Below are positions 1 to 64,000 of a stretch of 64,000 nt of DNA, in pieces. The DNA comes from a virus. Lineage: Duplodnaviria; Caudoviricetes. Made by a program: the position numbers and the translations under genes. Below the pieces are notes generated by a model. The model did no database searches and was not told where the DNA came from. It worked only from the letters and a program-made list of their open reading frames with translations. The DNA is taken from IMG/VR virus record IMGVR_UViG_3300042975_000096. The stretch is one strand, 5' to 3'. Numbering within the stretch: position 1 is the stretch's first letter; each line of letters starts with the position of its first letter.

Positions 1-645
1 ACCAACGACATCCAATGCCTTTCTAAGTCCTTTGCTTGCTTTATCAAGAGTTCCTTTATTAATTTCTTGCTGTGGTGATTCATCAAAATCTACAGGCTTG
101 CTTCCATCTTCACTCCACCACTGTTTCGAAACACGAGGCTTTTGAAACGTAGGCTCACCCTTTGCATATAAACCATCACCATCTATCAACATTGCACAAT
201 ACTGAATCTGATATGGCGTTACCTGCTTAGAAACCATAATGCCATTGCGTTCTTCAACAAAACGAGTGAAAAAGTTTTTATTTTCAGTTGTCGTTGTTCC
301 AAATCCATGGTCTACAATTTTGAATTTCTTATCACTACCAAAATTGGTTTTAGCATAAGCATCAAGCTTATCAAAAATAGCCTGTCTTGCATCGCTTACT
401 GTGTTCAATGCATCCAAAAAATCTCCTGAACTATCAATTCCCCATGCATCATTTTGAGAAGCCTTGTCACCATGAACAACAACCTGACAATTATCATCAC
501 CTTCAGGATTCAATTCAATACCAGCTTTATGTTCTAAACCCAATTTCTGAGCAAGCTCATAAGCTTCTTTTTCTGTCATTGTTTTTTCTCCACCATTAAG
601 TGCATCCGCAATGACTTTTTTCATTCTAGCCAAAATAACATTCAT
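1..645 (-). CDS. Hypothetical protein, runs off the window edge; N-terminus MNVILARMKKVIADAL resembles the KRLxA leader
   Basis: Hand translation from ATG at 645 is open to position 1; AAAGGA SD upstream; not in ORF track because no stop in window. Confidence 0.75.
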   Translation of the reverse strand, partial: MNVILARMKKVIADALNGGEKTMTEKEAYELAQKLGLEHKAGIELNPEGDDNCQVVVHGDKASQNDAWGIDSSGDFLDALNTVSDARQAIFDKLDAYAKTNFGSDKKFKIVDHGFGTTTTENKNFFTRFVEERNGIMVSKQVTPYQIQYCAMLIDGDGLYAKGEPTFQKPRVSKQWWSEDGSKPVDFDESPQQEINKGTLDKASKGLRKALDVVG

Positions 646-753
646 ATCTATCTATCATTCCTTTTCTTTAATTTTAATAATTTCTACAAACAAAATAAAC
701 ATACATACAAAAAAAATAATCCCAAATATAAATTTACTTAGGATTATTACAGT

Positions 754-1032
754 TTAATTCAATTTATCAATACCATTAATATAATTGATTTCATTATGCA
801 TTAACAAATTTAATTTATCATAATCATTGCAGATAATTATGATATGATTATCATTTTTGAAATACTTTTTTAGTTCTCTACATTGCCATTTTGTTTCATC
901 CAAAGAAAACGAAAAAGATAATTGTGGGGTGTTAACCCCACCGACAATCATATCAAACAAAAACATTGATAATGCATATGGCTCTTGCTTATCATTACAT
1001 TTATTTTTTCCAATGTTACATATATATACCAT
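754..1032 (-). CDS. Hypothetical protein
   Basis: 92 aa ORF abutting helicase stop, followed by a hairpin. Confidence 0.55.
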   Translation of the reverse strand: MVYICNIGKNKCNDKQEPYALSMFLFDMIVGGVNTPQLSFSFSLDETKWQCRELKKYFKNDNHIIIICNDYDKLNLLMHNEINYINGIDKLN

Positions 1033-2727
1033 TTATTTCAATCCTTTTTTGAATTTAGCCAAATTAAACTTACTAATATCAACTATTCTATTCAAAAATT
1101 GATTTGACAACCATTTTTTGTTATACTTTACGGATTTCATAAATGCATTATCTAAAATATACGTTACCGCCCAATCTTTATCATTTCTAGTGCTTCTGCC
1201 ACATTCCTGAACCAAATTACGCATCATTTTGCAAGTATACCAACTCTGATTGTTTTTCATTTTCCGTTTTACACGTTCATCTGCCATAGAAATATATGGC
1301 AATTTAACAATAATTTGAAAACGACTTAAATCATCATGCAAATCTACACCTGCCATTAATGACGGGGAAACTAAAACTGTTGGATTTGGAGAATTAGCAT
1401 GGAACTTCATTAACGATTCATTGGAAACTTCCATTTCTTTATATACCAATCTATCAGAATTAATACTTTCAACAATTTTCTCCATAATGCCATATGTTGA
1501 AGTATGAATAATACCCTTCTCATTTGGATGTAAAGCTAAAATTCTTTTAATTTCATCAATTACATATGGCATAGTACCATTAATGTTTTTATAACTCATT
1601 GAACCAATAGGGTCATATACAATTGGAGAATTATAAGACGGGAATGTGCTGTCTTTTGTAATGAAACACGTATTTTCAGGAGTCAATCCCATATCCTTAC
1701 AAAATCCAGGTTTGTCCAAAATTGTTGCAGACATAAACACAACCTGATTCATTGCGAATTTATCAATTAACTGGTGAAATAAATTCTCAACGCTAATTGG
1801 CTTTACTGATAACTTCCCATCTTTTGCTGAAATAATCCAATTTTCTTTTTCTGAAGAATTTAAAAAGTTATCTATTTTTTCGCTCAATATTGTTAATTCA
1901 TTAATGTGCTGAGACAATTTATTTACGTCAGTTTCTTCCAAATCACTAAGTTCTTCTGCCGTCAAGTTACTTCTGTCTCCATGTTTTATTGATGCAATTG
2001 TTTTTTGAAAGAATTCGATTTTATTCTTAATTATTGTGGCAATTAATTTTATCCAATCTTCATTTTCCTTTAGCCCATCAACACGTGGTTTTTTATTGTA
2101 TCTCAAATAAACATTGAAATCCAATCCCTTATTCAATTCATATCTTTTATCAAGATAATCTTTTGATAATGTAAAACCTGCACTATTAATCAATTGGTCT
2201 TCTAACATGTGGCATTCATCAACAACAATAACCCGTCTTTTAGGAAATGGTTTTGCTTTTACAGACAATGGTTTTGTAGCACGTAAGAAATATGAATATG
2301 AAGTAACATACATTTCTGCTTTTTCTGCACTTTTCTTTGCATTGACATATGGGCAGATACCCTGTTCAACGCAATCCATCCATATACTTCTTTCATATTT
2401 GCATTCACCATTAGAACAGCGCATACCCTCATCAACAGCACATTCATAATTTGCAGCGCCTTTAACGACCTTAACACTCATGTTATAAAAATCTTTTTCA
2501 TATTGGTCTTGCAGTTGTTTCGTGGCAGTTAGCAAATAGCTATTTCCTGCACGTTTAGAGATTGCTTTAGCGATGGCAGATTTACCTATGCCTGTGCCAG
2601 CTTCTATGACGATATAACGGTACTTTTTATCTGATGCATATATTTTATCCAACGACTTCAAAATGTCTGCCTGTGGCGCTCTCACGCTCTTATATGGGAA
2701 ATAGTTTTCAAATGTATTTTCGCTCAT
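1033..2727 (-). CDS. dinG: DinG/Rad3 (XPD)-family SF2 helicase
   Basis: Q motif RAPQ, Walker A EAGTGIGKS, Fe-S cysteines (C..C..C..CPY), DECH, SATI, QECGRSTR motif VI. Confidence 0.9.
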   Translation of the reverse strand: MSENTFENYFPYKSVRAPQADILKSLDKIYASDKKYRYIVIEAGTGIGKSAIAKAISKRAGNSYLLTATKQLQDQYEKDFYNMSVKVVKGAANYECAVDEGMRCSNGECKYERSIWMDCVEQGICPYVNAKKSAEKAEMYVTSYSYFLRATKPLSVKAKPFPKRRVIVVDECHMLEDQLINSAGFTLSKDYLDKRYELNKGLDFNVYLRYNKKPRVDGLKENEDWIKLIATIIKNKIEFFQKTIASIKHGDRSNLTAEELSDLEETDVNKLSQHINELTILSEKIDNFLNSSEKENWIISAKDGKLSVKPISVENLFHQLIDKFAMNQVVFMSATILDKPGFCKDMGLTPENTCFITKDSTFPSYNSPIVYDPIGSMSYKNINGTMPYVIDEIKRILALHPNEKGIIHTSTYGIMEKIVESINSDRLVYKEMEVSNESLMKFHANSPNPTVLVSPSLMAGVDLHDDLSRFQIIVKLPYISMADERVKRKMKNNQSWYTCKMMRNLVQECGRSTRNDKDWAVTYILDNAFMKSVKYNKKWLSNQFLNRIVDISKFNLAKFKKGLK

Positions 2728-2759
2728 AATTAAACCCCTTCTTCTTTTTTGTTAATCAT

Positions 2760-2788
2760 ATAATATCACATTTTATGTTGAATGTCAA
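2760..2788 (-). promoter_or_regulatory. Sigma70-type promoter for the helicase
   Basis: TTGACA-17nt-TATTAT with TG extension on minus strand. Confidence 0.65.
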
Positions 2789-2796
2789 TATAATTT

Positions 2797-2833
2797 AAAA
2801 AGTATGAGATTAAATAAATCTTAATCCCATACT
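2797..2833 (-). terminator. Intrinsic terminator after dUTPase
   Basis: AGTATGAGATTAA/TTAATCCCATACT inverted repeat with T-run on minus strand. Confidence 0.65.
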
Positions 2834-2838
2834 CAATA

Positions 2839-3627
2839 TCAATAACCATATTCTTGTCTCAAAATATTCTCAATATTTTTATGAATATATATATCTTTTA
2901 TTTCATTCACATTCATAGTTAAAATGCATAAATTAATAAATTCATGAAATACTTCTGCATAAGCAAGATATAATTTATCAAAATCAATAAAATCATTTGG
3001 TTTTTTCCAATGTTTCCATGATATTTGTTGTCTCACAGAAGCACACGCATCAGACAATCTACAACTCGCCTTCAGAATAGTAATGTCTTTATTAATGTCA
3101 TCCTTAGTATATAAATACTCATCAATTGACTCTTTTTGTCTATTATATGCAACATCAATCAAATCTTCTTTTTCATTTAATGAAACATTATATTTTTTAT
3201 CATAAGCAAATTGTATATCATGTGTGTTTGCGCCACCAACAATAAACAAATCTAACATAAAATGCAAAATATCGATTACTTCTTTTTTTAACTCAATATC
3301 AATTGAATTATTTTTATCATTTTTTGAATAAAGCACTAGATGTTCTCTAACTTCTCTTATTTCATCTTCAACACAAATAAGATATTTATCTACCCATTTA
3401 TCCACTTCTTCTTTTGTTGGGTTATCTACTTTCCTTATTCTGCTTGCAAAAGACCGTTGCATTTGCATTAACAACTCCCATGCAGTTAAAGATATATCAA
3501 AATTATTTTCTTTCAAAACCCGTTCAACAATTTTATCATTTTTTGCATCAACATATGCTTTATACTTTGCACAATCACAATGTAGGCTTTCGCATTGCAT
3601 TTCTAAATATGGACAATTATTATTCAA
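2839..3627 (-). CDS. All-alpha (dimeric) dUTPase/dCTPase, T4 gp56-like, internally duplicated
   Basis: EDEIREVRE, KKEVIDILHF, WKHWKK and C-terminal KNIENILRQEYGY motifs. Confidence 0.75.
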   Translation of the reverse strand: MNNNCPYLEMQCESLHCDCAKYKAYVDAKNDKIVERVLKENNFDISLTAWELLMQMQRSFASRIRKVDNPTKEEVDKWVDKYLICVEDEIREVREHLVLYSKNDKNNSIDIELKKEVIDILHFMLDLFIVGGANTHDIQFAYDKKYNVSLNEKEDLIDVAYNRQKESIDEYLYTKDDINKDITILKASCRLSDACASVRQQISWKHWKKPNDFIDFDKLYLAYAEVFHEFINLCILTMNVNEIKDIYIHKNIENILRQEYGY

Positions 3628-3662
3628 AAAATCACATCCAACACTCTTATTTTTGTATTATA

Positions 3663-4043
3663 TTATTTCTCAATATTATTATTTTGGCTTCTCATTGGAG
3701 CTTGTTGTCCCATACCATTAGATTGATTTAATCCAAATGCACTTTGAATAAACCCACCAACCTTACTTTTTCCAACAGAACCACCCATAACTGCTCCTGC
3801 AACATTAATTCCTGTTACGCAATATGCAAATGTTTCAATAATATCAGCCCATGTTTTACTAATATCTGTATTTGCAATATACATATATGCTCCGAACAAT
3901 AATGATGCAACTAAACAAATCATTAATAATGATACTCTAGTTTCGTCAACTGACATAACATTATGAAAAAAATTATGCGTTGGTTGTTGTTCTTGCTGTG
4001 TTGGCTCTACATTATTTTGATTTTCTTCCATTTTATCCTTCAC
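3663..4043 (-). CDS. Two-TM membrane protein (holin-like); true start probably 4031 (MEENQ)
   Basis: Two hydrophobic segments (VSLLMICLVASLLFGAYMYI; FAYCVTGINVAGAVMG), polar termini. Confidence 0.5.
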   Translation of the reverse strand: MKDKMEENQNNVEPTQQEQQPTHNFFHNVMSVDETRVSLLMICLVASLLFGAYMYIANTDISKTWADIIETFAYCVTGINVAGAVMGGSVGKSKVGGFIQSAFGLNQSNGMGQQAPMRSQNNNIEK

Positions 4044-4545
4044 CTGTTTCCTTTGTTGTTTGACACGTTATATTTTCGCAAGACATGTTTTGGCATGTTA
4101 ATTCTTGACAATATTTTGATTGACAAGAATATTGCTGACAAAACGTACTTTGACATTTTTGACATGATTCACAATAACATTCTGATTCACACGTTTCACA
4201 TACTTGACATGTTTGACATGTTTGACACGCTTCACAATGTTGACATGTTTGACATGGTATTTCTTGACATGTAACTAATTGGCACGTCATGACTTGACAC
4301 GTTGTTATCTGACATCCTTGACATCGTTGACAACTTTGACAAGCCTGACAAGATTCCACCTGACATTTTACACTCTGACAACAATTAGAAGGTGAACAAT
4401 TACAATTATTAACATTCCCCTTATATAAATCCAGTCTATCTAATGCCGTTTTTAGCTCTTGTAATTTGGTTTTATTTACAACGCTTCTTATTGGACTCCA
4501 ATCTGTTTTTTTTATTTTGTTATTCTTTGCCACAACCATCTTCAC
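4033..4545 (-). CDS. Cys/Gln-rich repeat protein, probable radical SAM substrate (RiPP-precursor-like)
   Basis: About 31 Cys, mostly as CQ/CE units with period 3 or 5, after a Cys-free ~47 aa leader; overlaps the rSAM gene. Confidence 0.75.
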   Translation of the reverse strand: MKMVVAKNNKIKKTDWSPIRSVVNKTKLQELKTALDRLDLYKGNVNNCNCSPSNCCQSVKCQVESCQACQSCQRCQGCQITTCQVMTCQLVTCQEIPCQTCQHCEACQTCQTCQVCETCESECYCESCQKCQSTFCQQYSCQSKYCQELTCQNMSCENITCQTTKETGEG

Positions 4546-5617
4546 TTCCCATATCCGTAATTAACTCTAATATTGGATAATTCATTACGTTAATCATTGT
4601 GCAATAAAATTCTTCTCTTGCCTTTGTTCCAACCAGAGGGCATCCATTCTTGCACAAAATTTGAACAGGACATTTATCGCAAATAGAAGAATTTTCTTTA
4701 ACTTTATCCATATCACAAACATTCTTCATCACATTAAATGAGCTATCCATAATAGTGCCAACCTTATCATCAGTATTATGGCACTTATACAAATTCCCTT
4801 GCAAATCTACATTAAGCACCTCATATCCATTTCCACATCTATCTCTTGTTGGTTTAATGTTATTTGTACGTAAAGCAAATCTAACTTGATTTATTTTTTG
4901 CTCTATATACGCCTTTTTAACTACTGATATTTCTGATTTTCCCTGAAAAAAGTTTAAATATTCATCACACAATTCATGTATCTGTGTATATACTTTATCA
5001 TAATCAAAAGATTTTAAATCAATATTTTCCAAATTAACATCTAATAAATCATCAACATTAAAACTAATTGTATGTCCATTGTAATTTTCAACATAATCTT
5101 TATTTAATTTTTCACAATCTTCCAAATAATCCTTAATATAATTATAAGAAGACATTACACCCGATACAGAAAACCAATTTAAAGAAAATATATTTTCTTT
5201 ATTATCTTCAAAAACATTATATCCTCTAGTTTTAATTGAGTTTCTTCCATCCCAACTAATACAAACGCCATTGAAATGCTCGTTAACAAACTTTACTTTT
5301 TCTTCATCAAATAATTTACCATTCGTAATCATTGTAAAATATAAGTTATCAGGTTTTCCCATTTCCTCTATTTTTAGCACAATTTCTTTTACTTTATCCC
5401 AAAACACTAATGGTTCTCCACCATAAAACTGTACATGTAACATTGAGTTTTGAGATTTTGCAGTTTCAATAATAAAATTATACAACATTGGATTTACTTG
5501 TCTTTCCATTGCAACATTTACCACATCATGTTGCAAACAATATTTACATTGCAAATTACATTCATGCCCTAACATGATAAATATTGTTGATATATTTCTA
5601 GATAAAAAATTGCTCAT
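4520..5617 (-). CDS. Radical SAM/SPASM domain peptide maturase
   Basis: CNLQCKYC, FYGGEPL, TNG, SWDG; SPASM RCGNG..GNLYKC..CDKC..CKNGCP..YC. Confidence 0.92.
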   Translation of the reverse strand: MSNFLSRNISTIFIMLGHECNLQCKYCLQHDVVNVAMERQVNPMLYNFIIETAKSQNSMLHVQFYGGEPLVFWDKVKEIVLKIEEMGKPDNLYFTMITNGKLFDEEKVKFVNEHFNGVCISWDGRNSIKTRGYNVFEDNKENIFSLNWFSVSGVMSSYNYIKDYLEDCEKLNKDYVENYNGHTISFNVDDLLDVNLENIDLKSFDYDKVYTQIHELCDEYLNFFQGKSEISVVKKAYIEQKINQVRFALRTNNIKPTRDRCGNGYEVLNVDLQGNLYKCHNTDDKVGTIMDSSFNVMKNVCDMDKVKENSSICDKCPVQILCKNGCPLVGTKAREEFYCTMINVMNYPILELITDMGSEDGCGKE

Positions 5618-6820
5618 TTATTTATTTCCTTTCAATACAGACATTATCATTCCAATATTTGTCCAATCCATGAATTTAATTGCTTCTTCTACAGTCATAA
5701 CATGCAAATGAATACGTTCAGTATCTTCAACTACTCCGTGTACTTCATTATCTTTTTTAACAGAATCAATTTCTTCTTGTGTTAATTCCACACTAAACAA
5801 TGCAATTCTGTGCGAACATAATGTAGCTGCTGATTGTTTTATTGTTTCATAATTGAATCTATCAGAATCCAATACTAATCCTGTTTCTTCCTCTAATTCT
5901 TTTGATGCTGTCTGTAATCTATCATCATCTTCATTAAGTGAAGAACCACCTGGTAATTCAAATACCATTTCGGCTTCATTAACCACAGGAGTTCTAAACT
6001 CTTCACATACAATTAACTCCGATTTCATAATGTCTTCTTCATTTTTGCTATATGCAAATATATAACTCATATCTGTTCTTGATATAACAAATTCATTATC
6101 TTTAACTCTATCTTCCTTAACCCCATCATATGACTCTTTTACATAAACATCTGGCTTATATACTGCCAAAAATAATTTTTTTGCTTTTGGCATATAAAAC
6201 TCATATAAAAACTCAAAATTTTCTAATTTGTTTCCAATTTCTTTTTGTGGTTGATACCAATTTTGAAATTGATTTGATTTAAAAATATGTTGTGGAACTA
6301 ACACTTCTGTGTTCTCTCTATAAATTCCATCGCCAATAAAATCCAATGCATCATTTAATAAAGCTTTTAAATTATTATGCCATTCATATTTTCCATCTGA
6401 AATCTTTTTTATATAATCATTCTTTACCGCACTATCTGGTCCACCAATAACCAACTTATCAGTATTAAAAAACAAACCAAATTCAATATTTGTTGTTAGA
6501 GCTAACATTTCATTATCAGGTCTAAATTCTCGTGGAATCCAAAATACGATTGCATCTGCCATTTTTAAACATTTGTGCTCCCACTCAATTTGTTCATCTT
6601 TATCATCAGGATTAAACGGTTCATCATCTCTATTTTCAGGTACAAATACAACACCATCGTAATCGAGTTCTCTTAATATTGTTAATGCTTCTTCACGCCA
6701 GCCTAACTCTTTTTTTTCGCGCGGTGTCGGACCAGCTAAAAAAATAGATTTTGTTAAAGATTGTGGTATATCTTCTCTTGAATGTATTTCAATCATATTA
6801 TTTTTTCCTAACCTTTTCAT
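5618..6820 (-). CDS. Nucleoside 2-deoxyribosyltransferase-like domain fused to NUDIX hydrolase
   Basis: IFLAGPTPR..WR..QIEWE..ADAIVFW..TTNIEFG (NDT-like); ELPGGS..TASKELEEETGL Nudix box; start set at MKRLGK (AAGGAGA SD). Confidence 0.8.
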   Translation of the reverse strand: MKRLGKNNMIEIHSREDIPQSLTKSIFLAGPTPREKKELGWREEALTILRELDYDGVVFVPENRDDEPFNPDDKDEQIEWEHKCLKMADAIVFWIPREFRPDNEMLALTTNIEFGLFFNTDKLVIGGPDSAVKNDYIKKISDGKYEWHNNLKALLNDALDFIGDGIYRENTEVLVPQHIFKSNQFQNWYQPQKEIGNKLENFEFLYEFYMPKAKKLFLAVYKPDVYVKESYDGVKEDRVKDNEFVISRTDMSYIFAYSKNEEDIMKSELIVCEEFRTPVVNEAEMVFELPGGSSLNEDDDRLQTASKELEEETGLVLDSDRFNYETIKQSAATLCSHRIALFSVELTQEEIDSVKKDNEVHGVVEDTERIHLHVMTVEEAIKFMDWTNIGMIMSVLKGNK

Positions 6821-6849
6821 ATTATTACATTCTCCTTTTTTCACATAAA

Positions 6850-6869
6850 TCTTTTCTATAAATAGAATA
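6850..6869 (-). promoter_or_regulatory. Conserved motif TATTCTAT-N3-TAGAAAAGA, candidate phage-specific promoter
   Basis: Near-identical copies at 6887-6906(+) and 62771-62790(-), each just upstream of an operon start. Confidence 0.5.
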
Positions 6870-6886
6870 ACGAATACAAGAATCTA

Positions 6887-6906
6887 TATTCTATCTTTAG
6901 AAAAGA
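6887..6906 (+). promoter_or_regulatory. Divergent copy of the same motif
   Basis: TATTCTATCTTTAGAAAAGA, 14 nt before ATG 6921. Confidence 0.5.
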
Positions 6907-6920
6907 AAGTTGGTGAAATA

Positions 6921-7376
6921 ATGATTGATTTAGTAAAATTAGCTGATAAAACAAATAGAGTAATGAATAATATTTTTCTAGAATCAGGAATAAATAACAT
7001 TTCATTATACGTATATAAACATCATGATTTTCCTTTTTTAAAAACAATATGTGACACATTTGAAGAATCTATGAATAAAAATCAAACAACAAAAAAAATC
7101 AAATCGTTGAACTATCTAAAAACATATGATAAAAAATCAACCCTCGTTGTTTTTTGTTTATTATTAAACAACAACAACATAAATGATATAAACTATCAAT
7201 TCAACGATTTGTCCAATTTAGTAAAAACAAATTACAAAGTCGATTGTTTACAAATTTTTATTAATTGCCAATTCAGTGAATATCATGAATATGTCAATGC
7301 AATAAATAATCAAATTAAATCATATATTACAAAAAAATATGAAAACAAAATAAACAATGAGGATGGATTACAGTGA
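6921..7376 (+). CDS. Hypothetical protein
   Basis: 151 aa ORF with GGTG SD; weak similarity to 8164..8634. Confidence 0.65.
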   Translation: MIDLVKLADKTNRVMNNIFLESGINNISLYVYKHHDFPFLKTICDTFEESMNKNQTTKKIKSLNYLKTYDKKSTLVVFCLLLNNNNINDINYQFNDLSNLVKTNYKVDCLQIFINCQFSEYHEYVNAINNQIKSYITKKYENKINNEDGLQ

Positions 7377-7594
7377 ATACATTAACTTTATTATTATTAG
7401 GCTTAGTGTTAATTTATGCAGTTGGAGAAATTGCAAAATTTTTATTTTATACACTTATTGTCCTGCTAGTTGCATATTGCATATTAGTATCATTTAATGG
7501 CAATATAACACTACATCAAATATTTACATACATAAAAGAACTTAATATTTATACCATAAAACAAAAAATCGTTAATTTTTTTAGAGGTGAATAA
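7373..7594 (+). CDS. Small membrane protein
   Basis: Hydrophobic N-terminal ~40 aa; GTGA overlap with upstream stop. Confidence 0.6.
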   Translation: MNTLTLLLLGLVLIYAVGEIAKFLFYTLIVLLVAYCILVSFNGNITLHQIFTYIKELNIYTIKQKIVNFFRGE

Positions 7595-7597
7595 TAT

Positions 7598-8092
7598 ATG
7601 CGTAAAAGATTAATTGCTCAAAGCCCACAATTAGGGAATCTAATTTCAAATGATTCTGAATTTTCTTCTATAGAAAGTGCAAACACGCATTTCAATAAAG
7701 ACAAATTATATAATGCTACAGGCAAACAAGGTACATATGGATGTATATCTTATCAAGATGTAAAATCACCAAAAGACCCAATTAAATTGTTTGTTACAGA
7801 GGTATATGTATCAATTGATGCAGGTAAAAACAACCAGGGTGAAGAAGTTAAAAGTATTATATCCATTACTAGACCATTCACTAAAGGCAATAATGTTGGT
7901 AATCCTATAGAAATAAAAGAAACGTTATCACCAAACATGTCTGAAGCATATAATATTGAAAAAGAAACAATTCTTCACGTCAATGGGTTATCATTAATCA
8001 AGCTTCCTGCTGGAACAAAAGACTATGAAGAAGCATTAAGTTTAGCCAAAGATTCTATAGAAAAACAATTTAAAGACGTTCAATATGCATAA
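7598..8092 (+). CDS. Hypothetical protein with MRKRLIA leader (putative internal head protein)
   Basis: GAGGTG SD; N-terminal KRLIA motif. Confidence 0.7.
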   Translation: MRKRLIAQSPQLGNLISNDSEFSSIESANTHFNKDKLYNATGKQGTYGCISYQDVKSPKDPIKLFVTEVYVSIDAGKNNQGEEVKSIISITRPFTKGNNVGNPIEIKETLSPNMSEAYNIEKETILHVNGLSLIKLPAGTKDYEEALSLAKDSIEKQFKDVQYA

Positions 8093-8104
8093 TTTAAAAA
8101 TGTA

Positions 8105-8133
8105 TTGACAAATATCCCTTTTTATGATATAAT
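8105..8133 (+). promoter_or_regulatory. Consensus sigma70 promoter
   Basis: TTGACA-17nt-TATAAT with TG extension. Confidence 0.8.
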
Positions 8134-8163
8134 TCACTTATATATTAGAAAGGGTGTTTTTTT

Positions 8164-8634
8164 ATGAATGTTATTTTAGAAAAAAAAATAAACCTACAGA
8201 TTTCAAATACTATTGATATGCTATTACTAAATGCAAGCAATGATTTATATTTTATTCCATTTAATCCCGAAGCAACCATTATCACTTCAATATTTGATAT
8301 AATTGATTCATCTAATCTCGTTGATATGGTTGGGTTAGATAAAAACATAAAAATGAAATCATTTACAGATTTTTATGATATGGAAAGAAATATTGATTTC
8401 GATAAAATTGATGCCAATGCAAAATTTGTTACCGTTGTTATATCTCCGCACTATAAAAAGAATACAAATATATCCTATACACTTCATACACTAAATGAAT
8501 TTCTTCCATCTTTGCCATCAATGGATTGTATAACTATATTCGTAGAAGGTAACTTCTTACAAATTCATGAGGTGGAATGCTTTATTCGTAGTAAAATAAT
8601 ATCTAAATTTGAAAAATTAAAAAAGGGCAATTAA
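8164..8634 (+). CDS. Hypothetical protein
   Basis: 156 aa ORF downstream of perfect promoter. Confidence 0.7.
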   Translation: MNVILEKKINLQISNTIDMLLLNASNDLYFIPFNPEATIITSIFDIIDSSNLVDMVGLDKNIKMKSFTDFYDMERNIDFDKIDANAKFVTVVISPHYKKNTNISYTLHTLNEFLPSLPSMDCITIFVEGNFLQIHEVECFIRSKIISKFEKLKKGN

Positions 8635-8649
8635 TTGCCCTTTTTTAAT
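8616..8649. terminator. Bidirectional terminator; perfect 34-bp palindrome containing both convergent stop codons
   Basis: ATTAAAAAAGGGCAATTAATTGCCCTTTTTTAAT. Confidence 0.75.
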
Positions 8650-9512
8650 ACATTTAACAACAAATCATTTTTATTAAATCCCAACTTATCAAATAATTGT
8701 TGCTCAGTAATACATATTCGTTGTTCAAATGAATCATCTATATTAAATAACCTTAAATATTCTGTTAGCCCATCATCATGTGTTTTGTTTAATGGCGAAT
8801 AATACACTTTTTTACCTAATGCAGAAAACTCAAAAATCATCTTTCCTATATTTTCAGAAAATACTGAATTATCTTCCGTAACACTTCTCCATCGATTGTA
8901 ATGTAATTCATTTAGCATCATATTGTTTAATAACATATTCCCATTTTTTGTCCTTTTACAACTTGAAATTGTTCCATTAACAACATCCATCTTTTTTAAA
9001 TGATTAAACCTTTCTTTGGAAAATTTATGATAATACACAAAATATTTTTCCCAATCAAAAAAAGTCTGATTCATTTTATTTCCCAACATTATAGTATTCG
9101 GAAGTCCTTTAACATAATCAATAAATTTACTATTTTGATTATAAAAATCATAAATTATTCTACCAGCATCTAATAATATTAACTTATCATATTTAAATGG
9201 TATTGAATCAATAAATCTAAAAACGCCAAATGACATAATTAAATTGTTAAAGTTATTATTTTTTATAAATTCATTTAATGTATGGATTTCTACATATATT
9301 GGATTTAATAATTTAATAGGAACGCTTTTGTTTAACGTCTGTATATATTCCACATTTTGTTTCACCATTGAGTCTGACGCATCAAACAATATGTAACAAT
9401 AAATATTATTCATATATTTGTTTAAGTTGTAAAACGAATCAATCAATGATGTAGTTGTCCCATCTAAAAACGGATAATATATAACTATCGCATTCTTTTT
9501 TATAAACTCCAT
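8631..9512 (-). CDS. Putative glycosyltransferase-like protein
   Basis: ENIGKMIFEFSALGKKV resembles the GT-B E-x-FG-x4-E-x3-G-x2-V motif; overlaps the sugar dehydrogenase gene. Confidence 0.4.
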   Translation of the reverse strand: MEFIKKNAIVIYYPFLDGTTTSLIDSFYNLNKYMNNIYCYILFDASDSMVKQNVEYIQTLNKSVPIKLLNPIYVEIHTLNEFIKNNNFNNLIMSFGVFRFIDSIPFKYDKLILLDAGRIIYDFYNQNSKFIDYVKGLPNTIMLGNKMNQTFFDWEKYFVYYHKFSKERFNHLKKMDVVNGTISSCKRTKNGNMLLNNMMLNELHYNRWRSVTEDNSVFSENIGKMIFEFSALGKKVYYSPLNKTHDDGLTEYLRLFNIDDSFEQRICITEQQLFDKLGFNKNDLLLNVLKKGN

Positions 9513-10759
9513 ACCTTTATTCCTTTTTTTTCAAAATATTTTCTATCAAACAAACCTTTTATATCAAATAGTGTCTTATCTTTTTTTAAGGCATTGGCAA
9601 TATATTTTTTATGTTTTAAAAATGAATCATGCTTAACAACAACAACTATACTATCCACATTTTTAGGAAGTTGATTAACAATATTGATTGAATTTCCATA
9701 TAAAGTTTTTAATTCTTCTTTATTACACACATCATCAAAAACAATAACCTTGTATCCAACTGTTACTAAAAAGTCGTACAATTCAACTGCTTTTGAGTTT
9801 CGTACATCATTACAATTTTCTTTAAATGTGATTCCCATCAATAATATTGTTTCATTTTTATTTGGCAATTCTTTTTCTATTTGTTCTCCAATAAAACCAA
9901 TAACATATTCATTAATATTACGTGACTGTAAAATAATATCATAAATATCCAATCCCTTTATTATTGGTTTTAAATAGTACGGGTCAACGCCAATACAATG
10001 ACCGCCAACCAATCCTGGTTGATATTCCGCATTAATAAAATTAAATTTAGAACTAGCTACATTTATCACTTCCGTTGTATCAATATTATAATAATGACAT
10101 AATCTAGCGAACTCATTCATCAAAGCAATATTTACATCTCTTTTTACATTCTCCATTATTTTTGACATCTCCGCAACCTCTAATGAAGAACATGCTCTAA
10201 CTTTATTACCTAAAATTATTCCATACAATTGTTTTAACTCTTTACAATAAAATGCATTACTGCCTGAAACTAATTTTGTGATTTCTTTTATTGTTTTCCC
10301 ACCTTTACCTGGTTGTAATCGTTCTGGGGAAAAACCAACTCCAAAATCATCATTCAATTTCAATTTTGATTCTTTTTCTAAGATTGGAACACATAAATTT
10401 CTAGTAGTTCCTGGGCAAACAGTTGACTCAAATATAACTATATTCTTTTTTTTCAACACTTTACCTACTGATTTACAAGCAGAAACTACATATATATAAT
10501 CTGGATTATTTCCAGCATCAACTGGAGTTGGTACACACACTATATATACATTGCAATCTTCTGGCATTTCAGATACGAATCTTATATTTTTAAGTAATTC
10601 AGAATCAACACTTTCTGTTTCATCAATACCATTTTTATATTTTTCCATTTTTTCTTCATTAACGTCAAACCCATACACAGTTACATATTTACCAAATTCA
10701 GAAGCCAATTGAATTCCAACATATCCTAATCCAACAATACAAATCTTAATATTATTCAT
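9500..10759 (-). CDS. UDP-N-acetylhexosamine/nucleotide-sugar dehydrogenase (WecC/TviB/WbpO-like)
   Basis: GLGYVG, CVPTP, ESTVCPG, SPER, PGLVGGHCIGVDPYYL, GITFKENCNDVRNSK. Confidence 0.92.
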   Translation of the reverse strand: MNNIKICIVGLGYVGIQLASEFGKYVTVYGFDVNEEKMEKYKNGIDETESVDSELLKNIRFVSEMPEDCNVYIVCVPTPVDAGNNPDYIYVVSACKSVGKVLKKKNIVIFESTVCPGTTRNLCVPILEKESKLKLNDDFGVGFSPERLQPGKGGKTIKEITKLVSGSNAFYCKELKQLYGIILGNKVRACSSLEVAEMSKIMENVKRDVNIALMNEFARLCHYYNIDTTEVINVASSKFNFINAEYQPGLVGGHCIGVDPYYLKPIIKGLDIYDIILQSRNINEYVIGFIGEQIEKELPNKNETILLMGITFKENCNDVRNSKAVELYDFLVTVGYKVIVFDDVCNKEELKTLYGNSINIVNQLPKNVDSIVVVVKHDSFLKHKKYIANALKKDKTLFDIKGLFDRKYFEKKGIKVWSL

Positions 10760-10789
10760 TATCTCAACCCTTTCCAATCATATTATAAC

Positions 10790-10819
10790 AAAAAAGACCT
10801 TGTTTTTATAAGGTCTTTT
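10790..10819. terminator. Intrinsic terminator
   Basis: AAAAGACCTT/AAGGTCTTTT inverted repeat. Confidence 0.6.
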
Positions 10820-10825
10820 ATCGAA

Positions 10826-11110
10826 TTAATGATTATCAAAATCCTTTACATATTTTTCATAATTCTCTTTAAAATCACGTATACACTCTTGTAATTTTTC
10901 TTCTGAACATTCAGATACAGTTTTATGATAATCTTCTACTCCAAAATCCGGTTCCCCATTAATTACAGGCACAATCATACAATCGTTTCCATACGCATCA
11001 CTTAAATCTGCACAATAATTTGTACCGTTATATTGGAAAAAGTCTCTAAACTGTTTTCTACCTTCCGTAAAATGAACTTCTTTTGCTAATCTTTTTCTTA
11101 ATATATTCAT
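10826..11110 (-). CDS. Small hypothetical protein with RKRLA leader
   Basis: MNILRKRLAKE start after AAGGGG SD. Confidence 0.65.
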   Translation of the reverse strand: MNILRKRLAKEVHFTEGRKQFRDFFQYNGTNYCADLSDAYGNDCMIVPVINGEPDFGVEDYHKTVSECSEEKLQECIRDFKENYEKYVKDFDNH

Positions 11111-11176
11111 CACACAAACCCCTTTTAGTTTAATTATTTTCAAAAACAATATATAAAATAAATTGAAAAAAATAAT

Positions 11177-11213
11177 AAAAAGGCTAGACCAAATAAATGG
11201 TCTAGCCTTTTTT
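11177..11213. terminator. Strong terminator after major capsid gene
   Basis: AAAAAGGCTAGACCA/TGGTCTAGCCTTTTT. Confidence 0.85.
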
Positions 11214-11223
11214 ATATCAAAAA

Positions 11224-12063
11224 TTACTTAATCGTAATCTTTGCAACGGACATGCCATTAACTACAGACATACCGATTTCTTCATAAACAACCCAACCAA
11301 CGCGAAGCTCTTCAGGTTTATCAGCAGGAATAACCTGGATATCCTGACGAATTGGCATTACACCAACGAACTCTGGGTCAGCAAGTACATAAACCGTATT
11401 GAGCGGAACTTTCTTAGAAATAAGGATTTCAGCCGTCCAAATATGTCCGAAAGAACCAGTCTGCAATACTTCATGCTGCGTTACCGGGTCAAACTCATTC
11501 TGACCCCATTTACGAATGTCAGCGAAAGCCTGTGCGTTCATGACAATCTTCGTAACTGCGAGGTCATGCTTCTCAACTTCACGGAAAGCCGTAGCAAGAG
11601 CATCACGAGTAAGTCCACCAGCACTAACAGTCGCAGGGTTAACAGACGTGGAAGCAGCTTCCAACAGACTGAATACAGTCTCATCCTCTGTAGCCATGAT
11701 GTCTGACTTAGCACGTTGCTGTGCACGGTCAATGATGTTAAATCTACGCTCTTTAATCTGAGAGAAACGAACCTGCGGATATGCGACTACTTCAAAAGTC
11801 GGAACCTGGATTCTTTCACCCTCAACCAACTGGTCTGGTGCCTGTCCACGCTTAGAAACTACGAAAGCCTTAGCATCAACATCACGGTCATAAACCGGAA
11901 GAGCACCCTGTGGCAACGGGTCAACTACGAGCAACTTACGTCCAATACCCTGATAATCAAGGGACATACGAATTGGGTTAGCCATAGCACTTGCAAGTGC
12001 TGCACGACCCTCATTTGTTTCAAGAGCATTGGAGATTAAATATTCTTTTTCTTCTTGTGTCAT
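11224..12063 (-). CDS. Major capsid protein (HK97 fold)
   Basis: GRAALASAMANPIR..DYQGIGRKLL..PLPQGALPVYDRD..; C-terminal GWVVYEEIGMSVVN; higher-GC optimised codons, GGAGG SD, strong terminator, downstream of protease and portal. Confidence 0.85.
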   Translation of the reverse strand: MTQEEKEYLISNALETNEGRAALASAMANPIRMSLDYQGIGRKLLVVDPLPQGALPVYDRDVDAKAFVVSKRGQAPDQLVEGERIQVPTFEVVAYPQVRFSQIKERRFNIIDRAQQRAKSDIMATEDETVFSLLEAASTSVNPATVSAGGLTRDALATAFREVEKHDLAVTKIVMNAQAFADIRKWGQNEFDPVTQHEVLQTGSFGHIWTAEILISKKVPLNTVYVLADPEFVGVMPIRQDIQVIPADKPEELRVGWVVYEEIGMSVVNGMSVAKITIK

Positions 12064-12079
12064 ATTCTTTTACCTCCAA

Positions 12080-12592
12080 TTATACGTGCATGATGAAGCC
12101 GAGGAATTTTCCACCGTTAGCAGCTTCGCCAGCCCATTCTTTCATATTACCCTGTCTGTATTCGCCAACAGCAACTACAGTACCGAGTTCCTTATCACCA
12201 TCATTAGCAGGAACAATCTGACCATTTGCATCAGTCGTGATTCCCTTACCAACTGTGAACTTATCAATCGTTGCACCCAAACGAGTTTCAGCAACGTGAT
12301 ACTCACCACCGATGAAATAGAAAGATGCCTTACCAGAAGCGTTAATCATATCCTTCAAATCCTCACGGATAAGACCAACTGCTCCAGCACCTTTCGCACC
12401 AGCGAAAACAACTTTACCATCAGCACTAATCGCTGCAAAGCGACCTGCCGTTTTACCCTCTACTGCTTCTGCAACCGTTGCATCAACGTCATAGAAACCG
12501 TTAATCGGGCCTTCAATAGCAGCTCTAACATAATCTGTAGAGTTGAACGTAGGGCCAAAAACAAAATGACCACCTGCATTATTCATTGCCAT
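12080..12592 (-). CDS. Head decoration/cement protein
   Basis: Gly/Ala-rich 170 aa immediately upstream of MCP, same codon bias, GGAGGTG SD. Confidence 0.6.
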   Translation of the reverse strand: MAMNNAGGHFVFGPTFNSTDYVRAAIEGPINGFYDVDATVAEAVEGKTAGRFAAISADGKVVFAGAKGAGAVGLIREDLKDMINASGKASFYFIGGEYHVAETRLGATIDKFTVGKGITTDANGQIVPANDGDKELGTVVAVGEYRQGNMKEWAGEAANGGKFLGFIMHV

Positions 12593-12882
12593 TAAAGAAA
12601 CACCTCCATAAAACTTTCAATATTTTTTAATTTATAAGAAGTGTTTAACTATAAAACGTGATAATTGCAGTAAACATACACATTCAAGAGAATGCAGAAA
12701 TATAAATAATTGTTTTATCCGCTAAACACTATCTTTCGACTTGTTACATTATTAAAATATACATTTTTCAAATAAATATAACCTCGTTTTTACCAATTCA
12801 ATAATTATTTATCTAAAAAACTTTTATTTTTTCATGTTCTGTAATATAAATATCTTTTATTTAATTAAATATTATCTCTTTT

Positions 12883-13953
12883 TTAAAAATTTTTATTATA
12901 TTCTAAAATACTTTCATTTAATGCATTTATATCCATACTATTATATATGGGTAAACTTATTGAATGATGTGCAATACGATTAGCTACACTATTACTTGTA
13001 TTCAAATATAACTTATTATCCCAAATTGTATTTGAATACAATGAATCTGTTTCAAAATAATTTTTCAATAATTGAATAGTCTCGTTTTCACCCTCTACCT
13101 GAATTCTACACCATGCAGAGATTGAATTAGATTCTACTTCCTGAAAAGCAACACCTTTTAACTGTTTATAACAATCCGCTATTTCATTTCTTTTTTTCAA
13201 AATTGTATCAATAGTTCGTGCTCTTTCCAGCATCATTATTACATGAAGCGAGTCAACTTCACCATTAGTTCCATCAACAATACAATTATTATCACCATTT
13301 GAACCATGATTCAATAATGAGCATGATTTTTTATATAAATCCTCATCATTTGTAAATAAAGCTCCACCTTCACCAAAGCCACCAAACGGTTTAGTCGGAT
13401 AAAAAGAAACAGCAGACATGTCACAACCAACATTACATGTCTTTTTACCATGATATTCTGCCGTAAATGATTGGCAAGCGTCTTCTAAAACAGGAATGTT
13501 ATATTTTTTTCCTAAATCTAAAATAGAATCATAATCACAAGGATTCCCAAAAATATCTACAGGCAAAATACACTTAATAGATTTATTGGTTTTTAATTCT
13601 TCTTCTAATTTATTCACATCAATGTTCCATGTATTTTTATCTATATCTATAATTACAGGTTTTGCCCCAACAAGTCGTATTGCTGATAAAGTAGCAATAA
13701 AAGTATATGCCGTTGTTGCTACTAAGTCCCCTTCTTTTATACCCAAACACTTTAATGCGACTGCCAATGCCTGTGTTCCTGATTTTGTTAATATACAATA
13801 TTTACTTCCTGTAAAATTTGACAAAATGTTTTGCAGTCTATCCTTATAATCAGAACTCATAAATCTTCCTTTTAAAACTGCATTATCTAATTCTTTAAAC
13901 GCATTTCTTTTTATTGTTAAATATTCAAATTTATTATCAAAGTATTTAATCAT
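12883..13953 (-). CDS. DegT/DnrJ/EryC1/StrS sugar aminotransferase (WbpE-like)
   Basis: SGTQAL, TFIAT, EDACQS, SFYPTKP (PLP Lys), GEGGA; start set at MIKYFD. Confidence 0.92.
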   Translation of the reverse strand: MIKYFDNKFEYLTIKRNAFKELDNAVLKGRFMSSDYKDRLQNILSNFTGSKYCILTKSGTQALAVALKCLGIKEGDLVATTAYTFIATLSAIRLVGAKPVIIDIDKNTWNIDVNKLEEELKTNKSIKCILPVDIFGNPCDYDSILDLGKKYNIPVLEDACQSFTAEYHGKKTCNVGCDMSAVSFYPTKPFGGFGEGGALFTNDEDLYKKSCSLLNHGSNGDNNCIVDGTNGEVDSLHVIMMLERARTIDTILKKRNEIADCYKQLKGVAFQEVESNSISAWCRIQVEGENETIQLLKNYFETDSLYSNTIWDNKLYLNTSNSVANRIAHHSISLPIYNSMDINALNESILEYNKNF

Positions 13954-13975
13954 TATAATTTCTACACCTTTCATC

Positions 13976-14002
13976 AAAAAATACCCAATTAAGGGTATTT
14001 TT
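13976..14002. terminator. Intrinsic terminator
   Basis: AAAAAATACCC/GGGTATTTTT. Confidence 0.6.
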
Positions 14003-14740
14003 TCATCTACTTCCCATAGACCATCCCAAATCACTAAATTTATCTTTTAATGATTTGCCAAATGATTTTGATTGTTGTACTACAGGTTTTGTAAGTCCTT
14101 GTAAATTACTCATTGGATTTTTACGATTTGCAACTTTCTTTGGTTTTGAAGATGCATTCAAAGAAGCCTTTAATGCATCCATTCCTTCTGATAAATCACC
14201 ATTAACTGATTCTGAGGTTAAATTTCCCATTTGAGTTTCCATAATTCTATTTGCTTTTATATCAGCTAACGAACGATGTTCACTAAAATCTGATGAAGAA
14301 ATATTTGTAGCCATCGATGGCACTTCTTGTGAAAAATCTCCAATTACTGGACCACTTTTCTTTATTTTTCGTAATGCCTTTTCAGCTTCGGTCAAATTTT
14401 CTTCTTCTTCACTTAATGATGGGTCTGCATTATTAACATCAATCCAAACTTCCGCTTCAACTTCTTTTGCATATTTTTCAAATTCTTCATCTGATAATGT
14501 TTGCACTTCTAACAATTTCATTTCCCTGTCAGACTCATCAATTAAATTTTTCTTAATTGCCATATCAACAATTTTATCAAATTTAGTTGCAAATTTACTT
14601 TCAACCTCAATTTTATTTGACTGTTGTTCTACTGGTTTTTTGATTTCCTCTGTCTTTTTATCAAATAAAACATTATTCAACATCGCAAAAGATATTCTAT
14701 AAAATTTTGGTTCTGGTTTTACAATTTTCAAATTAAGCAA
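14003..14740 (-). CDS. Putative scaffolding protein
   Basis: Charged, helical, between protease and capsid genes; positional inference. Confidence 0.4.
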   Translation of the reverse strand: MLNLKIVKPEPKFYRISFAMLNNVLFDKKTEEIKKPVEQQSNKIEVESKFATKFDKIVDMAIKKNLIDESDREMKLLEVQTLSDEEFEKYAKEVEAEVWIDVNNADPSLSEEEENLTEAEKALRKIKKSGPVIGDFSQEVPSMATNISSSDFSEHRSLADIKANRIMETQMGNLTSESVNGDLSEGMDALKASLNASSKPKKVANRKNPMSNLQGLTKPVVQQSKSFGKSLKDKFSDLGWSMGSR

Positions 14741-14746
14741 CCACTA

Positions 14747-15292
14747 TCACTCGCTTTCTTCTGAATTGTTATTTTCAGGCTCTTCTTGCTCAGAAGTAGA
14801 TTCTCCACTTTCTTCTGAATCTGAAGAAGGAGCTGATTCCGCATTATCATTACCAGGTAATGATGGGCTTGACTCTGAATCATTATTCGATTCCTGTTCA
14901 TCCAAATCTATATCAACATCGCTTGACTCTGAATCATCAGAATCATTAGGTATATCATCATTTAAATTATAACCATTGTTATTATCTGAATCAGGACTAT
15001 CTTGGTCACTCATATTAATTTGGTCATTATCATATTGAGGTACAATATCAATATTCTCCAAATCATAACAAATACTATATAATCCAGACATCAACTTATC
15101 TAGCATGTCTGAATTTTGAATGATTTTATCACCAATCTCAGGATTATTGCCTGAAATTTTTGCACACTGTTCAACCTTGAATTTAAATTCTTCTAATGAT
15201 TTTAAAATATCTCTACCATCTTGTGATGCTCCTGATATTAATTTTTGAATTGACTGCATATTATCAGCAATTAGTCTTTTCACATTTTTCAC
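14747..15292 (-). CDS. Coiled-coil protein with acidic tail and KRLIA leader
   Basis: MKNVKRLIAD; D/E/S-rich C-terminal half. Confidence 0.65.
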   Translation of the reverse strand: MKNVKRLIADNMQSIQKLISGASQDGRDILKSLEEFKFKVEQCAKISGNNPEIGDKIIQNSDMLDKLMSGLYSICYDLENIDIVPQYDNDQINMSDQDSPDSDNNNGYNLNDDIPNDSDDSESSDVDIDLDEQESNNDSESSPSLPGNDNAESAPSSDSEESGESTSEQEEPENNNSEESE

Positions 15293-15354
15293 CCTCTATA
15301 AGCCTATAATCTATAATCTAAATATACATTCATTTATATTTTATGATAAAAATA

Positions 15355-15389
15355 AAAAAAAGCAGACTTAAAAAATAAAGTCTGCTTTT
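15355..15389. terminator. Intrinsic terminator after protease
   Basis: AAAAGCAGACTT/AAGTCTGCTTTT. Confidence 0.7.
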
Positions 15390-15392
15390 CAT

Positions 15393-16298
15393 TCAACTCC
15401 ACGGTAAATCTTTTAATTTGTCTACCATTGAATCCATTCTTCCGTCTGCTGTGCGCTGATTCTTTTCATTTGCATACACGTTTTTATTATCAGTATAATA
15501 TTTTGGAACAAAAATACCTGAACGATTTTGTTTACTAGCTACACGTTCTAAAATTTTTGCATCTGGGTCTGCTCCTTGCGTTACAATACTATCCTCAAAA
15601 AACTCAACATCCCTATTATCCTCAAATACAGGCAACCCGTTATATGTTAGCCCTTTATAATTAAGAACATGTTCGCAAATATCATCATCAGAATGTGCTT
15701 CATTTCCGCAAATAGAACAAATTGCATATCCGCATCTACATCCCATAGAGGTATCTGTTAACCATCTTTTTATAATTCCACTTGCCAACTGAGGAAATGC
15801 TTTTTTATCAATTGCTTCTAACAACTCTACAAAATATCCATTTGTATTATAAATAGCATCTAAAATGATGCCACGAGCATCATCCACATTTTCATCATTA
15901 TGGTCAACGAACACCGATTTACCAATAAATGTTTTATATTTTAATTCCAATTCCTCGTGAGAAAAGAAATCACCATTAAGATTTGCGTTTCTACAAACCT
16001 TTGCATAATTAGGAAAATCATTATAATACGTTTCAATATCAACTAATTCGCAATTACCATTCTTATGCTCAATTACATTACCTGCCGAAACAGCACGATT
16101 TCTAATATAAATAAAATCATTTTCCTTTGGCGCAATCTGAACTACTTTAGCAGTCTTAATACGCTTATCAACTTTATTTAAAGTAGAACTATCTTTAAGC
16201 AATTCTAGCCCTGCTTTTTTGTTTCCATATAACGTAAAAATTCCATTGTATTCTGTGAAATCTTCTATTCGCCCTTTTGTATTATTTCTAAATAACAT
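15393..16298 (-). CDS. Prohead (capsid maturation) protease with Zn-finger insert
   Basis: NLNGDFF..FVDH (His), GIILDA, TSMG (Ser), CSICG..ICEH, FFEDSIV..ADPDAKI; HK97/assemblin-type layout. Confidence 0.75.
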   Translation of the reverse strand: MLFRNNTKGRIEDFTEYNGIFTLYGNKKAGLELLKDSSTLNKVDKRIKTAKVVQIAPKENDFIYIRNRAVSAGNVIEHKNGNCELVDIETYYNDFPNYAKVCRNANLNGDFFSHEELELKYKTFIGKSVFVDHNDENVDDARGIILDAIYNTNGYFVELLEAIDKKAFPQLASGIIKRWLTDTSMGCRCGYAICSICGNEAHSDDDICEHVLNYKGLTYNGLPVFEDNRDVEFFEDSIVTQGADPDAKILERVASKQNRSGIFVPKYYTDNKNVYANEKNQRTADGRMDSMVDKLKDLPWS

Positions 16299-16317
16299 TT
16301 ACCTATCACCAACTTTT

Positions 16318-16620
16318 TTAAAACGTTTCCCAAACGCCTATACTTTTCAAATATCTCTCTACTGTATCTAAACATTCTTGCCAATGTTTTTTTACTTCAC
16401 CTATTGGACAAACTTCATCCAATAATCCCATCTGTATCTGCTGAGTTAATTCATATACACGTTCACCTGTTGGAACAATCGGTAAATCTGCCAAAATCTG
16501 TTTTGCTAACAAATATGATTCATTGCTATTAATCAATCTCGTGGAAGATTTATCAACAATTGAAGTTACAACATTATGCGTATATGGAGATACATGGTTA
16601 CTTAATCTTTTAAAAGCCAT
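16318..16620 (-). CDS. Hypothetical protein with KRL leader
   Basis: MAFKRLS; AGGAG SD. Confidence 0.65.
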   Translation of the reverse strand: MAFKRLSNHVSPYTHNVVTSIVDKSSTRLINSNESYLLAKQILADLPIVPTGERVYELTQQIQMGLLDEVCPIGEVKKHWQECLDTVERYLKSIGVWETF

Positions 16621-16638
16621 TTATGCTTCAACTCCTAT

Positions 16639-16974
16639 TCAAGTTTCGGAGATTTTTTGTTCATTCAAAACGTCATTTATTGTTTTGCTTTCATGTTTTA
16701 TTGGTTTTGAAAATTTATATTCATTTAAATAGCTCTTCATCACTTCAAAAAAACGGTTATCTTTAACACCTATTTTTTCTTCCATTTCAACATACGATGA
16801 ACTTATTTTATCTCCTGTTGTTACCTTTAAATAAGGCAACTCGACTATATAGTTCAAAATTTTATTTAATTCAGAATCCCTTAACGAAACAAAACCAATA
16901 TTATTATCAATCTCATCAATACAAACAATTGCACAGGTTTCATCATTCGCATTTAATATCTTAAAACTAAACAT
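16639..16974 (-). CDS. Hypothetical protein
   Basis: 111 aa ORF in operon. Confidence 0.6.
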   Translation of the reverse strand: MFSFKILNANDETCAIVCIDEIDNNIGFVSLRDSELNKILNYIVELPYLKVTTGDKISSSYVEMEEKIGVKDNRFFEVMKSYLNEYKFSKPIKHESKTINDVLNEQKISET

Positions 16975-16982
16975 AATATTCG

Positions 16983-18005
16983 TTACCGCCTTTCAAATTG
17001 TTCTTGAAAATATTCAAATATTTTATTATCAACATTTTTCAACTTTTCAGGCTCTAGAATATATGCAATGCAACTTTCTTTATAATAACTATCTGCATTT
17101 TGTTCTGCTAAAAAAGTAATAAATCTATCGTTAGGAAAAATCACATCTTTACTGGTTTTTGAATAATATAGTTCTTTTACCTTATCAGGTGTATCTTTTA
17201 AATTCAGAATAACGCTTAACAAATCGTGTCTATAATTATCTAAAGAAAATTTTATATAATACTCACTTTTTTCTTCGTCTTCAACAACCCTTAACATATC
17301 TAAAACTTCCTTGTTTACATTTTCCATCTCAAAGCAATCAACAAATTTTATTTTTACTCCCATCTTTATGACTTTATGAAACTTTATTTTCACAATATTA
17401 TAAAAAGTAGCAATTGATTTCTTATACATTGTTGGTACATTGTACAATTTCAAATCATTTGAAATTAAATTGCTATTATTAAAAAAATCAACAGGTCTTA
17501 CTAAATATGAATCACAATCGTCTTTCATAAAATGTTTTTTTAGCACTTCAATGTTATTATTGTTTACCAAAAATTGACAAACTTTACACGCTGATTTATG
17601 TGCAACAAAATTATAGTCTAATTTATTATCAGTTACAATTATCATTTGAACATTTTTATAAAAATATTGCAATTCCTCATCAATTATTTTTAATAACATT
17701 TTTAAAAAATCACAATCTATAGATTTATATTGATTATAATAATGTTCCATTGACCTAAACAAACTCATCGCCCATATTTTACGTCTAGATTCATTTTCTT
17801 CAACGAATTTATCAACATTATTATTTTTATCAACAACTCTAAATGATTCCATTGCTTTATATTTAATTTGCGGAAAATAATTGAACAATAAATCTGTAAT
17901 CTGTTCTGAACCATTCCAAAAATCGCCAACAGAATGAATTCCATTGGCAACTTCCCCAATTTGCAATGCTAACTCTTTAGAAATAATTCTTATTTTTTTA
18001 TCCAT
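16983..18005 (-). CDS. Putative minor head protein (MuF-like position) with degenerate zincin-like C-terminus
   Basis: Directly after portal; ACKVC..C motif; C-terminal YYKESCIAYILEPEKLK resembles ATLF-type tail. Confidence 0.4.
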   Translation of the reverse strand: MDKKIRIISKELALQIGEVANGIHSVGDFWNGSEQITDLLFNYFPQIKYKAMESFRVVDKNNNVDKFVEENESRRKIWAMSLFRSMEHYYNQYKSIDCDFLKMLLKIIDEELQYFYKNVQMIIVTDNKLDYNFVAHKSACKVCQFLVNNNNIEVLKKHFMKDDCDSYLVRPVDFFNNSNLISNDLKLYNVPTMYKKSIATFYNIVKIKFHKVIKMGVKIKFVDCFEMENVNKEVLDMLRVVEDEEKSEYYIKFSLDNYRHDLLSVILNLKDTPDKVKELYYSKTSKDVIFPNDRFITFLAEQNADSYYKESCIAYILEPEKLKNVDNKIFEYFQEQFERR

Positions 18006-18008
18006 TGT

Positions 18009-19787
18009 TTAGCCCTTTCTGACTATTATATTATCATTTAACGGCGTTTTTGCATGTCTATTAAAAAATCTATCCATATCAAATGATGTTTGTACATTTT
18101 TTGGCATACCAAAATCCTCTGGATTATTCCCTGTGCTTGGTTCGCTATTATTACTCGGTGGTGGTGACGGTCTTGTTGATGGGCTATACTGAAAATCTTC
18201 ATTATCCTTAGAAGGTTTATTTTCTCTAATTGTATCCCCTGTTTCAAAATCAGTAAGAATATTTTTTCCTTCATTTGGAAGCGGACCAGATTTTGGAGCA
18301 TTTTCATCAAATACTGTACCACGCTCTTTTTCAAGATTTCTTTTTTCAGTTTCAGGGTCTAATGACAACATAGGCAATACGGTTGTCATGGATACTAATC
18401 CTTTATCACGCAAATTTTGAATAAAATTCATAACCGACTGATTACTTGTTAAATCTTGTTGTTGCCAAATTATTTTTGGTACAACTAATTCCATTTCCTT
18501 CTTTGCAGCTAAACGACGTTGTTCTTTTTCAGACGTATACCTTGTTGCAATTGCACCATTAACAGGCTTATAGAATCCTTGCACTTCTGCTATTGGTTTA
18601 TATACTTTCTGTCTTATCCATGATTCAAGTCTAAGTCTATAAGACATGTATCTCTTTGCTAATGTATCAAATCCAACTTGTGCATTTGCATAAGCTGAAC
18701 CATCACCATTTAACATGGCTTGTGTTATGCAAAGACCAGTCATTAATTCATTTTGAATAAATTCAAATTCTGTATTTAATGGCAATATTTTTCCTGTCGA
18801 ACCAACATATTCAAAACTCAATCCATAATGATATACTAAGAAAAAGTTCGGGTCATCTTCACCCTCATACAACAAATCCCTAAATGCATCAATATCATCC
18901 TGTGATGGCATTGGCTCTCCCGGTGTACCAATTTTTGCAACTCGTATTGGGAAAATATGTCTATTCGCAATAGCATCTTGTGCCTGTCTTAATTTATCTT
19001 TATAAATTAAAGTTTTAAAGCATCTCATCATTAATGGAGTTCCCCATGATTCATATGGAGATGCTTTATGTGCAATATGGGAAACTAAACGATTATCCAA
19101 AGAAATATTTTTTCCCATTTTAACTTGTGTTAATACATCATCAGGAAATTGTCGATACAAATCTCCAAATTCGCCTGCTGGTCCTCCATTAATAATATTC
19201 AATGTTTGGTCATCAGGAATCAGTTCAATTTGTGGTTCGTTTGCAAATATTGAACTGATTACATTAATGTAATCAGGATTCAACAACGTGAAATTTTCCC
19301 AAATACCTTCTGACTCGTTAAACTGCCCAAACGGAAAAACATCACCAATCTTCCAATATTCCAATCCAATATCCAACAGCAAACTAACTAAATCTATTTT
19401 ATCAAATGCCATATAATCAAAAAATTTTCTAATATACGGGTCACTACAAATATTATTCATATCAGAAATTGGAAATTCTGTATGCAAATCCAATGCTGTT
19501 GCAACAATTGGCTCAGTTCTATAAAAGTGTCTGCACCATTCATTACGCTCACGTCTATCTCTAGGTAGCAACATATTGGTTGCTTGAAATAATGGTTGAT
19601 AAAAGGTAGGATTACCCATAACAACATCTGCTGAAGCACCACGAACTATTTTTTTCCCACTACCATTGCCATTTCTTTTCATTTGTCTTTGTATGTTTTT
19701 CGGCAAATCATTTTTGTTTACAATACTGTTCATTGCCAAATTACCATTTGTATTTCTACTAGCGGTTACTTTATGATTACGTTTCAA
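18009..19787 (-). CDS. Portal protein
   Basis: 592 aa, WCRHFY..EPIVATALDLH..GDVFPF..WGTPL..; upstream of protease and MCP; acidic disordered tail. Confidence 0.75.
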   Translation of the reverse strand: MKRNHKVTASRNTNGNLAMNSIVNKNDLPKNIQRQMKRNGNGSGKKIVRGASADVVMGNPTFYQPLFQATNMLLPRDRRERNEWCRHFYRTEPIVATALDLHTEFPISDMNNICSDPYIRKFFDYMAFDKIDLVSLLLDIGLEYWKIGDVFPFGQFNESEGIWENFTLLNPDYINVISSIFANEPQIELIPDDQTLNIINGGPAGEFGDLYRQFPDDVLTQVKMGKNISLDNRLVSHIAHKASPYESWGTPLMMRCFKTLIYKDKLRQAQDAIANRHIFPIRVAKIGTPGEPMPSQDDIDAFRDLLYEGEDDPNFFLVYHYGLSFEYVGSTGKILPLNTEFEFIQNELMTGLCITQAMLNGDGSAYANAQVGFDTLAKRYMSYRLRLESWIRQKVYKPIAEVQGFYKPVNGAIATRYTSEKEQRRLAAKKEMELVVPKIIWQQQDLTSNQSVMNFIQNLRDKGLVSMTTVLPMLSLDPETEKRNLEKERGTVFDENAPKSGPLPNEGKNILTDFETGDTIRENKPSKDNEDFQYSPSTRPSPPPSNNSEPSTGNNPEDFGMPKNVQTSFDMDRFFNRHAKTPLNDNIIVRKG

Positions 19788-19901
19788 AACTTCTCACCAA
19801 ACTTTCAATAATATATCTACTCTAACAATGATATATTATTACCGACTTATTTTATATTCACAATATATTTCATTTCATTATAATATTATATGATTTTAAA
19901 T

Positions 19902-19934
19902 AAAAAAGAACCACATTTTTTGTGGCTCTTTTTT
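19902..19934. terminator. Intrinsic terminator
   Basis: AAAAAAGAACCACA/TGTGGCTCTTTTTT. Confidence 0.6.
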
Positions 19935-19950
19935 ATGGTTTTAATAAAAG

Positions 19951-22365
19951 TTAAGCAATCGGAGTTGTAGATAATGTACCATCATCCGCAACAACCAATT
20001 TGAATTTCTTTCCACCAGCAGAAGTTAAAACTACATTATCAACTGCATCTGCTTTCTTAGCATAATCACCCAACGTCGTAGTCAAAGAAGTCATGCTAAC
20101 ATAATTACCTAACGTTGTGGTCAACTCTGTTTTATCAACTTTCAATGCCAAATCCGTATTACTAGCTTTCAATGACAAATCAGAAACAGAAGCATAAGAT
20201 TTTAATTTCTCATCTACCTGAGAAGTTGTATATACTGTCGTAGAATCTGCTTTTTTAGCAAGTAAATTATCAGATTCCGTTTTTGTATATACATCAGCAG
20301 AGTTAGCTTTCAAGTCAACTGCACTTACTTGTGCATATTTCAATAAAAGCTTATCCAACTCAATTTTCTGTACATACGCAATCAAATCATCATCGTCAAC
20401 TTTTTTAGCAATCAAATCGACCAATTCTGCTTTATTTCCTTTATTATCCAACTTTGCATCAATATCTGCTTTCGTATAAACTTCAGCTCTATCTGCTTTT
20501 TGTGAATTAACAACATTAATAGAACTCAACGTAGCATAATTTGCAAGTTTAGAATCAATTACTGCCTGAGTATATACCTGAGAATCATCAGCTTTTTGTG
20601 CCAACGCCTTATCAACGTCTGCCGTATTAGCTTTCACATTCAACAACGCATCTGTCTGCAATTTTGTATATCCATCTACAGATTTAATGTAGTCACCCAA
20701 AGCCAACGTAACTTCGTCTTTCTTGATATAAGGATTGAACTTAACGTCAACCTCTGTTTTATCATAAACATCCGCTGCATTTGCTTTTAATGCCAACTTA
20801 TCATCCGTATCTTTTGTATTATAAACATCAGCTACATTTGCTTTTAATGCCAATGCCTTATCAACATCGGAAATAGAATAAACATTTGTTACATCTGCTT
20901 TTTTAAGCAACGTAGTATCTATATCACTTTTACTATAAACATCAACTTTATTCGCGAACTTAGCATCTGCATCAACTTTACTATAAACGTCAGCTACATT
21001 TGCTTTCAAATCAAATGCTTTATCTGAATCAGCCTTTAAATATGAATCTCCAACATTAGCTTTCAATACGAGTGCATCATTAATTTCTGTTTTATTATAT
21101 GTATCAGCAAAATTTGCTTTCAACAATAATGCTCCATCAACTTCTGATTTATTATAAACATCAACAAGGTCAGCTTTCAAACCTAATGCTTTATCAGATT
21201 CAGCTTTTACATATGAATCTCCAACATTAGCTTTTCCTCCCAACAACTTATCGGCTTCTGCTTTTAAATAAGAATCACCAACATTGGACTTGTTAACCAT
21301 CTGCAAATCCATTTCAGATTTCGTATAAACCGTACCAACATTAACTTTTCCTAACAATTTAGCATCAATTTCAGCCTCAGTATAAATAGTATTGACATTC
21401 ATTTTACCAGCCAACATATCATCAACAGCTTTACGATTATACGTATCGCTAACATTAGCTTTCAATGCCATTTGTGAATCAACATCAGACTTAGCATATA
21501 CATCGTCCGTGTTAGCCTTGCTATCGATTTTAGCAAGTCTAGGGTCATTATCCCCCACAGCTACCGGATTAAATGCGTCTACCGGGTCTACAGAGAGTTT
21601 AACAATACCTTTAGTGCTACCTGTTGCTGTTTTCAATGAACCATCCATGTTCAAAGAAGAAATAAAATCATTCCACGTAATACCATCGTTAGTAAATTCC
21701 CAAACTGATTTTTTTTCGTTATAACGAATTCCTACTGCGTTTTCGTCACCACGATTAACTGAAACACCAACATTGGCAAATGGTGAGCCAGTCTGTGCTT
21801 GATTCAAAACAAAATTCGTAGCATTTGTACCTTTTACGTTATCAATTTTGTCATCAACTTTTGTCAAATCAGCATATTCAACCTTTGCATCCAATTTTTC
21901 TTTCAATCCACTAATTGCTGAAATTGGATGGCTATTAGCCAAATCCGTATTTTCCAACAACGCATGGTCACCAGGATATGTACCACTTGCAAGGAATGGA
22001 CGAACATCAAAAACCATATCACTTGTAATTTTCTTACTATTTACACCAAGATAAATAGCAGCTAATGGCAACTGACCTTTTTCGATTTTCGGAAGTTCAG
22101 GATTTCTTGCTGCTGGAACACCATTTGTTACAAACAATGTACCCACTTTATTAATACCAACAATGACCCATTCGTTTCCTGTCGTTGGAGCTTGAATAAC
22201 AGGACTATTACCACCTTCAAACTCAACAATATTCATTCCATCAACGTAGAATGAACCCTCATTAACAGAAACCGTCATGTTTGGGTCTTTTTGAGCAGAC
22301 ACACGTAACTCTTCCATAACTGCACCAATATTTCTATAAGTGCTTCCAGAGACTGGTTTATTCAT
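19951..22365 (-). CDS. Fibre-like virion protein with ~19-aa repeats
   Basis: More than 20 copies of L-K-A-[ND]-x-x-D-[VS]-Y-x-K-x-[ED]-x-D; HPISAISGL motif; N-domain shared with 41477..42505. Confidence 0.7.
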   Translation of the reverse strand: MNKPVSGSTYRNIGAVMEELRVSAQKDPNMTVSVNEGSFYVDGMNIVEFEGGNSPVIQAPTTGNEWVIVGINKVGTLFVTNGVPAARNPELPKIEKGQLPLAAIYLGVNSKKITSDMVFDVRPFLASGTYPGDHALLENTDLANSHPISAISGLKEKLDAKVEYADLTKVDDKIDNVKGTNATNFVLNQAQTGSPFANVGVSVNRGDENAVGIRYNEKKSVWEFTNDGITWNDFISSLNMDGSLKTATGSTKGIVKLSVDPVDAFNPVAVGDNDPRLAKIDSKANTDDVYAKSDVDSQMALKANVSDTYNRKAVDDMLAGKMNVNTIYTEAEIDAKLLGKVNVGTVYTKSEMDLQMVNKSNVGDSYLKAEADKLLGGKANVGDSYVKAESDKALGLKADLVDVYNKSEVDGALLLKANFADTYNKTEINDALVLKANVGDSYLKADSDKAFDLKANVADVYSKVDADAKFANKVDVYSKSDIDTTLLKKADVTNVYSISDVDKALALKANVADVYNTKDTDDKLALKANAADVYDKTEVDVKFNPYIKKDEVTLALGDYIKSVDGYTKLQTDALLNVKANTADVDKALAQKADDSQVYTQAVIDSKLANYATLSSINVVNSQKADRAEVYTKADIDAKLDNKGNKAELVDLIAKKVDDDDLIAYVQKIELDKLLLKYAQVSAVDLKANSADVYTKTESDNLLAKKADSTTVYTTSQVDEKLKSYASVSDLSLKASNTDLALKVDKTELTTTLGNYVSMTSLTTTLGDYAKKADAVDNVVLTSAGGKKFKLVVADDGTLSTTPIA

Positions 22366-22548
22366 CTCAAAATCACCTCAACTATATATTTCTAATTGCA
22401 CGTTATTTGCAAATAACATGAATATTATTAATCCATGCCTATCTTTTAAATATATTTATATATTTTTTTAATATTTATGTTTTGCCCTATAACAATTTAA
22501 CATGTGTAATCATGTTATTGTTTTTTTTATAAAAAAAAGGATGAAAAA

Positions 22549-22935
22549 TCATCCTTTTTTTATCGAAGTTGATATTGCGCTTACAATTGTTCCATCTTGC
22601 ATTTGTAATTCATATACTTGTTTATAATTTTTTTCATATGGGCCATAAATAACTGTCGCTGGCTTTTTTCTATAAACCACATTATCCCCCATAGCAAATT
22701 CTTGCTCATTCTTTTTTTTCTTTTTTATAGTTGTTGCTCTAGTTTTTCTTGTGCTAATATGCGCATCATTTAAACTATCCATAATAGTATCATCATCAAT
22801 ACTCATTTGGTCTTCATGCGTAATTTCTTCGTCTTCATCTTCATCATTCAAATATGATACACGTACTGGTGCTTCTTCATAATCGCTTTCATCATAATCA
22901 TAATTAACATTATTAATACTATGTCTTAATATCAT
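22549..22935 (-). CDS. Acidic protein with C-terminal SH3/KOW-like barrel
   Basis: FAMGDNVVY..ATVIYGPY..YELQ; start at MILRHS after GAGGT SD. Confidence 0.55.
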   Translation of the reverse strand: MILRHSINNVNYDYDESDYEEAPVRVSYLNDEDEDEEITHEDQMSIDDDTIMDSLNDAHISTRKTRATTIKKKKKNEQEFAMGDNVVYRKKPATVIYGPYEKNYKQVYELQMQDGTIVSAISTSIKKG

Positions 22936-23008
22936 TTTTAAATACCTCTCATTTTTTAATCTTCGGCTAAAAAATATATTAATCAATCATATTTATAATA
23001 GCAAAAAC

Positions 23009-23043
23009 AAAAAAACTCACGAATTTTTATTCGTGAGTTTTTT
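23009..23043. terminator. Intrinsic terminator
   Basis: AAAAACTCACGAAT/ATTCGTGAGTTTTT. Confidence 0.8.
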
Positions 23044-23140
23044 CAAAAAAGAAGAGGTTTTGCAATTTGTTTGTTTTGATTTTACGTATCCATATAGGAT
23101 AAGCCAACAAGCAAAATGAAGGTTAAACAAACATCTTACA
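23009..23140 (-). ncRNA. Candidate ~130-nt small RNA
   Basis: Bounded by TTGACT-17-TATAAT promoter and a strong terminator; no convincing ORF or SD; nested stems. Confidence 0.5.
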
Positions 23141-23146
23141 TTTAAT

Positions 23147-23175
23147 ATTATATTATATAATTTATCTTAAGTCAA
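23147..23175 (-). promoter_or_regulatory. Sigma70 promoter
   Basis: TTGACT-17nt-TATAAT on minus strand. Confidence 0.7.
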
Positions 23176-23423
23176 CAACCTCTGCCACTTTTTTATTATC
23201 ATTATTAAACTTAACGTTTGAAAGAACTTCCTTTTGCTTAAGAAAATTCCCTAAATTATCCATTGACATTTCATTTCCGTGCAAAGCACAATAATTCATA
23301 GCATCATTAATAATGTCATCCTGTTGGTTCTACTCCCATCATTTGCAACATTTCTTTAACAGAAGTATTATCATTAACCATTGCGCAAATGTTAGTACCA
23401 TGAATCAAATTAATTTCATTCAT
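23162..23423 (-). CDS. ~86 aa hypothetical protein with one apparent extra base near 23320 (MNEINL...KKVAEVVDLR)
   Basis: AGGTGA SD; removing one G at ACA-GGA-TGA restores a continuous frame. Confidence 0.5.
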
Positions 23424-23442
23424 CTACAATCACCTATCCTAT

Positions 23443-25703
23443 TTACTTTCTTGCAAAAATTTCTTTTGTTTTATTATTAACGGCATATTCCTGTCCACAT
23501 TTTGCACATTTTACGCCAACATAATCACCAATCTGTGCTACTCCTTGCAATGATTTTCTTCTTCACAACAAGGACATACTTGATTCATAAATTCTTCCAA
23601 ATCTTCTGGATTTTCAAGCATGATAACCACATCATCAGGATTGCTATCGTCCTGAATCTCAATAGTATCTTCTTCTGTTTCTGGAGTTTCTTCAACAACC
23701 TCAACATCGTCAGGAGCTTCAACATCCTCTTCAATATCAACAGGTGCATCTACTGTTTCTTCAACCATTGGTTCTTCTGCAATATCTTCGGTTGGCTCTT
23801 CAATTACTTCTTCAACATCATCATTTTCAACAGGAACATCATTTCCAATTGAAAACAACTCGTTCAAAAAGTTTTCATTCAATTTAACTCTATCATTCAT
23901 ATTTGACAAATCAAGTTCATGTTCTTTATCAATAATCTTCTGAGTGTCTTGAGCAGCTTCCTCAAAATGCTTTACTTCTTCATCCTCAGAATGTAAATCA
24001 TAAGCATCATTTGGAGTTTCCGTATGAGCATATTGCTGTTCAGAAAAAGCGATTAATCTTTTGCTCCCATAAATATGGTCTCCCTGTGACCATGAACATG
24101 CTGAATCCCATGCATTTGAAATTGCATCACCAACACTACTTACTGCATCGCCAACACCATTAGCAATATCTTGGAATCCAGTGCTATCACTATTTTCAGA
24201 GTAATCATCTGCTTTTACACTTTTACTATTGGCTTTCAAATTACCAGTTGTATCTGGATTATCATCAACAACTGTCATTTCTCCACCAATACCTGTCCCA
24301 GGGTCTGCATCTGAATCTGGTCCAGGCTCTGAATGACCATGCCCCATACCATCTTCTCCAATACCATCATCAACATTAATTTCACCAATGGCTGATTTAA
24401 TCGTTTTTTCAAGACTGTTAATACGAGCAACTAATTTATTAAAACTAGCTTTTGAAACCATTCTATCATTAACATATTTTGCTGGTAGTGGTTGTGGTCT
24501 TTCATCTTTACCCTCGCCCTTTGATTTACATACGCAAGGATTTTTTCCACAAATAGGACATACTTCTCCAGCTGTTTTCAAACTACCAGTAGTTTCATCA
24601 TCCGAACTTGAATCAGAGGAATCCGAATCAGATGACCCACCATCCATTGGCCCATAATTAAGCAAACTTGGAGCTTCTTGTTTATCAGGATTTCCACTAT
24701 CCATCATTTGATTCTCAATTGGTTCATATCCACCTCCAGGAGTGCCATAACTAAATGCAACCTGTAAACGTTTCTTTGATTTGACTTTTCCTGTCGTACC
24801 ATCAGAACCACTATCATCAGAACCACTATCAGAACTTGAACCATCAGAATCCGTAGCAAAACCGAATCCACCTGCGTTTGGCGGAGTCAATACCTGTTCT
24901 TCAAATGACTGAATGCTACTACCAGGCTTTTCTACACCAAATGCAACATTTTTACGTTTTTTATCATCCTTGATAGAAGCAGATTCGTAATCAATCCCCG
25001 TATCGTCAGGGCCCTCCGGTTTCTCTGGGTCTTCAGGTTCCATTGGCATAGGTTCTCCCGGTTCTTCAGGTTCGCTAGGCTCTTCAGGTTTATCAGGGTC
25101 TTCCATCGGCATATATGCTTTTTTAACGTTTGCTGTGCTTTCATTACTTCCCGGTTCTAATGAATCAACTGACGGCATTCCACTCTCGCCCTCAATGTTT
25201 CCACCGCCATCAACTCCACGAGCAATATTATCATTGTTGATTCCACTATCCATACCAGGAAGTTCTGGAGCCTCTGCTACTTTTTTCAATTCATTTTCAA
25301 AGGAATCATCAATATCAGCCGTTACATCAGCACCAGTATCAACACTTGAATCTTCAATATCCTCATTACCAACAACTGTACGGTCTGCCTCTTTATCATT
25401 TTCTTCCTGATTAGTAGAAGTTTTATCTTCATCCTTATCTTCACAATCAGTAGAATCATTACCTTCAACAGAAGCTACAATTGAATTTTCGTTCAAATAC
25501 TTATTAACATCTTCTACAGTTTTTGCATCATCAATTAAGCTAACTTCGTTACCATAATCATTATACAATACTGCGCCATCTGGATTAAAATTAACATAAA
25601 AAGTTTCATCTTTCCAATTAACTTTTGGCAAATTTTTAACATTAGTTTCGGCAGTAACTTTGTTGTTATACTTAGAAATAAAAGTTTCTAACCACGAAGC
25701 CAT
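23443..25703 (-). CDS. Large acidic low-complexity internal head/core protein; C-terminal Zn ribbon split by an apparent frameshift near 23555
   Basis: Track ORF 23538..25769; other frame continues SLQGVAQIGDYVGVKCAKCGQEY..RK*, completing CPCC..CAKC; many K-x-A/KRL sites; start set at MASWLE. Confidence 0.6.
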
Positions 25704-25828
25704 CTTACCACCATTTTTTTCTATCTTCAATGTTTCTGCACATCCTTTTTTACAATTTTTCAAATTCATTAACCTAAAAATAAAATAAATTTATTTTAAC
25801 TAATTATATTATATTTACTATATTTTAT

Positions 25829-26020
25829 CTAGTTTTGGTCTTGCAATCTCCATTCCATATTATCCATTGGTTCTTCAAACTTATATGGAGTTGTATATTT
25901 ACTATTTTCTATTTCCCCATCATTTAATATTTTGTTTTCATAAGTTTCAAAGTTTAATCCAATCTGCATAGGAATTTCTCTATGTGTTATAGGTCTTGCC
26001 ACTAAACGTTTCATATACAA
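25829..26020 (-). CDS. Small protein with MKRLVA leader
   Basis: GGTGA SD; MYMKRLVARP. Confidence 0.6.
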   Translation of the reverse strand: MYMKRLVARPITHREIPMQIGLNFETYENKILNDGEIENSKYTTPYKFEEPMDNMEWRLQDQN

Positions 26021-26026
26021 TCACCA

Positions 26027-26416
26027 TCAACTATTGGCAAAATCAGAATCACCCAAAAACAAAGGTTTCATCTTCAGTGTCATATCTTGTCCTTTATCTT
26101 TCAAACTATCAATTTTATCTAACACTTGCTGTTTTGTCCTAGCAAAATTTTCAGCAAAATTAACACCCTGTAATGCAAGCATTAATTCACAATATAATTC
26201 AAACGATTTTTCAAAATCGTCACCATCATATAAACTTGAAGTTTCAAATCTATCATGACAAACAATAGAATACATTAACCTATTACCCAACAACCTCACT
26301 GTATATTCATAATACAAACCGGCTTTAGTCATAAATCCATGTAAAGATAATGTTGGTTTCGATGGCATACTAACTGCCAATGTTTTTCTTTTCTTTAATA
26401 CAGTTAATCTTTTCAT
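26027..26416 (-). CDS. Hypothetical protein with MKRL leader
   Basis: ATGA overlap with upstream stop gives MKRLTVLKKRKTLA. Confidence 0.65.
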   Translation of the reverse strand: MKRLTVLKKRKTLAVSMPSKPTLSLHGFMTKAGLYYEYTVRLLGNRLMYSIVCHDRFETSSLYDGDDFEKSFELYCELMLALQGVNFAENFARTKQQVLDKIDSLKDKGQDMTLKMKPLFLGDSDFANS

Positions 26417-26688
26417 CGTCCTATCCACCTCATAGAAGAAGCCCACCACCCAGGAATACCTGGGCGTGGATTTGTATCTAATTGTTCATTTTCATAATCA
26501 ACAACATTTTGAGGATTCAACACAAACGTTTTTGCATCATTGTTATCATGTTGCTTTAATTCAAAATTTTTATCACCTTTTGAATTATCACCATCAAAAT
26601 AACTTCTTTCATTATCTTCTATCATTCTTCGATATTCCATTTCTAAATTATTCATATCAAGTTCAGATAATCTAATCAAACGTTTCAT
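26413..26688 (-). CDS. Small protein with MKRL leader
   Basis: MKRLIRLSE; AAGGA SD. Confidence 0.65.
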   Translation of the reverse strand: MKRLIRLSELDMNNLEMEYRRMIEDNERSYFDGDNSKGDKNFELKQHDNNDAKTFVLNPQNVVDYENEQLDTNPRPGIPGWWASSMRWIGR

Positions 26689-26700
26689 TTAAATCAATCC

Positions 26701-29700
26701 TTAATAATATCTTGTTATTTCTTTGTGAATTTCATCTAATGATAAATAATCAGTTGCTTCTTCAATTTTTTTAATAATCATTTCTTTTTTCTTTGCAGTT
26801 ACTTTGAAATCCTTTTCCATAACATTAAGTTCATCAATATATGAAGCCTTAATATCTTTTAATTGCTCATTCGTTTTACCATCTTCGATATTAGCAATGT
26901 TTTTGCTATCACAATCTTCCACATGATAATCTTTTGGAACAACTTCAGTATTAATTTTCGATTTTCTAAAATTCTTATCTATGGTTTCAGCATCATATGC
27001 TTTCATATTTGAATTATTAATTAATTCTTCTATACCAACTTCACTGGCATATTTATCTGAAGATAATTGAACTAGTTGTTTTTTATCAACAAAATTAGAG
27101 ATAACCTCATCAATATTATCAACATTGATAATATTTTTCAATTTATTAATCAAATTTCTTTTGGAAATAATAACTTTGCCGTATTCTTTATTATCATTAA
27201 ACTTATTGAATGTTTTTGTTGCCGTTGATACATTAAACAAACCATCAATAATGTCTTTACCAAAATGATTAATTAACAATTCAGGATTCAATCTACCTTC
27301 TCGCACATAGCCAAAATCTTGCTTAATTACATTTTTAACTCCATAATCTTTATGATAAAGTGTAACTTCTGCCGTAACATAATTATCTTTTATATTAACG
27401 TTATTAAAAGAAATACATTTAATATTTTTAGGCAATCCACTCAAAAATTGAACTTTAAATTCAGATGCAGTAATTTTCTTTTCTGTCTGCCTTGTATCAC
27501 AATCATCAACATATTCTGCTTCTAATTTTTTATCTTCAACCTTGCTCTTTTTAAGCATGTTTTCTTTTTTTAGGTTTTCATTAACTTTAATATCACAATG
27601 TCTAATAAGCTCTTCAAAATTCATTTCACTGGCATATTTAGTTGATGAAACTTTTGTTATTTTTCCTTCATGTTCTAATTTAGAAATCAATTCATTAATT
27701 TTTTCACAATCAATCAAATCTTTCAGTTTATTGTGAAAATCAGAAGTAGAAATAATAACTTTACCGTGTCTATCTTCACCATTTTCCTTAACATATGATT
27801 TCAATAAATCACTTTGCGCAAACGACTTAGCTAATCTATTTAATGGTATTTCTTTTCCATATACGTCAAAAACAATATTATCATTTTTAATCTTAGCCAT
27901 CAAATTACGTTTACTTGAATTATTGCTTTTCAAAGAAACCGTCATATTAACGTTATCTAACATTTTCAACTCATACGAAGTGATATATGAATCTAACATA
28001 GATTTTACTTTTTTATACAAATTTTTCTTTTGAGCAAAAGCCTCAACTCTCGTATCATTATCAGAAATATACTGTCTCAATAACGCTCTATAAGAAACTT
28101 TATTTCCTTTTTCAAGATTTGCAGTTTTTATATCACTATCGACTTCATAATCACAATTTCTAATTAAATCATCGAATGATAATTTACTAGCATATGTCGT
28201 AGAATTTAATTTCGTTATTTTTTTATCGCACTCTAATTTAGAAATCAATTCATCAATTTGTGATTTTGAAATATAATCACGCAATTTTTCATTAAACATT
28301 GCCTTACTAATAATAATTTTATTTTCTTTTGATAAATCATCATTTTCAATATCATTATCATTTAAATATGCCATCAGTAATTTACTTTTTGAAAACATAT
28401 TAGATAATGCCTGTAATGAAACGTCTTTTCCACCAACATTACATAAAATAGCCCCATCATGAATGCAAGCTGAAACATTTCTTTGTTTCCCATTATTTGT
28501 TTTAAATGATAAAACAAACTTATCAGAACTTAACATTTTTACATCAAAATTTTTAAAATGTTTTTCAACAGCTTCTACAACTTTGTTCTTCTTAAGCTCA
28601 ACGTTTTTTACTGCTAATTTATTTCTTGTATCATTATCTTTGGTTTCATAAGAATAGAATTTATCATCCTGACCAAATTTTGCCTGTGCCAATTTTATCT
28701 GTTTGATTGCTTCGTCAGATAAAAATTCCACATTTAATTTTTTAATTAACTCGTTCAAACTAAATTTACTAGCGTATGTCGTAGAATTTAATTTTGAAGC
28801 TAACTTCTGATTTTCCAATCCCTCTAGCATCAAACCAATATTTTTAGGAGAAATTAAATGTGATAATTTATTTCTAATTGTTTTTGTGCTATAAACATAT
28901 CCACCAGCAATTTGCTTATCCGAACCGTTCAAGTATGCAACAACTTTTTTATCTTCTTCTCCAAATTGATTCATTAACTGTGCCACCGTATAACGCTCAC
29001 AATTATTATCTTCAATATAATTTAATTTTGAAACTTTCTCCTTATTAATCGAAAAATCAAAATTAAACGTGTCTCTAATGTTGTTATGCATAATTTCAGC
29101 GGTAACAAATAATTTATCCATATCTCGTGATGCACGAACTATTTGCGTAACTGAAAAAGTCTTATTCAAAATATTTGAAGCTTCTAATGCCAATCTATTA
29201 GCAGATTTATTTTCATAACTACCTTTAGCAACTTTATTCGCAACAAATTCTAAAGAGTGATTCTCTTCCCCTGCAAATTTTTCTTTTGTATCAGGAAATA
29301 AATAATTCAAATCATATGTTGAAGCATATTCATTACTGCCAACAGCAACAATATTACCTTCCTCAATATTTTTATTGATAAGTTTCTTAGCTAATTCCAA
29401 TCTGTTATTGCAACGTTTTAATATTTCGTATCTTGTCATAACCGTATATTTAAATGTTGCTTTTTTTACTTTAGTTGATTTTTTCAAATCAATATTTTTT
29501 ACATCCTCAATGGAATCTTGAACACCTGCAATACTAAATGGATATTCATTTACCATATCTGCAATACACGTTTTAAATAATGGTTTATTAACAATATTTC
29601 CGTCAGTTTCCTCATATTCAAATGTATAATCCATTGGATTGTTTTCAAAATTAACTGCAATTTTAACCTTACCGTTTTTAGCTTCTGCTTTAGCTTGATA

Positions 29701-29964
29701 ACGATATTGTCTTAAAAACTTAGCTAATTTAGCCATTGCATATGTCTTTAACTGAAAATCATTCAATGACAATTTAATATCTCTTACATTACCCAACTCT
29801 GAATTTCTTTCAGCTAATGTAACTTTACTATTAATAACCTTGTTATTAAATTCAATATCCATATTTCGTTTTACTGGTTGAGTAAATTCAATATCATTTA
29901 TCCATTGTATAGGTTTTACTTCAGGATTTGATGTGAACAATTTTCCATCTACTTCATTAGGCAT
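26701..29964 (-). CDS. 1087 aa protein with five ~190 aa repeats
   Basis: Recurrent S-x-x-YAS motifs (SNEYAS, STTYAS x2, STKYAS, SDKYAS), K-x-IIS and D-x-DTR/K. Confidence 0.75.
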   Translation of the reverse strand: MPNEVDGKLFTSNPEVKPIQWINDIEFTQPVKRNMDIEFNNKVINSKVTLAERNSELGNVRDIKLSLNDFQLKTYAMAKLAKFLRQYRYQAKAEAKNGKVKIAVNFENNPMDYTFEYEETDGNIVNKPLFKTCIADMVNEYPFSIAGVQDSIEDVKNIDLKKSTKVKKATFKYTVMTRYEILKRCNNRLELAKKLINKNIEEGNIVAVGSNEYASTYDLNYLFPDTKEKFAGEENHSLEFVANKVAKGSYENKSANRLALEASNILNKTFSVTQIVRASRDMDKLFVTAEIMHNNIRDTFNFDFSINKEKVSKLNYIEDNNCERYTVAQLMNQFGEEDKKVVAYLNGSDKQIAGGYVYSTKTIRNKLSHLISPKNIGLMLEGLENQKLASKLNSTTYASKFSLNELIKKLNVEFLSDEAIKQIKLAQAKFGQDDKFYSYETKDNDTRNKLAVKNVELKKNKVVEAVEKHFKNFDVKMLSSDKFVLSFKTNNGKQRNVSACIHDGAILCNVGGKDVSLQALSNMFSKSKLLMAYLNDNDIENDDLSKENKIIISKAMFNEKLRDYISKSQIDELISKLECDKKITKLNSTTYASKLSFDDLIRNCDYEVDSDIKTANLEKGNKVSYRALLRQYISDNDTRVEAFAQKKNLYKKVKSMLDSYITSYELKMLDNVNMTVSLKSNNSSKRNLMAKIKNDNIVFDVYGKEIPLNRLAKSFAQSDLLKSYVKENGEDRHGKVIISTSDFHNKLKDLIDCEKINELISKLEHEGKITKVSSTKYASEMNFEELIRHCDIKVNENLKKENMLKKSKVEDKKLEAEYVDDCDTRQTEKKITASEFKVQFLSGLPKNIKCISFNNVNIKDNYVTAEVTLYHKDYGVKNVIKQDFGYVREGRLNPELLINHFGKDIIDGLFNVSTATKTFNKFNDNKEYGKVIISKRNLINKLKNIINVDNIDEVISNFVDKKQLVQLSSDKYASEVGIEELINNSNMKAYDAETIDKNFRKSKINTEVVPKDYHVEDCDSKNIANIEDGKTNEQLKDIKASYIDELNVMEKDFKVTAKKKEMIIKKIEEATDYLSLDEIHKEITRYY

Positions 29965-29981
29965 TTGACATTCAGCTCCTT

Positions 29982-30323
29982 TTATGCCATTCTTCCATAA
30001 ATATTATTTATGGCTTCATCAACTGTGCTATAAAATCCACGATATTTTACGTCTGACCATTTCGGTTGTTTATACCCTGCCAATTGGCATCTAGCAGAAA
30101 TTACAACAAATACCTCATCGAGATTTTCATTATCTAAAACAATTTTCCAAACTTCATATACATCAATAATGTCTTTTATGTCAACAGCCGTATAAAAATC
30201 TTCTATATTACTTTTCGCTCTATTCTTTTGTTTCCTAATACTTCTAATAGGAACAGGAGGATTGGCAAACTTTTCTTTTAATAATGAACTAACATTATCG
30301 CTTGCATTATGGATTGCATCCAT
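29982..30323 (-). CDS. Hypothetical protein
   Basis: 113 aa ORF in operon. Confidence 0.6.
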   Translation of the reverse strand: MDAIHNASDNVSSLLKEKFANPPVPIRSIRKQKNRAKSNIEDFYTAVDIKDIIDVYEVWKIVLDNENLDEVFVVISARCQLAGYKQPKWSDVKYRGFYSTVDEAINNIYGRMA

Positions 30324-30367
30324 AACTTCACTTAAAGGAATATTTCCTATATTATCCTCTGCAAAAT

Positions 30368-31237
30368 TTAATCGTTTTTTTTTAGACTCGCATGAGCTAC
30401 AGGAACTTCAAACTGTTCTGGTTTTACACCATCAAAACCGCGCATATCTGAAATATAATCCCAACCATTAGTTCCACCTTCATAAGGAGCATCATATGGG
30501 TCTTGATTTTCACACAACATTTTTTCCATATTGGTCAAACCTTCATTGCTAATGCCAAAATCCTGATAATGTTCTGGAGCTACATCCTCAATTTTATTAT
30601 TCATTAAATCTGTCGTTAATTCTACTGCATAATCCTGTGGGAAAATCTCCTGATAATAATCTAATAGATTAGAAACCCTTGCTTCTGAAAGATTGCTACC
30701 CATTTCTTCAATATCATCGATTTCACCAAAACACAATTTCAAAGCTTCACTATTGCCAAATGCTTTTTTTGCTACTGCTAATTTAGTTTTAAGGTTTGCC
30801 TTTGTTGCTAAACGCATAATATTCTTTAATCTCTTAGCATAAAAAGCTCTATCATCCGTAAGAACAGGATAAACAGTATATCCTTTTTCTTTAATTTGTT
30901 CAGCAATTGCTTTTTTCAAATTGTTATTATAACGCAATGTGAAACCTTCATAAAAATCCTGAAGAGAACCATCAATACCATTCCATAATGTAAGAATGTA
31001 ATCGGCTAAAAACTCTGGATGATAGTGCATATTGATTACTTCTTGAGCAGCAGTTTTTTTATTTGATTTATGCAATTTAGACCATTGCTGAAATGCATAT
31101 GGCTCTAACTGATATCCTTTCAAATAATCATTCATACATGGGTCTGCCAATTCATCTCCATCGTCACGCCAATTCAAATCCAAATCATAATCATATTCTT
31201 TTGGTTTTTGTGTCATTCTTTTCATCTCTTGTGACAT
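30368..31237 (-). CDS. Hypothetical head-module protein
   Basis: 289 aa; internal KKTAA, KRL, KKAF sites. Confidence 0.65.
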   Translation of the reverse strand: MSQEMKRMTQKPKEYDYDLDLNWRDDGDELADPCMNDYLKGYQLEPYAFQQWSKLHKSNKKTAAQEVINMHYHPEFLADYILTLWNGIDGSLQDFYEGFTLRYNNNLKKAIAEQIKEKGYTVYPVLTDDRAFYAKRLKNIMRLATKANLKTKLAVAKKAFGNSEALKLCFGEIDDIEEMGSNLSEARVSNLLDYYQEIFPQDYAVELTTDLMNNKIEDVAPEHYQDFGISNEGLTNMEKMLCENQDPYDAPYEGGTNGWDYISDMRGFDGVKPEQFEVPVAHASLKKND

Positions 31238-31914
31238 TAGCGATTTCCCCCTTTTTCTGTCGTTTCAGATTTTGCAATAGATAATACAATGTTTTTTGAA
31301 GCATTGTTAAAACCATTCATAATTAATTTTTCTCTAATCTCGGAAACCAAATTATCAGTTACAACACATTTTCCTTCTTTTAATGTTGCAATAATTTTCT
31401 TATCCAATTTCTCCAACAAAACCTTGTATTTACCACTATTATTTATTGTATTTGATACCGTATCTTTTTGTTCATTTGAAGAAGCTTTTTTTGTTCTGAC
31501 TACATCATTTTCGTCATCACCATTAATTTCTTTCACTAAATATTGCTGTCCATCTTCATAGGTTTTCAATGTCCAAATAGAACCTTCATCAAACCCATAA
31601 TCATACACACCTGCAATCGACGTTTTATTATATGCTTGATATTTATTGTTTCCTAGATTTTTAAAATCTTTCAAAATTTTTTCGTCTGCTTTAAACTTCG
31701 GTACTTCTGGAGAATAATACACATTAAAATATTCTCCTGTTTTTTCATAGCTTGCCTGATACCCATTCACGTTCAAATCGTTCTTTACTTTTTTTGCTTC
31801 TGGTTCAGAATTTACTACAGAAAACAATTTTTTGTTTTGTTTTTTTAAATTTTTAGCGATTCGTGTAAACGTTTCATTGTCAAAAATTTCATCTGATATT
31901 CGTTTAATCACCAT
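31237..31914 (-). CDS. Hypothetical head-module protein
   Basis: 225 aa; starts MVIKRIS; GSIW..YLVK motif. Confidence 0.65.
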   Translation of the reverse strand: MVIKRISDEIFDNETFTRIAKNLKKQNKKLFSVVNSEPEAKKVKNDLNVNGYQASYEKTGEYFNVYYSPEVPKFKADEKILKDFKNLGNNKYQAYNKTSIAGVYDYGFDEGSIWTLKTYEDGQQYLVKEINGDDENDVVRTKKASSNEQKDTVSNTINNSGKYKVLLEKLDKKIIATLKEGKCVVTDNLVSEIREKLIMNGFNNASKNIVLSIAKSETTEKGGNR

Positions 31915-32059
31915 TATTTCACTCCCATTAAAATTTTAGTAAATCCTGAAATCAACTTACATTTTTTGCCCTTGCAATCGACAAAAAATCATACATCTAT
32001 TCAGAATATCGTCTAATTACAAAATATCATAATTATTGGTTAATATTACTTTTGTTCAT

Positions 32060-32096
32060 AAAAATGACCCTCAATTCCATTTTTGAGGGTCATTTT
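32060..32096. terminator. Intrinsic terminator after sigma factor
   Basis: AAAATGACCCTCAA/TTGAGGGTCATTTT. Confidence 0.75.
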
Positions 32097-32106
32097 ATCC
32101 TTTATA

Positions 32107-32769
32107 TTATTGATTGTCATTTTTTGACAATTTATCAAACAAATATTGCTTTAATTCTTCAATATGCATCTCTCGTTTTTCTTCATCAGAATGACTTTCG
32201 TCCAATGCCATATATAAATCCCTTAATGCTTTTTTCTTAATAACCGAAACTCTACTTTGACTGATATTTAATTTCTTACCAATTTCTTGCTGTTTAAATC
32301 CTTGTAAAGTTAATTTAACAACATCACATTGCCTATCTTTCAATAATGAATAAACATATTCTAGATACATTTCACTATCCACTTCTTTTGTATCATCTAC
32401 TGTTTGATTCTGCAATAAATATTCACAGTATTCTGATGGCTTTTCTCTTTTTCCTTTAAAGTAATATCTTTGAATATAAGCTCTTAATTTCGTAATAAGA
32501 TTCTTAAATAAATATCTATCAAACGGATAAAAATGTCCATTATGATACGGGTCATATTGGTCACATAAGGTTGAATAATAAATATATGCCTGTTGCAACA
32601 AATCATCTTTAGAAAAGTTTTTCCACCATCCTAGCCAACCAACCAATTTATTTATTTTTGCTTCATAGTAAAACCAAACCTCATTTTTATTTGTTTTTAC
32701 TAATTCATACAACGGTTCAAATGGGGCAACTGCATCGAAATCCTCTTTTGGAACTCTAGTATCTAACAA
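32107..32769 (-). CDS. Phage RNA polymerase sigma factor (sigma70 family)
   Basis: Region 2-like DDLLQQAYI..YDP..F..YL; region 4 HTH QQEIGKKLNISQSRVSVIKKKAL. Confidence 0.75.
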   Translation of the reverse strand: MLDTRVPKEDFDAVAPFEPLYELVKTNKNEVWFYYEAKINKLVGWLGWWKNFSKDDLLQQAYIYYSTLCDQYDPYHNGHFYPFDRYLFKNLITKLRAYIQRYYFKGKREKPSEYCEYLLQNQTVDDTKEVDSEMYLEYVYSLLKDRQCDVVKLTLQGFKQQEIGKKLNISQSRVSVIKKKALRDLYMALDESHSDEEKREMHIEELKQYLFDKLSKNDNQ

Positions 32770-32789
32770 ATTATTTCACTCTCCTGAAA

Positions 32790-34019
32790 TCAAGCTTGTT
32801 CAACTACAACAAACCCAATCTTATTAATAACATTACTATCAATAAATGTCTGTAAATCATTTTTTGTAATACTTTGCAATGTTTTTAAATTCTTTTTATT
32901 GTCATATGGCATTTCATTAATAATTTGATTAATTTTATCCATATTATTATCTTCACAAAATATCTCTGCTTTTTTGAAATCAGACAATGTTCCAATCATA
33001 TTCGATTCGAATTCATTGTTAGTAATTCCTTCTTCTTTTACCTTGTTAAAATTCTCAATAATCAATTCTTTCGTTTTTTCAATATTATCTATATTTAATC
33101 CAACATAACAATACATAAGCGCAACATCATTAGGATAATAAATATAACTACATCCCAATGTATAAGCATAGCCATATTTTTCTCTTATTTCCATCAATCT
33201 TGAACCAAATCCATCGCCCATAATATCACAAAACATTTGTGCCATAAAATCGTCTTTCTCATTATCAATTTTTATTGGCAAATAAGCTACTAAATGAGAT
33301 TGTGAACCAACCAAACTTTGTGTAGCATTTGCAATCTTTATTTCTTTAGTATCAACCCTATAATTAACGGAAGAATTTTTAAATTCATAATCTTGCAAAT
33401 ATTCTTTCATGAACTTAACTACTTTTTCATGATTGATGTTACCAGTAATTACAATTTTAATATTTTTAGGAATAAAATAGTTTTCAATATATTCTGAAAC
33501 ATCTTCTCTTGTGATTTCACTAACTGTTTCAGGTGTACCGCCATTATTCCATCTATTTTCAATATCAGGAAAAATTGTTTTTGTCAATAAATCCAAAACA
33601 ACATGTTTTCCCTCATCTGAATACATTTTCAATTCTTCAACAACAACTGATTTTTCCAAATCAAATTCTTCTTCTGGTAATGTATTATTCCAAACAATAT
33701 CGGATAATACATCTAAAGCTTCTTCCCAATATTCTTTTAAAATTGTACAATAAAAAGCCGTGTGATTTTCTGCGGTATAAGCATTCATTGAACCACCAAA
33801 TTTTGAAACATCTTCCCAAATTTGGTCTTTATCACGATTAGCCGTTCCCTTAAATACCATATGCTCTGTCAAATGTGCAATACCTAATTTATCATCAGGT
33901 TCATCCATTGAACCTTTATCAATCATATATGCTATATTAACAAAATCTTCATTTCGCTTATCTGTAATTATTTCAAGACCATTATTCAATGTCGTACTTT
34001 TCATAATTTGCCCCCTCAA
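32790..34019 (-). CDS. M16 family zinc peptidase (pitrilysin/MPP-like, M16B size)
   Basis: GIAHLTEHMVFKGT (inverted HxxEH), NAYT, EKSVVVEE, SRL..IREKYGYAY. Confidence 0.92.
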   Translation of the reverse strand: MRGQIMKSTTLNNGLEIITDKRNEDFVNIAYMIDKGSMDEPDDKLGIAHLTEHMVFKGTANRDKDQIWEDVSKFGGSMNAYTAENHTAFYCTILKEYWEEALDVLSDIVWNNTLPEEEFDLEKSVVVEELKMYSDEGKHVVLDLLTKTIFPDIENRWNNGGTPETVSEITREDVSEYIENYFIPKNIKIVITGNINHEKVVKFMKEYLQDYEFKNSSVNYRVDTKEIKIANATQSLVGSQSHLVAYLPIKIDNEKDDFMAQMFCDIMGDGFGSRLMEIREKYGYAYTLGCSYIYYPNDVALMYCYVGLNIDNIEKTKELIIENFNKVKEEGITNNEFESNMIGTLSDFKKAEIFCEDNNMDKINQIINEMPYDNKKNLKTLQSITKNDLQTFIDSNVINKIGFVVVEQA

Positions 34020-34080
34020 TTCTTTTTTTATAATTTTATTATATTTATAACAAATTAAAATATTATATTATATTTGATAA

Positions 34081-35163
34081 TTATTTTTCAAAATCACTTA
34101 TAAATATTCCATTCGCAACATAATTATCTACATTTATTGTGTATGTTTTTTCATATCCACTATTATTTACTTCTATCACTTTTTCAAATCTTATATCCGT
34201 ATCTCGTATATCATCTTGTATTTTGCTATCATGATTTTTCAATACTTCATTTGATTTGTTTAATACTGACTGCTTATCTTCTACAATTGATTTCACCTTT
34301 TTAGACAAAAAAGTAAAATTCTCTTTTCCCCTAATCCAAACTATCCATAATGGATTTCTCAATCTACCGCTATCCTGTTTTCGTTTGCTCGTTCCTTGTC
34401 TTAATTCTATTTTGGAATGAACACCTATCTTTAAAAATGCAAATTGAAGTTCATTTGCCAAATCTTCTCCATTACATGTGAAATACATAACTGGTTTTCT
34501 CCCATCCTCAACATATGTATTTGCATCAGAATCAATAATTCCACCTAATAATTCACATAAACTATTTTCATTTAATTTATCCCAATCCTTTGGCAATGTC
34601 TTTTTTTCTTTTGATTGTTTATTGATTCCACTAGAAGATAATTTGTTTTCTATATCAACTAAGCTAATGATTTTACGTTTATTTCCTTTTTCATCTTCTT
34701 CATTTCTTATAATATTTGTTTTTATACCCTGTGATTCAATATATGATATTATTTTATCATCACATGATGATAATCTTATATTTGATGTTTCATAATCTCC
34801 TGCACCAATCATAATACCAATCAATCGTGCTTTAGATAATGTATTTTTTCCAAAGAAAGGCAATTCCTGAACAACGCCAATATTATCTCCCTTTTTTATG
34901 TTTTTTAATTGCTCCCATTTGGGAATTCTTGTACTTCTAGGTTTAACAATTACTTTTGTGGTTTCATTACCCTCACAAAACAATTGAGAGTCTAATACCA
35001 ATTTAATGGTATTAGACTCCGTTTCTTTTGTTGTCCCGTTTTGTTCTATCAATTGTTGTGTGTTATCAAAATCTATAGATATAACTTTACCTTCTGATAT
35101 TGATTTAATTGGTTTTAATTCTCCATTATATAATTGTATATTCGAATCTCCAATTACACCCAT
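34081..35163 (-). CDS. Free-standing intein-derived LAGLIDADG protein lacking splicing residues
   Basis: Hint N-block (M)GVIGDSNIQLYNGELKPIKSI, LIGIMIGAGD and LLGGIIDSDAN motifs, Hint C-block YVANGIFISD (HN replaced); own AGGAG SD. Confidence 0.75.
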   Translation of the reverse strand: MGVIGDSNIQLYNGELKPIKSISEGKVISIDFDNTQQLIEQNGTTKETESNTIKLVLDSQLFCEGNETTKVIVKPRSTRIPKWEQLKNIKKGDNIGVVQELPFFGKNTLSKARLIGIMIGAGDYETSNIRLSSCDDKIISYIESQGIKTNIIRNEEDEKGNKRKIISLVDIENKLSSSGINKQSKEKKTLPKDWDKLNENSLCELLGGIIDSDANTYVEDGRKPVMYFTCNGEDLANELQFAFLKIGVHSKIELRQGTSKRKQDSGRLRNPLWIVWIRGKENFTFLSKKVKSIVEDKQSVLNKSNEVLKNHDSKIQDDIRDTDIRFEKVIEVNNSGYEKTYTINVDNYVANGIFISDFEK

Positions 35164-35174
35164 TTTATTATCTC

Positions 35175-37259
35175 CTATATATTCTTGCATATGACGGTTT
35201 TCGGCATGTGTCCACGTCTACCACTTAATGCTGCAAAATTAGCCAATACATCCGCATCACAACAGTCATCATGATAACCTGCCGGTGCTTCAATTTTTTT
35301 ATTAACAGAAAAGCCAACTGTGAATTCCAAATCAGCCCATTCAGAAATCATTCTATGATAAAAACTTACATTATTTTTACCAGCACCTGGACCTTCTGAA
35401 CGCTCAAAATTCTCTTTTGTCATATATTTGAATTTATCATTTTCTAATTCTTGTCTCCATTTTGCATACATAATATTTTTCATATTCATACCACTATTAG
35501 TAAACCTATCGCGAGAATTAAAAATAATACCTTCCATATTCTGTATCCCATATTCCTCTTGCAATGTTTGAACTACTGCTGCTCCGCATCCTGTATAATC
35601 CGCAAATATTCTTCTCGTTTCAAATATTGGATGTGGGCCACCAAATAAATGGGAAATACAATACATTTGCTCTGGATAACTAGTATCCTTAAACTCCTTA
35701 CAAAATACTTTTTGTTTTACGCCATCTCTAGTTATTCTTAAAACAGTAATGTGCGTACTATCTCCCTCTGGATTACTTCCTGCAAAGTCGATTCCTGCCA
35801 CATAATTTTCACCAATTTTACCATGTTCCAACCATTCAAATTCGCCATCTGTTAATTTTTCGATGTGCTTACTATTCAAATATTTACCTGCACCATCTAT
35901 GAATTCCAACATATACTGAGTTCTAAAATCTTCTATATCCAAGTTTCCGTCTGTCCATACTTCAGGATTATTCGGGAACATTTCTTGTTTTAATGATTTT
36001 GGCATTGCCTGTTCTACAATGAACTTTGAATATGGTCTAACAATACCTGTATTAGGGTCAGGTAAATAAATTGCACCTAATGCCCATGATTGCGCACATT
36101 GTGTCCAATCTCTTTTTACAACTGTCCATTTTTCATGTGCTTTTCCCTCTACCGCATCATAAAAATGGTTTCTCGTTTTTGGCGTTCCTATTTTGATAAG
36201 CTTCGCATTTGTAGCACCGCCCATTGGAACTATACGCTCTGACCATGTATAATCAGATACCTTCTGTGCCTCATCTAAGCATATAATATCAAATGTCAAA
36301 CCTTCGATGTTTGACTGGTCACTTGCTGATACTGCTGCAACATAAGAACCATTATCCAACATAACTTTATCTTTTGTCAATTTCACTATTTTATGATTTA
36401 ACTTATCTTCATTCATTTGACAAAATGTACTTAATCGTCCAATACTAACCTCTGCCTGTTGTTGTCTAGGTGTAAAAATACCAACTCGCATTTGCGGAAA
36501 ATTATCTATTAAATATCCACTAAAACAAGCGATGCTTTCTGTATTATGCGTTACTGTGTAATCGCCTAATAAAAATAAATGGTCTTTACTATCAATAGTA
36601 AATCCATAATAGTTTCCTATTCCTTTATCTATCAATTTTATTTCATAAGATTCTCTTTTTTGAAAATCTCTAGACATTCTATATCCATATAATTTTTTAT
36701 TTGATTTAATATAATCTTCAACATTTATATTAATAACATTATTATTCTCATCTAATAATGATAGTATGTGGGATTTATTTACAGTATAACTTCCATTAAG
36801 ACTGTTTACTTCATACATACGTTCTGTTCCACGACCTAAAGAAGTAACAAGCACTCCTTCACCTTTTGGAGACATTACATAATTTCCAACCTCAACATCC
36901 TCGACATTTTTTGTTTTGCCATTTGCCATAAGAATTTTTGTTCCTTTTGCAAAACATTTTCCTGCCTGTCTAGACATCATTCCTGCAACCTGTTTCAATT
37001 TTGGATGACATACCGCACGTATTAATGCTGTTTGATTTTCATGTAATAACCTTCTGCTTTCAGGCAAATGTGCTCTTAAAACATTTTCACAATACTCTAT
37101 TGGGTCTAACCTGTTCAAAAACTGATGAAACATAAAATCTTGTAATGGTTGTCCATTTATCATATTTTCCTGTGACGTTGCAACAATATCATTTTTAATT
37201 AAATCGACATTGCTTTTTATACCTGCTGTTATTGCTTTTGTTAAGTCTTGTGAACTCAT
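35175..37259 (-). CDS. terL: Terminase large subunit containing a mini-intein
   Basis: Walker A MSRQAGK/T split by intein, Walker B ICLDEAQ, coupling motif IGTP, nuclease GIDFAG and HDDCCD. Confidence 0.92.
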   Translation of the reverse strand: MSSQDLTKAITAGIKSNVDLIKNDIVATSQENMINGQPLQDFMFHQFLNRLDPIEYCENVLRAHLPESRRLLHENQTALIRAVCHPKLKQVAGMMSRQAGKCFAKGTKILMANGKTKNVEDVEVGNYVMSPKGEGVLVTSLGRGTERMYEVNSLNGSYTVNKSHILSLLDENNNVININVEDYIKSNKKLYGYRMSRDFQKRESYEIKLIDKGIGNYYGFTIDSKDHLFLLGDYTVTHNTESIACFSGYLIDNFPQMRVGIFTPRQQQAEVSIGRLSTFCQMNEDKLNHKIVKLTKDKVMLDNGSYVAAVSASDQSNIEGLTFDIICLDEAQKVSDYTWSERIVPMGGATNAKLIKIGTPKTRNHFYDAVEGKAHEKWTVVKRDWTQCAQSWALGAIYLPDPNTGIVRPYSKFIVEQAMPKSLKQEMFPNNPEVWTDGNLDIEDFRTQYMLEFIDGAGKYLNSKHIEKLTDGEFEWLEHGKIGENYVAGIDFAGSNPEGDSTHITVLRITRDGVKQKVFCKEFKDTSYPEQMYCISHLFGGPHPIFETRRIFADYTGCGAAVVQTLQEEYGIQNMEGIIFNSRDRFTNSGMNMKNIMYAKWRQELENDKFKYMTKENFERSEGPGAGKNNVSFYHRMISEWADLEFTVGFSVNKKIEAPAGYHDDCCDADVLANFAALSGRRGHMPKTVICKNI
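36543..36956 (-). mobile_element. Mini-intein (138 aa, no endonuclease) in terminase P-loop
   Basis: Begins CFAKGTKILMANG, block B YTVNKSH, ends YYGF..TVTHN followed by Thr+1. Confidence 0.9.
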
Positions 37260-37960
37260 TTACACATTTTTCCTTTCCGTCTTGCTACTCGTTTTACTTC
37301 TTTGTTTTGCCAATCATAATCATACACTTTTTTAATATCACTTTTTTTCTTTCTTAAAGCGTTTATCACTTCTTCTTGATTACAATTTTCCAACGTTTCA
37401 ATAAAACATATTCCTTGCGCAACTTGACCAAATGCTAATTTTTCATTTCCCGTAAAATCATTTCCTGTTTCTTCCATATATTTATTCAATAATTGAGAAT
37501 GTGTATCTGTTCCCTTATTTCCTAAAATAATACTTCCATTAACATATACAAATGGATAATCTCTACCTGTATATTCAATGTCAAAATCCCTATTAATTTC
37601 CGTTTCTTCTCCAACTACATCCTTTTTATTTAACAATTCTTTTGGATTAGATATACCGAAAGATTCAAAAAACTTCTTATACTTATTTAATATTTTATTA
37701 CAATATGTGCTATTAATAAATTCTTCTGCTAATTCTTTACAAGATGATTCACTTAAATTATTTGATTGGGCAAACCCAGATAGATTTATCAATTGTTCAA
37801 AATTATTTTTACAATATTCTGTTTTTTCATCACTGGTTTTTCCTAACAATTCTTCTACAAAATTCGTATATTTGCTATCTGAAAAAGATTCATTGTTTAA
37901 ATAATTATATAATGAATTAACCATATTTGGATTTGCAACCAACCGTTTCATTATTACCAT
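37256..37960 (-). CDS. Paralogue family protein (one domain copy), MKRLVA leader
   Basis: FDIE..RDYPFVYVNG..THSQL..FGQV..FIETLENC..VYDYD..VKRVA. Confidence 0.75.
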   Translation of the reverse strand: MVIMKRLVANPNMVNSLYNYLNNESFSDSKYTNFVEELLGKTSDEKTEYCKNNFEQLINLSGFAQSNNLSESSCKELAEEFINSTYCNKILNKYKKFFESFGISNPKELLNKKDVVGEETEINRDFDIEYTGRDYPFVYVNGSIILGNKGTDTHSQLLNKYMEETGNDFTGNEKLAFGQVAQGICFIETLENCNQEEVINALRKKKSDIKKVYDYDWQNKEVKRVARRKGKMCK

Positions 37961-39582
37961 CTCTTCTTTGCTAATCGTTTTACTTGTGACTTGCTAAATT
38001 GATAATCATATATTTTTACTAATTTATTATCGGCTTCTTTTAATGCTTTTACTACATCATCTAATGCACAATTTTCTGTCGTTTGTATAAATGCCATATT
38101 ATTTACAATGTGACCAAAAGAACACGGCTCATTTCCTTCCAATTCTTTTACCTGCTTAATCGTTCTTACACGTTCATTACCATAATCTTTTGTTTTGAAA
38201 TAACGATTCAATAAGCTTGTATGTGTATCTCCACTATTATAACCAAATACTACGTCTCCGTTAATATATAAATATGGATAATCTCTATTGTGTCCATCTA
38301 CACTGAATTTACTTGTCGTTTTAGTTGTTTCCCCTACTTCATCATCACTATTTAATAAATCTTCTGCATTATTTATCTCGCTAGTATCATCACTATTATT
38401 ATTTTTTTCTTCTAAACCAATAGCATTTTCTATTTTAGAAACAACTTTAGCAAATTGAGGATTCGTTTTATTGTTTTCCACAAAACCTTTTATGGAATTA
38501 TCAAAATTAGCTCCACAAGAATATTTATCATCTAAATTCAAGTTAGATAATATTAGATTTCCTAATCCACCATTTTTTATCATCTTATTAAATATTGCAT
38601 ATATATCTACAATGGTTAATCCATCATTTTTATCGTAAATGCTTTTTAATTCTTCTGCGTTTCCCATTCCTTCAAAAGCCATATCAATATTTTCCGCTAT
38701 GGTTTCAATTACTGAATCACTACAATTTTCTTTTTGAATTAAATCATTAATATTATTCAATTCTTCTTTTGCCAATCTTTTTAATGATGGCACTTCAAAA
38801 TCATAATCATATATTTTTTTGTAATTTCCTTTTTTCTTTAATGCGTTAACAACCTCTGATTCATCACAATTTTCTAATGTTTGAATAAATGCTATACCAT
38901 CCATAATGTGACCAAATGCTATTGGTTCTCCAGCTTCCAAATCATCAACTGAATCTACAGAACGAATACGTTTTCTAGGAACATTTTCATTTTTGAAATA
39001 TTTATTAATCAAATCACTGTGCGTTTCATTTTTATTTCCTACAATTATTCCCCCACGCATATACAAAAATGCACTATCTCTATTTCCTAAATCTATATCA
39101 AAATCCTTTGAACAAGATATGGTATCTCCTACTTTATCATCATTATCTGATAATTCTTTTACATCAGAAATACCCTCTGCTTCTGAATTGTTATGTAAAT
39201 ACATAGAATACGTTACTTTTAAATCGGCTTCTAATTTTTTCTTTACATCCGCATTTTTATTAATTACTGTATCAATAATATCAATTACATCAAAACTTTG
39301 GTCTTCTGCTTCATTTGCTAGATTTTCATCATCATTAAATTTAGCTACTGCCATTAAATCATACATGAAATTATCCTTGAATTCAAAATCATCCGATGCA
39401 AAATCAATCATATCCTCTACAGTAATTGATTTTGCATCTTTTTCTTCTGCCAAATCTGAAAATATATCAGAGTCTTGTAATTCACGACCAATTGTTTCTT
39501 CTACTGCATTTTTCATTTCTTCAGGCGTAAAATATTTTAATGCTTTTTCATATCCTAAATCTTCACCTGCTAATCGTTTCAT
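37954..39582 (-). CDS. Paralogue family protein (two domain copies), MKRLA leader
   Basis: Two copies of the same domain, each ending YDY..KRLAK. Confidence 0.78.
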   Translation of the reverse strand: MKRLAGEDLGYEKALKYFTPEEMKNAVEETIGRELQDSDIFSDLAEEKDAKSITVEDMIDFASDDFEFKDNFMYDLMAVAKFNDDENLANEAEDQSFDVIDIIDTVINKNADVKKKLEADLKVTYSMYLHNNSEAEGISDVKELSDNDDKVGDTISCSKDFDIDLGNRDSAFLYMRGGIIVGNKNETHSDLINKYFKNENVPRKRIRSVDSVDDLEAGEPIAFGHIMDGIAFIQTLENCDESEVVNALKKKGNYKKIYDYDFEVPSLKRLAKEELNNINDLIQKENCSDSVIETIAENIDMAFEGMGNAEELKSIYDKNDGLTIVDIYAIFNKMIKNGGLGNLILSNLNLDDKYSCGANFDNSIKGFVENNKTNPQFAKVVSKIENAIGLEEKNNNSDDTSEINNAEDLLNSDDEVGETTKTTSKFSVDGHNRDYPYLYINGDVVFGYNSGDTHTSLLNRYFKTKDYGNERVRTIKQVKELEGNEPCSFGHIVNNMAFIQTTENCALDDVVKALKEADNKLVKIYDYQFSKSQVKRLAKKRW

Positions 39583-39595
39583 TACACATGTCTCC

Positions 39596-40480
39596 TTATT
39601 TCATTCGCTTCATTTTTCTTTTTGCTAAACGTTTTACTTCAAATCCTTGATAATCATAATCATATATCTTGTCAAAACTATCTTCTGATTTTAATGCTTT
39701 TGCTACATCTTCTTTTGTACAATTATGACATTCATCAATAAACGCCATTCCATCGGCTATCTGTCCTACACCAAATGGCATATTCGGGTCTGCTCCATCT
39801 ACCTGTTTTAAGTTTCTAGTACGTATATTACTATCTTTATCTGTATTGAAATATTCATTGACTAAATCAGTGTGGCAAGAGCCTTTTCCACTACTTGACC
39901 CAATTAAAATATCTCCATTAATATACACAAATGGGGCTTCTCTGTTTCCTCTATCTATATCAAATCCAGAACTTAATTCAAGAACATCCCCTACTTTATC
40001 ATCATTATCTACTAAATCACCTGCTCCTTCAGGTAATCCTTCTTCTTCATCTTCCCCTTTTGAATTAACCAAATCATCATGAGTAAATTCATTATATGAC
40101 ATTTCTATATCACTATCAAATTGATTCTTTAATGATTCATCATTGCTAATAATATCTTCTATTAACATTTCTATATCGCATTCAATATCTAAATATCCAT
40201 AATATTTTTCGATTCCATCCATAAACATTTCAGTTATTTTCTCACCATTTAATTTAAATGCTTCAAATAACCAATCAGAATAATCAGGAGCACTATCAAT
40301 GTAATCCATATTTTCAAATATTTCATAATCGTAAAGCATGGAACTATTTCCTTCAATTAACTGCTTTACAATATCTTTTAATTCATCTTTAGATAAATAT
40401 TCTGTTAAATCACTATAATCGTCTACTATTGGGTCTACTTCTTCATCTTCTACTTCTTCAGCTATAACCAATCTTTTCAT
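39596..40480 (-). CDS. Paralogue family protein (one domain copy), MKRLVIA leader
   Basis: Acidic N-half plus the conserved domain ending YDYDY..VKRLAK. Confidence 0.78.
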   Translation of the reverse strand: MKRLVIAEEVEDEEVDPIVDDYSDLTEYLSKDELKDIVKQLIEGNSSMLYDYEIFENMDYIDSAPDYSDWLFEAFKLNGEKITEMFMDGIEKYYGYLDIECDIEMLIEDIISNDESLKNQFDSDIEMSYNEFTHDDLVNSKGEDEEEGLPEGAGDLVDNDDKVGDVLELSSGFDIDRGNREAPFVYINGDILIGSSSGKGSCHTDLVNEYFNTDKDSNIRTRNLKQVDGADPNMPFGVGQIADGMAFIDECHNCTKEDVAKALKSEDSFDKIYDYDYQGFEVKRLAKRKMKRMK

Positions 40481-40499
40481 TTTTCCATCCCCAAATTCT

Positions 40500-41450
40500 T
40501 TAATTCTTAATCAATAATTTCATTAATCCATTGTCACGTACAACCTGTCCACTTTTCCATACATAATCCATAAAACATATCGGTGACATATTATAGATTG
40601 CAGGAGGTGAATATGTTAATACTGAATATTTTGCTTCGGTTTCGTTCGCATTATTTGATTCTATAAATTTCATAATATAATCTTCTAACATTTCTTCTTT
40701 TGTATCGTATTCATGAATTCCACGATTTGATTCCCACGATGATTCTATTACATAAACTTTATTATTTGTCTCGTAGCTTAACCATGTATGCGTTGGTTCT
40801 TCAGGTAATCCTGCCATTTCAATGTAATACAATTGACAGAAAATATTTTTGAAATATTCTTTGAAATATTCATATTCATAATTTGCATAATCCCAACATA
40901 CACCTATATGATATTTGCTAAAATCTATAGGTGATATTGTATGATAGTTGCTGAAATCATCTGTATATTTCTTTCCATTCCAAATAAATCCATATTCTTG
41001 ATTCTTATTTAAATATTTCAATAATTCATTCGGCGTATTCGCTACTTTTGGTAACGAAATTCTTGTCATTACATAAAATTTATCACCATGTTCAGGATTG
41101 TTATTTATATACGTTATTACAAAACCATGCTTTTTATATAATGACAACGCCTTGCTATTCGTTTGTAAAACATTTAATACTAATTTATGACTTCCATATT
41201 TATTAATCACAAATTCTAATAATTGTGTGCCAATCCCTTTATTCCTGAATTCATCCTTAATAAAAAATTTTGATAGTCCATAAAAATCTTCATCTTTACT
41301 ATGCGTTACTTTTATTCTACCAACTAATTCATCGTTAACAAAATACCCATATGGATAATTACCACTTTGATTATCATACATATTTGGATATTCTTCTCGA
41401 CTTAATAAACGTATATTGCTTTTTCCTCTTTTTATAAGACGTTTCTTCAT
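40500..41450 (-). CDS. GNAT acetyltransferase fused to transglutaminase-like Cys protease domain
   Basis: FRNKGIGTQLL and N..ALSLYKKHGF (GNAT); GVCWDY..THTWL..IESSW (Cys-His-Glu). Confidence 0.72.
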   Translation of the reverse strand: MKKRLIKRGKSNIRLLSREEYPNMYDNQSGNYPYGYFVNDELVGRIKVTHSKDEDFYGLSKFFIKDEFRNKGIGTQLLEFVINKYGSHKLVLNVLQTNSKALSLYKKHGFVITYINNNPEHGDKFYVMTRISLPKVANTPNELLKYLNKNQEYGFIWNGKKYTDDFSNYHTISPIDFSKYHIGVCWDYANYEYEYFKEYFKNIFCQLYYIEMAGLPEEPTHTWLSYETNNKVYVIESSWESNRGIHEYDTKEEMLEDYIMKFIESNNANETEAKYSVLTYSPPAIYNMSPICFMDYVWKSGQVVRDNGLMKLLIKN

Positions 41451-41476
41451 TTCTTATATCCTTTTCAATAAACGAT

Positions 41477-42505
41477 TTATTCTAAATTTTTATTCCCAAA
41501 TGTTACATCATAACTGATATTTCCTTTATCAATCAGCTTTTTCGTTTCATTATCATATAACAATAGACTCATCGTATGATTTCCTGTATTATGGAACTTT
41601 AATGAAAATACTTCACTATATCCACTTTTCGTTAACTCTAAATTCTCTATCATAAATTCATTTTCTCTATATTGCGGTACGTAATTCGCGCCATATATCG
41701 TTGTGTCATTACAACGTAAAAATAATGTGCATTTCGCATTGTCATTTAAACTATCATATGATTTTATCTTTATCGCTACTTGTACAAAATCTTCTTCGCT
41801 TTCATTAACAATGTTTATCGTTTCATTGTTATATATGAATTTGTAATCTTTATGCGTATCTGTATCATCTTTCTTTGGATTGTCATCATAACCTACTCGC
41901 GTTATGTACGGTTCTCCACTATCTTTGAATCTTACTATATATTCTAATCCACTATCAGATAAAACATGATACTCTTTTTTCGGCTCTAATGCTAATTTAA
42001 TTTTATCTAATGCTAAATTTACTTCTTCATATTTATCATAAAATTCTTTTAACTGCTTTCTATCCGCTTCACTGAATCCTTGTTCCTCTAATGAACATTT
42101 ACAAGTGCACGTCGTATCATTATCGCCACTATATGTATAAATTTGTCTTAAATCATATATCATATCATTTGTTATCATCGCACTAGTAGCACTTACTTCT
42201 ATAATGCATAAATGAAAACAATTGTTCGGCAACGTCGGTATCATTTTTTGTTCCGTACTTTGCACCCCATAAGTATAAACTAATTCTCCTTTTTCATTGA
42301 TGGATAAAACAACTAGCCAACTACCAATTCTAGGTGCTGTTATTACTTCACTGTCTTGCTCACTAAAATTTATAATTTGATTTTTATAGATGATTGTTCC
42401 TTGATTAATATGTACCGTCATATCAGGACAATCTAATTGTTCTACTTTAAACATGTCTATTATTTTTGAAGCTTTAAAATATTTGTCTGAATTTAATATG
42501 CTCAT
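41477..42505 (-). CDS. Virion-type protein, paralogue of the 19951..22365 N-domain
   Basis: PDMTVHINQG..ITAP..ITNDMIYDLR vs PNMTVSVNEG..IQAP..ITSDMVFDVR. Confidence 0.65.
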   Translation of the reverse strand: MSILNSDKYFKASKIIDMFKVEQLDCPDMTVHINQGTIIYKNQIINFSEQDSEVITAPRIGSWLVVLSINEKGELVYTYGVQSTEQKMIPTLPNNCFHLCIIEVSATSAMITNDMIYDLRQIYTYSGDNDTTCTCKCSLEEQGFSEADRKQLKEFYDKYEEVNLALDKIKLALEPKKEYHVLSDSGLEYIVRFKDSGEPYITRVGYDDNPKKDDTDTHKDYKFIYNNETINIVNESEEDFVQVAIKIKSYDSLNDNAKCTLFLRCNDTTIYGANYVPQYRENEFMIENLELTKSGYSEVFSLKFHNTGNHTMSLLLYDNETKKLIDKGNISYDVTFGNKNLE

Positions 42506-42509
42506 TATT

Positions 42510-43196
42510 TCACTTCCTCATATCTACGCAATAACTACCAATTATTTTCCCTAGACTGCTAATTACTTTGTTCTTTTTTAAAATCGTCTTTAATCGGCTG
42601 AATACACTCTTTTTTCTTAAATCAATTATATTCTTCTTCATACGTAAATCAATAATTGCTTTTTTCTCTGTCCTTAAATCTGCTACTACTAAATTATGCC
42701 TTAAATCAATAACGTTTTTTTCTTCTTTTCTTAAGTCCGCAATTTTACATTCAATTACTTCACTTCTTAAATCCGCTACTACTAAATCTTTTCTTAAATC
42801 AATAACATGTGCTACAATTTCATTCGCATTAACTTCTTTTTCTTTGAATCCTTGCTCAATTTTATTGATTCTATTTATAATCCTAGTCGCATTATAATTT
42901 ACACAATGATATGCATCGGATGCTCTAGTCCCTTTATATTTGCTCAGTCTACCAAAATATTTGTCCTTACATCCTTCTCCACGCAAATACATCTTTCCAT
43001 TCATACAATCAATTACTATGCTATCATATTTATCTTCATATTTGCTTGATAAACACACTTTAACATAACTGTTATTTCTTTTGCTCTTTAATTCATGACT
43101 CTTAAATTCTTTGTCTAAATAATCTACCAATGCTAATACAAAGTTGTTTTGCTTCGTATCTGTTGGTAATACCGTTAATCTAGCTAAACGTTTCAT
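42510..43196 (-). CDS. Basic protein with MKRLA leader and eight DLR-type repeats
   Basis: VIDLRK, VADLRS, IADLRK, VIDLRH, VADLRT, IIDLRM, IIDLRK, CVDMRK. Confidence 0.7.
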   Translation of the reverse strand: MKRLARLTVLPTDTKQNNFVLALVDYLDKEFKSHELKSKRNNSYVKVCLSSKYEDKYDSIVIDCMNGKMYLRGEGCKDKYFGRLSKYKGTRASDAYHCVNYNATRIINRINKIEQGFKEKEVNANEIVAHVIDLRKDLVVADLRSEVIECKIADLRKEEKNVIDLRHNLVVADLRTEKKAIIDLRMKKNIIDLRKKSVFSRLKTILKKNKVISSLGKIIGSYCVDMRK

Positions 43197-43369
43197 TATA
43201 CATCTTCCCTTTTATTTTTTTCGTTTCTATATATTTTAAATCGATTTCGATTTTTTCATCTAATAATAATATAAAATATGCTTACAAAAAAATAAGAACT
43301 ATATCTCTTTTCTTTCCTTATAAAAATACTGTTACATAAATGATATTTCCCTATAAAAAGTCCTTTTAT

Positions 43370-43458
43370 TATTTTACACATTTTTATAGTATAATTACGT
43401 GCCATTTTACACACTTTTATATATAATTACGTGATAATTTACACATTTTCTATATATA
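43370..43458 (+). repeat. Three ~32-bp direct repeats TTTACACA..TATA(ATTACGTG)
   Basis: Read directly; intergenic. Confidence 0.7.
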
Positions 43459-43488
43459 AAAAACGCCTACTAATAAAAAGTAGGCGTT
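43458..43488 (-). terminator. Intrinsic terminator
   Basis: AACGCCTACT/AGTAGGCGTT with T-run on minus strand. Confidence 0.7.
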
Positions 43489-43499
43489 AATATCTTCAT

Positions 43500-43973
43500 C
43501 TATATTCCAAATCGTTTTTCCCATGTGATTCGTAATGCGTTTATATACTCTTTTATGAATTCTGCATTTATAATCTTTAATTCGTTTATGTATTTTTCTA
43601 CTACTATTTTTTCTTTACACGTTAGATTTGGTTCTTCTATTTTTACGTTGTTAATATGTGGTCTTATATATGCTGAAAGTATATGATAGCTTTTTGTATC
43701 TGAAGTGCACAATCCTATATCATAACTGATATACTCTGAACGTTTGTTTTTATTGTTTTCTTTGAAAAAAATTGATGCATAAAGAAAATCATCTTTATAA
43801 GATTCTATTTTTCCACATAAACTAAAGTCATTCCCTCTTATTGTATTCTCCATTATAATAAATCTCATTAATTTTGTTTCTTTATGTTCCGTCAACAAAC
43901 GTTCTACTATTATTTGTTTGCTGTTTAATGTGATTCCTAATATTTGTAGTTTTCCTTCCATTATTATCATCAT
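43500..43973 (-). CDS. Hypothetical protein
   Basis: 157 aa ORF, AAGGA SD. Confidence 0.65.
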   Translation of the reverse strand: MMIIMEGKLQILGITLNSKQIIVERLLTEHKETKLMRFIIMENTIRGNDFSLCGKIESYKDDFLYASIFFKENNKNKRSEYISYDIGLCTSDTKSYHILSAYIRPHINNVKIEEPNLTCKEKIVVEKYINELKIINAEFIKEYINALRITWEKRFGI

Positions 43974-44056
43974 TTATTTCCTTTTTTTATCTTGATTTAT
44001 ATATTATATGACTGAACTAAAAAATGGTTAATAGATGGATTTTCGCATGATATTAT

Positions 44057-44325
44057 AAAAAGTGGAAGCCTATATGGAATTATATAAGAGAAAAAGTGGA
44101 ATACTTATATGGTTATATTAAAAAAGTGGAAGCTAATCGTAATATATTAAACTATATGGATGGATTTTGTTTTTAAAAAGCATATAGACTATATAAGGTT
44201 ATATAGTCTATATTAGTAAAAGTTGAAACACATATACTCTATAATAGAAAAAGTGGAATATATAAGTTTATATGCTTATAAAAAAGTGGACGGTAATTGT
44301 AATATATTAAAAAAGTGGACGGTAA
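44057..44325 (+). repeat. Iteron-like array: six AAAAAGTGGA plus one variant around a perfect 15-bp inverted repeat
   Basis: Copies at 44057, 44091, 44121, (44218), 44248, 44281, 44310; palindrome 44182-44213. Confidence 0.8.
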
Positions 44326-44331
44326 AATGCG

Positions 44332-44613
44332 TTATGGTTTCATTCCCATACCCTGAAGTATATTTGAAAGCTCACATACTGCTAGATGACTTTGAAAACG
44401 CATCTCACAAAGAACACCGCAGTCTGTATCTTGATATTCTTTACGAATCTTTTTACAAAAATCGTTATCACCATTAGGCTTTATTTCATCGTCAAAAATA
44501 ATGCCACGAACCTCACGAAAACGAACTAACATTTCGATTAGCTCTTTCAACCTTTCATCTTCTTCATCAATCACATCTACATTTTTTGACTTTTTTTGTT
44601 TGTGTTTTCTCAT
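44332..44613 (-). CDS. Hypothetical protein
   Basis: Start MRKHKQ after AGGAGGA SD. Confidence 0.55.
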   Translation of the reverse strand: MRKHKQKKSKNVDVIDEEDERLKELIEMLVRFREVRGIIFDDEIKPNGDNDFCKKIRKEYQDTDCGVLCEMRFQSHLAVCELSNILQGMGMKP

Positions 44614-44614
44614 T

Positions 44615-45489
44615 TTATTTATCCTCCTGTTTTGATAAAGCAATTTTTGACACAACTTTTTTAATAATGCCAATATATGCCATCTTAAGTTTGGTGTCGG
44701 ATTCAATAGCATCCATTTTATTCAATTTATTAATAGACGTTTTAGAATAACCCATTGAAGCACAACGCTTTTTCAAATTCGTAAGCCGTGCATTTAATCG
44801 CACATTAGTTACAATTTCAAGTTCATGATATGTTTTTGCGCGTAAATCCTGATAAGAAATCCCATTGATTTTAACGCAACGATTAATCAATGTATTAATT
44901 TCTTGTCTCCAATTTTTATCACCAAGAACTAATACGTCTGATACTGCATTGAATTTCTTTTCAATGTTATCGTTTTTCTGTAGCAATTCTTCGTTATCCC
45001 TCTGTAACTTCGCCACGCTCATTTGGAGAGCTTTTTGACCATGTTCCATACTGACCATTGCCTGCGATATTTTAAGGCACAGTTCGACCGGTGAGAGAGC
45101 CACACTGTATTGTCCTGTTTTACGAATCTGTGGCAAAACAATACTAGTTACCCAATGTTTGAAATCTTTGGCATTAGGAAGCTTACTTCCAAAAATCAAA
45201 CTATACATACCAGACTCGTTGATGAATACTGGATATTGCTTGCGACCGAGGGTGTCAATGACAAAAAACTGCAGACATATCAATGGTTTGCGATGGGTGA
45301 CTGTTTTGTTCACCCCATCATTTTATCATCGTCATCAACATGCATTCTAATAGCTTTCTGTGGATTTTCGTATCCCAATGCAGTAGCTACATCTTTTCCG
45401 ACGAACCATGGATTTCCTTCATCATCAATAATGACACGGACATTACCAAAAACCTCATTTGTAAAAACCTTAATCATTTCATTATCCAC
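44615..45489 (-). CDS. BRO-N domain (antirepressor-like) protein, broken by apparent homopolymer indel(s) near 45265-45316
   Basis: FGNVRV..PWFVGKDVATALGY..KAIRMHVD in one frame; GRKQ..INESGMYSLIFGSKLPNAKDFKHWVT in the next. Confidence 0.85.
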
Positions 45490-45538
45490 ATTAAAACCTC
45501 TTCCTATTAATAATAGTGAATTTTTATTTATAGTTTAC

Positions 45539-45567
45539 ATTATATCATCATGGAAAATATTTGTCAA
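45539..45567 (-). promoter_or_regulatory. Consensus sigma70 promoter for BRO gene
   Basis: TTGACA-17nt-TATAAT with TG extension. Confidence 0.8.
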
Positions 45568-45584
45568 TAAGTTTATAACAAATA

Positions 45585-45625
45585 AAAAATGAAACCTGTT
45601 TTTAATTAAAAAACAGTTTCATTTT
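45585..45625. terminator. Intrinsic terminator
   Basis: AAAATGAAAC(C)TGTTTTT/AAAAACAGTTTCATTTT. Confidence 0.65.
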
Positions 45626-45627
45626 AT

Positions 45628-45762
45628 CAGTTTTTCTGTTGTCCCTCAACTTTGCCATTCTATATACATGGCTTCAAATTTAGCGTTTTTCTGTTGCGCT
45701 CCAACTACATTGCCCCATATGTGCAATTTCAATTTGAGATTTTATGTGGTGCTGATACACCA
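45628..45762 (-). ncRNA. Candidate structured RNA of ~2.5 repeats of 55 nt
   Basis: Repeated two-hairpin units with different but still pairing stems and a conserved CAACAGAAAAAC. Confidence 0.45.
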
Positions 45763-45769
45763 TATTATT

Positions 45770-46352
45770 TTAATTACTCTTAATAATTTTTAATATATGG
45801 TCAACGCAATCATGAATAGATTCATTATATATACGATTATCTTCTATTCCTAATTTTGCGAAGCTTTCTGGTGAAAAAGTCTTTACTATCTGTGACAAAT
45901 CGTCTACACATTTCCACAAAATCACGATTACCTGATTCTTCTCGTGCAAATGCTCTTAACAATCTTGATTCTTCATTTACACATATATGTAATACCATAA
46001 CTTTTTTTGGATATTCTTCCATCAACTTCTTTGCTCCATCCAAAGTATTAATCATGATATATACATTATCAGATTTTATATCGATTTGATTATCAATACA
46101 TGTATAATAAATCCATTTTCCATGAACTGTATTATAAGTTCTGCTTTCGATTACTTTACCTGCATTTTTTAATTGATTAAATCTTTTTTTTGTTGTAAAG
46201 TAATATTCTTTTCCGTTTTTTTCTCCAATACGCATTGGTCTGGTAGTATAAGTGGTTACAGGTACAAGCTTATTAGTACCTCCAATTAATGATTTGAATA
46301 TTGTATCTTTACCTGCACAAGATTCTCCCACTAAACATATGATTTTCGCCAT
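45770..46352 (-). CDS. gmk: Guanylate kinase-like protein (C-terminus shifted by an apparent extra T near 45876)
   Basis: GESCAGKDT, TTYTTRPMRIGEKNGKEYYF; removing one T gives DFSPESFAKLGI..KSN*; track ORF 45837..46352. Confidence 0.8.
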
Positions 46353-46747
46353 TAATTAATTTCCTCCATTTTAATAATATTAATTCCCAATTCGCTAAAA
46401 TAATTTCCCAAAATATATCTATGGCAATGATTATCATGGCAATAACAAATCAATGCAATAGATGATTCTTCTAATTTATTATAAATAAAATCTAAAGCTC
46501 TTTTGTTATTTATCATTTCTTGTCTATATCTCCAGACATAATCTTTCCACGTAATATTTTTTTTAATTTTCATATCAACGAATAGTTTTTGTGATGGTGA
46601 TAATATTGACATGTGATGCATATCATATTTTTTCATATTTTTAATTGGTACTCGCGCAATAAAAACCTTTACTATTGACTTATCTAATCTTTTAATATCA
46701 GATAACGAGCATAAATACAAATCATGTTTCAAAAATAATTCACCCAC
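46352..46747 (-). CDS. DUF488-family protein
   Basis: LSPSQKL..W..Y..Y..EM; ALICYC....CHRYIL. Confidence 0.65.
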   Translation of the reverse strand: MGELFLKHDLYLCSLSDIKRLDKSIVKVFIARVPIKNMKKYDMHHMSILSPSQKLFVDMKIKKNITWKDYVWRYRQEMINNKRALDFIYNKLEESSIALICYCHDNHCHRYILGNYFSELGINIIKMEEIN

Positions 46748-46752
46748 TTTTT

Positions 46753-46780
46753 AAAAAAGGCTTGTATTAATACAAGCCTT
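46753..46780 (-). terminator. Intrinsic terminator
   Basis: AAGGCTTGTATTAATACAAGCCTT with T-run on minus strand. Confidence 0.65.
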
Positions 46781-46786
46781 GAAAAA

Positions 46787-47323
46787 CTAATCGTCATCAT
46801 CTTCATCTATTGATTCTTTGTCTTTTTCTTCGTAATATTTAAATCCAGGAACTAATTCCGCACAACGCATAAATTTAAATACCAAATCGTTTGTAATTGA
46901 ACGACAAGTATTTCTTAATGTTGTTTCAAATCTTGTTCTCAATTTTTTATTTTTAGTTGGACGTTGTATTACTGTTATTATATTATTTTCATCAACATAT
47001 AATAATCCAAATTCCTTTAAAACTTTATCTTTTGGAATAACATCTGTTGGACACATAATATAAAAATAATTACAATGTGGGAAATATGACTTATCCAATT
47101 TGAATAATTTAGAATCACGTATATAATCTTTATAGGTTGCTTTAACCTCAATGACTCTAACTTCTTTTCGTTTTAAGCTTATTCCACACGCATCTGCAAT
47201 TGACCTTAAATTTCTAAATTTAGTTTCCGTTGAAACTAAATCTGTACAGTTCTTTTTCAAAAAAGCCGCCGCAACTATTTTCAATCTTTTATGTACGTTA
47301 CCTTCTGCCATATTTATCACCAC
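46787..47323 (-). CDS. PD-(D/E)XK nuclease-like (MmcB-like) protein
   Basis: IADACG..VIEVK..DYIRD.K..Y..HCNYFYIMCP..FGLL. Confidence 0.65.
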   Translation of the reverse strand: MVINMAEGNVHKRLKIVAAAFLKKNCTDLVSTETKFRNLRSIADACGISLKRKEVRVIEVKATYKDYIRDSKLFKLDKSYFPHCNYFYIMCPTDVIPKDKVLKEFGLLYVDENNIITVIQRPTKNKKLRTRFETTLRNTCRSITNDLVFKFMRCAELVPGFKYYEEKDKESIDEDDDD

Positions 47324-47329
47324 ACAATC

Positions 47330-47788
47330 TTATTTTAGCATATCTTTAACAATATCAATTTTTTTATTAAGCGTTCTAATATCATCTTTTAAATTATCCA
47401 TTGTTAATTTATATCTATTTCTTTCATTTGTATTGTTTGCATTATCAAACAAATTACCATACAATTTCAAATCAATTTCTTTTAATACAATTTGATTTTG
47501 AAAACGATTTAACGTTTCAACAATAATATCTTTTTTACTTTTCAACGTTTCTCTTTCAACTGATATATTGAAGTCTTTATTATTTATTTTCATTAATACA
47601 TCTATAATATCTGTTTTTAATGCCTTTATTTCTTTAATTAAATCTTCATTATTGATAGATTCTTTTTTTTCTGAATGAAAATCTTGAATCGTTTCCTCAA
47701 CATTCGATTCATCTTCAATAGACAAAACCACATTTTCGTTTTTTGTTTCTTTTTTTACAATATTACTTTCATCTAAAAATTTATTCAT
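47330..47788 (-). CDS. Coiled-coil hypothetical protein
   Basis: 152 aa ORF in operon. Confidence 0.6.
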   Translation of the reverse strand: MNKFLDESNIVKKETKNENVVLSIEDESNVEETIQDFHSEKKESINNEDLIKEIKALKTDIIDVLMKINNKDFNISVERETLKSKKDIIVETLNRFQNQIVLKEIDLKLYGNLFDNANNTNERNRYKLTMDNLKDDIRTLNKKIDIVKDMLK

Positions 47789-48021
47789 TTTTTATCACAA
47801 TCCATATTCAAAAAAATAACATCGTTTTCTATGGTAAATATATATTTGCCAAAACATTCATCGAGCACATTAAAAATGTTTTGTGCACTAGTTGAAACTA
47901 ATGCAACTTTTTTACAATTATCTGCCATTGTTACATCATTTTTTTCACAAGACTTCTTTATTCTTGTTATATCATTGTATTCAAACAAATTAGTTCTAAA
48001 ATATCCCATAAAAACAATCAC
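47785..48021 (-). CDS. Hypothetical protein
   Basis: Overlapping start/stop with both neighbours. Confidence 0.55.
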   Translation of the reverse strand: MIVFMGYFRTNLFEYNDITRIKKSCEKNDVTMADNCKKVALVSTSAQNIFNVLDECFGKYIFTIENDVIFLNMDCDKK

Positions 48022-48797
48022 TCCGTTGGTAACTCATATTCCCAAATAACCTTTACTGGAGATTCATAAGCAATATAAGTTAAATTATAATTTTCAGTTG
48101 TTAATGCAACGGGGTCTGGTTTCGGAACATTTCCGCTTGAAGAACCTGATGAACTTGAACCACTTGAACCACCACTGGCAATCAATTTATTATATTTAGC
48201 AATTGTATCATCTGTGGTTATAACATTATTGTTAGTTGTTCTTGATAAATAAAATTCACCTGTTTTATAATTAACTGAACCACTAATCATTTCAGAATCA
48301 TTATTCAAAACAAACTGACCTAAATTTTCTTTTGCTCTAGAATCAGTCATTACATTTCCCTTAGTATCTTTTACAGATAAATTCTCTGGTTTTAAACAAT
48401 AATTCCAATAAAACATCATACTTGTTATAGGGTCTTGAACCCTTTTTGGTTCAAGTAATTTTGAATAAGATTTAAATTCAATATTGTTTAATGTACATGT
48501 CTTTTTATGTTCTGCAATTTTATATAGAAACACCTTATTAGCATAATCCCCACTACAAGTACCTAAAACTTCAATGCCTAGCATATCATGTCCTTTTTCG
48601 AATATGTTCTTAAATTTACTTTTCATATCGTCAGTAAACTGGTCAGTATCTTGTTCTTCCAAATGTTTTGAAAAAGCTGACTTTGCATTTACTCCTAATC
48701 TCCAACCGTATCCCCTACTATTAATATAATCAATGTTGATTTTGTTATTCGTTTTAAAATCATCATAAGATGAAATAAAATCACTAAATTTAGACAT
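48018..48797 (-). CDS. Hypothetical protein
   Basis: 259 aa, Ser/Gly linker near C-terminus; GAGGTG SD. Confidence 0.65.
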   Translation of the reverse strand: MSKFSDFISSYDDFKTNNKINIDYINSRGYGWRLGVNAKSAFSKHLEEQDTDQFTDDMKSKFKNIFEKGHDMLGIEVLGTCSGDYANKVFLYKIAEHKKTCTLNNIEFKSYSKLLEPKRVQDPITSMMFYWNYCLKPENLSVKDTKGNVMTDSRAKENLGQFVLNNDSEMISGSVNYKTGEFYLSRTTNNNVITTDDTIAKYNKLIASGGSSGSSSSGSSSGNVPKPDPVALTTENYNLTYIAYESPVKVIWEYELPTE

Positions 48798-48803
48798 ACG
48801 TTT

Positions 48804-49313
48804 TCACCTCAATCCAATATTTTTTATATCACTAATCACCATTTCCGCATCAAACGGTGTTATTTCTTTATATTCAATATTATCAATTAAGTTTCTAATT
48901 TGCATATCCACAGTCCTTGCAACTGATTCATCACCAACTCGACCATCCGATTGCCAAAAACCATCAATTCTAGTTAACATATATTCAAAATTAGAATACT
49001 TGTAATATTCTTCCCAAACCATTTTTTCAAAAGTCTTTCCTTCATTACCATAGATTAAATTCAACAATAAAGGACTATCGCTAACAGCAATTTCCACACC
49101 TGACTTTTCCAAAGCACGTAATCGATGTGCTTGATTAGCAAAAAGCCAAAGCTGGTCTTTTAATGCTTCTAAATTTTGTTGGAGAATTTGTTCCTTTGCA
49201 TATTCTCCAACCAACTCTGTTTTGTACCCTAGTTTTTTTAATTTAGCAAATACTTCTGCCGATATAGTTGATTTACCTGCTCCTGCCCCAGCAAAAAAAT
49301 TAATAACAATCAT
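48804..49313 (-). CDS. P-loop kinase/ATPase (AAA_28/NadR-kinase-like)
   Basis: GAGAGKST, EYAKE, DSPLLL, GR motif. Confidence 0.7.
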   Translation of the reverse strand: MIVINFFAGAGAGKSTISAEVFAKLKKLGYKTELVGEYAKEQILQQNLEALKDQLWLFANQAHRLRALEKSGVEIAVSDSPLLLNLIYGNEGKTFEKMVWEEYYKYSNFEYMLTRIDGFWQSDGRVGDESVARTVDMQIRNLIDNIEYKEITPFDAEMVISDIKNIGLR

Positions 49314-49317
49314 CTAA

Positions 49318-49647
49318 TCATTCCTTATATGTGAAATCGCTACCTGTTACAATTGTACCTGTTCTATCATGAGGACATGTTTTACATCCCAAATCGCAAG
49401 TTCCAACGCAGACATCTGTAACCCGTGCGCGTTTTAATCCATCTGCATATGAATATTCACTACCAGTTATTATTTGACCTGATTTACCACAGGCAGTACA
49501 AATAACCTTATCTGTTATACGTGCAACTTTTAATCCATCATCATAAGTAATGTCACTACCTGTAGTAATAATACCAACTTGTGGGCCGTGTGGACAATCA
49601 ATTTTTACGGTATCACCGATTCTAGCTTGTTTAGGCAATAAACTCAA
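49318..49647 (-). CDS. PAAR-repeat spike-tip protein (T4 gp5.4-like)
   Basis: ARIGD..CPHG..GIITTGS; ARITD..C..IITGS; ARVTD..CPH..IVTGS. Confidence 0.8.
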   Translation of the reverse strand: MSLLPKQARIGDTVKIDCPHGPQVGIITTGSDITYDDGLKVARITDKVICTACGKSGQIITGSEYSYADGLKRARVTDVCVGTCDLGCKTCPHDRTGTIVTGSDFTYKE

Positions 49648-50236
49648 TCCTCAATTCTGTATGATTTTTCTCTGCCTTTTCTAAAGATAAAAGTAATTCA
49701 TCTATAACAGAGTTTATTTTTATTTGTTCCATTTTGTGCGCAGATAAACTATCATTGATTACACATAATAATTCGTTTTTTTTCTTTCTTGTGTTTTTCT
49801 TCACAGAATTTTTTCGTTTATCAACAAAATGTATAGTTGCTTTTGTGTTGAATAAATCTTCATTACCTGATAGTTGAACCAATAGTGCATCCGTTTTCTC
49901 CAACTTATCTTTTATATCCAATAGTTCCATTTTTATGTTTTCAATGCTTTCAAATTGAATTACGTTTTCTTCATCACAAGAAAACATAAAACATTTATAT
50001 GTCTTCCCAAAATCTTCTAACGTAGAACTATTATCTTTTCGTTCAAAATTGTACCATACCATGTCTTTTAATAAATTAAAATAAGATTCTTCTATTGATA
50101 CCGTAGTAACTATATTGTTCTTGCAGTCATGAAAAATATTAGACAATACGCTTAATAATTCATATTCTTGAATTCCATTTTGTTCTAATAAAGAAACAAC
50201 TTTATTGGCAATGGGTGTTAAATTATTTTTTATCAT
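49631..50236 (-). CDS. Hypothetical protein
   Basis: 201 aa ORF overlapping neighbours. Confidence 0.6.
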   Translation of the reverse strand: MIKNNLTPIANKVVSLLEQNGIQEYELLSVLSNIFHDCKNNIVTTVSIEESYFNLLKDMVWYNFERKDNSSTLEDFGKTYKCFMFSCDEENVIQFESIENIKMELLDIKDKLEKTDALLVQLSGNEDLFNTKATIHFVDKRKNSVKKNTRKKKNELLCVINDSLSAHKMEQIKINSVIDELLLSLEKAEKNHTELRIEFIA

Positions 50237-50570
50237 CTTTTCCTATTCCTTCCACTTTTATATCAATTGGCATTGGTATTCCATTTGACACATAAGTTTT
50301 ATAAGCTAACGATACACAATCTTTACATATAAAATTTTTATTATCTACTGAAAATAATGGCGCATCAATTCCAGAAGGATGACCACAAAAAATACATGTT
50401 GGTACATTCACATCTTCTGGTAAATCAAATGGTTGACCGTTCAACTTTAATGTTGTATTGTTTTCAAAAAAAATTTCTGTATTTCCGTTGTTTACCTCTA
50501 TCTTTTTTACTTTTTGTTTTAACAAATCTTCAATATTATTCTCCATATACTTTTGCCTTTCCATTTTCAT
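50223..50570 (-). CDS. Small protein with ClpX-type C4 zinc finger
   Basis: CIFCG..ICKDCV. Confidence 0.6.
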   Translation of the reverse strand: MKMERQKYMENNIEDLLKQKVKKIEVNNGNTEIFFENNTTLKLNGQPFDLPEDVNVPTCIFCGHPSGIDAPLFSVDNKNFICKDCVSLAYKTYVSNGIPMPIDIKVEGIGKDDKK

Positions 50571-50823
50571 TTAATATAACATTAACAACAACGACATCAT
50601 CTTTTACTGTTTGTTTAGCAATATACATTGTGTTTGTTGCTTTTGAATATACAATATATTCTTCGTGTTTTAATTCATCGACAATAACATAATCCTCTTG
50701 AAACTTTTCCAATTTTTGTTGTGCGCAACTTTCTTTTCTTAATCCAAGACCTGCCAAAATCACAAACACAATAATTAATGGCCAGGTTGTTTTTATTAAA
50801 ATTTTCATAGCGTTATAATACAT
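50536..50823 (-). CDS. Small membrane-anchored protein
   Basis: N-terminal TM WPLIIVFVILAGLGL; GGGGG SD. Confidence 0.55.
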   Translation of the reverse strand: MYYNAMKILIKTTWPLIIVFVILAGLGLRKESCAQQKLEKFQEDYVIVDELKHEEYIVYSKATNTMYIAKQTVKDDVVVVNVILNENGKAKVYGE

Positions 50824-50899
50824 TTACTATCCCCCACAATCATATTTTTTTATCTATAAATCATATAATACTTTTCACTATATTTATTGTATTCAAACG

Positions 50900-50932
50900 A
50901 AAAAAGACTAGATTTAAATCTAGTCTTTTTTT
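50900..50932. terminator. Terminator ending tail-fibre operon
   Basis: AAAAAAGACTAGATTTAAATCTAGTCTTTTTT. Confidence 0.75.
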
Positions 50933-52093
50933 TTATTTTTTCGTATCTTCATATGTTATGTGAACTAAATCATAAAAATCATACATTCGTCTAGTGTTTG
51001 TATAGTTTAACCATGAATTTTTCATCTTGTTTAACATTTTAAACTGAATATAGTTTTTATTATTAGCTGGAACAATTATACCTGAATCTCCAGTAGTACA
51101 ATACTCATTTGTATTAATTAATCTAGAATAGTTTGCACTTACTTCAGGTAGTTTTTCAACATCTCGACCAAAAACAATACATCCTTTTATTACTTCGTTT
51201 ACATCATAAGATATATTCATATATTTGTTATAAAATTGTATTTTATATTTTTTACGTGGTTCAAATTTTACTAACATTGCATTTGCTTTATATTTATTAT
51301 CTCCATCATAACTAGTATCGCATATACCATTGTTATGTGTTGTTAATGTTATACCATTATCCCAATCTTCAGAACCATCATTCGTCCATGTTATTCTTAA
51401 ATCAAGCCCAATCATAAACATTTTTGTAATGCCACATGTTTGTTGCGGTGTTGTTAAATAAATGCAATCTTCTCCCATTTCCACTCGGCTATCAAAAATA
51501 TTTCTCATAGCAGTATATAAATAATCATAATCTTTTACATTAATAAAGTAATTATCATTAATAAAATATTCATCAAAAATATTATAAGTAATCGTAGAGC
51601 AAATTTGCCATACTGTACCATCTTTATCTTCCGTGTATCTCATTCCACTATCATATTCAGACCCAACAGGAGCTAATGGCAAATATCCATATTCATTGTT
51701 ACTATCTAATTGAACTTTTACATATTTTGTGGGAAATGGAAATAATGATGTATTTTTAAATATTACACATTCTATTGGTTTCCCGTTAACTGCATGAACA
51801 TAAAAAGAATGATAATATACAGGTAAATTTGACTTAACCCTTCTCAATGTATCGTTTCTAGTTCCAATCTCTCTATTGATTTTTCTTAATGTTTCAAACT
51901 GTATATTTCTTTGATTGTGAACCAACCTAGCAGTATCATTTTTCAGAACTTCTGTTCTGTGTATTTCTCTTTCTGTATCATTTCTTAAATACGCACTACG
52001 ATTTACCTGTCTATTGGTATCAAAATCCAAAGTAACACGTATACCCTGATTTTTTCCTTTTACTATAAATATTTTAGGATTAGCATTTATCAT
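50933..52093 (-). CDS. Tail-associated protein, paralogue of 55418..56839
   Basis: GITKMFMIGLDLRIT, ANAMLVK, YTN..MY..DL shared. Confidence 0.65.
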   Translation of the reverse strand: MINANPKIFIVKGKNQGIRVTLDFDTNRQVNRSAYLRNDTEREIHRTEVLKNDTARLVHNQRNIQFETLRKINREIGTRNDTLRRVKSNLPVYYHSFYVHAVNGKPIECVIFKNTSLFPFPTKYVKVQLDSNNEYGYLPLAPVGSEYDSGMRYTEDKDGTVWQICSTITYNIFDEYFINDNYFINVKDYDYLYTAMRNIFDSRVEMGEDCIYLTTPQQTCGITKMFMIGLDLRITWTNDGSEDWDNGITLTTHNNGICDTSYDGDNKYKANAMLVKFEPRKKYKIQFYNKYMNISYDVNEVIKGCIVFGRDVEKLPEVSANYSRLINTNEYCTTGDSGIIVPANNKNYIQFKMLNKMKNSWLNYTNTRRMYDFYDLVHITYEDTKK

Positions 52094-53037
52094 TATTTAA
52101 CACCAGCCTTTATATTAAAATCATTAATGATATTATCATAATCCCAAAAAATCTTTTCTATTGGATGTAATTCCATTATGTCAGAAGTGGTTCCGACTTT
52201 AGTATTTCTGGTTAATTGATTTTTATTTATATATGTATCGTCAACAGAAAATTCCAATTCATCAATACTCTTATCTGCATAAGCAATATCAGAAGCAATT
52301 TCAATTGCATAAATCACGTCATTATTACTCTGCACATCTACTAATTTTGTTCTATCAATATCTTGAGTTAAGATACTCCCATCTGTATTTGTTTCATAAT
52401 CCGTCTTAGCTGATTTGTTCCAGTTTGTTTTTATAGTCGTATCCACAATATCACAAACAATATCACCTAACCTTGTATTTCCAATTATAAAATCAGAAAA
52501 CGCAATTCCATGGCGCAAAGAATCCTCATTAGGTATATAAATTATATTTTTACAATCAATTTTTGTTGGTGATTGACCATCAAAATAAACAACTGCCTTA
52601 CCTTGATTGGTGTATGCCAATTTATTGTCTATCCATAATTCAATCAATTCTTCCTTGCTGTTACTCTTTAAATGTAACTCATATGATGTTAATTTATCCA
52701 TCTGAATTGGTTTTCGATATACAACTGTATCCTTACAACATATGCATAAATTTGTTTCTTCATCTATACCCAAATATAAATTTCCACCTAACGTTTGAAC
52801 CTGAATGAAATCTTTTCGTCCATTCCAAACCTCATTAGTTAAATTAATATACATATCAAATCGAAAATATACACTAATCATACGATAATTACTATATATT
52901 CTATGCCAATTTTCATAATCCAAAGGGATAAAATATTGTTTACAGTTTGTATATTTACTATCTGTATTTTGATAATAATTAAATTGACTATCTTCAAATA
53001 AGGAAGGGAAACCGGGGTTAATATACAACAAACTCAT
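52093..53037 (-). CDS. Tail-associated beta-rich protein (Y-x-NPG family)
   Basis: YINPGF..ELHL..IELW..IIGNTRLG. Confidence 0.6.
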   Translation of the reverse strand: MSLLYINPGFPSLFEDSQFNYYQNTDSKYTNCKQYFIPLDYENWHRIYSNYRMISVYFRFDMYINLTNEVWNGRKDFIQVQTLGGNLYLGIDEETNLCICCKDTVVYRKPIQMDKLTSYELHLKSNSKEELIELWIDNKLAYTNQGKAVVYFDGQSPTKIDCKNIIYIPNEDSLRHGIAFSDFIIGNTRLGDIVCDIVDTTIKTNWNKSAKTDYETNTDGSILTQDIDRTKLVDVQSNNDVIYAIEIASDIAYADKSIDELEFSVDDTYINKNQLTRNTKVGTTSDIMELHPIEKIFWDYDNIINDFNIKAGVK

Positions 53038-53052
53038 ATTATTTCACTCCCC

Positions 53053-53472
53053 TTACATAGTAACAATATAACTATCCACCTTTACTGATACGGATATATC
53101 TCTCCTTGGTCTTTCATCTACTGATGAAGAAACCTGTAACCAAAAAATCGTATTTGTATCTGTAATATCATCTGTTATTACTAATTGCTTTTGAAAAATA
53201 CCTTTTGTTTTTGCTTCATCGCCATTCGCAAAATCCTCATCTTTAGCAACCATCCACTTTTCTTGCGTTAGTCCTAGAAATGATATTGAGGTTCTACTAC
53301 TCTTATATCCCTTTTCTGTTCTAATTGCACACTTAACATATTTAATTTCACTATTAGTTGCATCTAAAGAAACTGTTATTGGTGATGTTTGTACATCATT
53401 CTGACTAACAATATCTCCATCCTGTTTTCCTTTAGTTACATTTCCTGTATATAAATTTATATATTCGTTCAC
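53053..53472 (-). CDS. Small tail-associated structural protein
   Basis: 139 aa beta-rich ORF within fibre cassette. Confidence 0.55.
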   Translation of the reverse strand: MNEYINLYTGNVTKGKQDGDIVSQNDVQTSPITVSLDATNSEIKYVKCAIRTEKGYKSSRTSISFLGLTQEKWMVAKDEDFANGDEAKTKGIFQKQLVITDDITDTNTIFWLQVSSSVDERPRRDISVSVKVDSYIVTM

Positions 53473-53496
53473 TAATATTCACGTCCTTTTTATTTT

Positions 53497-53535
53497 AAAA
53501 GGAAGAAAACCTATATAAATTTTCTTCCTTTTTTT
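53497..53535. terminator. Intrinsic terminator
   Basis: AAAAGGAAGAAAA/TTTTCTTCCTTTT. Confidence 0.6.
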
Positions 53536-55394
53536 TACTTAATATATACTGCATATTGACTTGGTGTAAATACCAAATACGTTCCATCCATATATCCGAC
53601 TTTTTTATTATATAATTTACTTGTAGTTACAGACGTATATACATATTTTCCATTTTTATCTAAGAAGCAATCTTCTCCATCATGCGAATTATCCATTGTA
53701 TCATATATACCATATTCAATAATTCTCACTGTTCCATCAGTTTTACTATCCTCTATTGCCAAAACAATATTGGAACATGTATTAACAGCTCTATTATCTG
53801 CCAATCTATAACCGCCCTTAGAATAATACAATATATTACCTGCCGAACAAGAAACACCAGAAGCCATATTTCCAACATGCGTTATGGCAATACCTGATTG
53901 TGATTTTTTCAATGCATTAATATCATCTTGCATTTTAGCAATCTGTGCCAATGTCGTTGGATTAAATGAACTACCATCTATTGCTTTCGCGCTAGTATCA
54001 ATCCATACTCTGCCACCAGGAATGTGCATCATATCGGTTGCATGAATTACAGGAGAGGTTAAATCGTTATCCTGAACATAAGCATTATCATTATATTCTA
54101 ATTTATCTGAATCTCCTGAGTTCGTGACCAAATAACGTTTATCTTTATCATTTAACGTTACTTTAACATTTAATGCTGAACCATCAATTGCATCACTCAA
54201 TGCATATTTATGTTTATGATTATATAATGCATTGCTAGTAACTAAATCCTTACTCTTATCAGTTCCTTGTATACTAAAATCAACACCATGAGAACAAGCA
54301 TCTGCCAATGTATAACCCTCATATGTTTTATTAGTAATTGCTTGAATATCAGATTTATTAATAACTTCTTTATCATTAGAGTATAAAACACCATTAATCT
54401 CATAAGCATTTTTATTACTATACGTATATTCTTTTTCTTTTTGATTGTGCGCTCCAACCAAAAACATTTTTCCTGTATCTTGTGTAGCATTTGTTGTACC
54501 GCTTACTGCCTCATCAGGTAACGTATAGGTCTTGTTGTTAATGGCTGTTATTAATCCCTTTTCACTAACGGTTACTTGTGGAACAATAAAATCATCATTC
54601 ATGGCTAATATTGCATTCGCATTTGGGCCATAGGTGCCAGGAATTACACCATTATTTATTAATGATGCTTTTACCTGTATATTCTTTTGACTACCATCAA
54701 ATAAATATGAAGCAATAACATCTCCATAAAAAGAAATCATTGCAGGTGTAGTCAATCTATTTGCTGAATTGGCTTCACCATCTAAGTCACCATGAAATTT
54801 ATTAGCAGTTATTTCATTATTTTGCATAAATACATTGTCATTCTTTTTTAATGCATTTGAATCTGAACCTGCTAAAAACAATTTGCTTATATCGTCAACA
54901 ACAATTTTTACAGTATTTGCATCTCCACCGGGAATATCACTACCTGCATATTTATGTGTATGCGTTAACATGTCATTAATTAACTTATCAACATCTGCTC
55001 TTAGCTTATCTAATAAATTTTTATTTTTATCTTCTTCATCATTAACCACTTTTGTTAGGTCAGCCAAATCACTTTGTAATTTTCTAATATTATTACGTAT
55101 GTCTGAAAAATCTTTATCATTTTTATCATTTTGTTTTGCAATCGCATCTTTTAGATTTGCTATATCTGTAATAATATTCTCACAAGTTGTTTTCAAAAAT
55201 GCTGTTCGATTTGCCAATTGTTCATGAGGTATATTATCAAATCCATGTACCCCACCGTGAACATAATCTTGCTCATCGATTTCATATATTTTATCTTCCC
55301 ATTTGTTTTCTTCCGTAACATTTGAGTTTTCAGTCAACTGGTCTTGTTGTTGCGCTACCCCATCTATATTAATTATTTTTGGCAAAACTATCAC
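53535..55394 (-). CDS. Tail fibre protein, paralogue of 58871..60616
   Basis: EQLANRTAFLK, coiled coil, HTHKYAGS..GGDA, GDLDGEANSA, HKHKY, IPGGRVWID. Confidence 0.75.
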   Translation of the reverse strand: MIVLPKIINIDGVAQQQDQLTENSNVTEENKWEDKIYEIDEQDYVHGGVHGFDNIPHEQLANRTAFLKTTCENIITDIANLKDAIAKQNDKNDKDFSDIRNNIRKLQSDLADLTKVVNDEEDKNKNLLDKLRADVDKLINDMLTHTHKYAGSDIPGGDANTVKIVVDDISKLFLAGSDSNALKKNDNVFMQNNEITANKFHGDLDGEANSANRLTTPAMISFYGDVIASYLFDGSQKNIQVKASLINNGVIPGTYGPNANAILAMNDDFIVPQVTVSEKGLITAINNKTYTLPDEAVSGTTNATQDTGKMFLVGAHNQKEKEYTYSNKNAYEINGVLYSNDKEVINKSDIQAITNKTYEGYTLADACSHGVDFSIQGTDKSKDLVTSNALYNHKHKYALSDAIDGSALNVKVTLNDKDKRYLVTNSGDSDKLEYNDNAYVQDNDLTSPVIHATDMMHIPGGRVWIDTSAKAIDGSSFNPTTLAQIAKMQDDINALKKSQSGIAITHVGNMASGVSCSAGNILYYSKGGYRLADNRAVNTCSNIVLAIEDSKTDGTVRIIEYGIYDTMDNSHDGEDCFLDKNGKYVYTSVTTSKLYNKKVGYMDGTYLVFTPSQYAVYIK

Positions 55395-55417
55395 CGCCTT
55401 TGATTATATATCTATTT

Positions 55418-56839
55418 CTACTTATTTAATACTTTGCCAAATTTATCGTATTCGTATTTCATTTTTTGCAAATCAAAATAATTATACATTTCTTTAGAAT
55501 TTGTATATTTCAAATAATTCTTCTTAAAATAAGAAACGATTTTATTTGTGGAATCAACAATGTTTATATAATTTGTTTCTGTGTTATATATAAACCATTT
55601 GTTGCTTCTAACCAACGCTATATAATTATCACACGACTCATTCAACGCTTCTACTGTAGTACCTAATACAATAGCATTTTTTACAGGCGCATCAGTAGGA
55701 TAAACCATTCCAGAATAATTATCATCAAATTCAATTTTAAATTTCTCTCTAGAATTCATTTTTATTAGCATAGCATTCGCTACTTTATGATAATCTCCAC
55801 CAAAACTAGTATGATTTAAACCATTATCATATGTTGTTAGCTCATAATCATATTCTGTAGTAATACGAATATTTAATCCAATCAAGAACATTTTAGTGAT
55901 TCCTGCCCTTGAAGATGGTGGCGAAAAATATACACTTTTTTTATCTTCTCCCATTGAAACACGTGCTGTTCCAAAAATACCAACTAAAATTGTATATAAA
56001 TTTTCATAACTATCTAAAGGAATTATCATATTACCAAATGGGAAATATTTATTAATAATACTATCTTGTCTACCAGTACAGATTTGAAAAATATGACCAA
56101 ATTTATCTTGGCATCTTGCTCCACTATCAAAATCTTCATTTACATGATTTAATGGTATATACCTATGTTTACCATCTGAACATGCCATTGTCAAATGAAC
56201 ATTTTGTATTGGAAATCCTTGTGTATCATCATACATTTTACATCTAACAATTTTATCCATGAATTTATTATACAAAACCAAATAGTATATTTTTTGTCTA
56301 TTTTTTCCACCAAAATCATAATCTATATAAGTTAAAAATGGAATATCATCAATAGTTATACCGTGAGAAACATTATATGTAATAAATGGATTGATTTTTA
56401 CATGTTCAGGACATGTAAAATTATAAGTCAAAAACGGATGTATTTCCGATGGATAACCAACTACAGTTGTATCCTTATCAATTCTTTTGCCTACTCGTTC
56501 CACTTGAATATCAGTCATTAGTGTATTATTAACATATTGTTTTTTGTGTACATCTATGTCTACATCAATTTGATTATGCAACTGTTTATTTGTTGGATTA
56601 TCAATAATACCAAACACAATAAAATCTGCTTCTGTTTTTGTAGCATAATCAACTATAGGCATAACATTGTTCAGTTTTGTTCCTATTTGAAAATTACTTG
56701 AAAGAATAATCATTGTTTTTGGATTTAAATTTGTCTGTGTTTCATTTGAAAACAATAATTCATTTTTTGGAACATAAGAACTGTCACCCACATTTGTAAC
56801 AGTTCCATACATTTTTGGATTATAATTTAATTTAGCCAT
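55418..56839 (-). CDS. Tail-associated protein, paralogue of 50933..52093
   Basis: GITKMFLIGLNIRIT, ANAMLIK. Confidence 0.65.
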   Translation of the reverse strand: MAKLNYNPKMYGTVTNVGDSSYVPKNELLFSNETQTNLNPKTMIILSSNFQIGTKLNNVMPIVDYATKTEADFIVFGIIDNPTNKQLHNQIDVDIDVHKKQYVNNTLMTDIQVERVGKRIDKDTTVVGYPSEIHPFLTYNFTCPEHVKINPFITYNVSHGITIDDIPFLTYIDYDFGGKNRQKIYYLVLYNKFMDKIVRCKMYDDTQGFPIQNVHLTMACSDGKHRYIPLNHVNEDFDSGARCQDKFGHIFQICTGRQDSIINKYFPFGNMIIPLDSYENLYTILVGIFGTARVSMGEDKKSVYFSPPSSRAGITKMFLIGLNIRITTEYDYELTTYDNGLNHTSFGGDYHKVANAMLIKMNSREKFKIEFDDNYSGMVYPTDAPVKNAIVLGTTVEALNESCDNYIALVRSNKWFIYNTETNYINIVDSTNKIVSYFKKNYLKYTNSKEMYNYFDLQKMKYEYDKFGKVLNK

Positions 56840-56842
56840 ATA

Positions 56843-57859
56843 TTACACTTCTTCTTTTGAAGCACTCGTTACTGTAAATGTAGCATTTTGCAAACTTTCC
56901 TTACTCCAAAAATCATTTGTTGCAGGATTCTTAATCAATAACTTTGATTTTACACCATGATAGCTTTTGTTTGCTAAACTCTCAACATCAAAATCAGTTC
57001 CGCTAACTCCATATTTTATTACATTGTTAGTACCCTCACTATATGCAACATCGCTTCCCAACATAATTGCATCAAATTTTGTATTATCATATAATGGATT
57101 TATTTTATTTAATGCATCCATATCTATCTTTTGAATAATTGTCTGACCTACATTATCAGAAACATAACTATCACCATTTTGAACCCATGTACTATTAACA
57201 ACGGTGGTTGGTATAATTAAACACTTTTTATTTCCCAACCGTTCAGTACCAACAATAATATTAGAATAATAAGATTCTTCATTATATGCCTGTGTCATGG
57301 TTTCATTTACATTTGATGGCATTCCATGACCTATTTCAAAAGTCAATATTTGCGCTTTTTCAAAATATTTTGAATCTGCCGTACTGCCTTTTTTAACATT
57401 ATTAACCCACGCTTCAATAATATCAAATCCACTTTCCTGAGAGGTGTTTAAATGAATTTCAACCGTAAACAATTCATTATTATATTGTTCCATATGCGGA
57501 ACAACAAGAATTTCTGTAAATATATTCATCTTATCCAATCTTCCAATATATAACGATTCTTGTTTTAATATTCCGACTAAATATGGATATTTATCATTAT
57601 CCGTGCCAATTCTAAAAATTGGAGTTGTATTATCAGCGGTATTTATTCCAATATCATAATAATTCGTTCTTTTATAAGCATCAAATTTTACATATACGTC
57701 TTGTTGTCTTATATCATCACATACATGATATAAAGCTCCTTTATTTACAACAATTGCACTACCACTAATCGTATATTTATTATCAGAAATATTTTTTTTA
57801 TTACTTGTTAAATTCGGTAAAAACTGATAAAAACCTGGATTACCATATATAATACTCAA
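56843..57859 (-). CDS. Tail-associated beta-rich protein (Y-x-NPG family)
   Basis: YGNPGF..EIHL..IEAW..IIVGTERLG. Confidence 0.6.
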   Translation of the reverse strand: MSIIYGNPGFYQFLPNLTSNKKNISDNKYTISGSAIVVNKGALYHVCDDIRQQDVYVKFDAYKRTNYYDIGINTADNTTPIFRIGTDNDKYPYLVGILKQESLYIGRLDKMNIFTEILVVPHMEQYNNELFTVEIHLNTSQESGFDIIEAWVNNVKKGSTADSKYFEKAQILTFEIGHGMPSNVNETMTQAYNEESYYSNIIVGTERLGNKKCLIIPTTVVNSTWVQNGDSYVSDNVGQTIIQKIDMDALNKINPLYDNTKFDAIMLGSDVAYSEGTNNVIKYGVSGTDFDVESLANKSYHGVKSKLLIKNPATNDFWSKESLQNATFTVTSASKEEV

Positions 57860-57876
57860 TTTTAATCACTCTCCTG

Positions 57877-58800
57877 TTAATTATTTTTTGCATTAATTAA
57901 AATTTTTCTATTTGTTATATCCGTTGACTTGAAATTTGAAGAAGTGTTTGGGTCTTTCTCCAAATAAGTGTTATTATATTTTGTCATATTTGGGTCAACA
58001 GAAAAAGAATCAATAATGTTATTACTCAAATATTCTTCAATATTTGTTTTATTAATATCACCATTTTCTATAATAGAAGCTACACCAAATCCAGTTATAT
58101 CTTTATATAGATTTTCATTTAATAATTCTGTTATCATAAATGTTTGTTGGCTTCCATTAGCAATAATAGCTTGGCTCATATTAGTTTTTAACATTTTTAT
58201 TCTTTCGTTTCCAATTTTATTTAAATCATTAAATATAATGTGAGATAAACAAACACTCATATTATCTCCATAATTACAATAAAAATTAAATCTATTAATT
58301 ATGTCATCACCAATTGTGTTGTCAATAATTGTTTGGTCTAATTTACAATTAACATAAACCTCAACATTTGTAATAACATTACGTGTTATATGCAATTCAA
58401 ATGTATTAATTTCATTAGCATTTACATACCAAACATTTCCAATTATATTGTTGGAATTAGTTAAAATAGCTAACTGAAACTTCGTCGGTTTATATTGTTT
58501 ATAACACAATTTCAAATTTTGATTTGGTGTTTTATCATTATAAAAATCAAAAACCTTTACCCAATTTGATATTACATTCGTTGAATCAACGTCTTTGCCT
58601 ATCATTAAATCAAACAAAATATAAAACTCTTTAACATTGTTCAGCATTTTATAAAACACATCTGAATCGTTGCTACTTAAATCAACGTAATATCCTGTTC
58701 TACTGTGTTCAAATTCATCTTCTATACCTACACTCAATTTATTTAACGTTTGATATTCAAATAATTGTGGCATTCCTGGATTTACATATTTCACTATCAA
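57877..58800 (-). CDS. Tail-associated beta-rich protein (Y-x-NPG family)
   Basis: YVNPG..FELHI..VEVY..SHII..IG. Confidence 0.6.
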   Translation of the reverse strand: MIVKYVNPGMPQLFEYQTLNKLSVGIEDEFEHSRTGYYVDLSSNDSDVFYKMLNNVKEFYILFDLMIGKDVDSTNVISNWVKVFDFYNDKTPNQNLKLCYKQYKPTKFQLAILTNSNNIIGNVWYVNANEINTFELHITRNVITNVEVYVNCKLDQTIIDNTIGDDIINRFNFYCNYGDNMSVCLSHIIFNDLNKIGNERIKMLKTNMSQAIIANGSQQTFMITELLNENLYKDITGFGVASIIENGDINKTNIEEYLSNNIIDSFSVDPNMTKYNNTYLEKDPNTSSNFKSTDITNRKILINAKNN

Positions 58801-58813
58801 TCACCCACCATTT

Positions 58814-58854
58814 AAAAATGAGAAGAAATATTTATTTTGTTTTCTTCTCATTTT
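58814..58854. terminator. Intrinsic terminator
   Basis: AAAATGAGAAGAAA/TTTCTTCTCATTTT. Confidence 0.65.
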
Positions 58855-58870
58855 CATTATATTCTGAAAT

Positions 58871-60616
58871 TTACTTAATATATATTGCAAACTGACTTGG
58901 ACGGAACACTAAATAACTTCCCTCAACAAATCCAATCTTTTTACTATATAGTCCTGAAGTTGTAATCGCACCAAAAACAATTTTTCCATTTTCTCCTACA
59001 TAACAATTTTCACCATCATGTGTCGAATCACCTAAATTATATACGCCAACATCAATAACACTAACTGTGCCGGATATTCCGTCTGTAGCTGATATTACAA
59101 CGTTTTCACATGTTTCAACAGATTTATTATTCGCCAAAACATATCCATTTTTTTGATATACCAATAATGTTCCTTCAAACACACTCAATCCTGAAGCCAA
59201 TGGAACAACTCGAGTCTTTTTAGCATAACTACCTGTATCCTCTGCAATATCTGCTTTTCCTGACCATGCATTATCATCAACAGGAACTTCTACAGAATCT
59301 ATCCAAATTTTACCACCAGGAATATACATATTTTCAGTGGCAGTTAAATCTTCTGAAAATAATCCTTTTCCCTTGACATAAATATTTGTGTTTTTAGTTA
59401 ATTTTCCTTGTTCATCATTATTATTAACTAAAAAAGTTTTATTTGCATTATCAACAGAAATATTTACATATAATGATTTACCATCAATAGAATCACTAAT
59501 TGCATAATTGTGTTTATGTCTAGCCAAACTATTACTTGTTACAAGTCGATTATCATCCTTTGTTCCACCAACTTTTTCATCAACACCACGTGCACAAGCA
59601 TCTGCTAATTCATATCCTTCATATGTTTTGTTGGTTAAAGATTGAAAATCACTTAAATTAACAACCTCTTTATCATTGGAATATAAACTGTGTTCATCAA
59701 TATAAACACCATTTTGAGAATATACAGAAGACTTTTCTGCCTGTTCGGAAGCACCTAAAACAAAAATCTTTTTATCAGTATTCTTAGAACTAGTAATACC
59801 ATTAATGCCCATATTATTAGGTAATGTAATTGTTCTATTTCTGATTTTTGTAATAATACCTAATGTATTTACTGTAATATCAGGAACAGTAAATGAACCT
59901 GTGCTAGACAACGTATAGTTACCTACCGCTCCATATTCACCAGGAGATACACTCTGCTCTTTAATTGAAGTATTAATAATAACGTCCTTATCTCCATCAA
60001 AATCAATACTACCAACAACATCTCCACTTAATGTTATTTTTGGCTTATAATACAATTTCTTTGCATTATTTGCCGTTCCTGTTAAGTCACCTATAAACTC
60101 TTGTGCAGTTAATGAACCATTTTCCATACTAATATTAGAATTTCTTCTAATTTTATTCGCAGTTAATGCATTTGTGCCTATTAAAAAATTCTTTGATATG
60201 CTATCTTCAACAATATCAACAGTAGATGCATCTCCACTTGGTTTTGCACTACCTGCATAATTGTGAGTGTGCGATAACATACTTGCTTGTAAAGCAGTTA
60301 CCGATGTTGTTAAACTATCCAATTCATTAACGATTTTCTTTTCATCCATAGCACTACTGGTTTTACTAAGATTATCAACCTCGTCCTGTAATGATTTAAT
60401 TACTCTTTGAAAATCATTCATATCTTTTGTCGTATCTGTCTTAAACGTATTTATATAACTCTGCAACGTATCTAATGTTGTTTTTAAATATAACGTTCTG
60501 TTTGCTAATTGCTGATTTGCTATATCATTATTCGGGTCAACTTTAGATATACTAGGAGAATATGTGTTTATTTCTGTTACTGAAGCCAATGTATCATCAC
60601 CCCTTATGGCATCCAA
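58871..60616 (-). CDS. Tail fibre protein
   Basis: QQLANRTLYLK, HTHNYAGS, GDLTGTANNA..ITLSGDV.GS..FDG, HKHNY. Confidence 0.75.
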   Translation of the reverse strand: MDAIRGDDTLASVTEINTYSPSISKVDPNNDIANQQLANRTLYLKTTLDTLQSYINTFKTDTTKDMNDFQRVIKSLQDEVDNLSKTSSAMDEKKIVNELDSLTTSVTALQASMLSHTHNYAGSAKPSGDASTVDIVEDSISKNFLIGTNALTANKIRRNSNISMENGSLTAQEFIGDLTGTANNAKKLYYKPKITLSGDVVGSIDFDGDKDVIINTSIKEQSVSPGEYGAVGNYTLSSTGSFTVPDITVNTLGIITKIRNRTITLPNNMGINGITSSKNTDKKIFVLGASEQAEKSSVYSQNGVYIDEHSLYSNDKEVVNLSDFQSLTNKTYEGYELADACARGVDEKVGGTKDDNRLVTSNSLARHKHNYAISDSIDGKSLYVNISVDNANKTFLVNNNDEQGKLTKNTNIYVKGKGLFSEDLTATENMYIPGGKIWIDSVEVPVDDNAWSGKADIAEDTGSYAKKTRVVPLASGLSVFEGTLLVYQKNGYVLANNKSVETCENVVISATDGISGTVSVIDVGVYNLGDSTHDGENCYVGENGKIVFGAITTSGLYSKKIGFVEGSYLVFRPSQFAIYIK

Positions 60617-62745
60617 CTAAAGTTTTCATCTGGATTACCAACTACAATCATTTCTTTATCATCAGGTATACCATTACCATCTTTATCTAAATAATTCTTA
60701 TCATAATATGGATTTATCACAATATCTGAACTAAAATATTTTTTTGGTGTATGCTGATATAACGCATTGTGTTTTATTGTTCGATTATAATAATGATAAT
60801 CTTTAAACTTAATTGTATCTTTTCTTGTAAAATTATTAGTGTCTGTATCAACAACTGTTTCATTGTGAACGTGAACATTATCAACAAACGTACACGTCCA
60901 TTTTGTATCTGCAAATTTCATTTGTTCCCATCTTATAATCATATATTCATAATTATAATAACTACGTTCAAATGACATCCATTTATCATACGTATCTACC
61001 ACTTTTAATTGAGGTTGGAAGTTTACCCAATTATGTAATCTATCCTGTCTTGTTTTTGCAATCATTTTAAAATCAAAATTTAATGTAAAACATTCCGAAC
61101 AATCATCATCATGTATCAATAATACCGCTACATCTTTCATTTTGATTTTATCGCACATCATAACATTTTTCTTCCTACAATCAGCCAAACTTATTTTATC
61201 CCACGTTGGAATATTGTATTTATCAAAATCTTTATCAGAATACCATTTCCCCACATAATAAAAATCTAATGGATTTCTGTACCATTTATCTTTATCAAAC
61301 CATGGTCTTATTTTTACAATGGTTTGATATTCCAATCTAATGTCAGGGTCACTATTTTCATATACAGGAAATGCACCAAATACCCAATAACTATTACTTG
61401 CCAATCCTGTAATATTTACTTCATAATCATACATCGCATGAATTGCAGGTATATCCACGACTTTATATGTTCCGTCATCATCATCTGTGATATATTTATT
61501 ATCTTGTTTAAACATAATTCTAACATATTTAACTTTATTTCTAACTTTCAAATTGAAAGTTATTTTCATACTTCGTTTTCCGTCCTCAAATTTTACATTA
61601 TATATATCATCACCAAATGGTTCATATTGAAAAAATTGAGCTGGCATTGATGTATTCCAAAAATATAAATCAGGATAAATATCATGGTCATTTATCCAAT
61701 CTTTTTTAAATAGTTTGCTTTTTATATATGGTTTAAGGAAAAACCTTTTTTTATCATCTGCAAAATGATATGTTTCATGATTTTTAAATTCTTCATCTTC
61801 ATACCAATAATCAATCGAAGGTACGTGGTCTTCATTTAATTTAAAAATCACTTCTCCAAAATCTTTATCTTCTTTGTCTACATCATATTCCGCACGAAAT
61901 GTATCATATGTCTTATAAGTTAAATCATTTTCTTTTATTAGTTTTCTATGTTTTATAAATTTTAAATTAGTAATGTTTTTTGGAATATGGTCAAAATAAC
62001 ATGGAACTAATATATTTGTTTTCATCTCTTTAAAAACCATACCAAACTCATTCAGATATTGTAATTTGTAATAAAAACCTCTACCATCACCCAATTCAGT
62101 ATCTTTTGTTTCAAAATACTTATCTGTTTCAAAAAATAGTTTATATCCTTCTGCATCTGTTGTTTCATCTACAATACTATTGTCTGCTTTTTTCCAAATT
62201 CTCATTGTATATGGAAAATCATAATCTAATGAATCCCATTTCAGATATATATACTGTTTGTGCATAGGGTCAATTGGTATTTTTAAGTCAACCAATTCAC
62301 TAGTAAAAGTCGCTCCCTTAAAATCCTTTAAACATTCTGTATCAAAAATATCAGGCTTCCTTGAACCACAATCTCTACAAAATCTACTAAAAATTAACGT
62401 TGGGTCTTTTGCTACATATTCATTAAACTTCAGAGTTCCTTTATCCTTACCAAATATATTTAATGCCGATTTTACAAAATCATCAGTATAACTAGGCATT
62501 TTTTGTATTTTATCAAATATCAATTTATGCTGAATATGATTTGCTTCATATACATCAATCAAACCATAGCCATTAATCATCATGTGTTCTAATACATGTA
62601 ATTCATGCTGAATGGCTTCTTTATTTATTGTTTTTTCTTTTGCTAGTTTTGATATGTATTCATATTCTTTATCAATAGCGGTACATAAAGGACATTTATC
62701 ATTATGCTCCCAATATTTACCAATATCTAATATGTATTTAGACAC
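60604..62745 (-). CDS. Large hypothetical (tail/baseplate-associated) protein
   Basis: 713 aa, first gene of fibre operon; C-terminal DKDGNGIPDDKE Ca-binding-like loop. Confidence 0.6.
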   Translation of the reverse strand: MSKYILDIGKYWEHNDKCPLCTAIDKEYEYISKLAKEKTINKEAIQHELHVLEHMMINGYGLIDVYEANHIQHKLIFDKIQKMPSYTDDFVKSALNIFGKDKGTLKFNEYVAKDPTLIFSRFCRDCGSRKPDIFDTECLKDFKGATFTSELVDLKIPIDPMHKQYIYLKWDSLDYDFPYTMRIWKKADNSIVDETTDAEGYKLFFETDKYFETKDTELGDGRGFYYKLQYLNEFGMVFKEMKTNILVPCYFDHIPKNITNLKFIKHRKLIKENDLTYKTYDTFRAEYDVDKEDKDFGEVIFKLNEDHVPSIDYWYEDEEFKNHETYHFADDKKRFFLKPYIKSKLFKKDWINDHDIYPDLYFWNTSMPAQFFQYEPFGDDIYNVKFEDGKRSMKITFNLKVRNKVKYVRIMFKQDNKYITDDDDGTYKVVDIPAIHAMYDYEVNITGLASNSYWVFGAFPVYENSDPDIRLEYQTIVKIRPWFDKDKWYRNPLDFYYVGKWYSDKDFDKYNIPTWDKISLADCRKKNVMMCDKIKMKDVAVLLIHDDDCSECFTLNFDFKMIAKTRQDRLHNWVNFQPQLKVVDTYDKWMSFERSYYNYEYMIIRWEQMKFADTKWTCTFVDNVHVHNETVVDTDTNNFTRKDTIKFKDYHYYNRTIKHNALYQHTPKKYFSSDIVINPYYDKNYLDKDGNGIPDDKEMIVVGNPDENFSWMP

Positions 62746-62770
62746 AATTCACACCATCCTTTACGTTAAA

Positions 62771-62790
62771 TCTTTTCTAATAATAGAATA
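62771..62790 (-). promoter_or_regulatory. Third copy of TATTCTAT-N3-TAGAAAAGA, upstream of tail operon
   Basis: TATTCTATTATTAGAAAAGA on minus strand. Confidence 0.5.
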
Positions 62791-62818
62791 GCTTTGCCTA
62801 AACAAAGTATAATTTAAC

Positions 62819-62848
62819 AAAAAAAATAAGCACAGTTGTGCTTATTTT
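62819..62848. terminator. Intrinsic terminator
   Basis: AAAATAAGCACA/TGTGCTTATTTT. Confidence 0.7.
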
Positions 62849-63308
62849 ATAATCCTTCTTGTAAAAATATATATTGTTTCATTTGTTTTATATTAGCATA
62901 ACCCTCAAAAAACATCACTATTTTATCAATTAATGTTTTTGGAATTTTTTCAAACATTCCATATGCATGTTCCCTTAAATTATATGTTTCCTTAATCGAA
63001 AATGTTTTTTCAAAAATAACTTTATGCGTTTTATCATATGCTATTATTTTACAATCAAAATTTTTTGATGCTTCTATATTTTTTATTTTATATGCTATTC
63101 GTATAAAGGTTGTTTTATTTATAAAATAAAAGTAACAATTATACGTTGCATACATATCATATTTCCACGTTTTAAAACAATGCACTCCATATGTATTCCC
63201 CTTTTTATCTGTATAAGAAGTGTTTTCTTTTATCTCCATGTCTTGTGTCAAACTCAAATTAAAATCAACCCTCTTTTTATTTTTATGCTCCCATAACATT
63301 AAAAACAA
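62847..63308 (-). CDS. Hypothetical protein
   Basis: 153 aa ORF. Confidence 0.55.
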   Translation of the reverse strand: MFLMLWEHKNKKRVDFNLSLTQDMEIKENTSYTDKKGNTYGVHCFKTWKYDMYATYNCYFYFINKTTFIRIAYKIKNIEASKNFDCKIIAYDKTHKVIFEKTFSIKETYNLREHAYGMFEKIPKTLIDKIVMFFEGYANIKQMKQYIFLQEGL

Positions 63309-63702
63309 AATGCCTTAATCCATTCCATGTTTTCTTATCTTTATAAAAATAATCAATCATTGGTGGGAAATATTCATCAAACTTTTTATATATCTTTAAT
63401 CGTTTATCCATTTTATATCGTCCTATATGATTTAATAATCGCATATATTCATATTTTACTTCTGCCAAATTATTTAAATTTGGTCTTTGGTGTTCCAGGT
63501 AAAATAATCCTCGTTTATTAATATTCCCATACTTATCTGTCGTGCCTTTGTAACACGTATACCCTAATGTTAAAACTGTATCGCTATACATTTTAATACT
63601 AGCAATTATTTCAAAATATAAAATGCAATCACCATAATCTATTTTATATCTAATTACTTTTCCTGTCAAATTTGTTTGTTCAAAATCTTTTGTTACCTTC
63701 AT
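63283..63702 (-). CDS. Hypothetical protein, paralogue of the gene at 63736
   Basis: GGAGG SD; DKRLKIY..FDE.FPP.ID.F..D.KTW..LRH. Confidence 0.7.
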   Translation of the reverse strand: MKVTKDFEQTNLTGKVIRYKIDYGDCILYFEIIASIKMYSDTVLTLGYTCYKGTTDKYGNINKRGLFYLEHQRPNLNNLAEVKYEYMRLLNHIGRYKMDKRLKIYKKFDEYFPPMIDYFYKDKKTWNGLRHFVFNVMGA

Positions 63703-63735
63703 GATTCCTCCAAATGATTATAGCAATTCCATTTT

Positions 63736-64000
63736 CTATATACTTCTTCGATTAAATAATTCATGTCTTAGTATATCCCATGTTTTTGTGTCTGAACAAA
63801 ACTCATCAATAATAGGTGGGAAAATTTCATCAAAATATTGATATATCTTTAATCGTTTATCAATATGCGTTTTCTTTTGAACTTCTAATTTTTTCAAAAA
63901 TTTTTTCTTTATTAATTCCTTATTGCATAATTCCATATTTCTAGTTTGAATAAGAAAAATCGACCTATGAATATATTTTTCATTATCTAATTGATAACAA
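63736..64000 (-). CDS. Hypothetical protein, start lies beyond the window
   Basis: Frame open to window edge; C-terminus matches 63283..63702. Confidence 0.65.
   Translation of the reverse strand, partial: CYQLDNEKYIHRSIFLIQTRNMELCNKELIKKKFLKKLEVQKKTHIDKRLKIYQYFDEIFPPIIDEFCSDTKTWDILRHELFNRRSI

Follow-up and report, generated by a model that had tools for sequence, protein, structure and literature searches.

Introduction

To our knowledge, bacterial peptide natural products and a handful of enzyme subunits are the only cases in which radical SAM (rSAM) enzymes are known to cross-link cysteine-rich precursors. The SCIFF maturase CteB (PDB 5WGG; TIGR03974) possesses an RRE and acts on CteA, a peptide of a family about 45 aa long with six cysteines. 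The CXXX-repeat system (TIGR04114, TIGR04117, TIGR04115; PF27846) and CefB (NF038107) pair a dedicated rSAM/SPASM enzyme with cysteine repeats of fixed period, which is four residues in the CXXX case; the CefB system is the Cys-every-fifth type. QhpD is an rSAM/SPASM enzyme that installs several Cys-to-Asp/Glu thioethers, three or four in all, in QhpC, the small gamma subunit of quinohemoprotein amine dehydrogenase, that has no repeats and no phage context and is retained as a structural subunit. The sulfatase maturase anSME has eight auxiliary-cluster cysteines. It combines rSAM and SPASM domains in about 370 aa, has no RRE and acts on whole proteins (PDB 4K36). PapB (freyrasin; NF047865) modifies PapA, a substrate with six CXXXD motifs in which each Cys is linked to a nearby side chain (PMC12373016). 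In CteB and PapB, the seven conserved SPASM cysteines leave one auxiliary-cluster site free for a cysteine of the substrate (PMC12373016). Finally, the rSAM enzymes of the bacterial HXS system mature a repeat effector that blocks the entry of phage DNA (PMC13128918).

We analysed a 64,000-nt stretch of DNA, hereafter the window, from IMG/VR record IMGVR_UViG_3300042975_000096 (Duplodnaviria; Caudoviricetes), the source of which is a giant gut jumbo phage resembling Bacillus phage G. An initial annotation had proposed a phage-encoded rSAM/SPASM maturase beside a cysteine-repeat substrate, and had left the product as either RiPP-like or a cross-linked or metal-loaded virion fibre. Our analyses favour, at a probability of roughly 60%, a dedicated rSAM/SPASM maturase of 365 aa that cross-links the adjacent 170-aa protein, the product probably being retained as a structural part of the phage. 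A literature search found no published description of this system; a paper on a cyanophage rSAM maturase proved irrelevant to it.

Results

Organization of the gene cassette

The cassette comprises three overlapping genes on the minus strand (Table 1), as initially annotated, and the ORF list gives them the same coordinates with GTG starts. With these starts, the rSAM stop and the start of the 170-aa gene overlap by 26 nt, and the stop of the latter overlaps the start of the membrane protein gene by 11 nt. Other gene callers choose ATG starts, which shorten the first overlap to 20 nt and replace the second by a gap of 1 nt.

Table 1. Features of the cassette and its operon in the window.
Feature	Coordinates	Strand	Basis
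rSAM/SPASM maturase, 365 aa, no N-terminal RRE	4520..5617	-	Pfam, NCBIfam, phrog_1802, CteB alignment
Whole gene of the 170-aa Cys-rich protein	4033..4545	-	ORF list
Cys-free 'leader', residues 1-47 of the 170-aa protein, ending at the V-x-N-C-x-C junction	4405..4545	-	AlphaFold2, invariant residues, profile search
Cys-Gln/Glu repeat core, residues 48-170, 31 Cys, with stop codon	4033..4404	-	Cys count, spacings
Small membrane protein, 126 aa, two hydrophobic helices	3663..4043	-	Kept in jumbo-phage relatives; no family match
Nuc_deoxyri_tr2-like and NUDIX-like fusion, first operon gene	5618..6844	-	Pfam; context
24-nt motif, copy upstream of the rSAM operon	6846..6869	-	Shared with 62767-62790
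24-nt motif, second copy, upstream of a 713-aa gene (60604-62745)	62767..62790	-	Motif count
dUTPase_2/MazG-like gene, last in operon, followed by terminator-like hairpin	2839..3627	-	Pfam and PHROG
Terminator-like hairpin at operon end	2800..2834	-	Sole such site in 2500-7500; shuffled sequence gives ~0.9 sites

The 24-nt motif that had been noticed before this operon and a second one does precede both, and its two copies in the window compare with 0.01 expected. The second operon, a putative tail operon that starts at 62745, later includes a tail-fibre-like gene (53535-55394). Late expression of the rSAM operon is suggested by one feature, this putative promoter motif common to the two operons; matches to sigma-70-type promoters around the operon were no commoner than in shuffled sequence. 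The NDT-like/NUDIX-like gene that opens the operon is syntenic in four jumbo-phage relatives (L002-L005) and missing from the prophage cassettes described below, and probably lies outside the rSAM/Cys-rich system.

A compact rSAM/SPASM enzyme without an RRE

The maturase matches the Pfam models Radical_SAM (PF04055; 40.2 bits, cut-off 29.5) and Fer4_12, as well as phrog_1802 in the PHROG search, and its CX3CX2C motif (C20, C24, C27) is invariant across 36 homologues, which places it in the radical SAM superfamily. Seven further cysteines (C261-x12-G-x4-C279, C313-x2-C316-x5-C322-x3-C326 and C339), likewise invariant in 36 homologues, reproduce the SPASM subgroup pattern CX9-15GX4C ... CX2CX5CX3C ... 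C and align one for one with the SPASM cysteines of CteB. An orthologue from a prophage scores 34.6 bits against TIGR04085, above the cut-off of 27. Because the conserved SPASM cysteines number only seven, unlike the eight auxiliary-cluster cysteines of anSME, one auxiliary-cluster site would be open to a substrate Cys.

Assignment to a family was less clear-cut. The HMM search against rSAM target and maturase families that had been proposed with the initial annotation left the precursor unmatched and the maturase below the cut-off of every curated NCBIfam maturase family. Its top match is PapB, over the full length, at 112.1 bits against a cut-off of 340 (105.5 bits for the prophage orthologue), which falls short of PapB family membership; TIGR03974 (CteB) gave 84.9 bits against 425, and QhpD, the third-best family, 81.9 bits against 453. 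The resemblance to anSME extends to its length and want of an RRE, yet that model gave only 54 bits against 349, and the phage substrates have no C/S-x-P/A-x-R sulfatase motif. Among solved structures, CteB (5WGG) comes nearest in sequence (E 3.9e-20 with the single sequence, 3.9e-32 with the profile). The profile alignment to CteB runs from about residue 96 to 417 and that to 8VPO from residue 107, so the phage protein begins at the rSAM core and the RRE is absent. The low family scores and the missing RRE, which binds the leader in PapB and CteB, count against a cross-linker. Judged by profile score, the nearest families (PapB, SCIFF/CteB and QhpD) are all formers of Cys thioethers; from this resemblance we infer thioether chemistry for the maturase.

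Membership of the fixed-period repeat systems was considered and rejected. One orthologue (G001) scored 27.6 bits against TIGR04115, with a cut-off of 350, a level matched in control genomes, and a prophage orthologue (L096) scored 44.3 bits against CefB (NF038107), with a cut-off of 600; neither family is among the best 25 of the window maturase. In the Atlas, the viral clusters close to the window protein include one in which 30% of members carry PF27846 (score 0.83), to be read as a lead only.

A cysteine-periodic protein with a conserved leader

The initial description of the 170-aa protein, a Cys-free helical leader followed by about 31 cysteines in CQx and CQxxx blocks of period 3 and 5, was borne out. 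There are exactly 31 cysteines, the first at residue 48, at spacings of 2, 5, 1, 5 and 5, then four of 3, four of 5, seven of 3, then 4, 2, 3 and 3, and finally six of 5. Cysteine makes up 25% of the core and is followed by Gln in 22 cases and Glu in five (27/31 together). AlphaFold2 gives the leader a pLDDT of about 80, with one confident helix at residues 25-40, and predicts the core to be disordered and without a fold (pLDDT about 30); such a combination would be expected of a chain that needs modification to acquire structure. The N-terminus is hydrophilic and has no signal peptide. Residues N8, T14, A34, L38, V45, N47 and C48 of the leader and junction are invariant across the jumbo-phage and prophage relatives, and the orthologous cores in L002, L003, L004 and L009 have 26-28 cysteines conserved position by position. 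An origin of the repeats as a DNA slippage artefact was dismissed, as tandem-repeat scores are weak and orthologues keep position-specific choices between Gln and Glu.

Like PapA, then, this is a substrate of many regularly spaced cysteines acted on, as we propose, by an rSAM/SPASM enzyme, but the phage substrates are 170-297 aa long with 26-31 cysteines, and Gln or Glu stands directly after Cys where PapA has Asp at +4. The phage core is without Asp and hence without the Cys-X3-Asp motif of PapA; a C-x3-Q spacing arises inside the period-3 blocks. At 170 aa and 31 cysteines it likewise departs from the SCIFF peptides, and its alternating blocks of period 3 and 5 from the period of the CXXX-repeat system. 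NCBIfam target models gave no match to the Cys-rich protein at an E value of 0.1 or better, and Pfam, NCBIfam and PHROG none, even at an E value of 1, to any precursor, to the Cys-tailed tail-module protein introduced below or to the membrane protein.

Such a core could instead be a metal or Fe-S protein, its C-x2-C and C-x4-C arrays binding Zn, Cu, Fe or clusters much as a metallothionein or poly-ferredoxin does, with the rSAM enzyme inserting or remodelling metal sites or being a mere neighbour. The cysteine content and spacings typical of metal sites would fit, as would the disorder predicted in the absence of a ligand. Metals would leave unexplained the position-wise conserved Gln or Glu after nearly every Cys, related NCNCDC..DD tails recall the Asn/Asp acceptor motifs of thioether systems (PapB CXXXD), and strict co-inheritance with one rSAM/SPASM clade is what enzyme-substrate pairs display; metal binding is improbable on this evidence.

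Co-occurrence across phages

Relatives were found by a profile scan of IMG/VR, in which a single-sequence scan had returned none. A megablast search of 50,697 cultured-phage records with the region as query gave no match, nor did tblastn of the Cys-rich protein against cultured phages; tblastn of the maturase found matches of 21-33% identity in unrelated cultured phages only, and none in Bacillus phage G. A CQ-repeat ORF adjoins the maturase in 33 of the 37 assessable loci at a maturase identity of at least 35%, in 2/10 loci at 30-35% and in 1/93 below 30%. Small precursor genes are often unannotated or called in the wrong frame (as in L007 and L008).

As checks on its pairing of an rSAM/SPASM maturase with a Cys-repeat substrate, the initial annotation had named co-occurrence of homologues and synteny in related phages; both were found, and the pairing tracks maturase identity. 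Adjacency conserved across divergent phages, together with thioether-forming nearest families, argues that the maturase acts on the neighbouring Cys-periodic protein, and at the level of sequence the enzyme-substrate pairing is strongly supported.

The cassette is kept in jumbo-phage relatives on contigs of up to 405-500 kb, the order in five of these being NDT-like gene, rSAM, Cys-rich protein (203-297 aa), membrane protein, dUTPase and helicase. On the 500-kb contig (L005) the rSAM and membrane protein genes are present and a CQ ORF is absent within 6 kb, an observation that counts against pairing. Sequence search found a single close homologue of the Cys-rich protein, P0001. It has the same leader-core junction, and its contig also carries an rSAM gene, another Cys-rich ORF and a tail-fibre-like gene.

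The constant composition of the operon in the jumbo clade might suggest nucleotide or DNA modification, the rSAM enzyme acting with its NDT-like/NUDIX and dUTPase-like neighbours and the Cys-rich ORF being incidental; phage rSAM enzymes reportedly take part in DNA hypermodification, which would provide a precedent. Yet the rSAM/CQ pair occurs without nucleotide-metabolism genes in ~35 prophage loci, and both the SPASM domain and the nearest families belong to peptide maturases, making this explanation very improbable.

The membrane protein follows directly 3' of the Cys-rich slot in 5/5 jumbo-phage relatives, at 43-61% identity. Against holin-type hairpins in the Atlas it shows a weak likeness (TM by query 0.41-0.44); a holin is not supported, given the weakness of this two-helix hairpin likeness, the absence of any Pfam, PHROG or NCBIfam match and the absence of a lysin nearby. 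Together with the matured repeat protein, it might form a conflict system at the host envelope, for example in superinfection exclusion or counter-defence. Of the three proteins it is the best conserved within the jumbo clade, it persists with the rSAM gene in L005, and HXS offers a precedent in phage-host conflict for a repeat effector matured by rSAM enzymes and retained as a protein (PMC13128918). The prophage cassettes, however, have no such membrane protein, neither it nor the Cys-rich protein matches any family, the latter has no signal peptide and a hydrophilic N-terminus, and the phage maturase resembles HxsA-D by the generic rSAM fold only. We regard a conflict role as quite unlikely.

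Tail modules and homology of the leader

In prophages of Negativicutes the maturase and two CQ-repeat paralogues lie within the tail-tip module. The cassette of Megasphaera, Dialister and Acidaminococcus prophages sits between the tape measure, Dit, Tal and tail-fibre genes and the lysis genes, and the start of the rSAM gene overlaps the stop of the fibre gene, an arrangement by which the two are, to judge from sequence, translationally coupled. Cultured carriers are Megasphaera sueciensis TMW 2.2488, Acidaminococcus fermentans WCA-389-WT-5B and A. massiliensis Marseille-P2828. These prophages also encode a tail-module protein of ~211 aa with a C-terminus consisting of a helix and an NCxCxC..DD tail, which stands directly before the rSAM gene in loci without CQ ORFs. 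Its fold matches phage structural proteins weakly (TM about 0.3), and a PDB fold search with it returned nothing significant.

A profile of the leader matches 210 cluster representatives, among them tail-fibre proteins in which the motif stands three times in tandem, such as P0224, which occupies the tail-fibre slot after TMP, Dit and Tal. Tail-fibre proteins thus bear, at their C-terminal end, a repeat to which the leader is homologous by profile similarity. The profile also matches Laminin_G_3 lectin-like proteins that have both leader and Cys repeats and are encoded beside rSAM genes, and Cys repeats are found at the ends of tail-module proteins.

These findings bear on whether the product is a classical phage RiPP, its leader cut off and its cross-linked core set free when the host lyses, to act as a bacteriocin-like or signalling peptide. 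The layout of leader helix and disordered Cys-rich core would suit a RiPP precursor, the nearest relatives of the maturase are ranthipeptide and sactipeptide enzymes, and the prophage slot between tail-fibre and lysis genes is also a site of cargo (moron) genes. Against this, no protease, peptidase-domain transporter or immunity gene was seen beside the ~40 cassettes examined, the want of a protease or exporter being also a difference from the PapB system, and host proteases could still serve; the substrates are 95-297 aa long, and large Cys-free stretches interrupt some of them; lectin-like domains occur fused to this leader and these repeats, the leader itself being homologous to fibre repeats; and the prophage rSAM gene appears coupled to the fibre gene. 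A released peptide is therefore unlikely, and the two-way proposal of the initial annotation narrows: the structural part gains from fibre-repeat homology and tail modules, and the classical RiPP loses from substrate size and the want of a protease or exporter.

We thus favour, on comparative sequence grounds, a cross-linked phage protein that is retained and probably associated with the virion, rather than a RiPP that is cleaved and secreted, because the leader is homologous to a fibre repeat and the Cys repeats are fused to lectin-like domains and tail-module proteins. QhpC provides a parallel for such retention, differing in that the phage substrate is repeat-bearing. We infer a virion location from the position in prophage tail modules, the fibre-repeat homology and the weak fold match of the Cys-tailed protein. 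The window cassette is flanked by nucleotide-metabolism genes rather than tail genes, and this, with a membrane protein confined to jumbo phages, means that the role in the jumbo phage may differ from that in prophages.

Discussion

In the mechanism that we propose, the N-terminal helix and V-x-N-C-x-C junction of the substrate would dock on the maturase, and the disordered 31-Cys core, with Gln or Glu after Cys, would pass as a thread through the active site. Each Cys thiolate would be joined, as happens with PapB and CteB, to a carbon in a residue close by, for which the recurring Gln or Glu is the most plausible candidate, with the loss of two H per link, so that a floppy chain might become a covalently laddered, redox-insensitive rod. 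The product would probably be kept as a protein, as a structural or adhesive part of the phage; in related prophages it may be an accessory of the tail tip or fibre, and in the jumbo phage it may act with the co-conserved small membrane protein, cleavage and export as a small antibiotic-like peptide being improbable. Recurrence of the pair in tail-gene modules of the prophages of anaerobes suggests that the enzyme probably cross-links a structural protein and not an antibiotic-like peptide.

For enzymology, the system would represent a compact maturase that is RRE-less yet leader-dependent, and that may install dozens of links per chain with Gln/Glu as acceptors, a property of possible use in peptide stapling. 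Cultured, prophage-bearing Megasphaera and Acidaminococcus hosts make the hypothesis directly testable.

An enzyme class otherwise associated with bacteria is here found in phages, with ties to proteins of the tail-fibre repertoire. Should the product belong to the virion, an enzyme would be reinforcing a virus particle with covalent links, which would make particular sense in strict anaerobes, given that disulfides are unreliable there. More tentatively, and with the balance of probability somewhat against it, phages of anaerobes may staple Cys-Gln tracts into multi-thioether ladders, of up to ~30 links per chain, that would make up or decorate part of the apparatus by which the virion contacts its host. 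If true, there would be a new type of cross-link, from Cys to Gln/Glu at a fixed period, made by an RRE-less maturase through a docking helix borrowed from tail-fibre repeats, and a new form of virus-particle maturation that serves as a redox-proof substitute for disulfides.

Cassette and genomic setting

An RRE-less radical SAM (rSAM)/SPASM maturase, which has no RiPP recognition element, and a large Cys-Gln repeat substrate form a real and conserved phage system, apparently unpublished. The cassette of maturase, Cys-rich protein and small transmembrane (TM) protein proposed in the initial annotation was borne out as written in ORFs, Cys count, motifs and spacing, and all three ORFs are tightly packed on the minus strand of the window. 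Its neighbours are a Nuc_deoxyri_tr2/NUDIX fusion gene (5') and a dUTPase_2-like gene (3'); with these in view, a nucleotide-modification role was weighed and is considered highly improbable. The TM protein has two hydrophobic stretches and matches no family in Pfam, NCBIfam or PHROG; a membrane-linked conflict function of the repeat system together with this protein is improbable.

The 24-nt putative promoter motif said to be common to the rSAM operon and a second operon is real: the window has just one further copy, ahead of the gene at 62745, against 0.01 expected. Beyond the terminator-like hairpin a strong sigma-70-like promoter is predicted before the helicase gene. Near-consensus TTGACA-17-TATAAT-type sites with similar flanks stand before this and two other genes, and may serve the host polymerase as early promoters, separate from the 24-nt motif.

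Portal, large terminase and tail-fibre matches mark the window, with a GC content of ~30%, as phage. Its terminase shares 55% identity with gp1 of Bacillus phage G (497 kb), and maturase orthologues are located on 405-kb and 500-kb contigs from metagenomes; together these place the window, from sequence, in a phage-G-like jumbo phage whose source was apparently gut metagenomes. In tblastn searches of cultured-phage records the maturase gave no match in phage G. Two long intergenic regions filled with short direct repeats look like iterons or regulatory arrays, and dehydrogenase and DegT genes near the cassette may form a sugar-modification module; the same area of L005, the 500-kb relative, has more rSAM genes and also a DegT gene.

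Features of the window and of related maturase loci (L-numbers; coordinates local to each locus)
Feature	Position	Strand	Remark
rSAM/SPASM maturase, 365 aa	5617-4520	minus	ORF call
Cys-rich protein, 170 aa	4545-4033	minus	ORF call
Small TM protein, 126 aa	4043-3663	minus	ORF call
Terminator-like hairpin (predicted)	2834-2800		after dUTPase_2-like gene
24-nt motif	6846-6869		just upstream of rSAM operon
TTGACA-17-TATAAT-type promoters	2760-2788; 8093-8163; 45314-45836	minus; plus; minus
UDP-glucose/GDP-mannose dehydrogenase and DegT-type aminotransferase genes	9500-10777; 12883-14034	minus	between cassette and capsid/portal
HK97-type capsid gene	11224-12063
Large terminase	35175-37259	minus
Intergenic repeats	43197-43499		three copies of AAAATGTGTAAA..CACGTAATTATA unit
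Intergenic repeats	43974-44331		~seven copies of unit containing CCACTTTTT
L005 maturase, TM protein (61% identical), extra 255-aa rSAM	5241-7571
L006 161-aa protein	4865-5350		~650 nt upstream of maturase homologue
Type A precursor genes, L007; L008	7100-7387; 7100-7399		publicly annotated in other frame as 93- or 138-aa protein
Hint/intein-like genes, L096; L007	7813-8208; 7780-8148		right after CQ-B
Regions in which a ThiF/E1-like gene goes with rSAM genes, L165; L102	4144-8137; 1188-2045

Maturase and probable substrate

The enzyme lies above Pfam thresholds for Radical_SAM and Fer4_12, and possesses a CX3CX2C motif (C20, C24, C27) together with the full seven-Cys SPASM motif (C261, C279, C313, C316, C322, C326, C339); none of these cysteines varies among 36 aligned homologues. 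In the HMM search that the initial annotation had suggested, run against NCBIfam, the nearest families were PapB (112 bits over the full length), the SCIFF maturase and QhpD, all of them formers of Cys thioethers; every score is far below the curated cut-off, and the repeat precursors match no curated target model. Membership of the PapB and SCIFF families was rejected on these scores, CefB because the maturase fails the family test, and the CXXX-repeat system because TIGR04115 reached 27.6 bits against 350, a level also met in control genomes.

The closest solved structure is CteB, whose SPASM cysteines pair one for one with those of the window enzyme but whose first 96 residues, the leader-binding RRE, have no counterpart here, so that the domain plan is that of anSME. 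In CteB and PapB the auxiliary-cluster arrangement leaves one open iron site, which binds a substrate Cys (PMC12373016), and the seven conserved cysteines are consistent with such a site. By analogy, the maturase would link a substrate Cys by a thioether to a residue close by, for which the Gln/Glu that almost invariably follows Cys is the obvious candidate; PapB's C-x3-acceptor spacing is matched here by Cys and the Gln four residues on in period-3 blocks. Cross-linking of this type is more likely than not.

Residues 1-47 of the 170-aa protein, the leader, lack Cys and are followed by 31 Cys in spacing blocks of 5,5; 3x4; 5x4; 3x7; 4,2,3,3; and 5x6, with Gln after 22 and Glu after five; that this Cys-Gln (CQ) repeat serves for metal binding is improbable. 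Slippage-generated low complexity was ruled out as its origin, since repetition at the DNA level is weak (period 9, 76-86% matching) and the choice of Glu or Gln is kept position by position among orthologues, and the ORF thus encodes a defined protein. AlphaFold2, run with an alignment of 20 relatives, modelled the N-terminal region with confidence (pLDDT ~80, helix 25-40) and the core as disordered (pLDDT ~30).

Conservation of the pair

Five jumbo-phage relatives (L002, L003, L004, L005, L009) have maturases 45-66% identical, in the same gene order, and all keep the TM protein (43-61% identity). In four the next gene after the maturase is a Cys-rich ORF (203-297 aa, 26-28 Cys), with a common V-x-N-C-x-C junction and C-E-N-I-x-C-Q end. 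L005 is the one clear exception, lacking a Cys-rich ORF within 6 kb; its enzyme must act on another target, unless the substrate gene is located at a distance. A second rSAM lies just upstream in L003 and in the IMG/VR record behind L009.

A maturase profile gathered 156 loci from IMG/VR and one-genome-per-species contigs, in which Cys-repeat ORFs were sought by six-frame scan. The proposed synteny of maturase and CQ-repeat genes held: an adjacent CQ-repeat ORF was found in 33/37 assessable loci at maturase identity of at least 35%, 2/10 at 30-35% and 1/93 below 30%. We put the probability that the two are enzyme and substrate at about 0.8.

Positive genome loci were all Negativicutes (Acidaminococcus, Megasphaera, Succiniclasticum, Selenomonadaceae, Dialister), with the maturase followed by two paralogous precursors. 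The leader of type A (~95-120 aa) is clearly homologous to that of the window protein (N8, T14, A34, L38, V45, N47 and C48 invariant); in type B (~120-145 aa) the N-terminal region is longer, and both types terminate in N/D-C-x-C ... D-D-G tails. These precursors are often overlooked by gene callers or put in the wrong frame, and two type A genes are so annotated (see table). At L006, a Sporomusaceae locus without obvious phage genes, the 161-aa protein has an N-C-D-C-N-C-D-C cluster and then a long Gly-Asp repeat, a different tail type on the shared junction.

Tail-module context and origin of the leader

In Megasphaera sueciensis the genes run: tape measure, Dit, 414-aa Tal-like, 207-aa, 112-aa, tail fibre, rSAM#1 (its start overlapping the fibre stop), CQ-A, CQ-B, 131-aa, 296-aa, rSAM#2, 274-aa and amidase; Dialister has the same order, closing with holin and GH25 lysin genes. 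Most of these prophages encode a 207-214-aa protein ending in a conserved helix and an N-C-N-C-D-C ... D-D tail. Among loci without CQ ORFs, L101, L104 and L106 have a Cys-tailed protein of this kind immediately before the maturase, and L034, L035 and L099 have a Cys/Asp-rich ~200-aa ORF there. For the Cys-tailed protein, the predicted fold (pLDDT 68.6) has no PDB match; its matches in a viral structure library are siphovirus proteins that are uncharacterised and, at lower similarity, many entries annotated as YomR, virion structural protein or tail fibre.

A leader and junction profile, searched against 1.84 billion representatives, found 210 proteins (58 at E <=1e-10), the majority small and beginning with the leader. 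Others are large fibre proteins, with three tandem leader motifs at the C-terminus; one, P0224, lies at the receptor-binding position in a siphovirus prophage, downstream of tape measure, Dit and Tal and ahead of holin, with no rSAM nearby. Laminin_G_3 lectin-like proteins with C-terminal leader and Cys repeats adjoin rSAM genes; at L165 three consecutive rSAM genes lie downstream of such a protein, and some loci have a ThiF/E1-like gene. Some leader and CQ-repeat proteins (P0138, P0152) are fused to a C-terminal Hint/intein-like domain, a sub-threshold Pfam match, as is that of the M. sueciensis 131-aa protein; in prophages the domain is a separate small gene following CQ-B. These fusions and neighbours hint at C-terminal autoprocessing or ligation of the repeat tract.

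Since the leader occurs on fibre, lectin-domain and Hint-like proteins, the constant element appears to be the helix plus N-C-x-C cluster, appendable to various phage proteins; the leader would be fibre-derived and the CQ tract an expansion of this element.

Discussion

We found no published description of a phage CQ-repeat/rSAM system in the literature. Maturase and substrate probably work like ranthipeptide or sactipeptide maturation pairs, and release of the product as a RiPP is unlikely. Among recent studies, the closest in concept concerns the HXS defence of bacteria, where a repeat effector is matured by rSAM enzymes (PMC13128918), the rSAM-matured repeat protein being the shared idea. 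Our tentative reading is that the product is retained and virion-associated, at slightly under even odds in this jumbo phage and with greater likelihood in the prophage versions.
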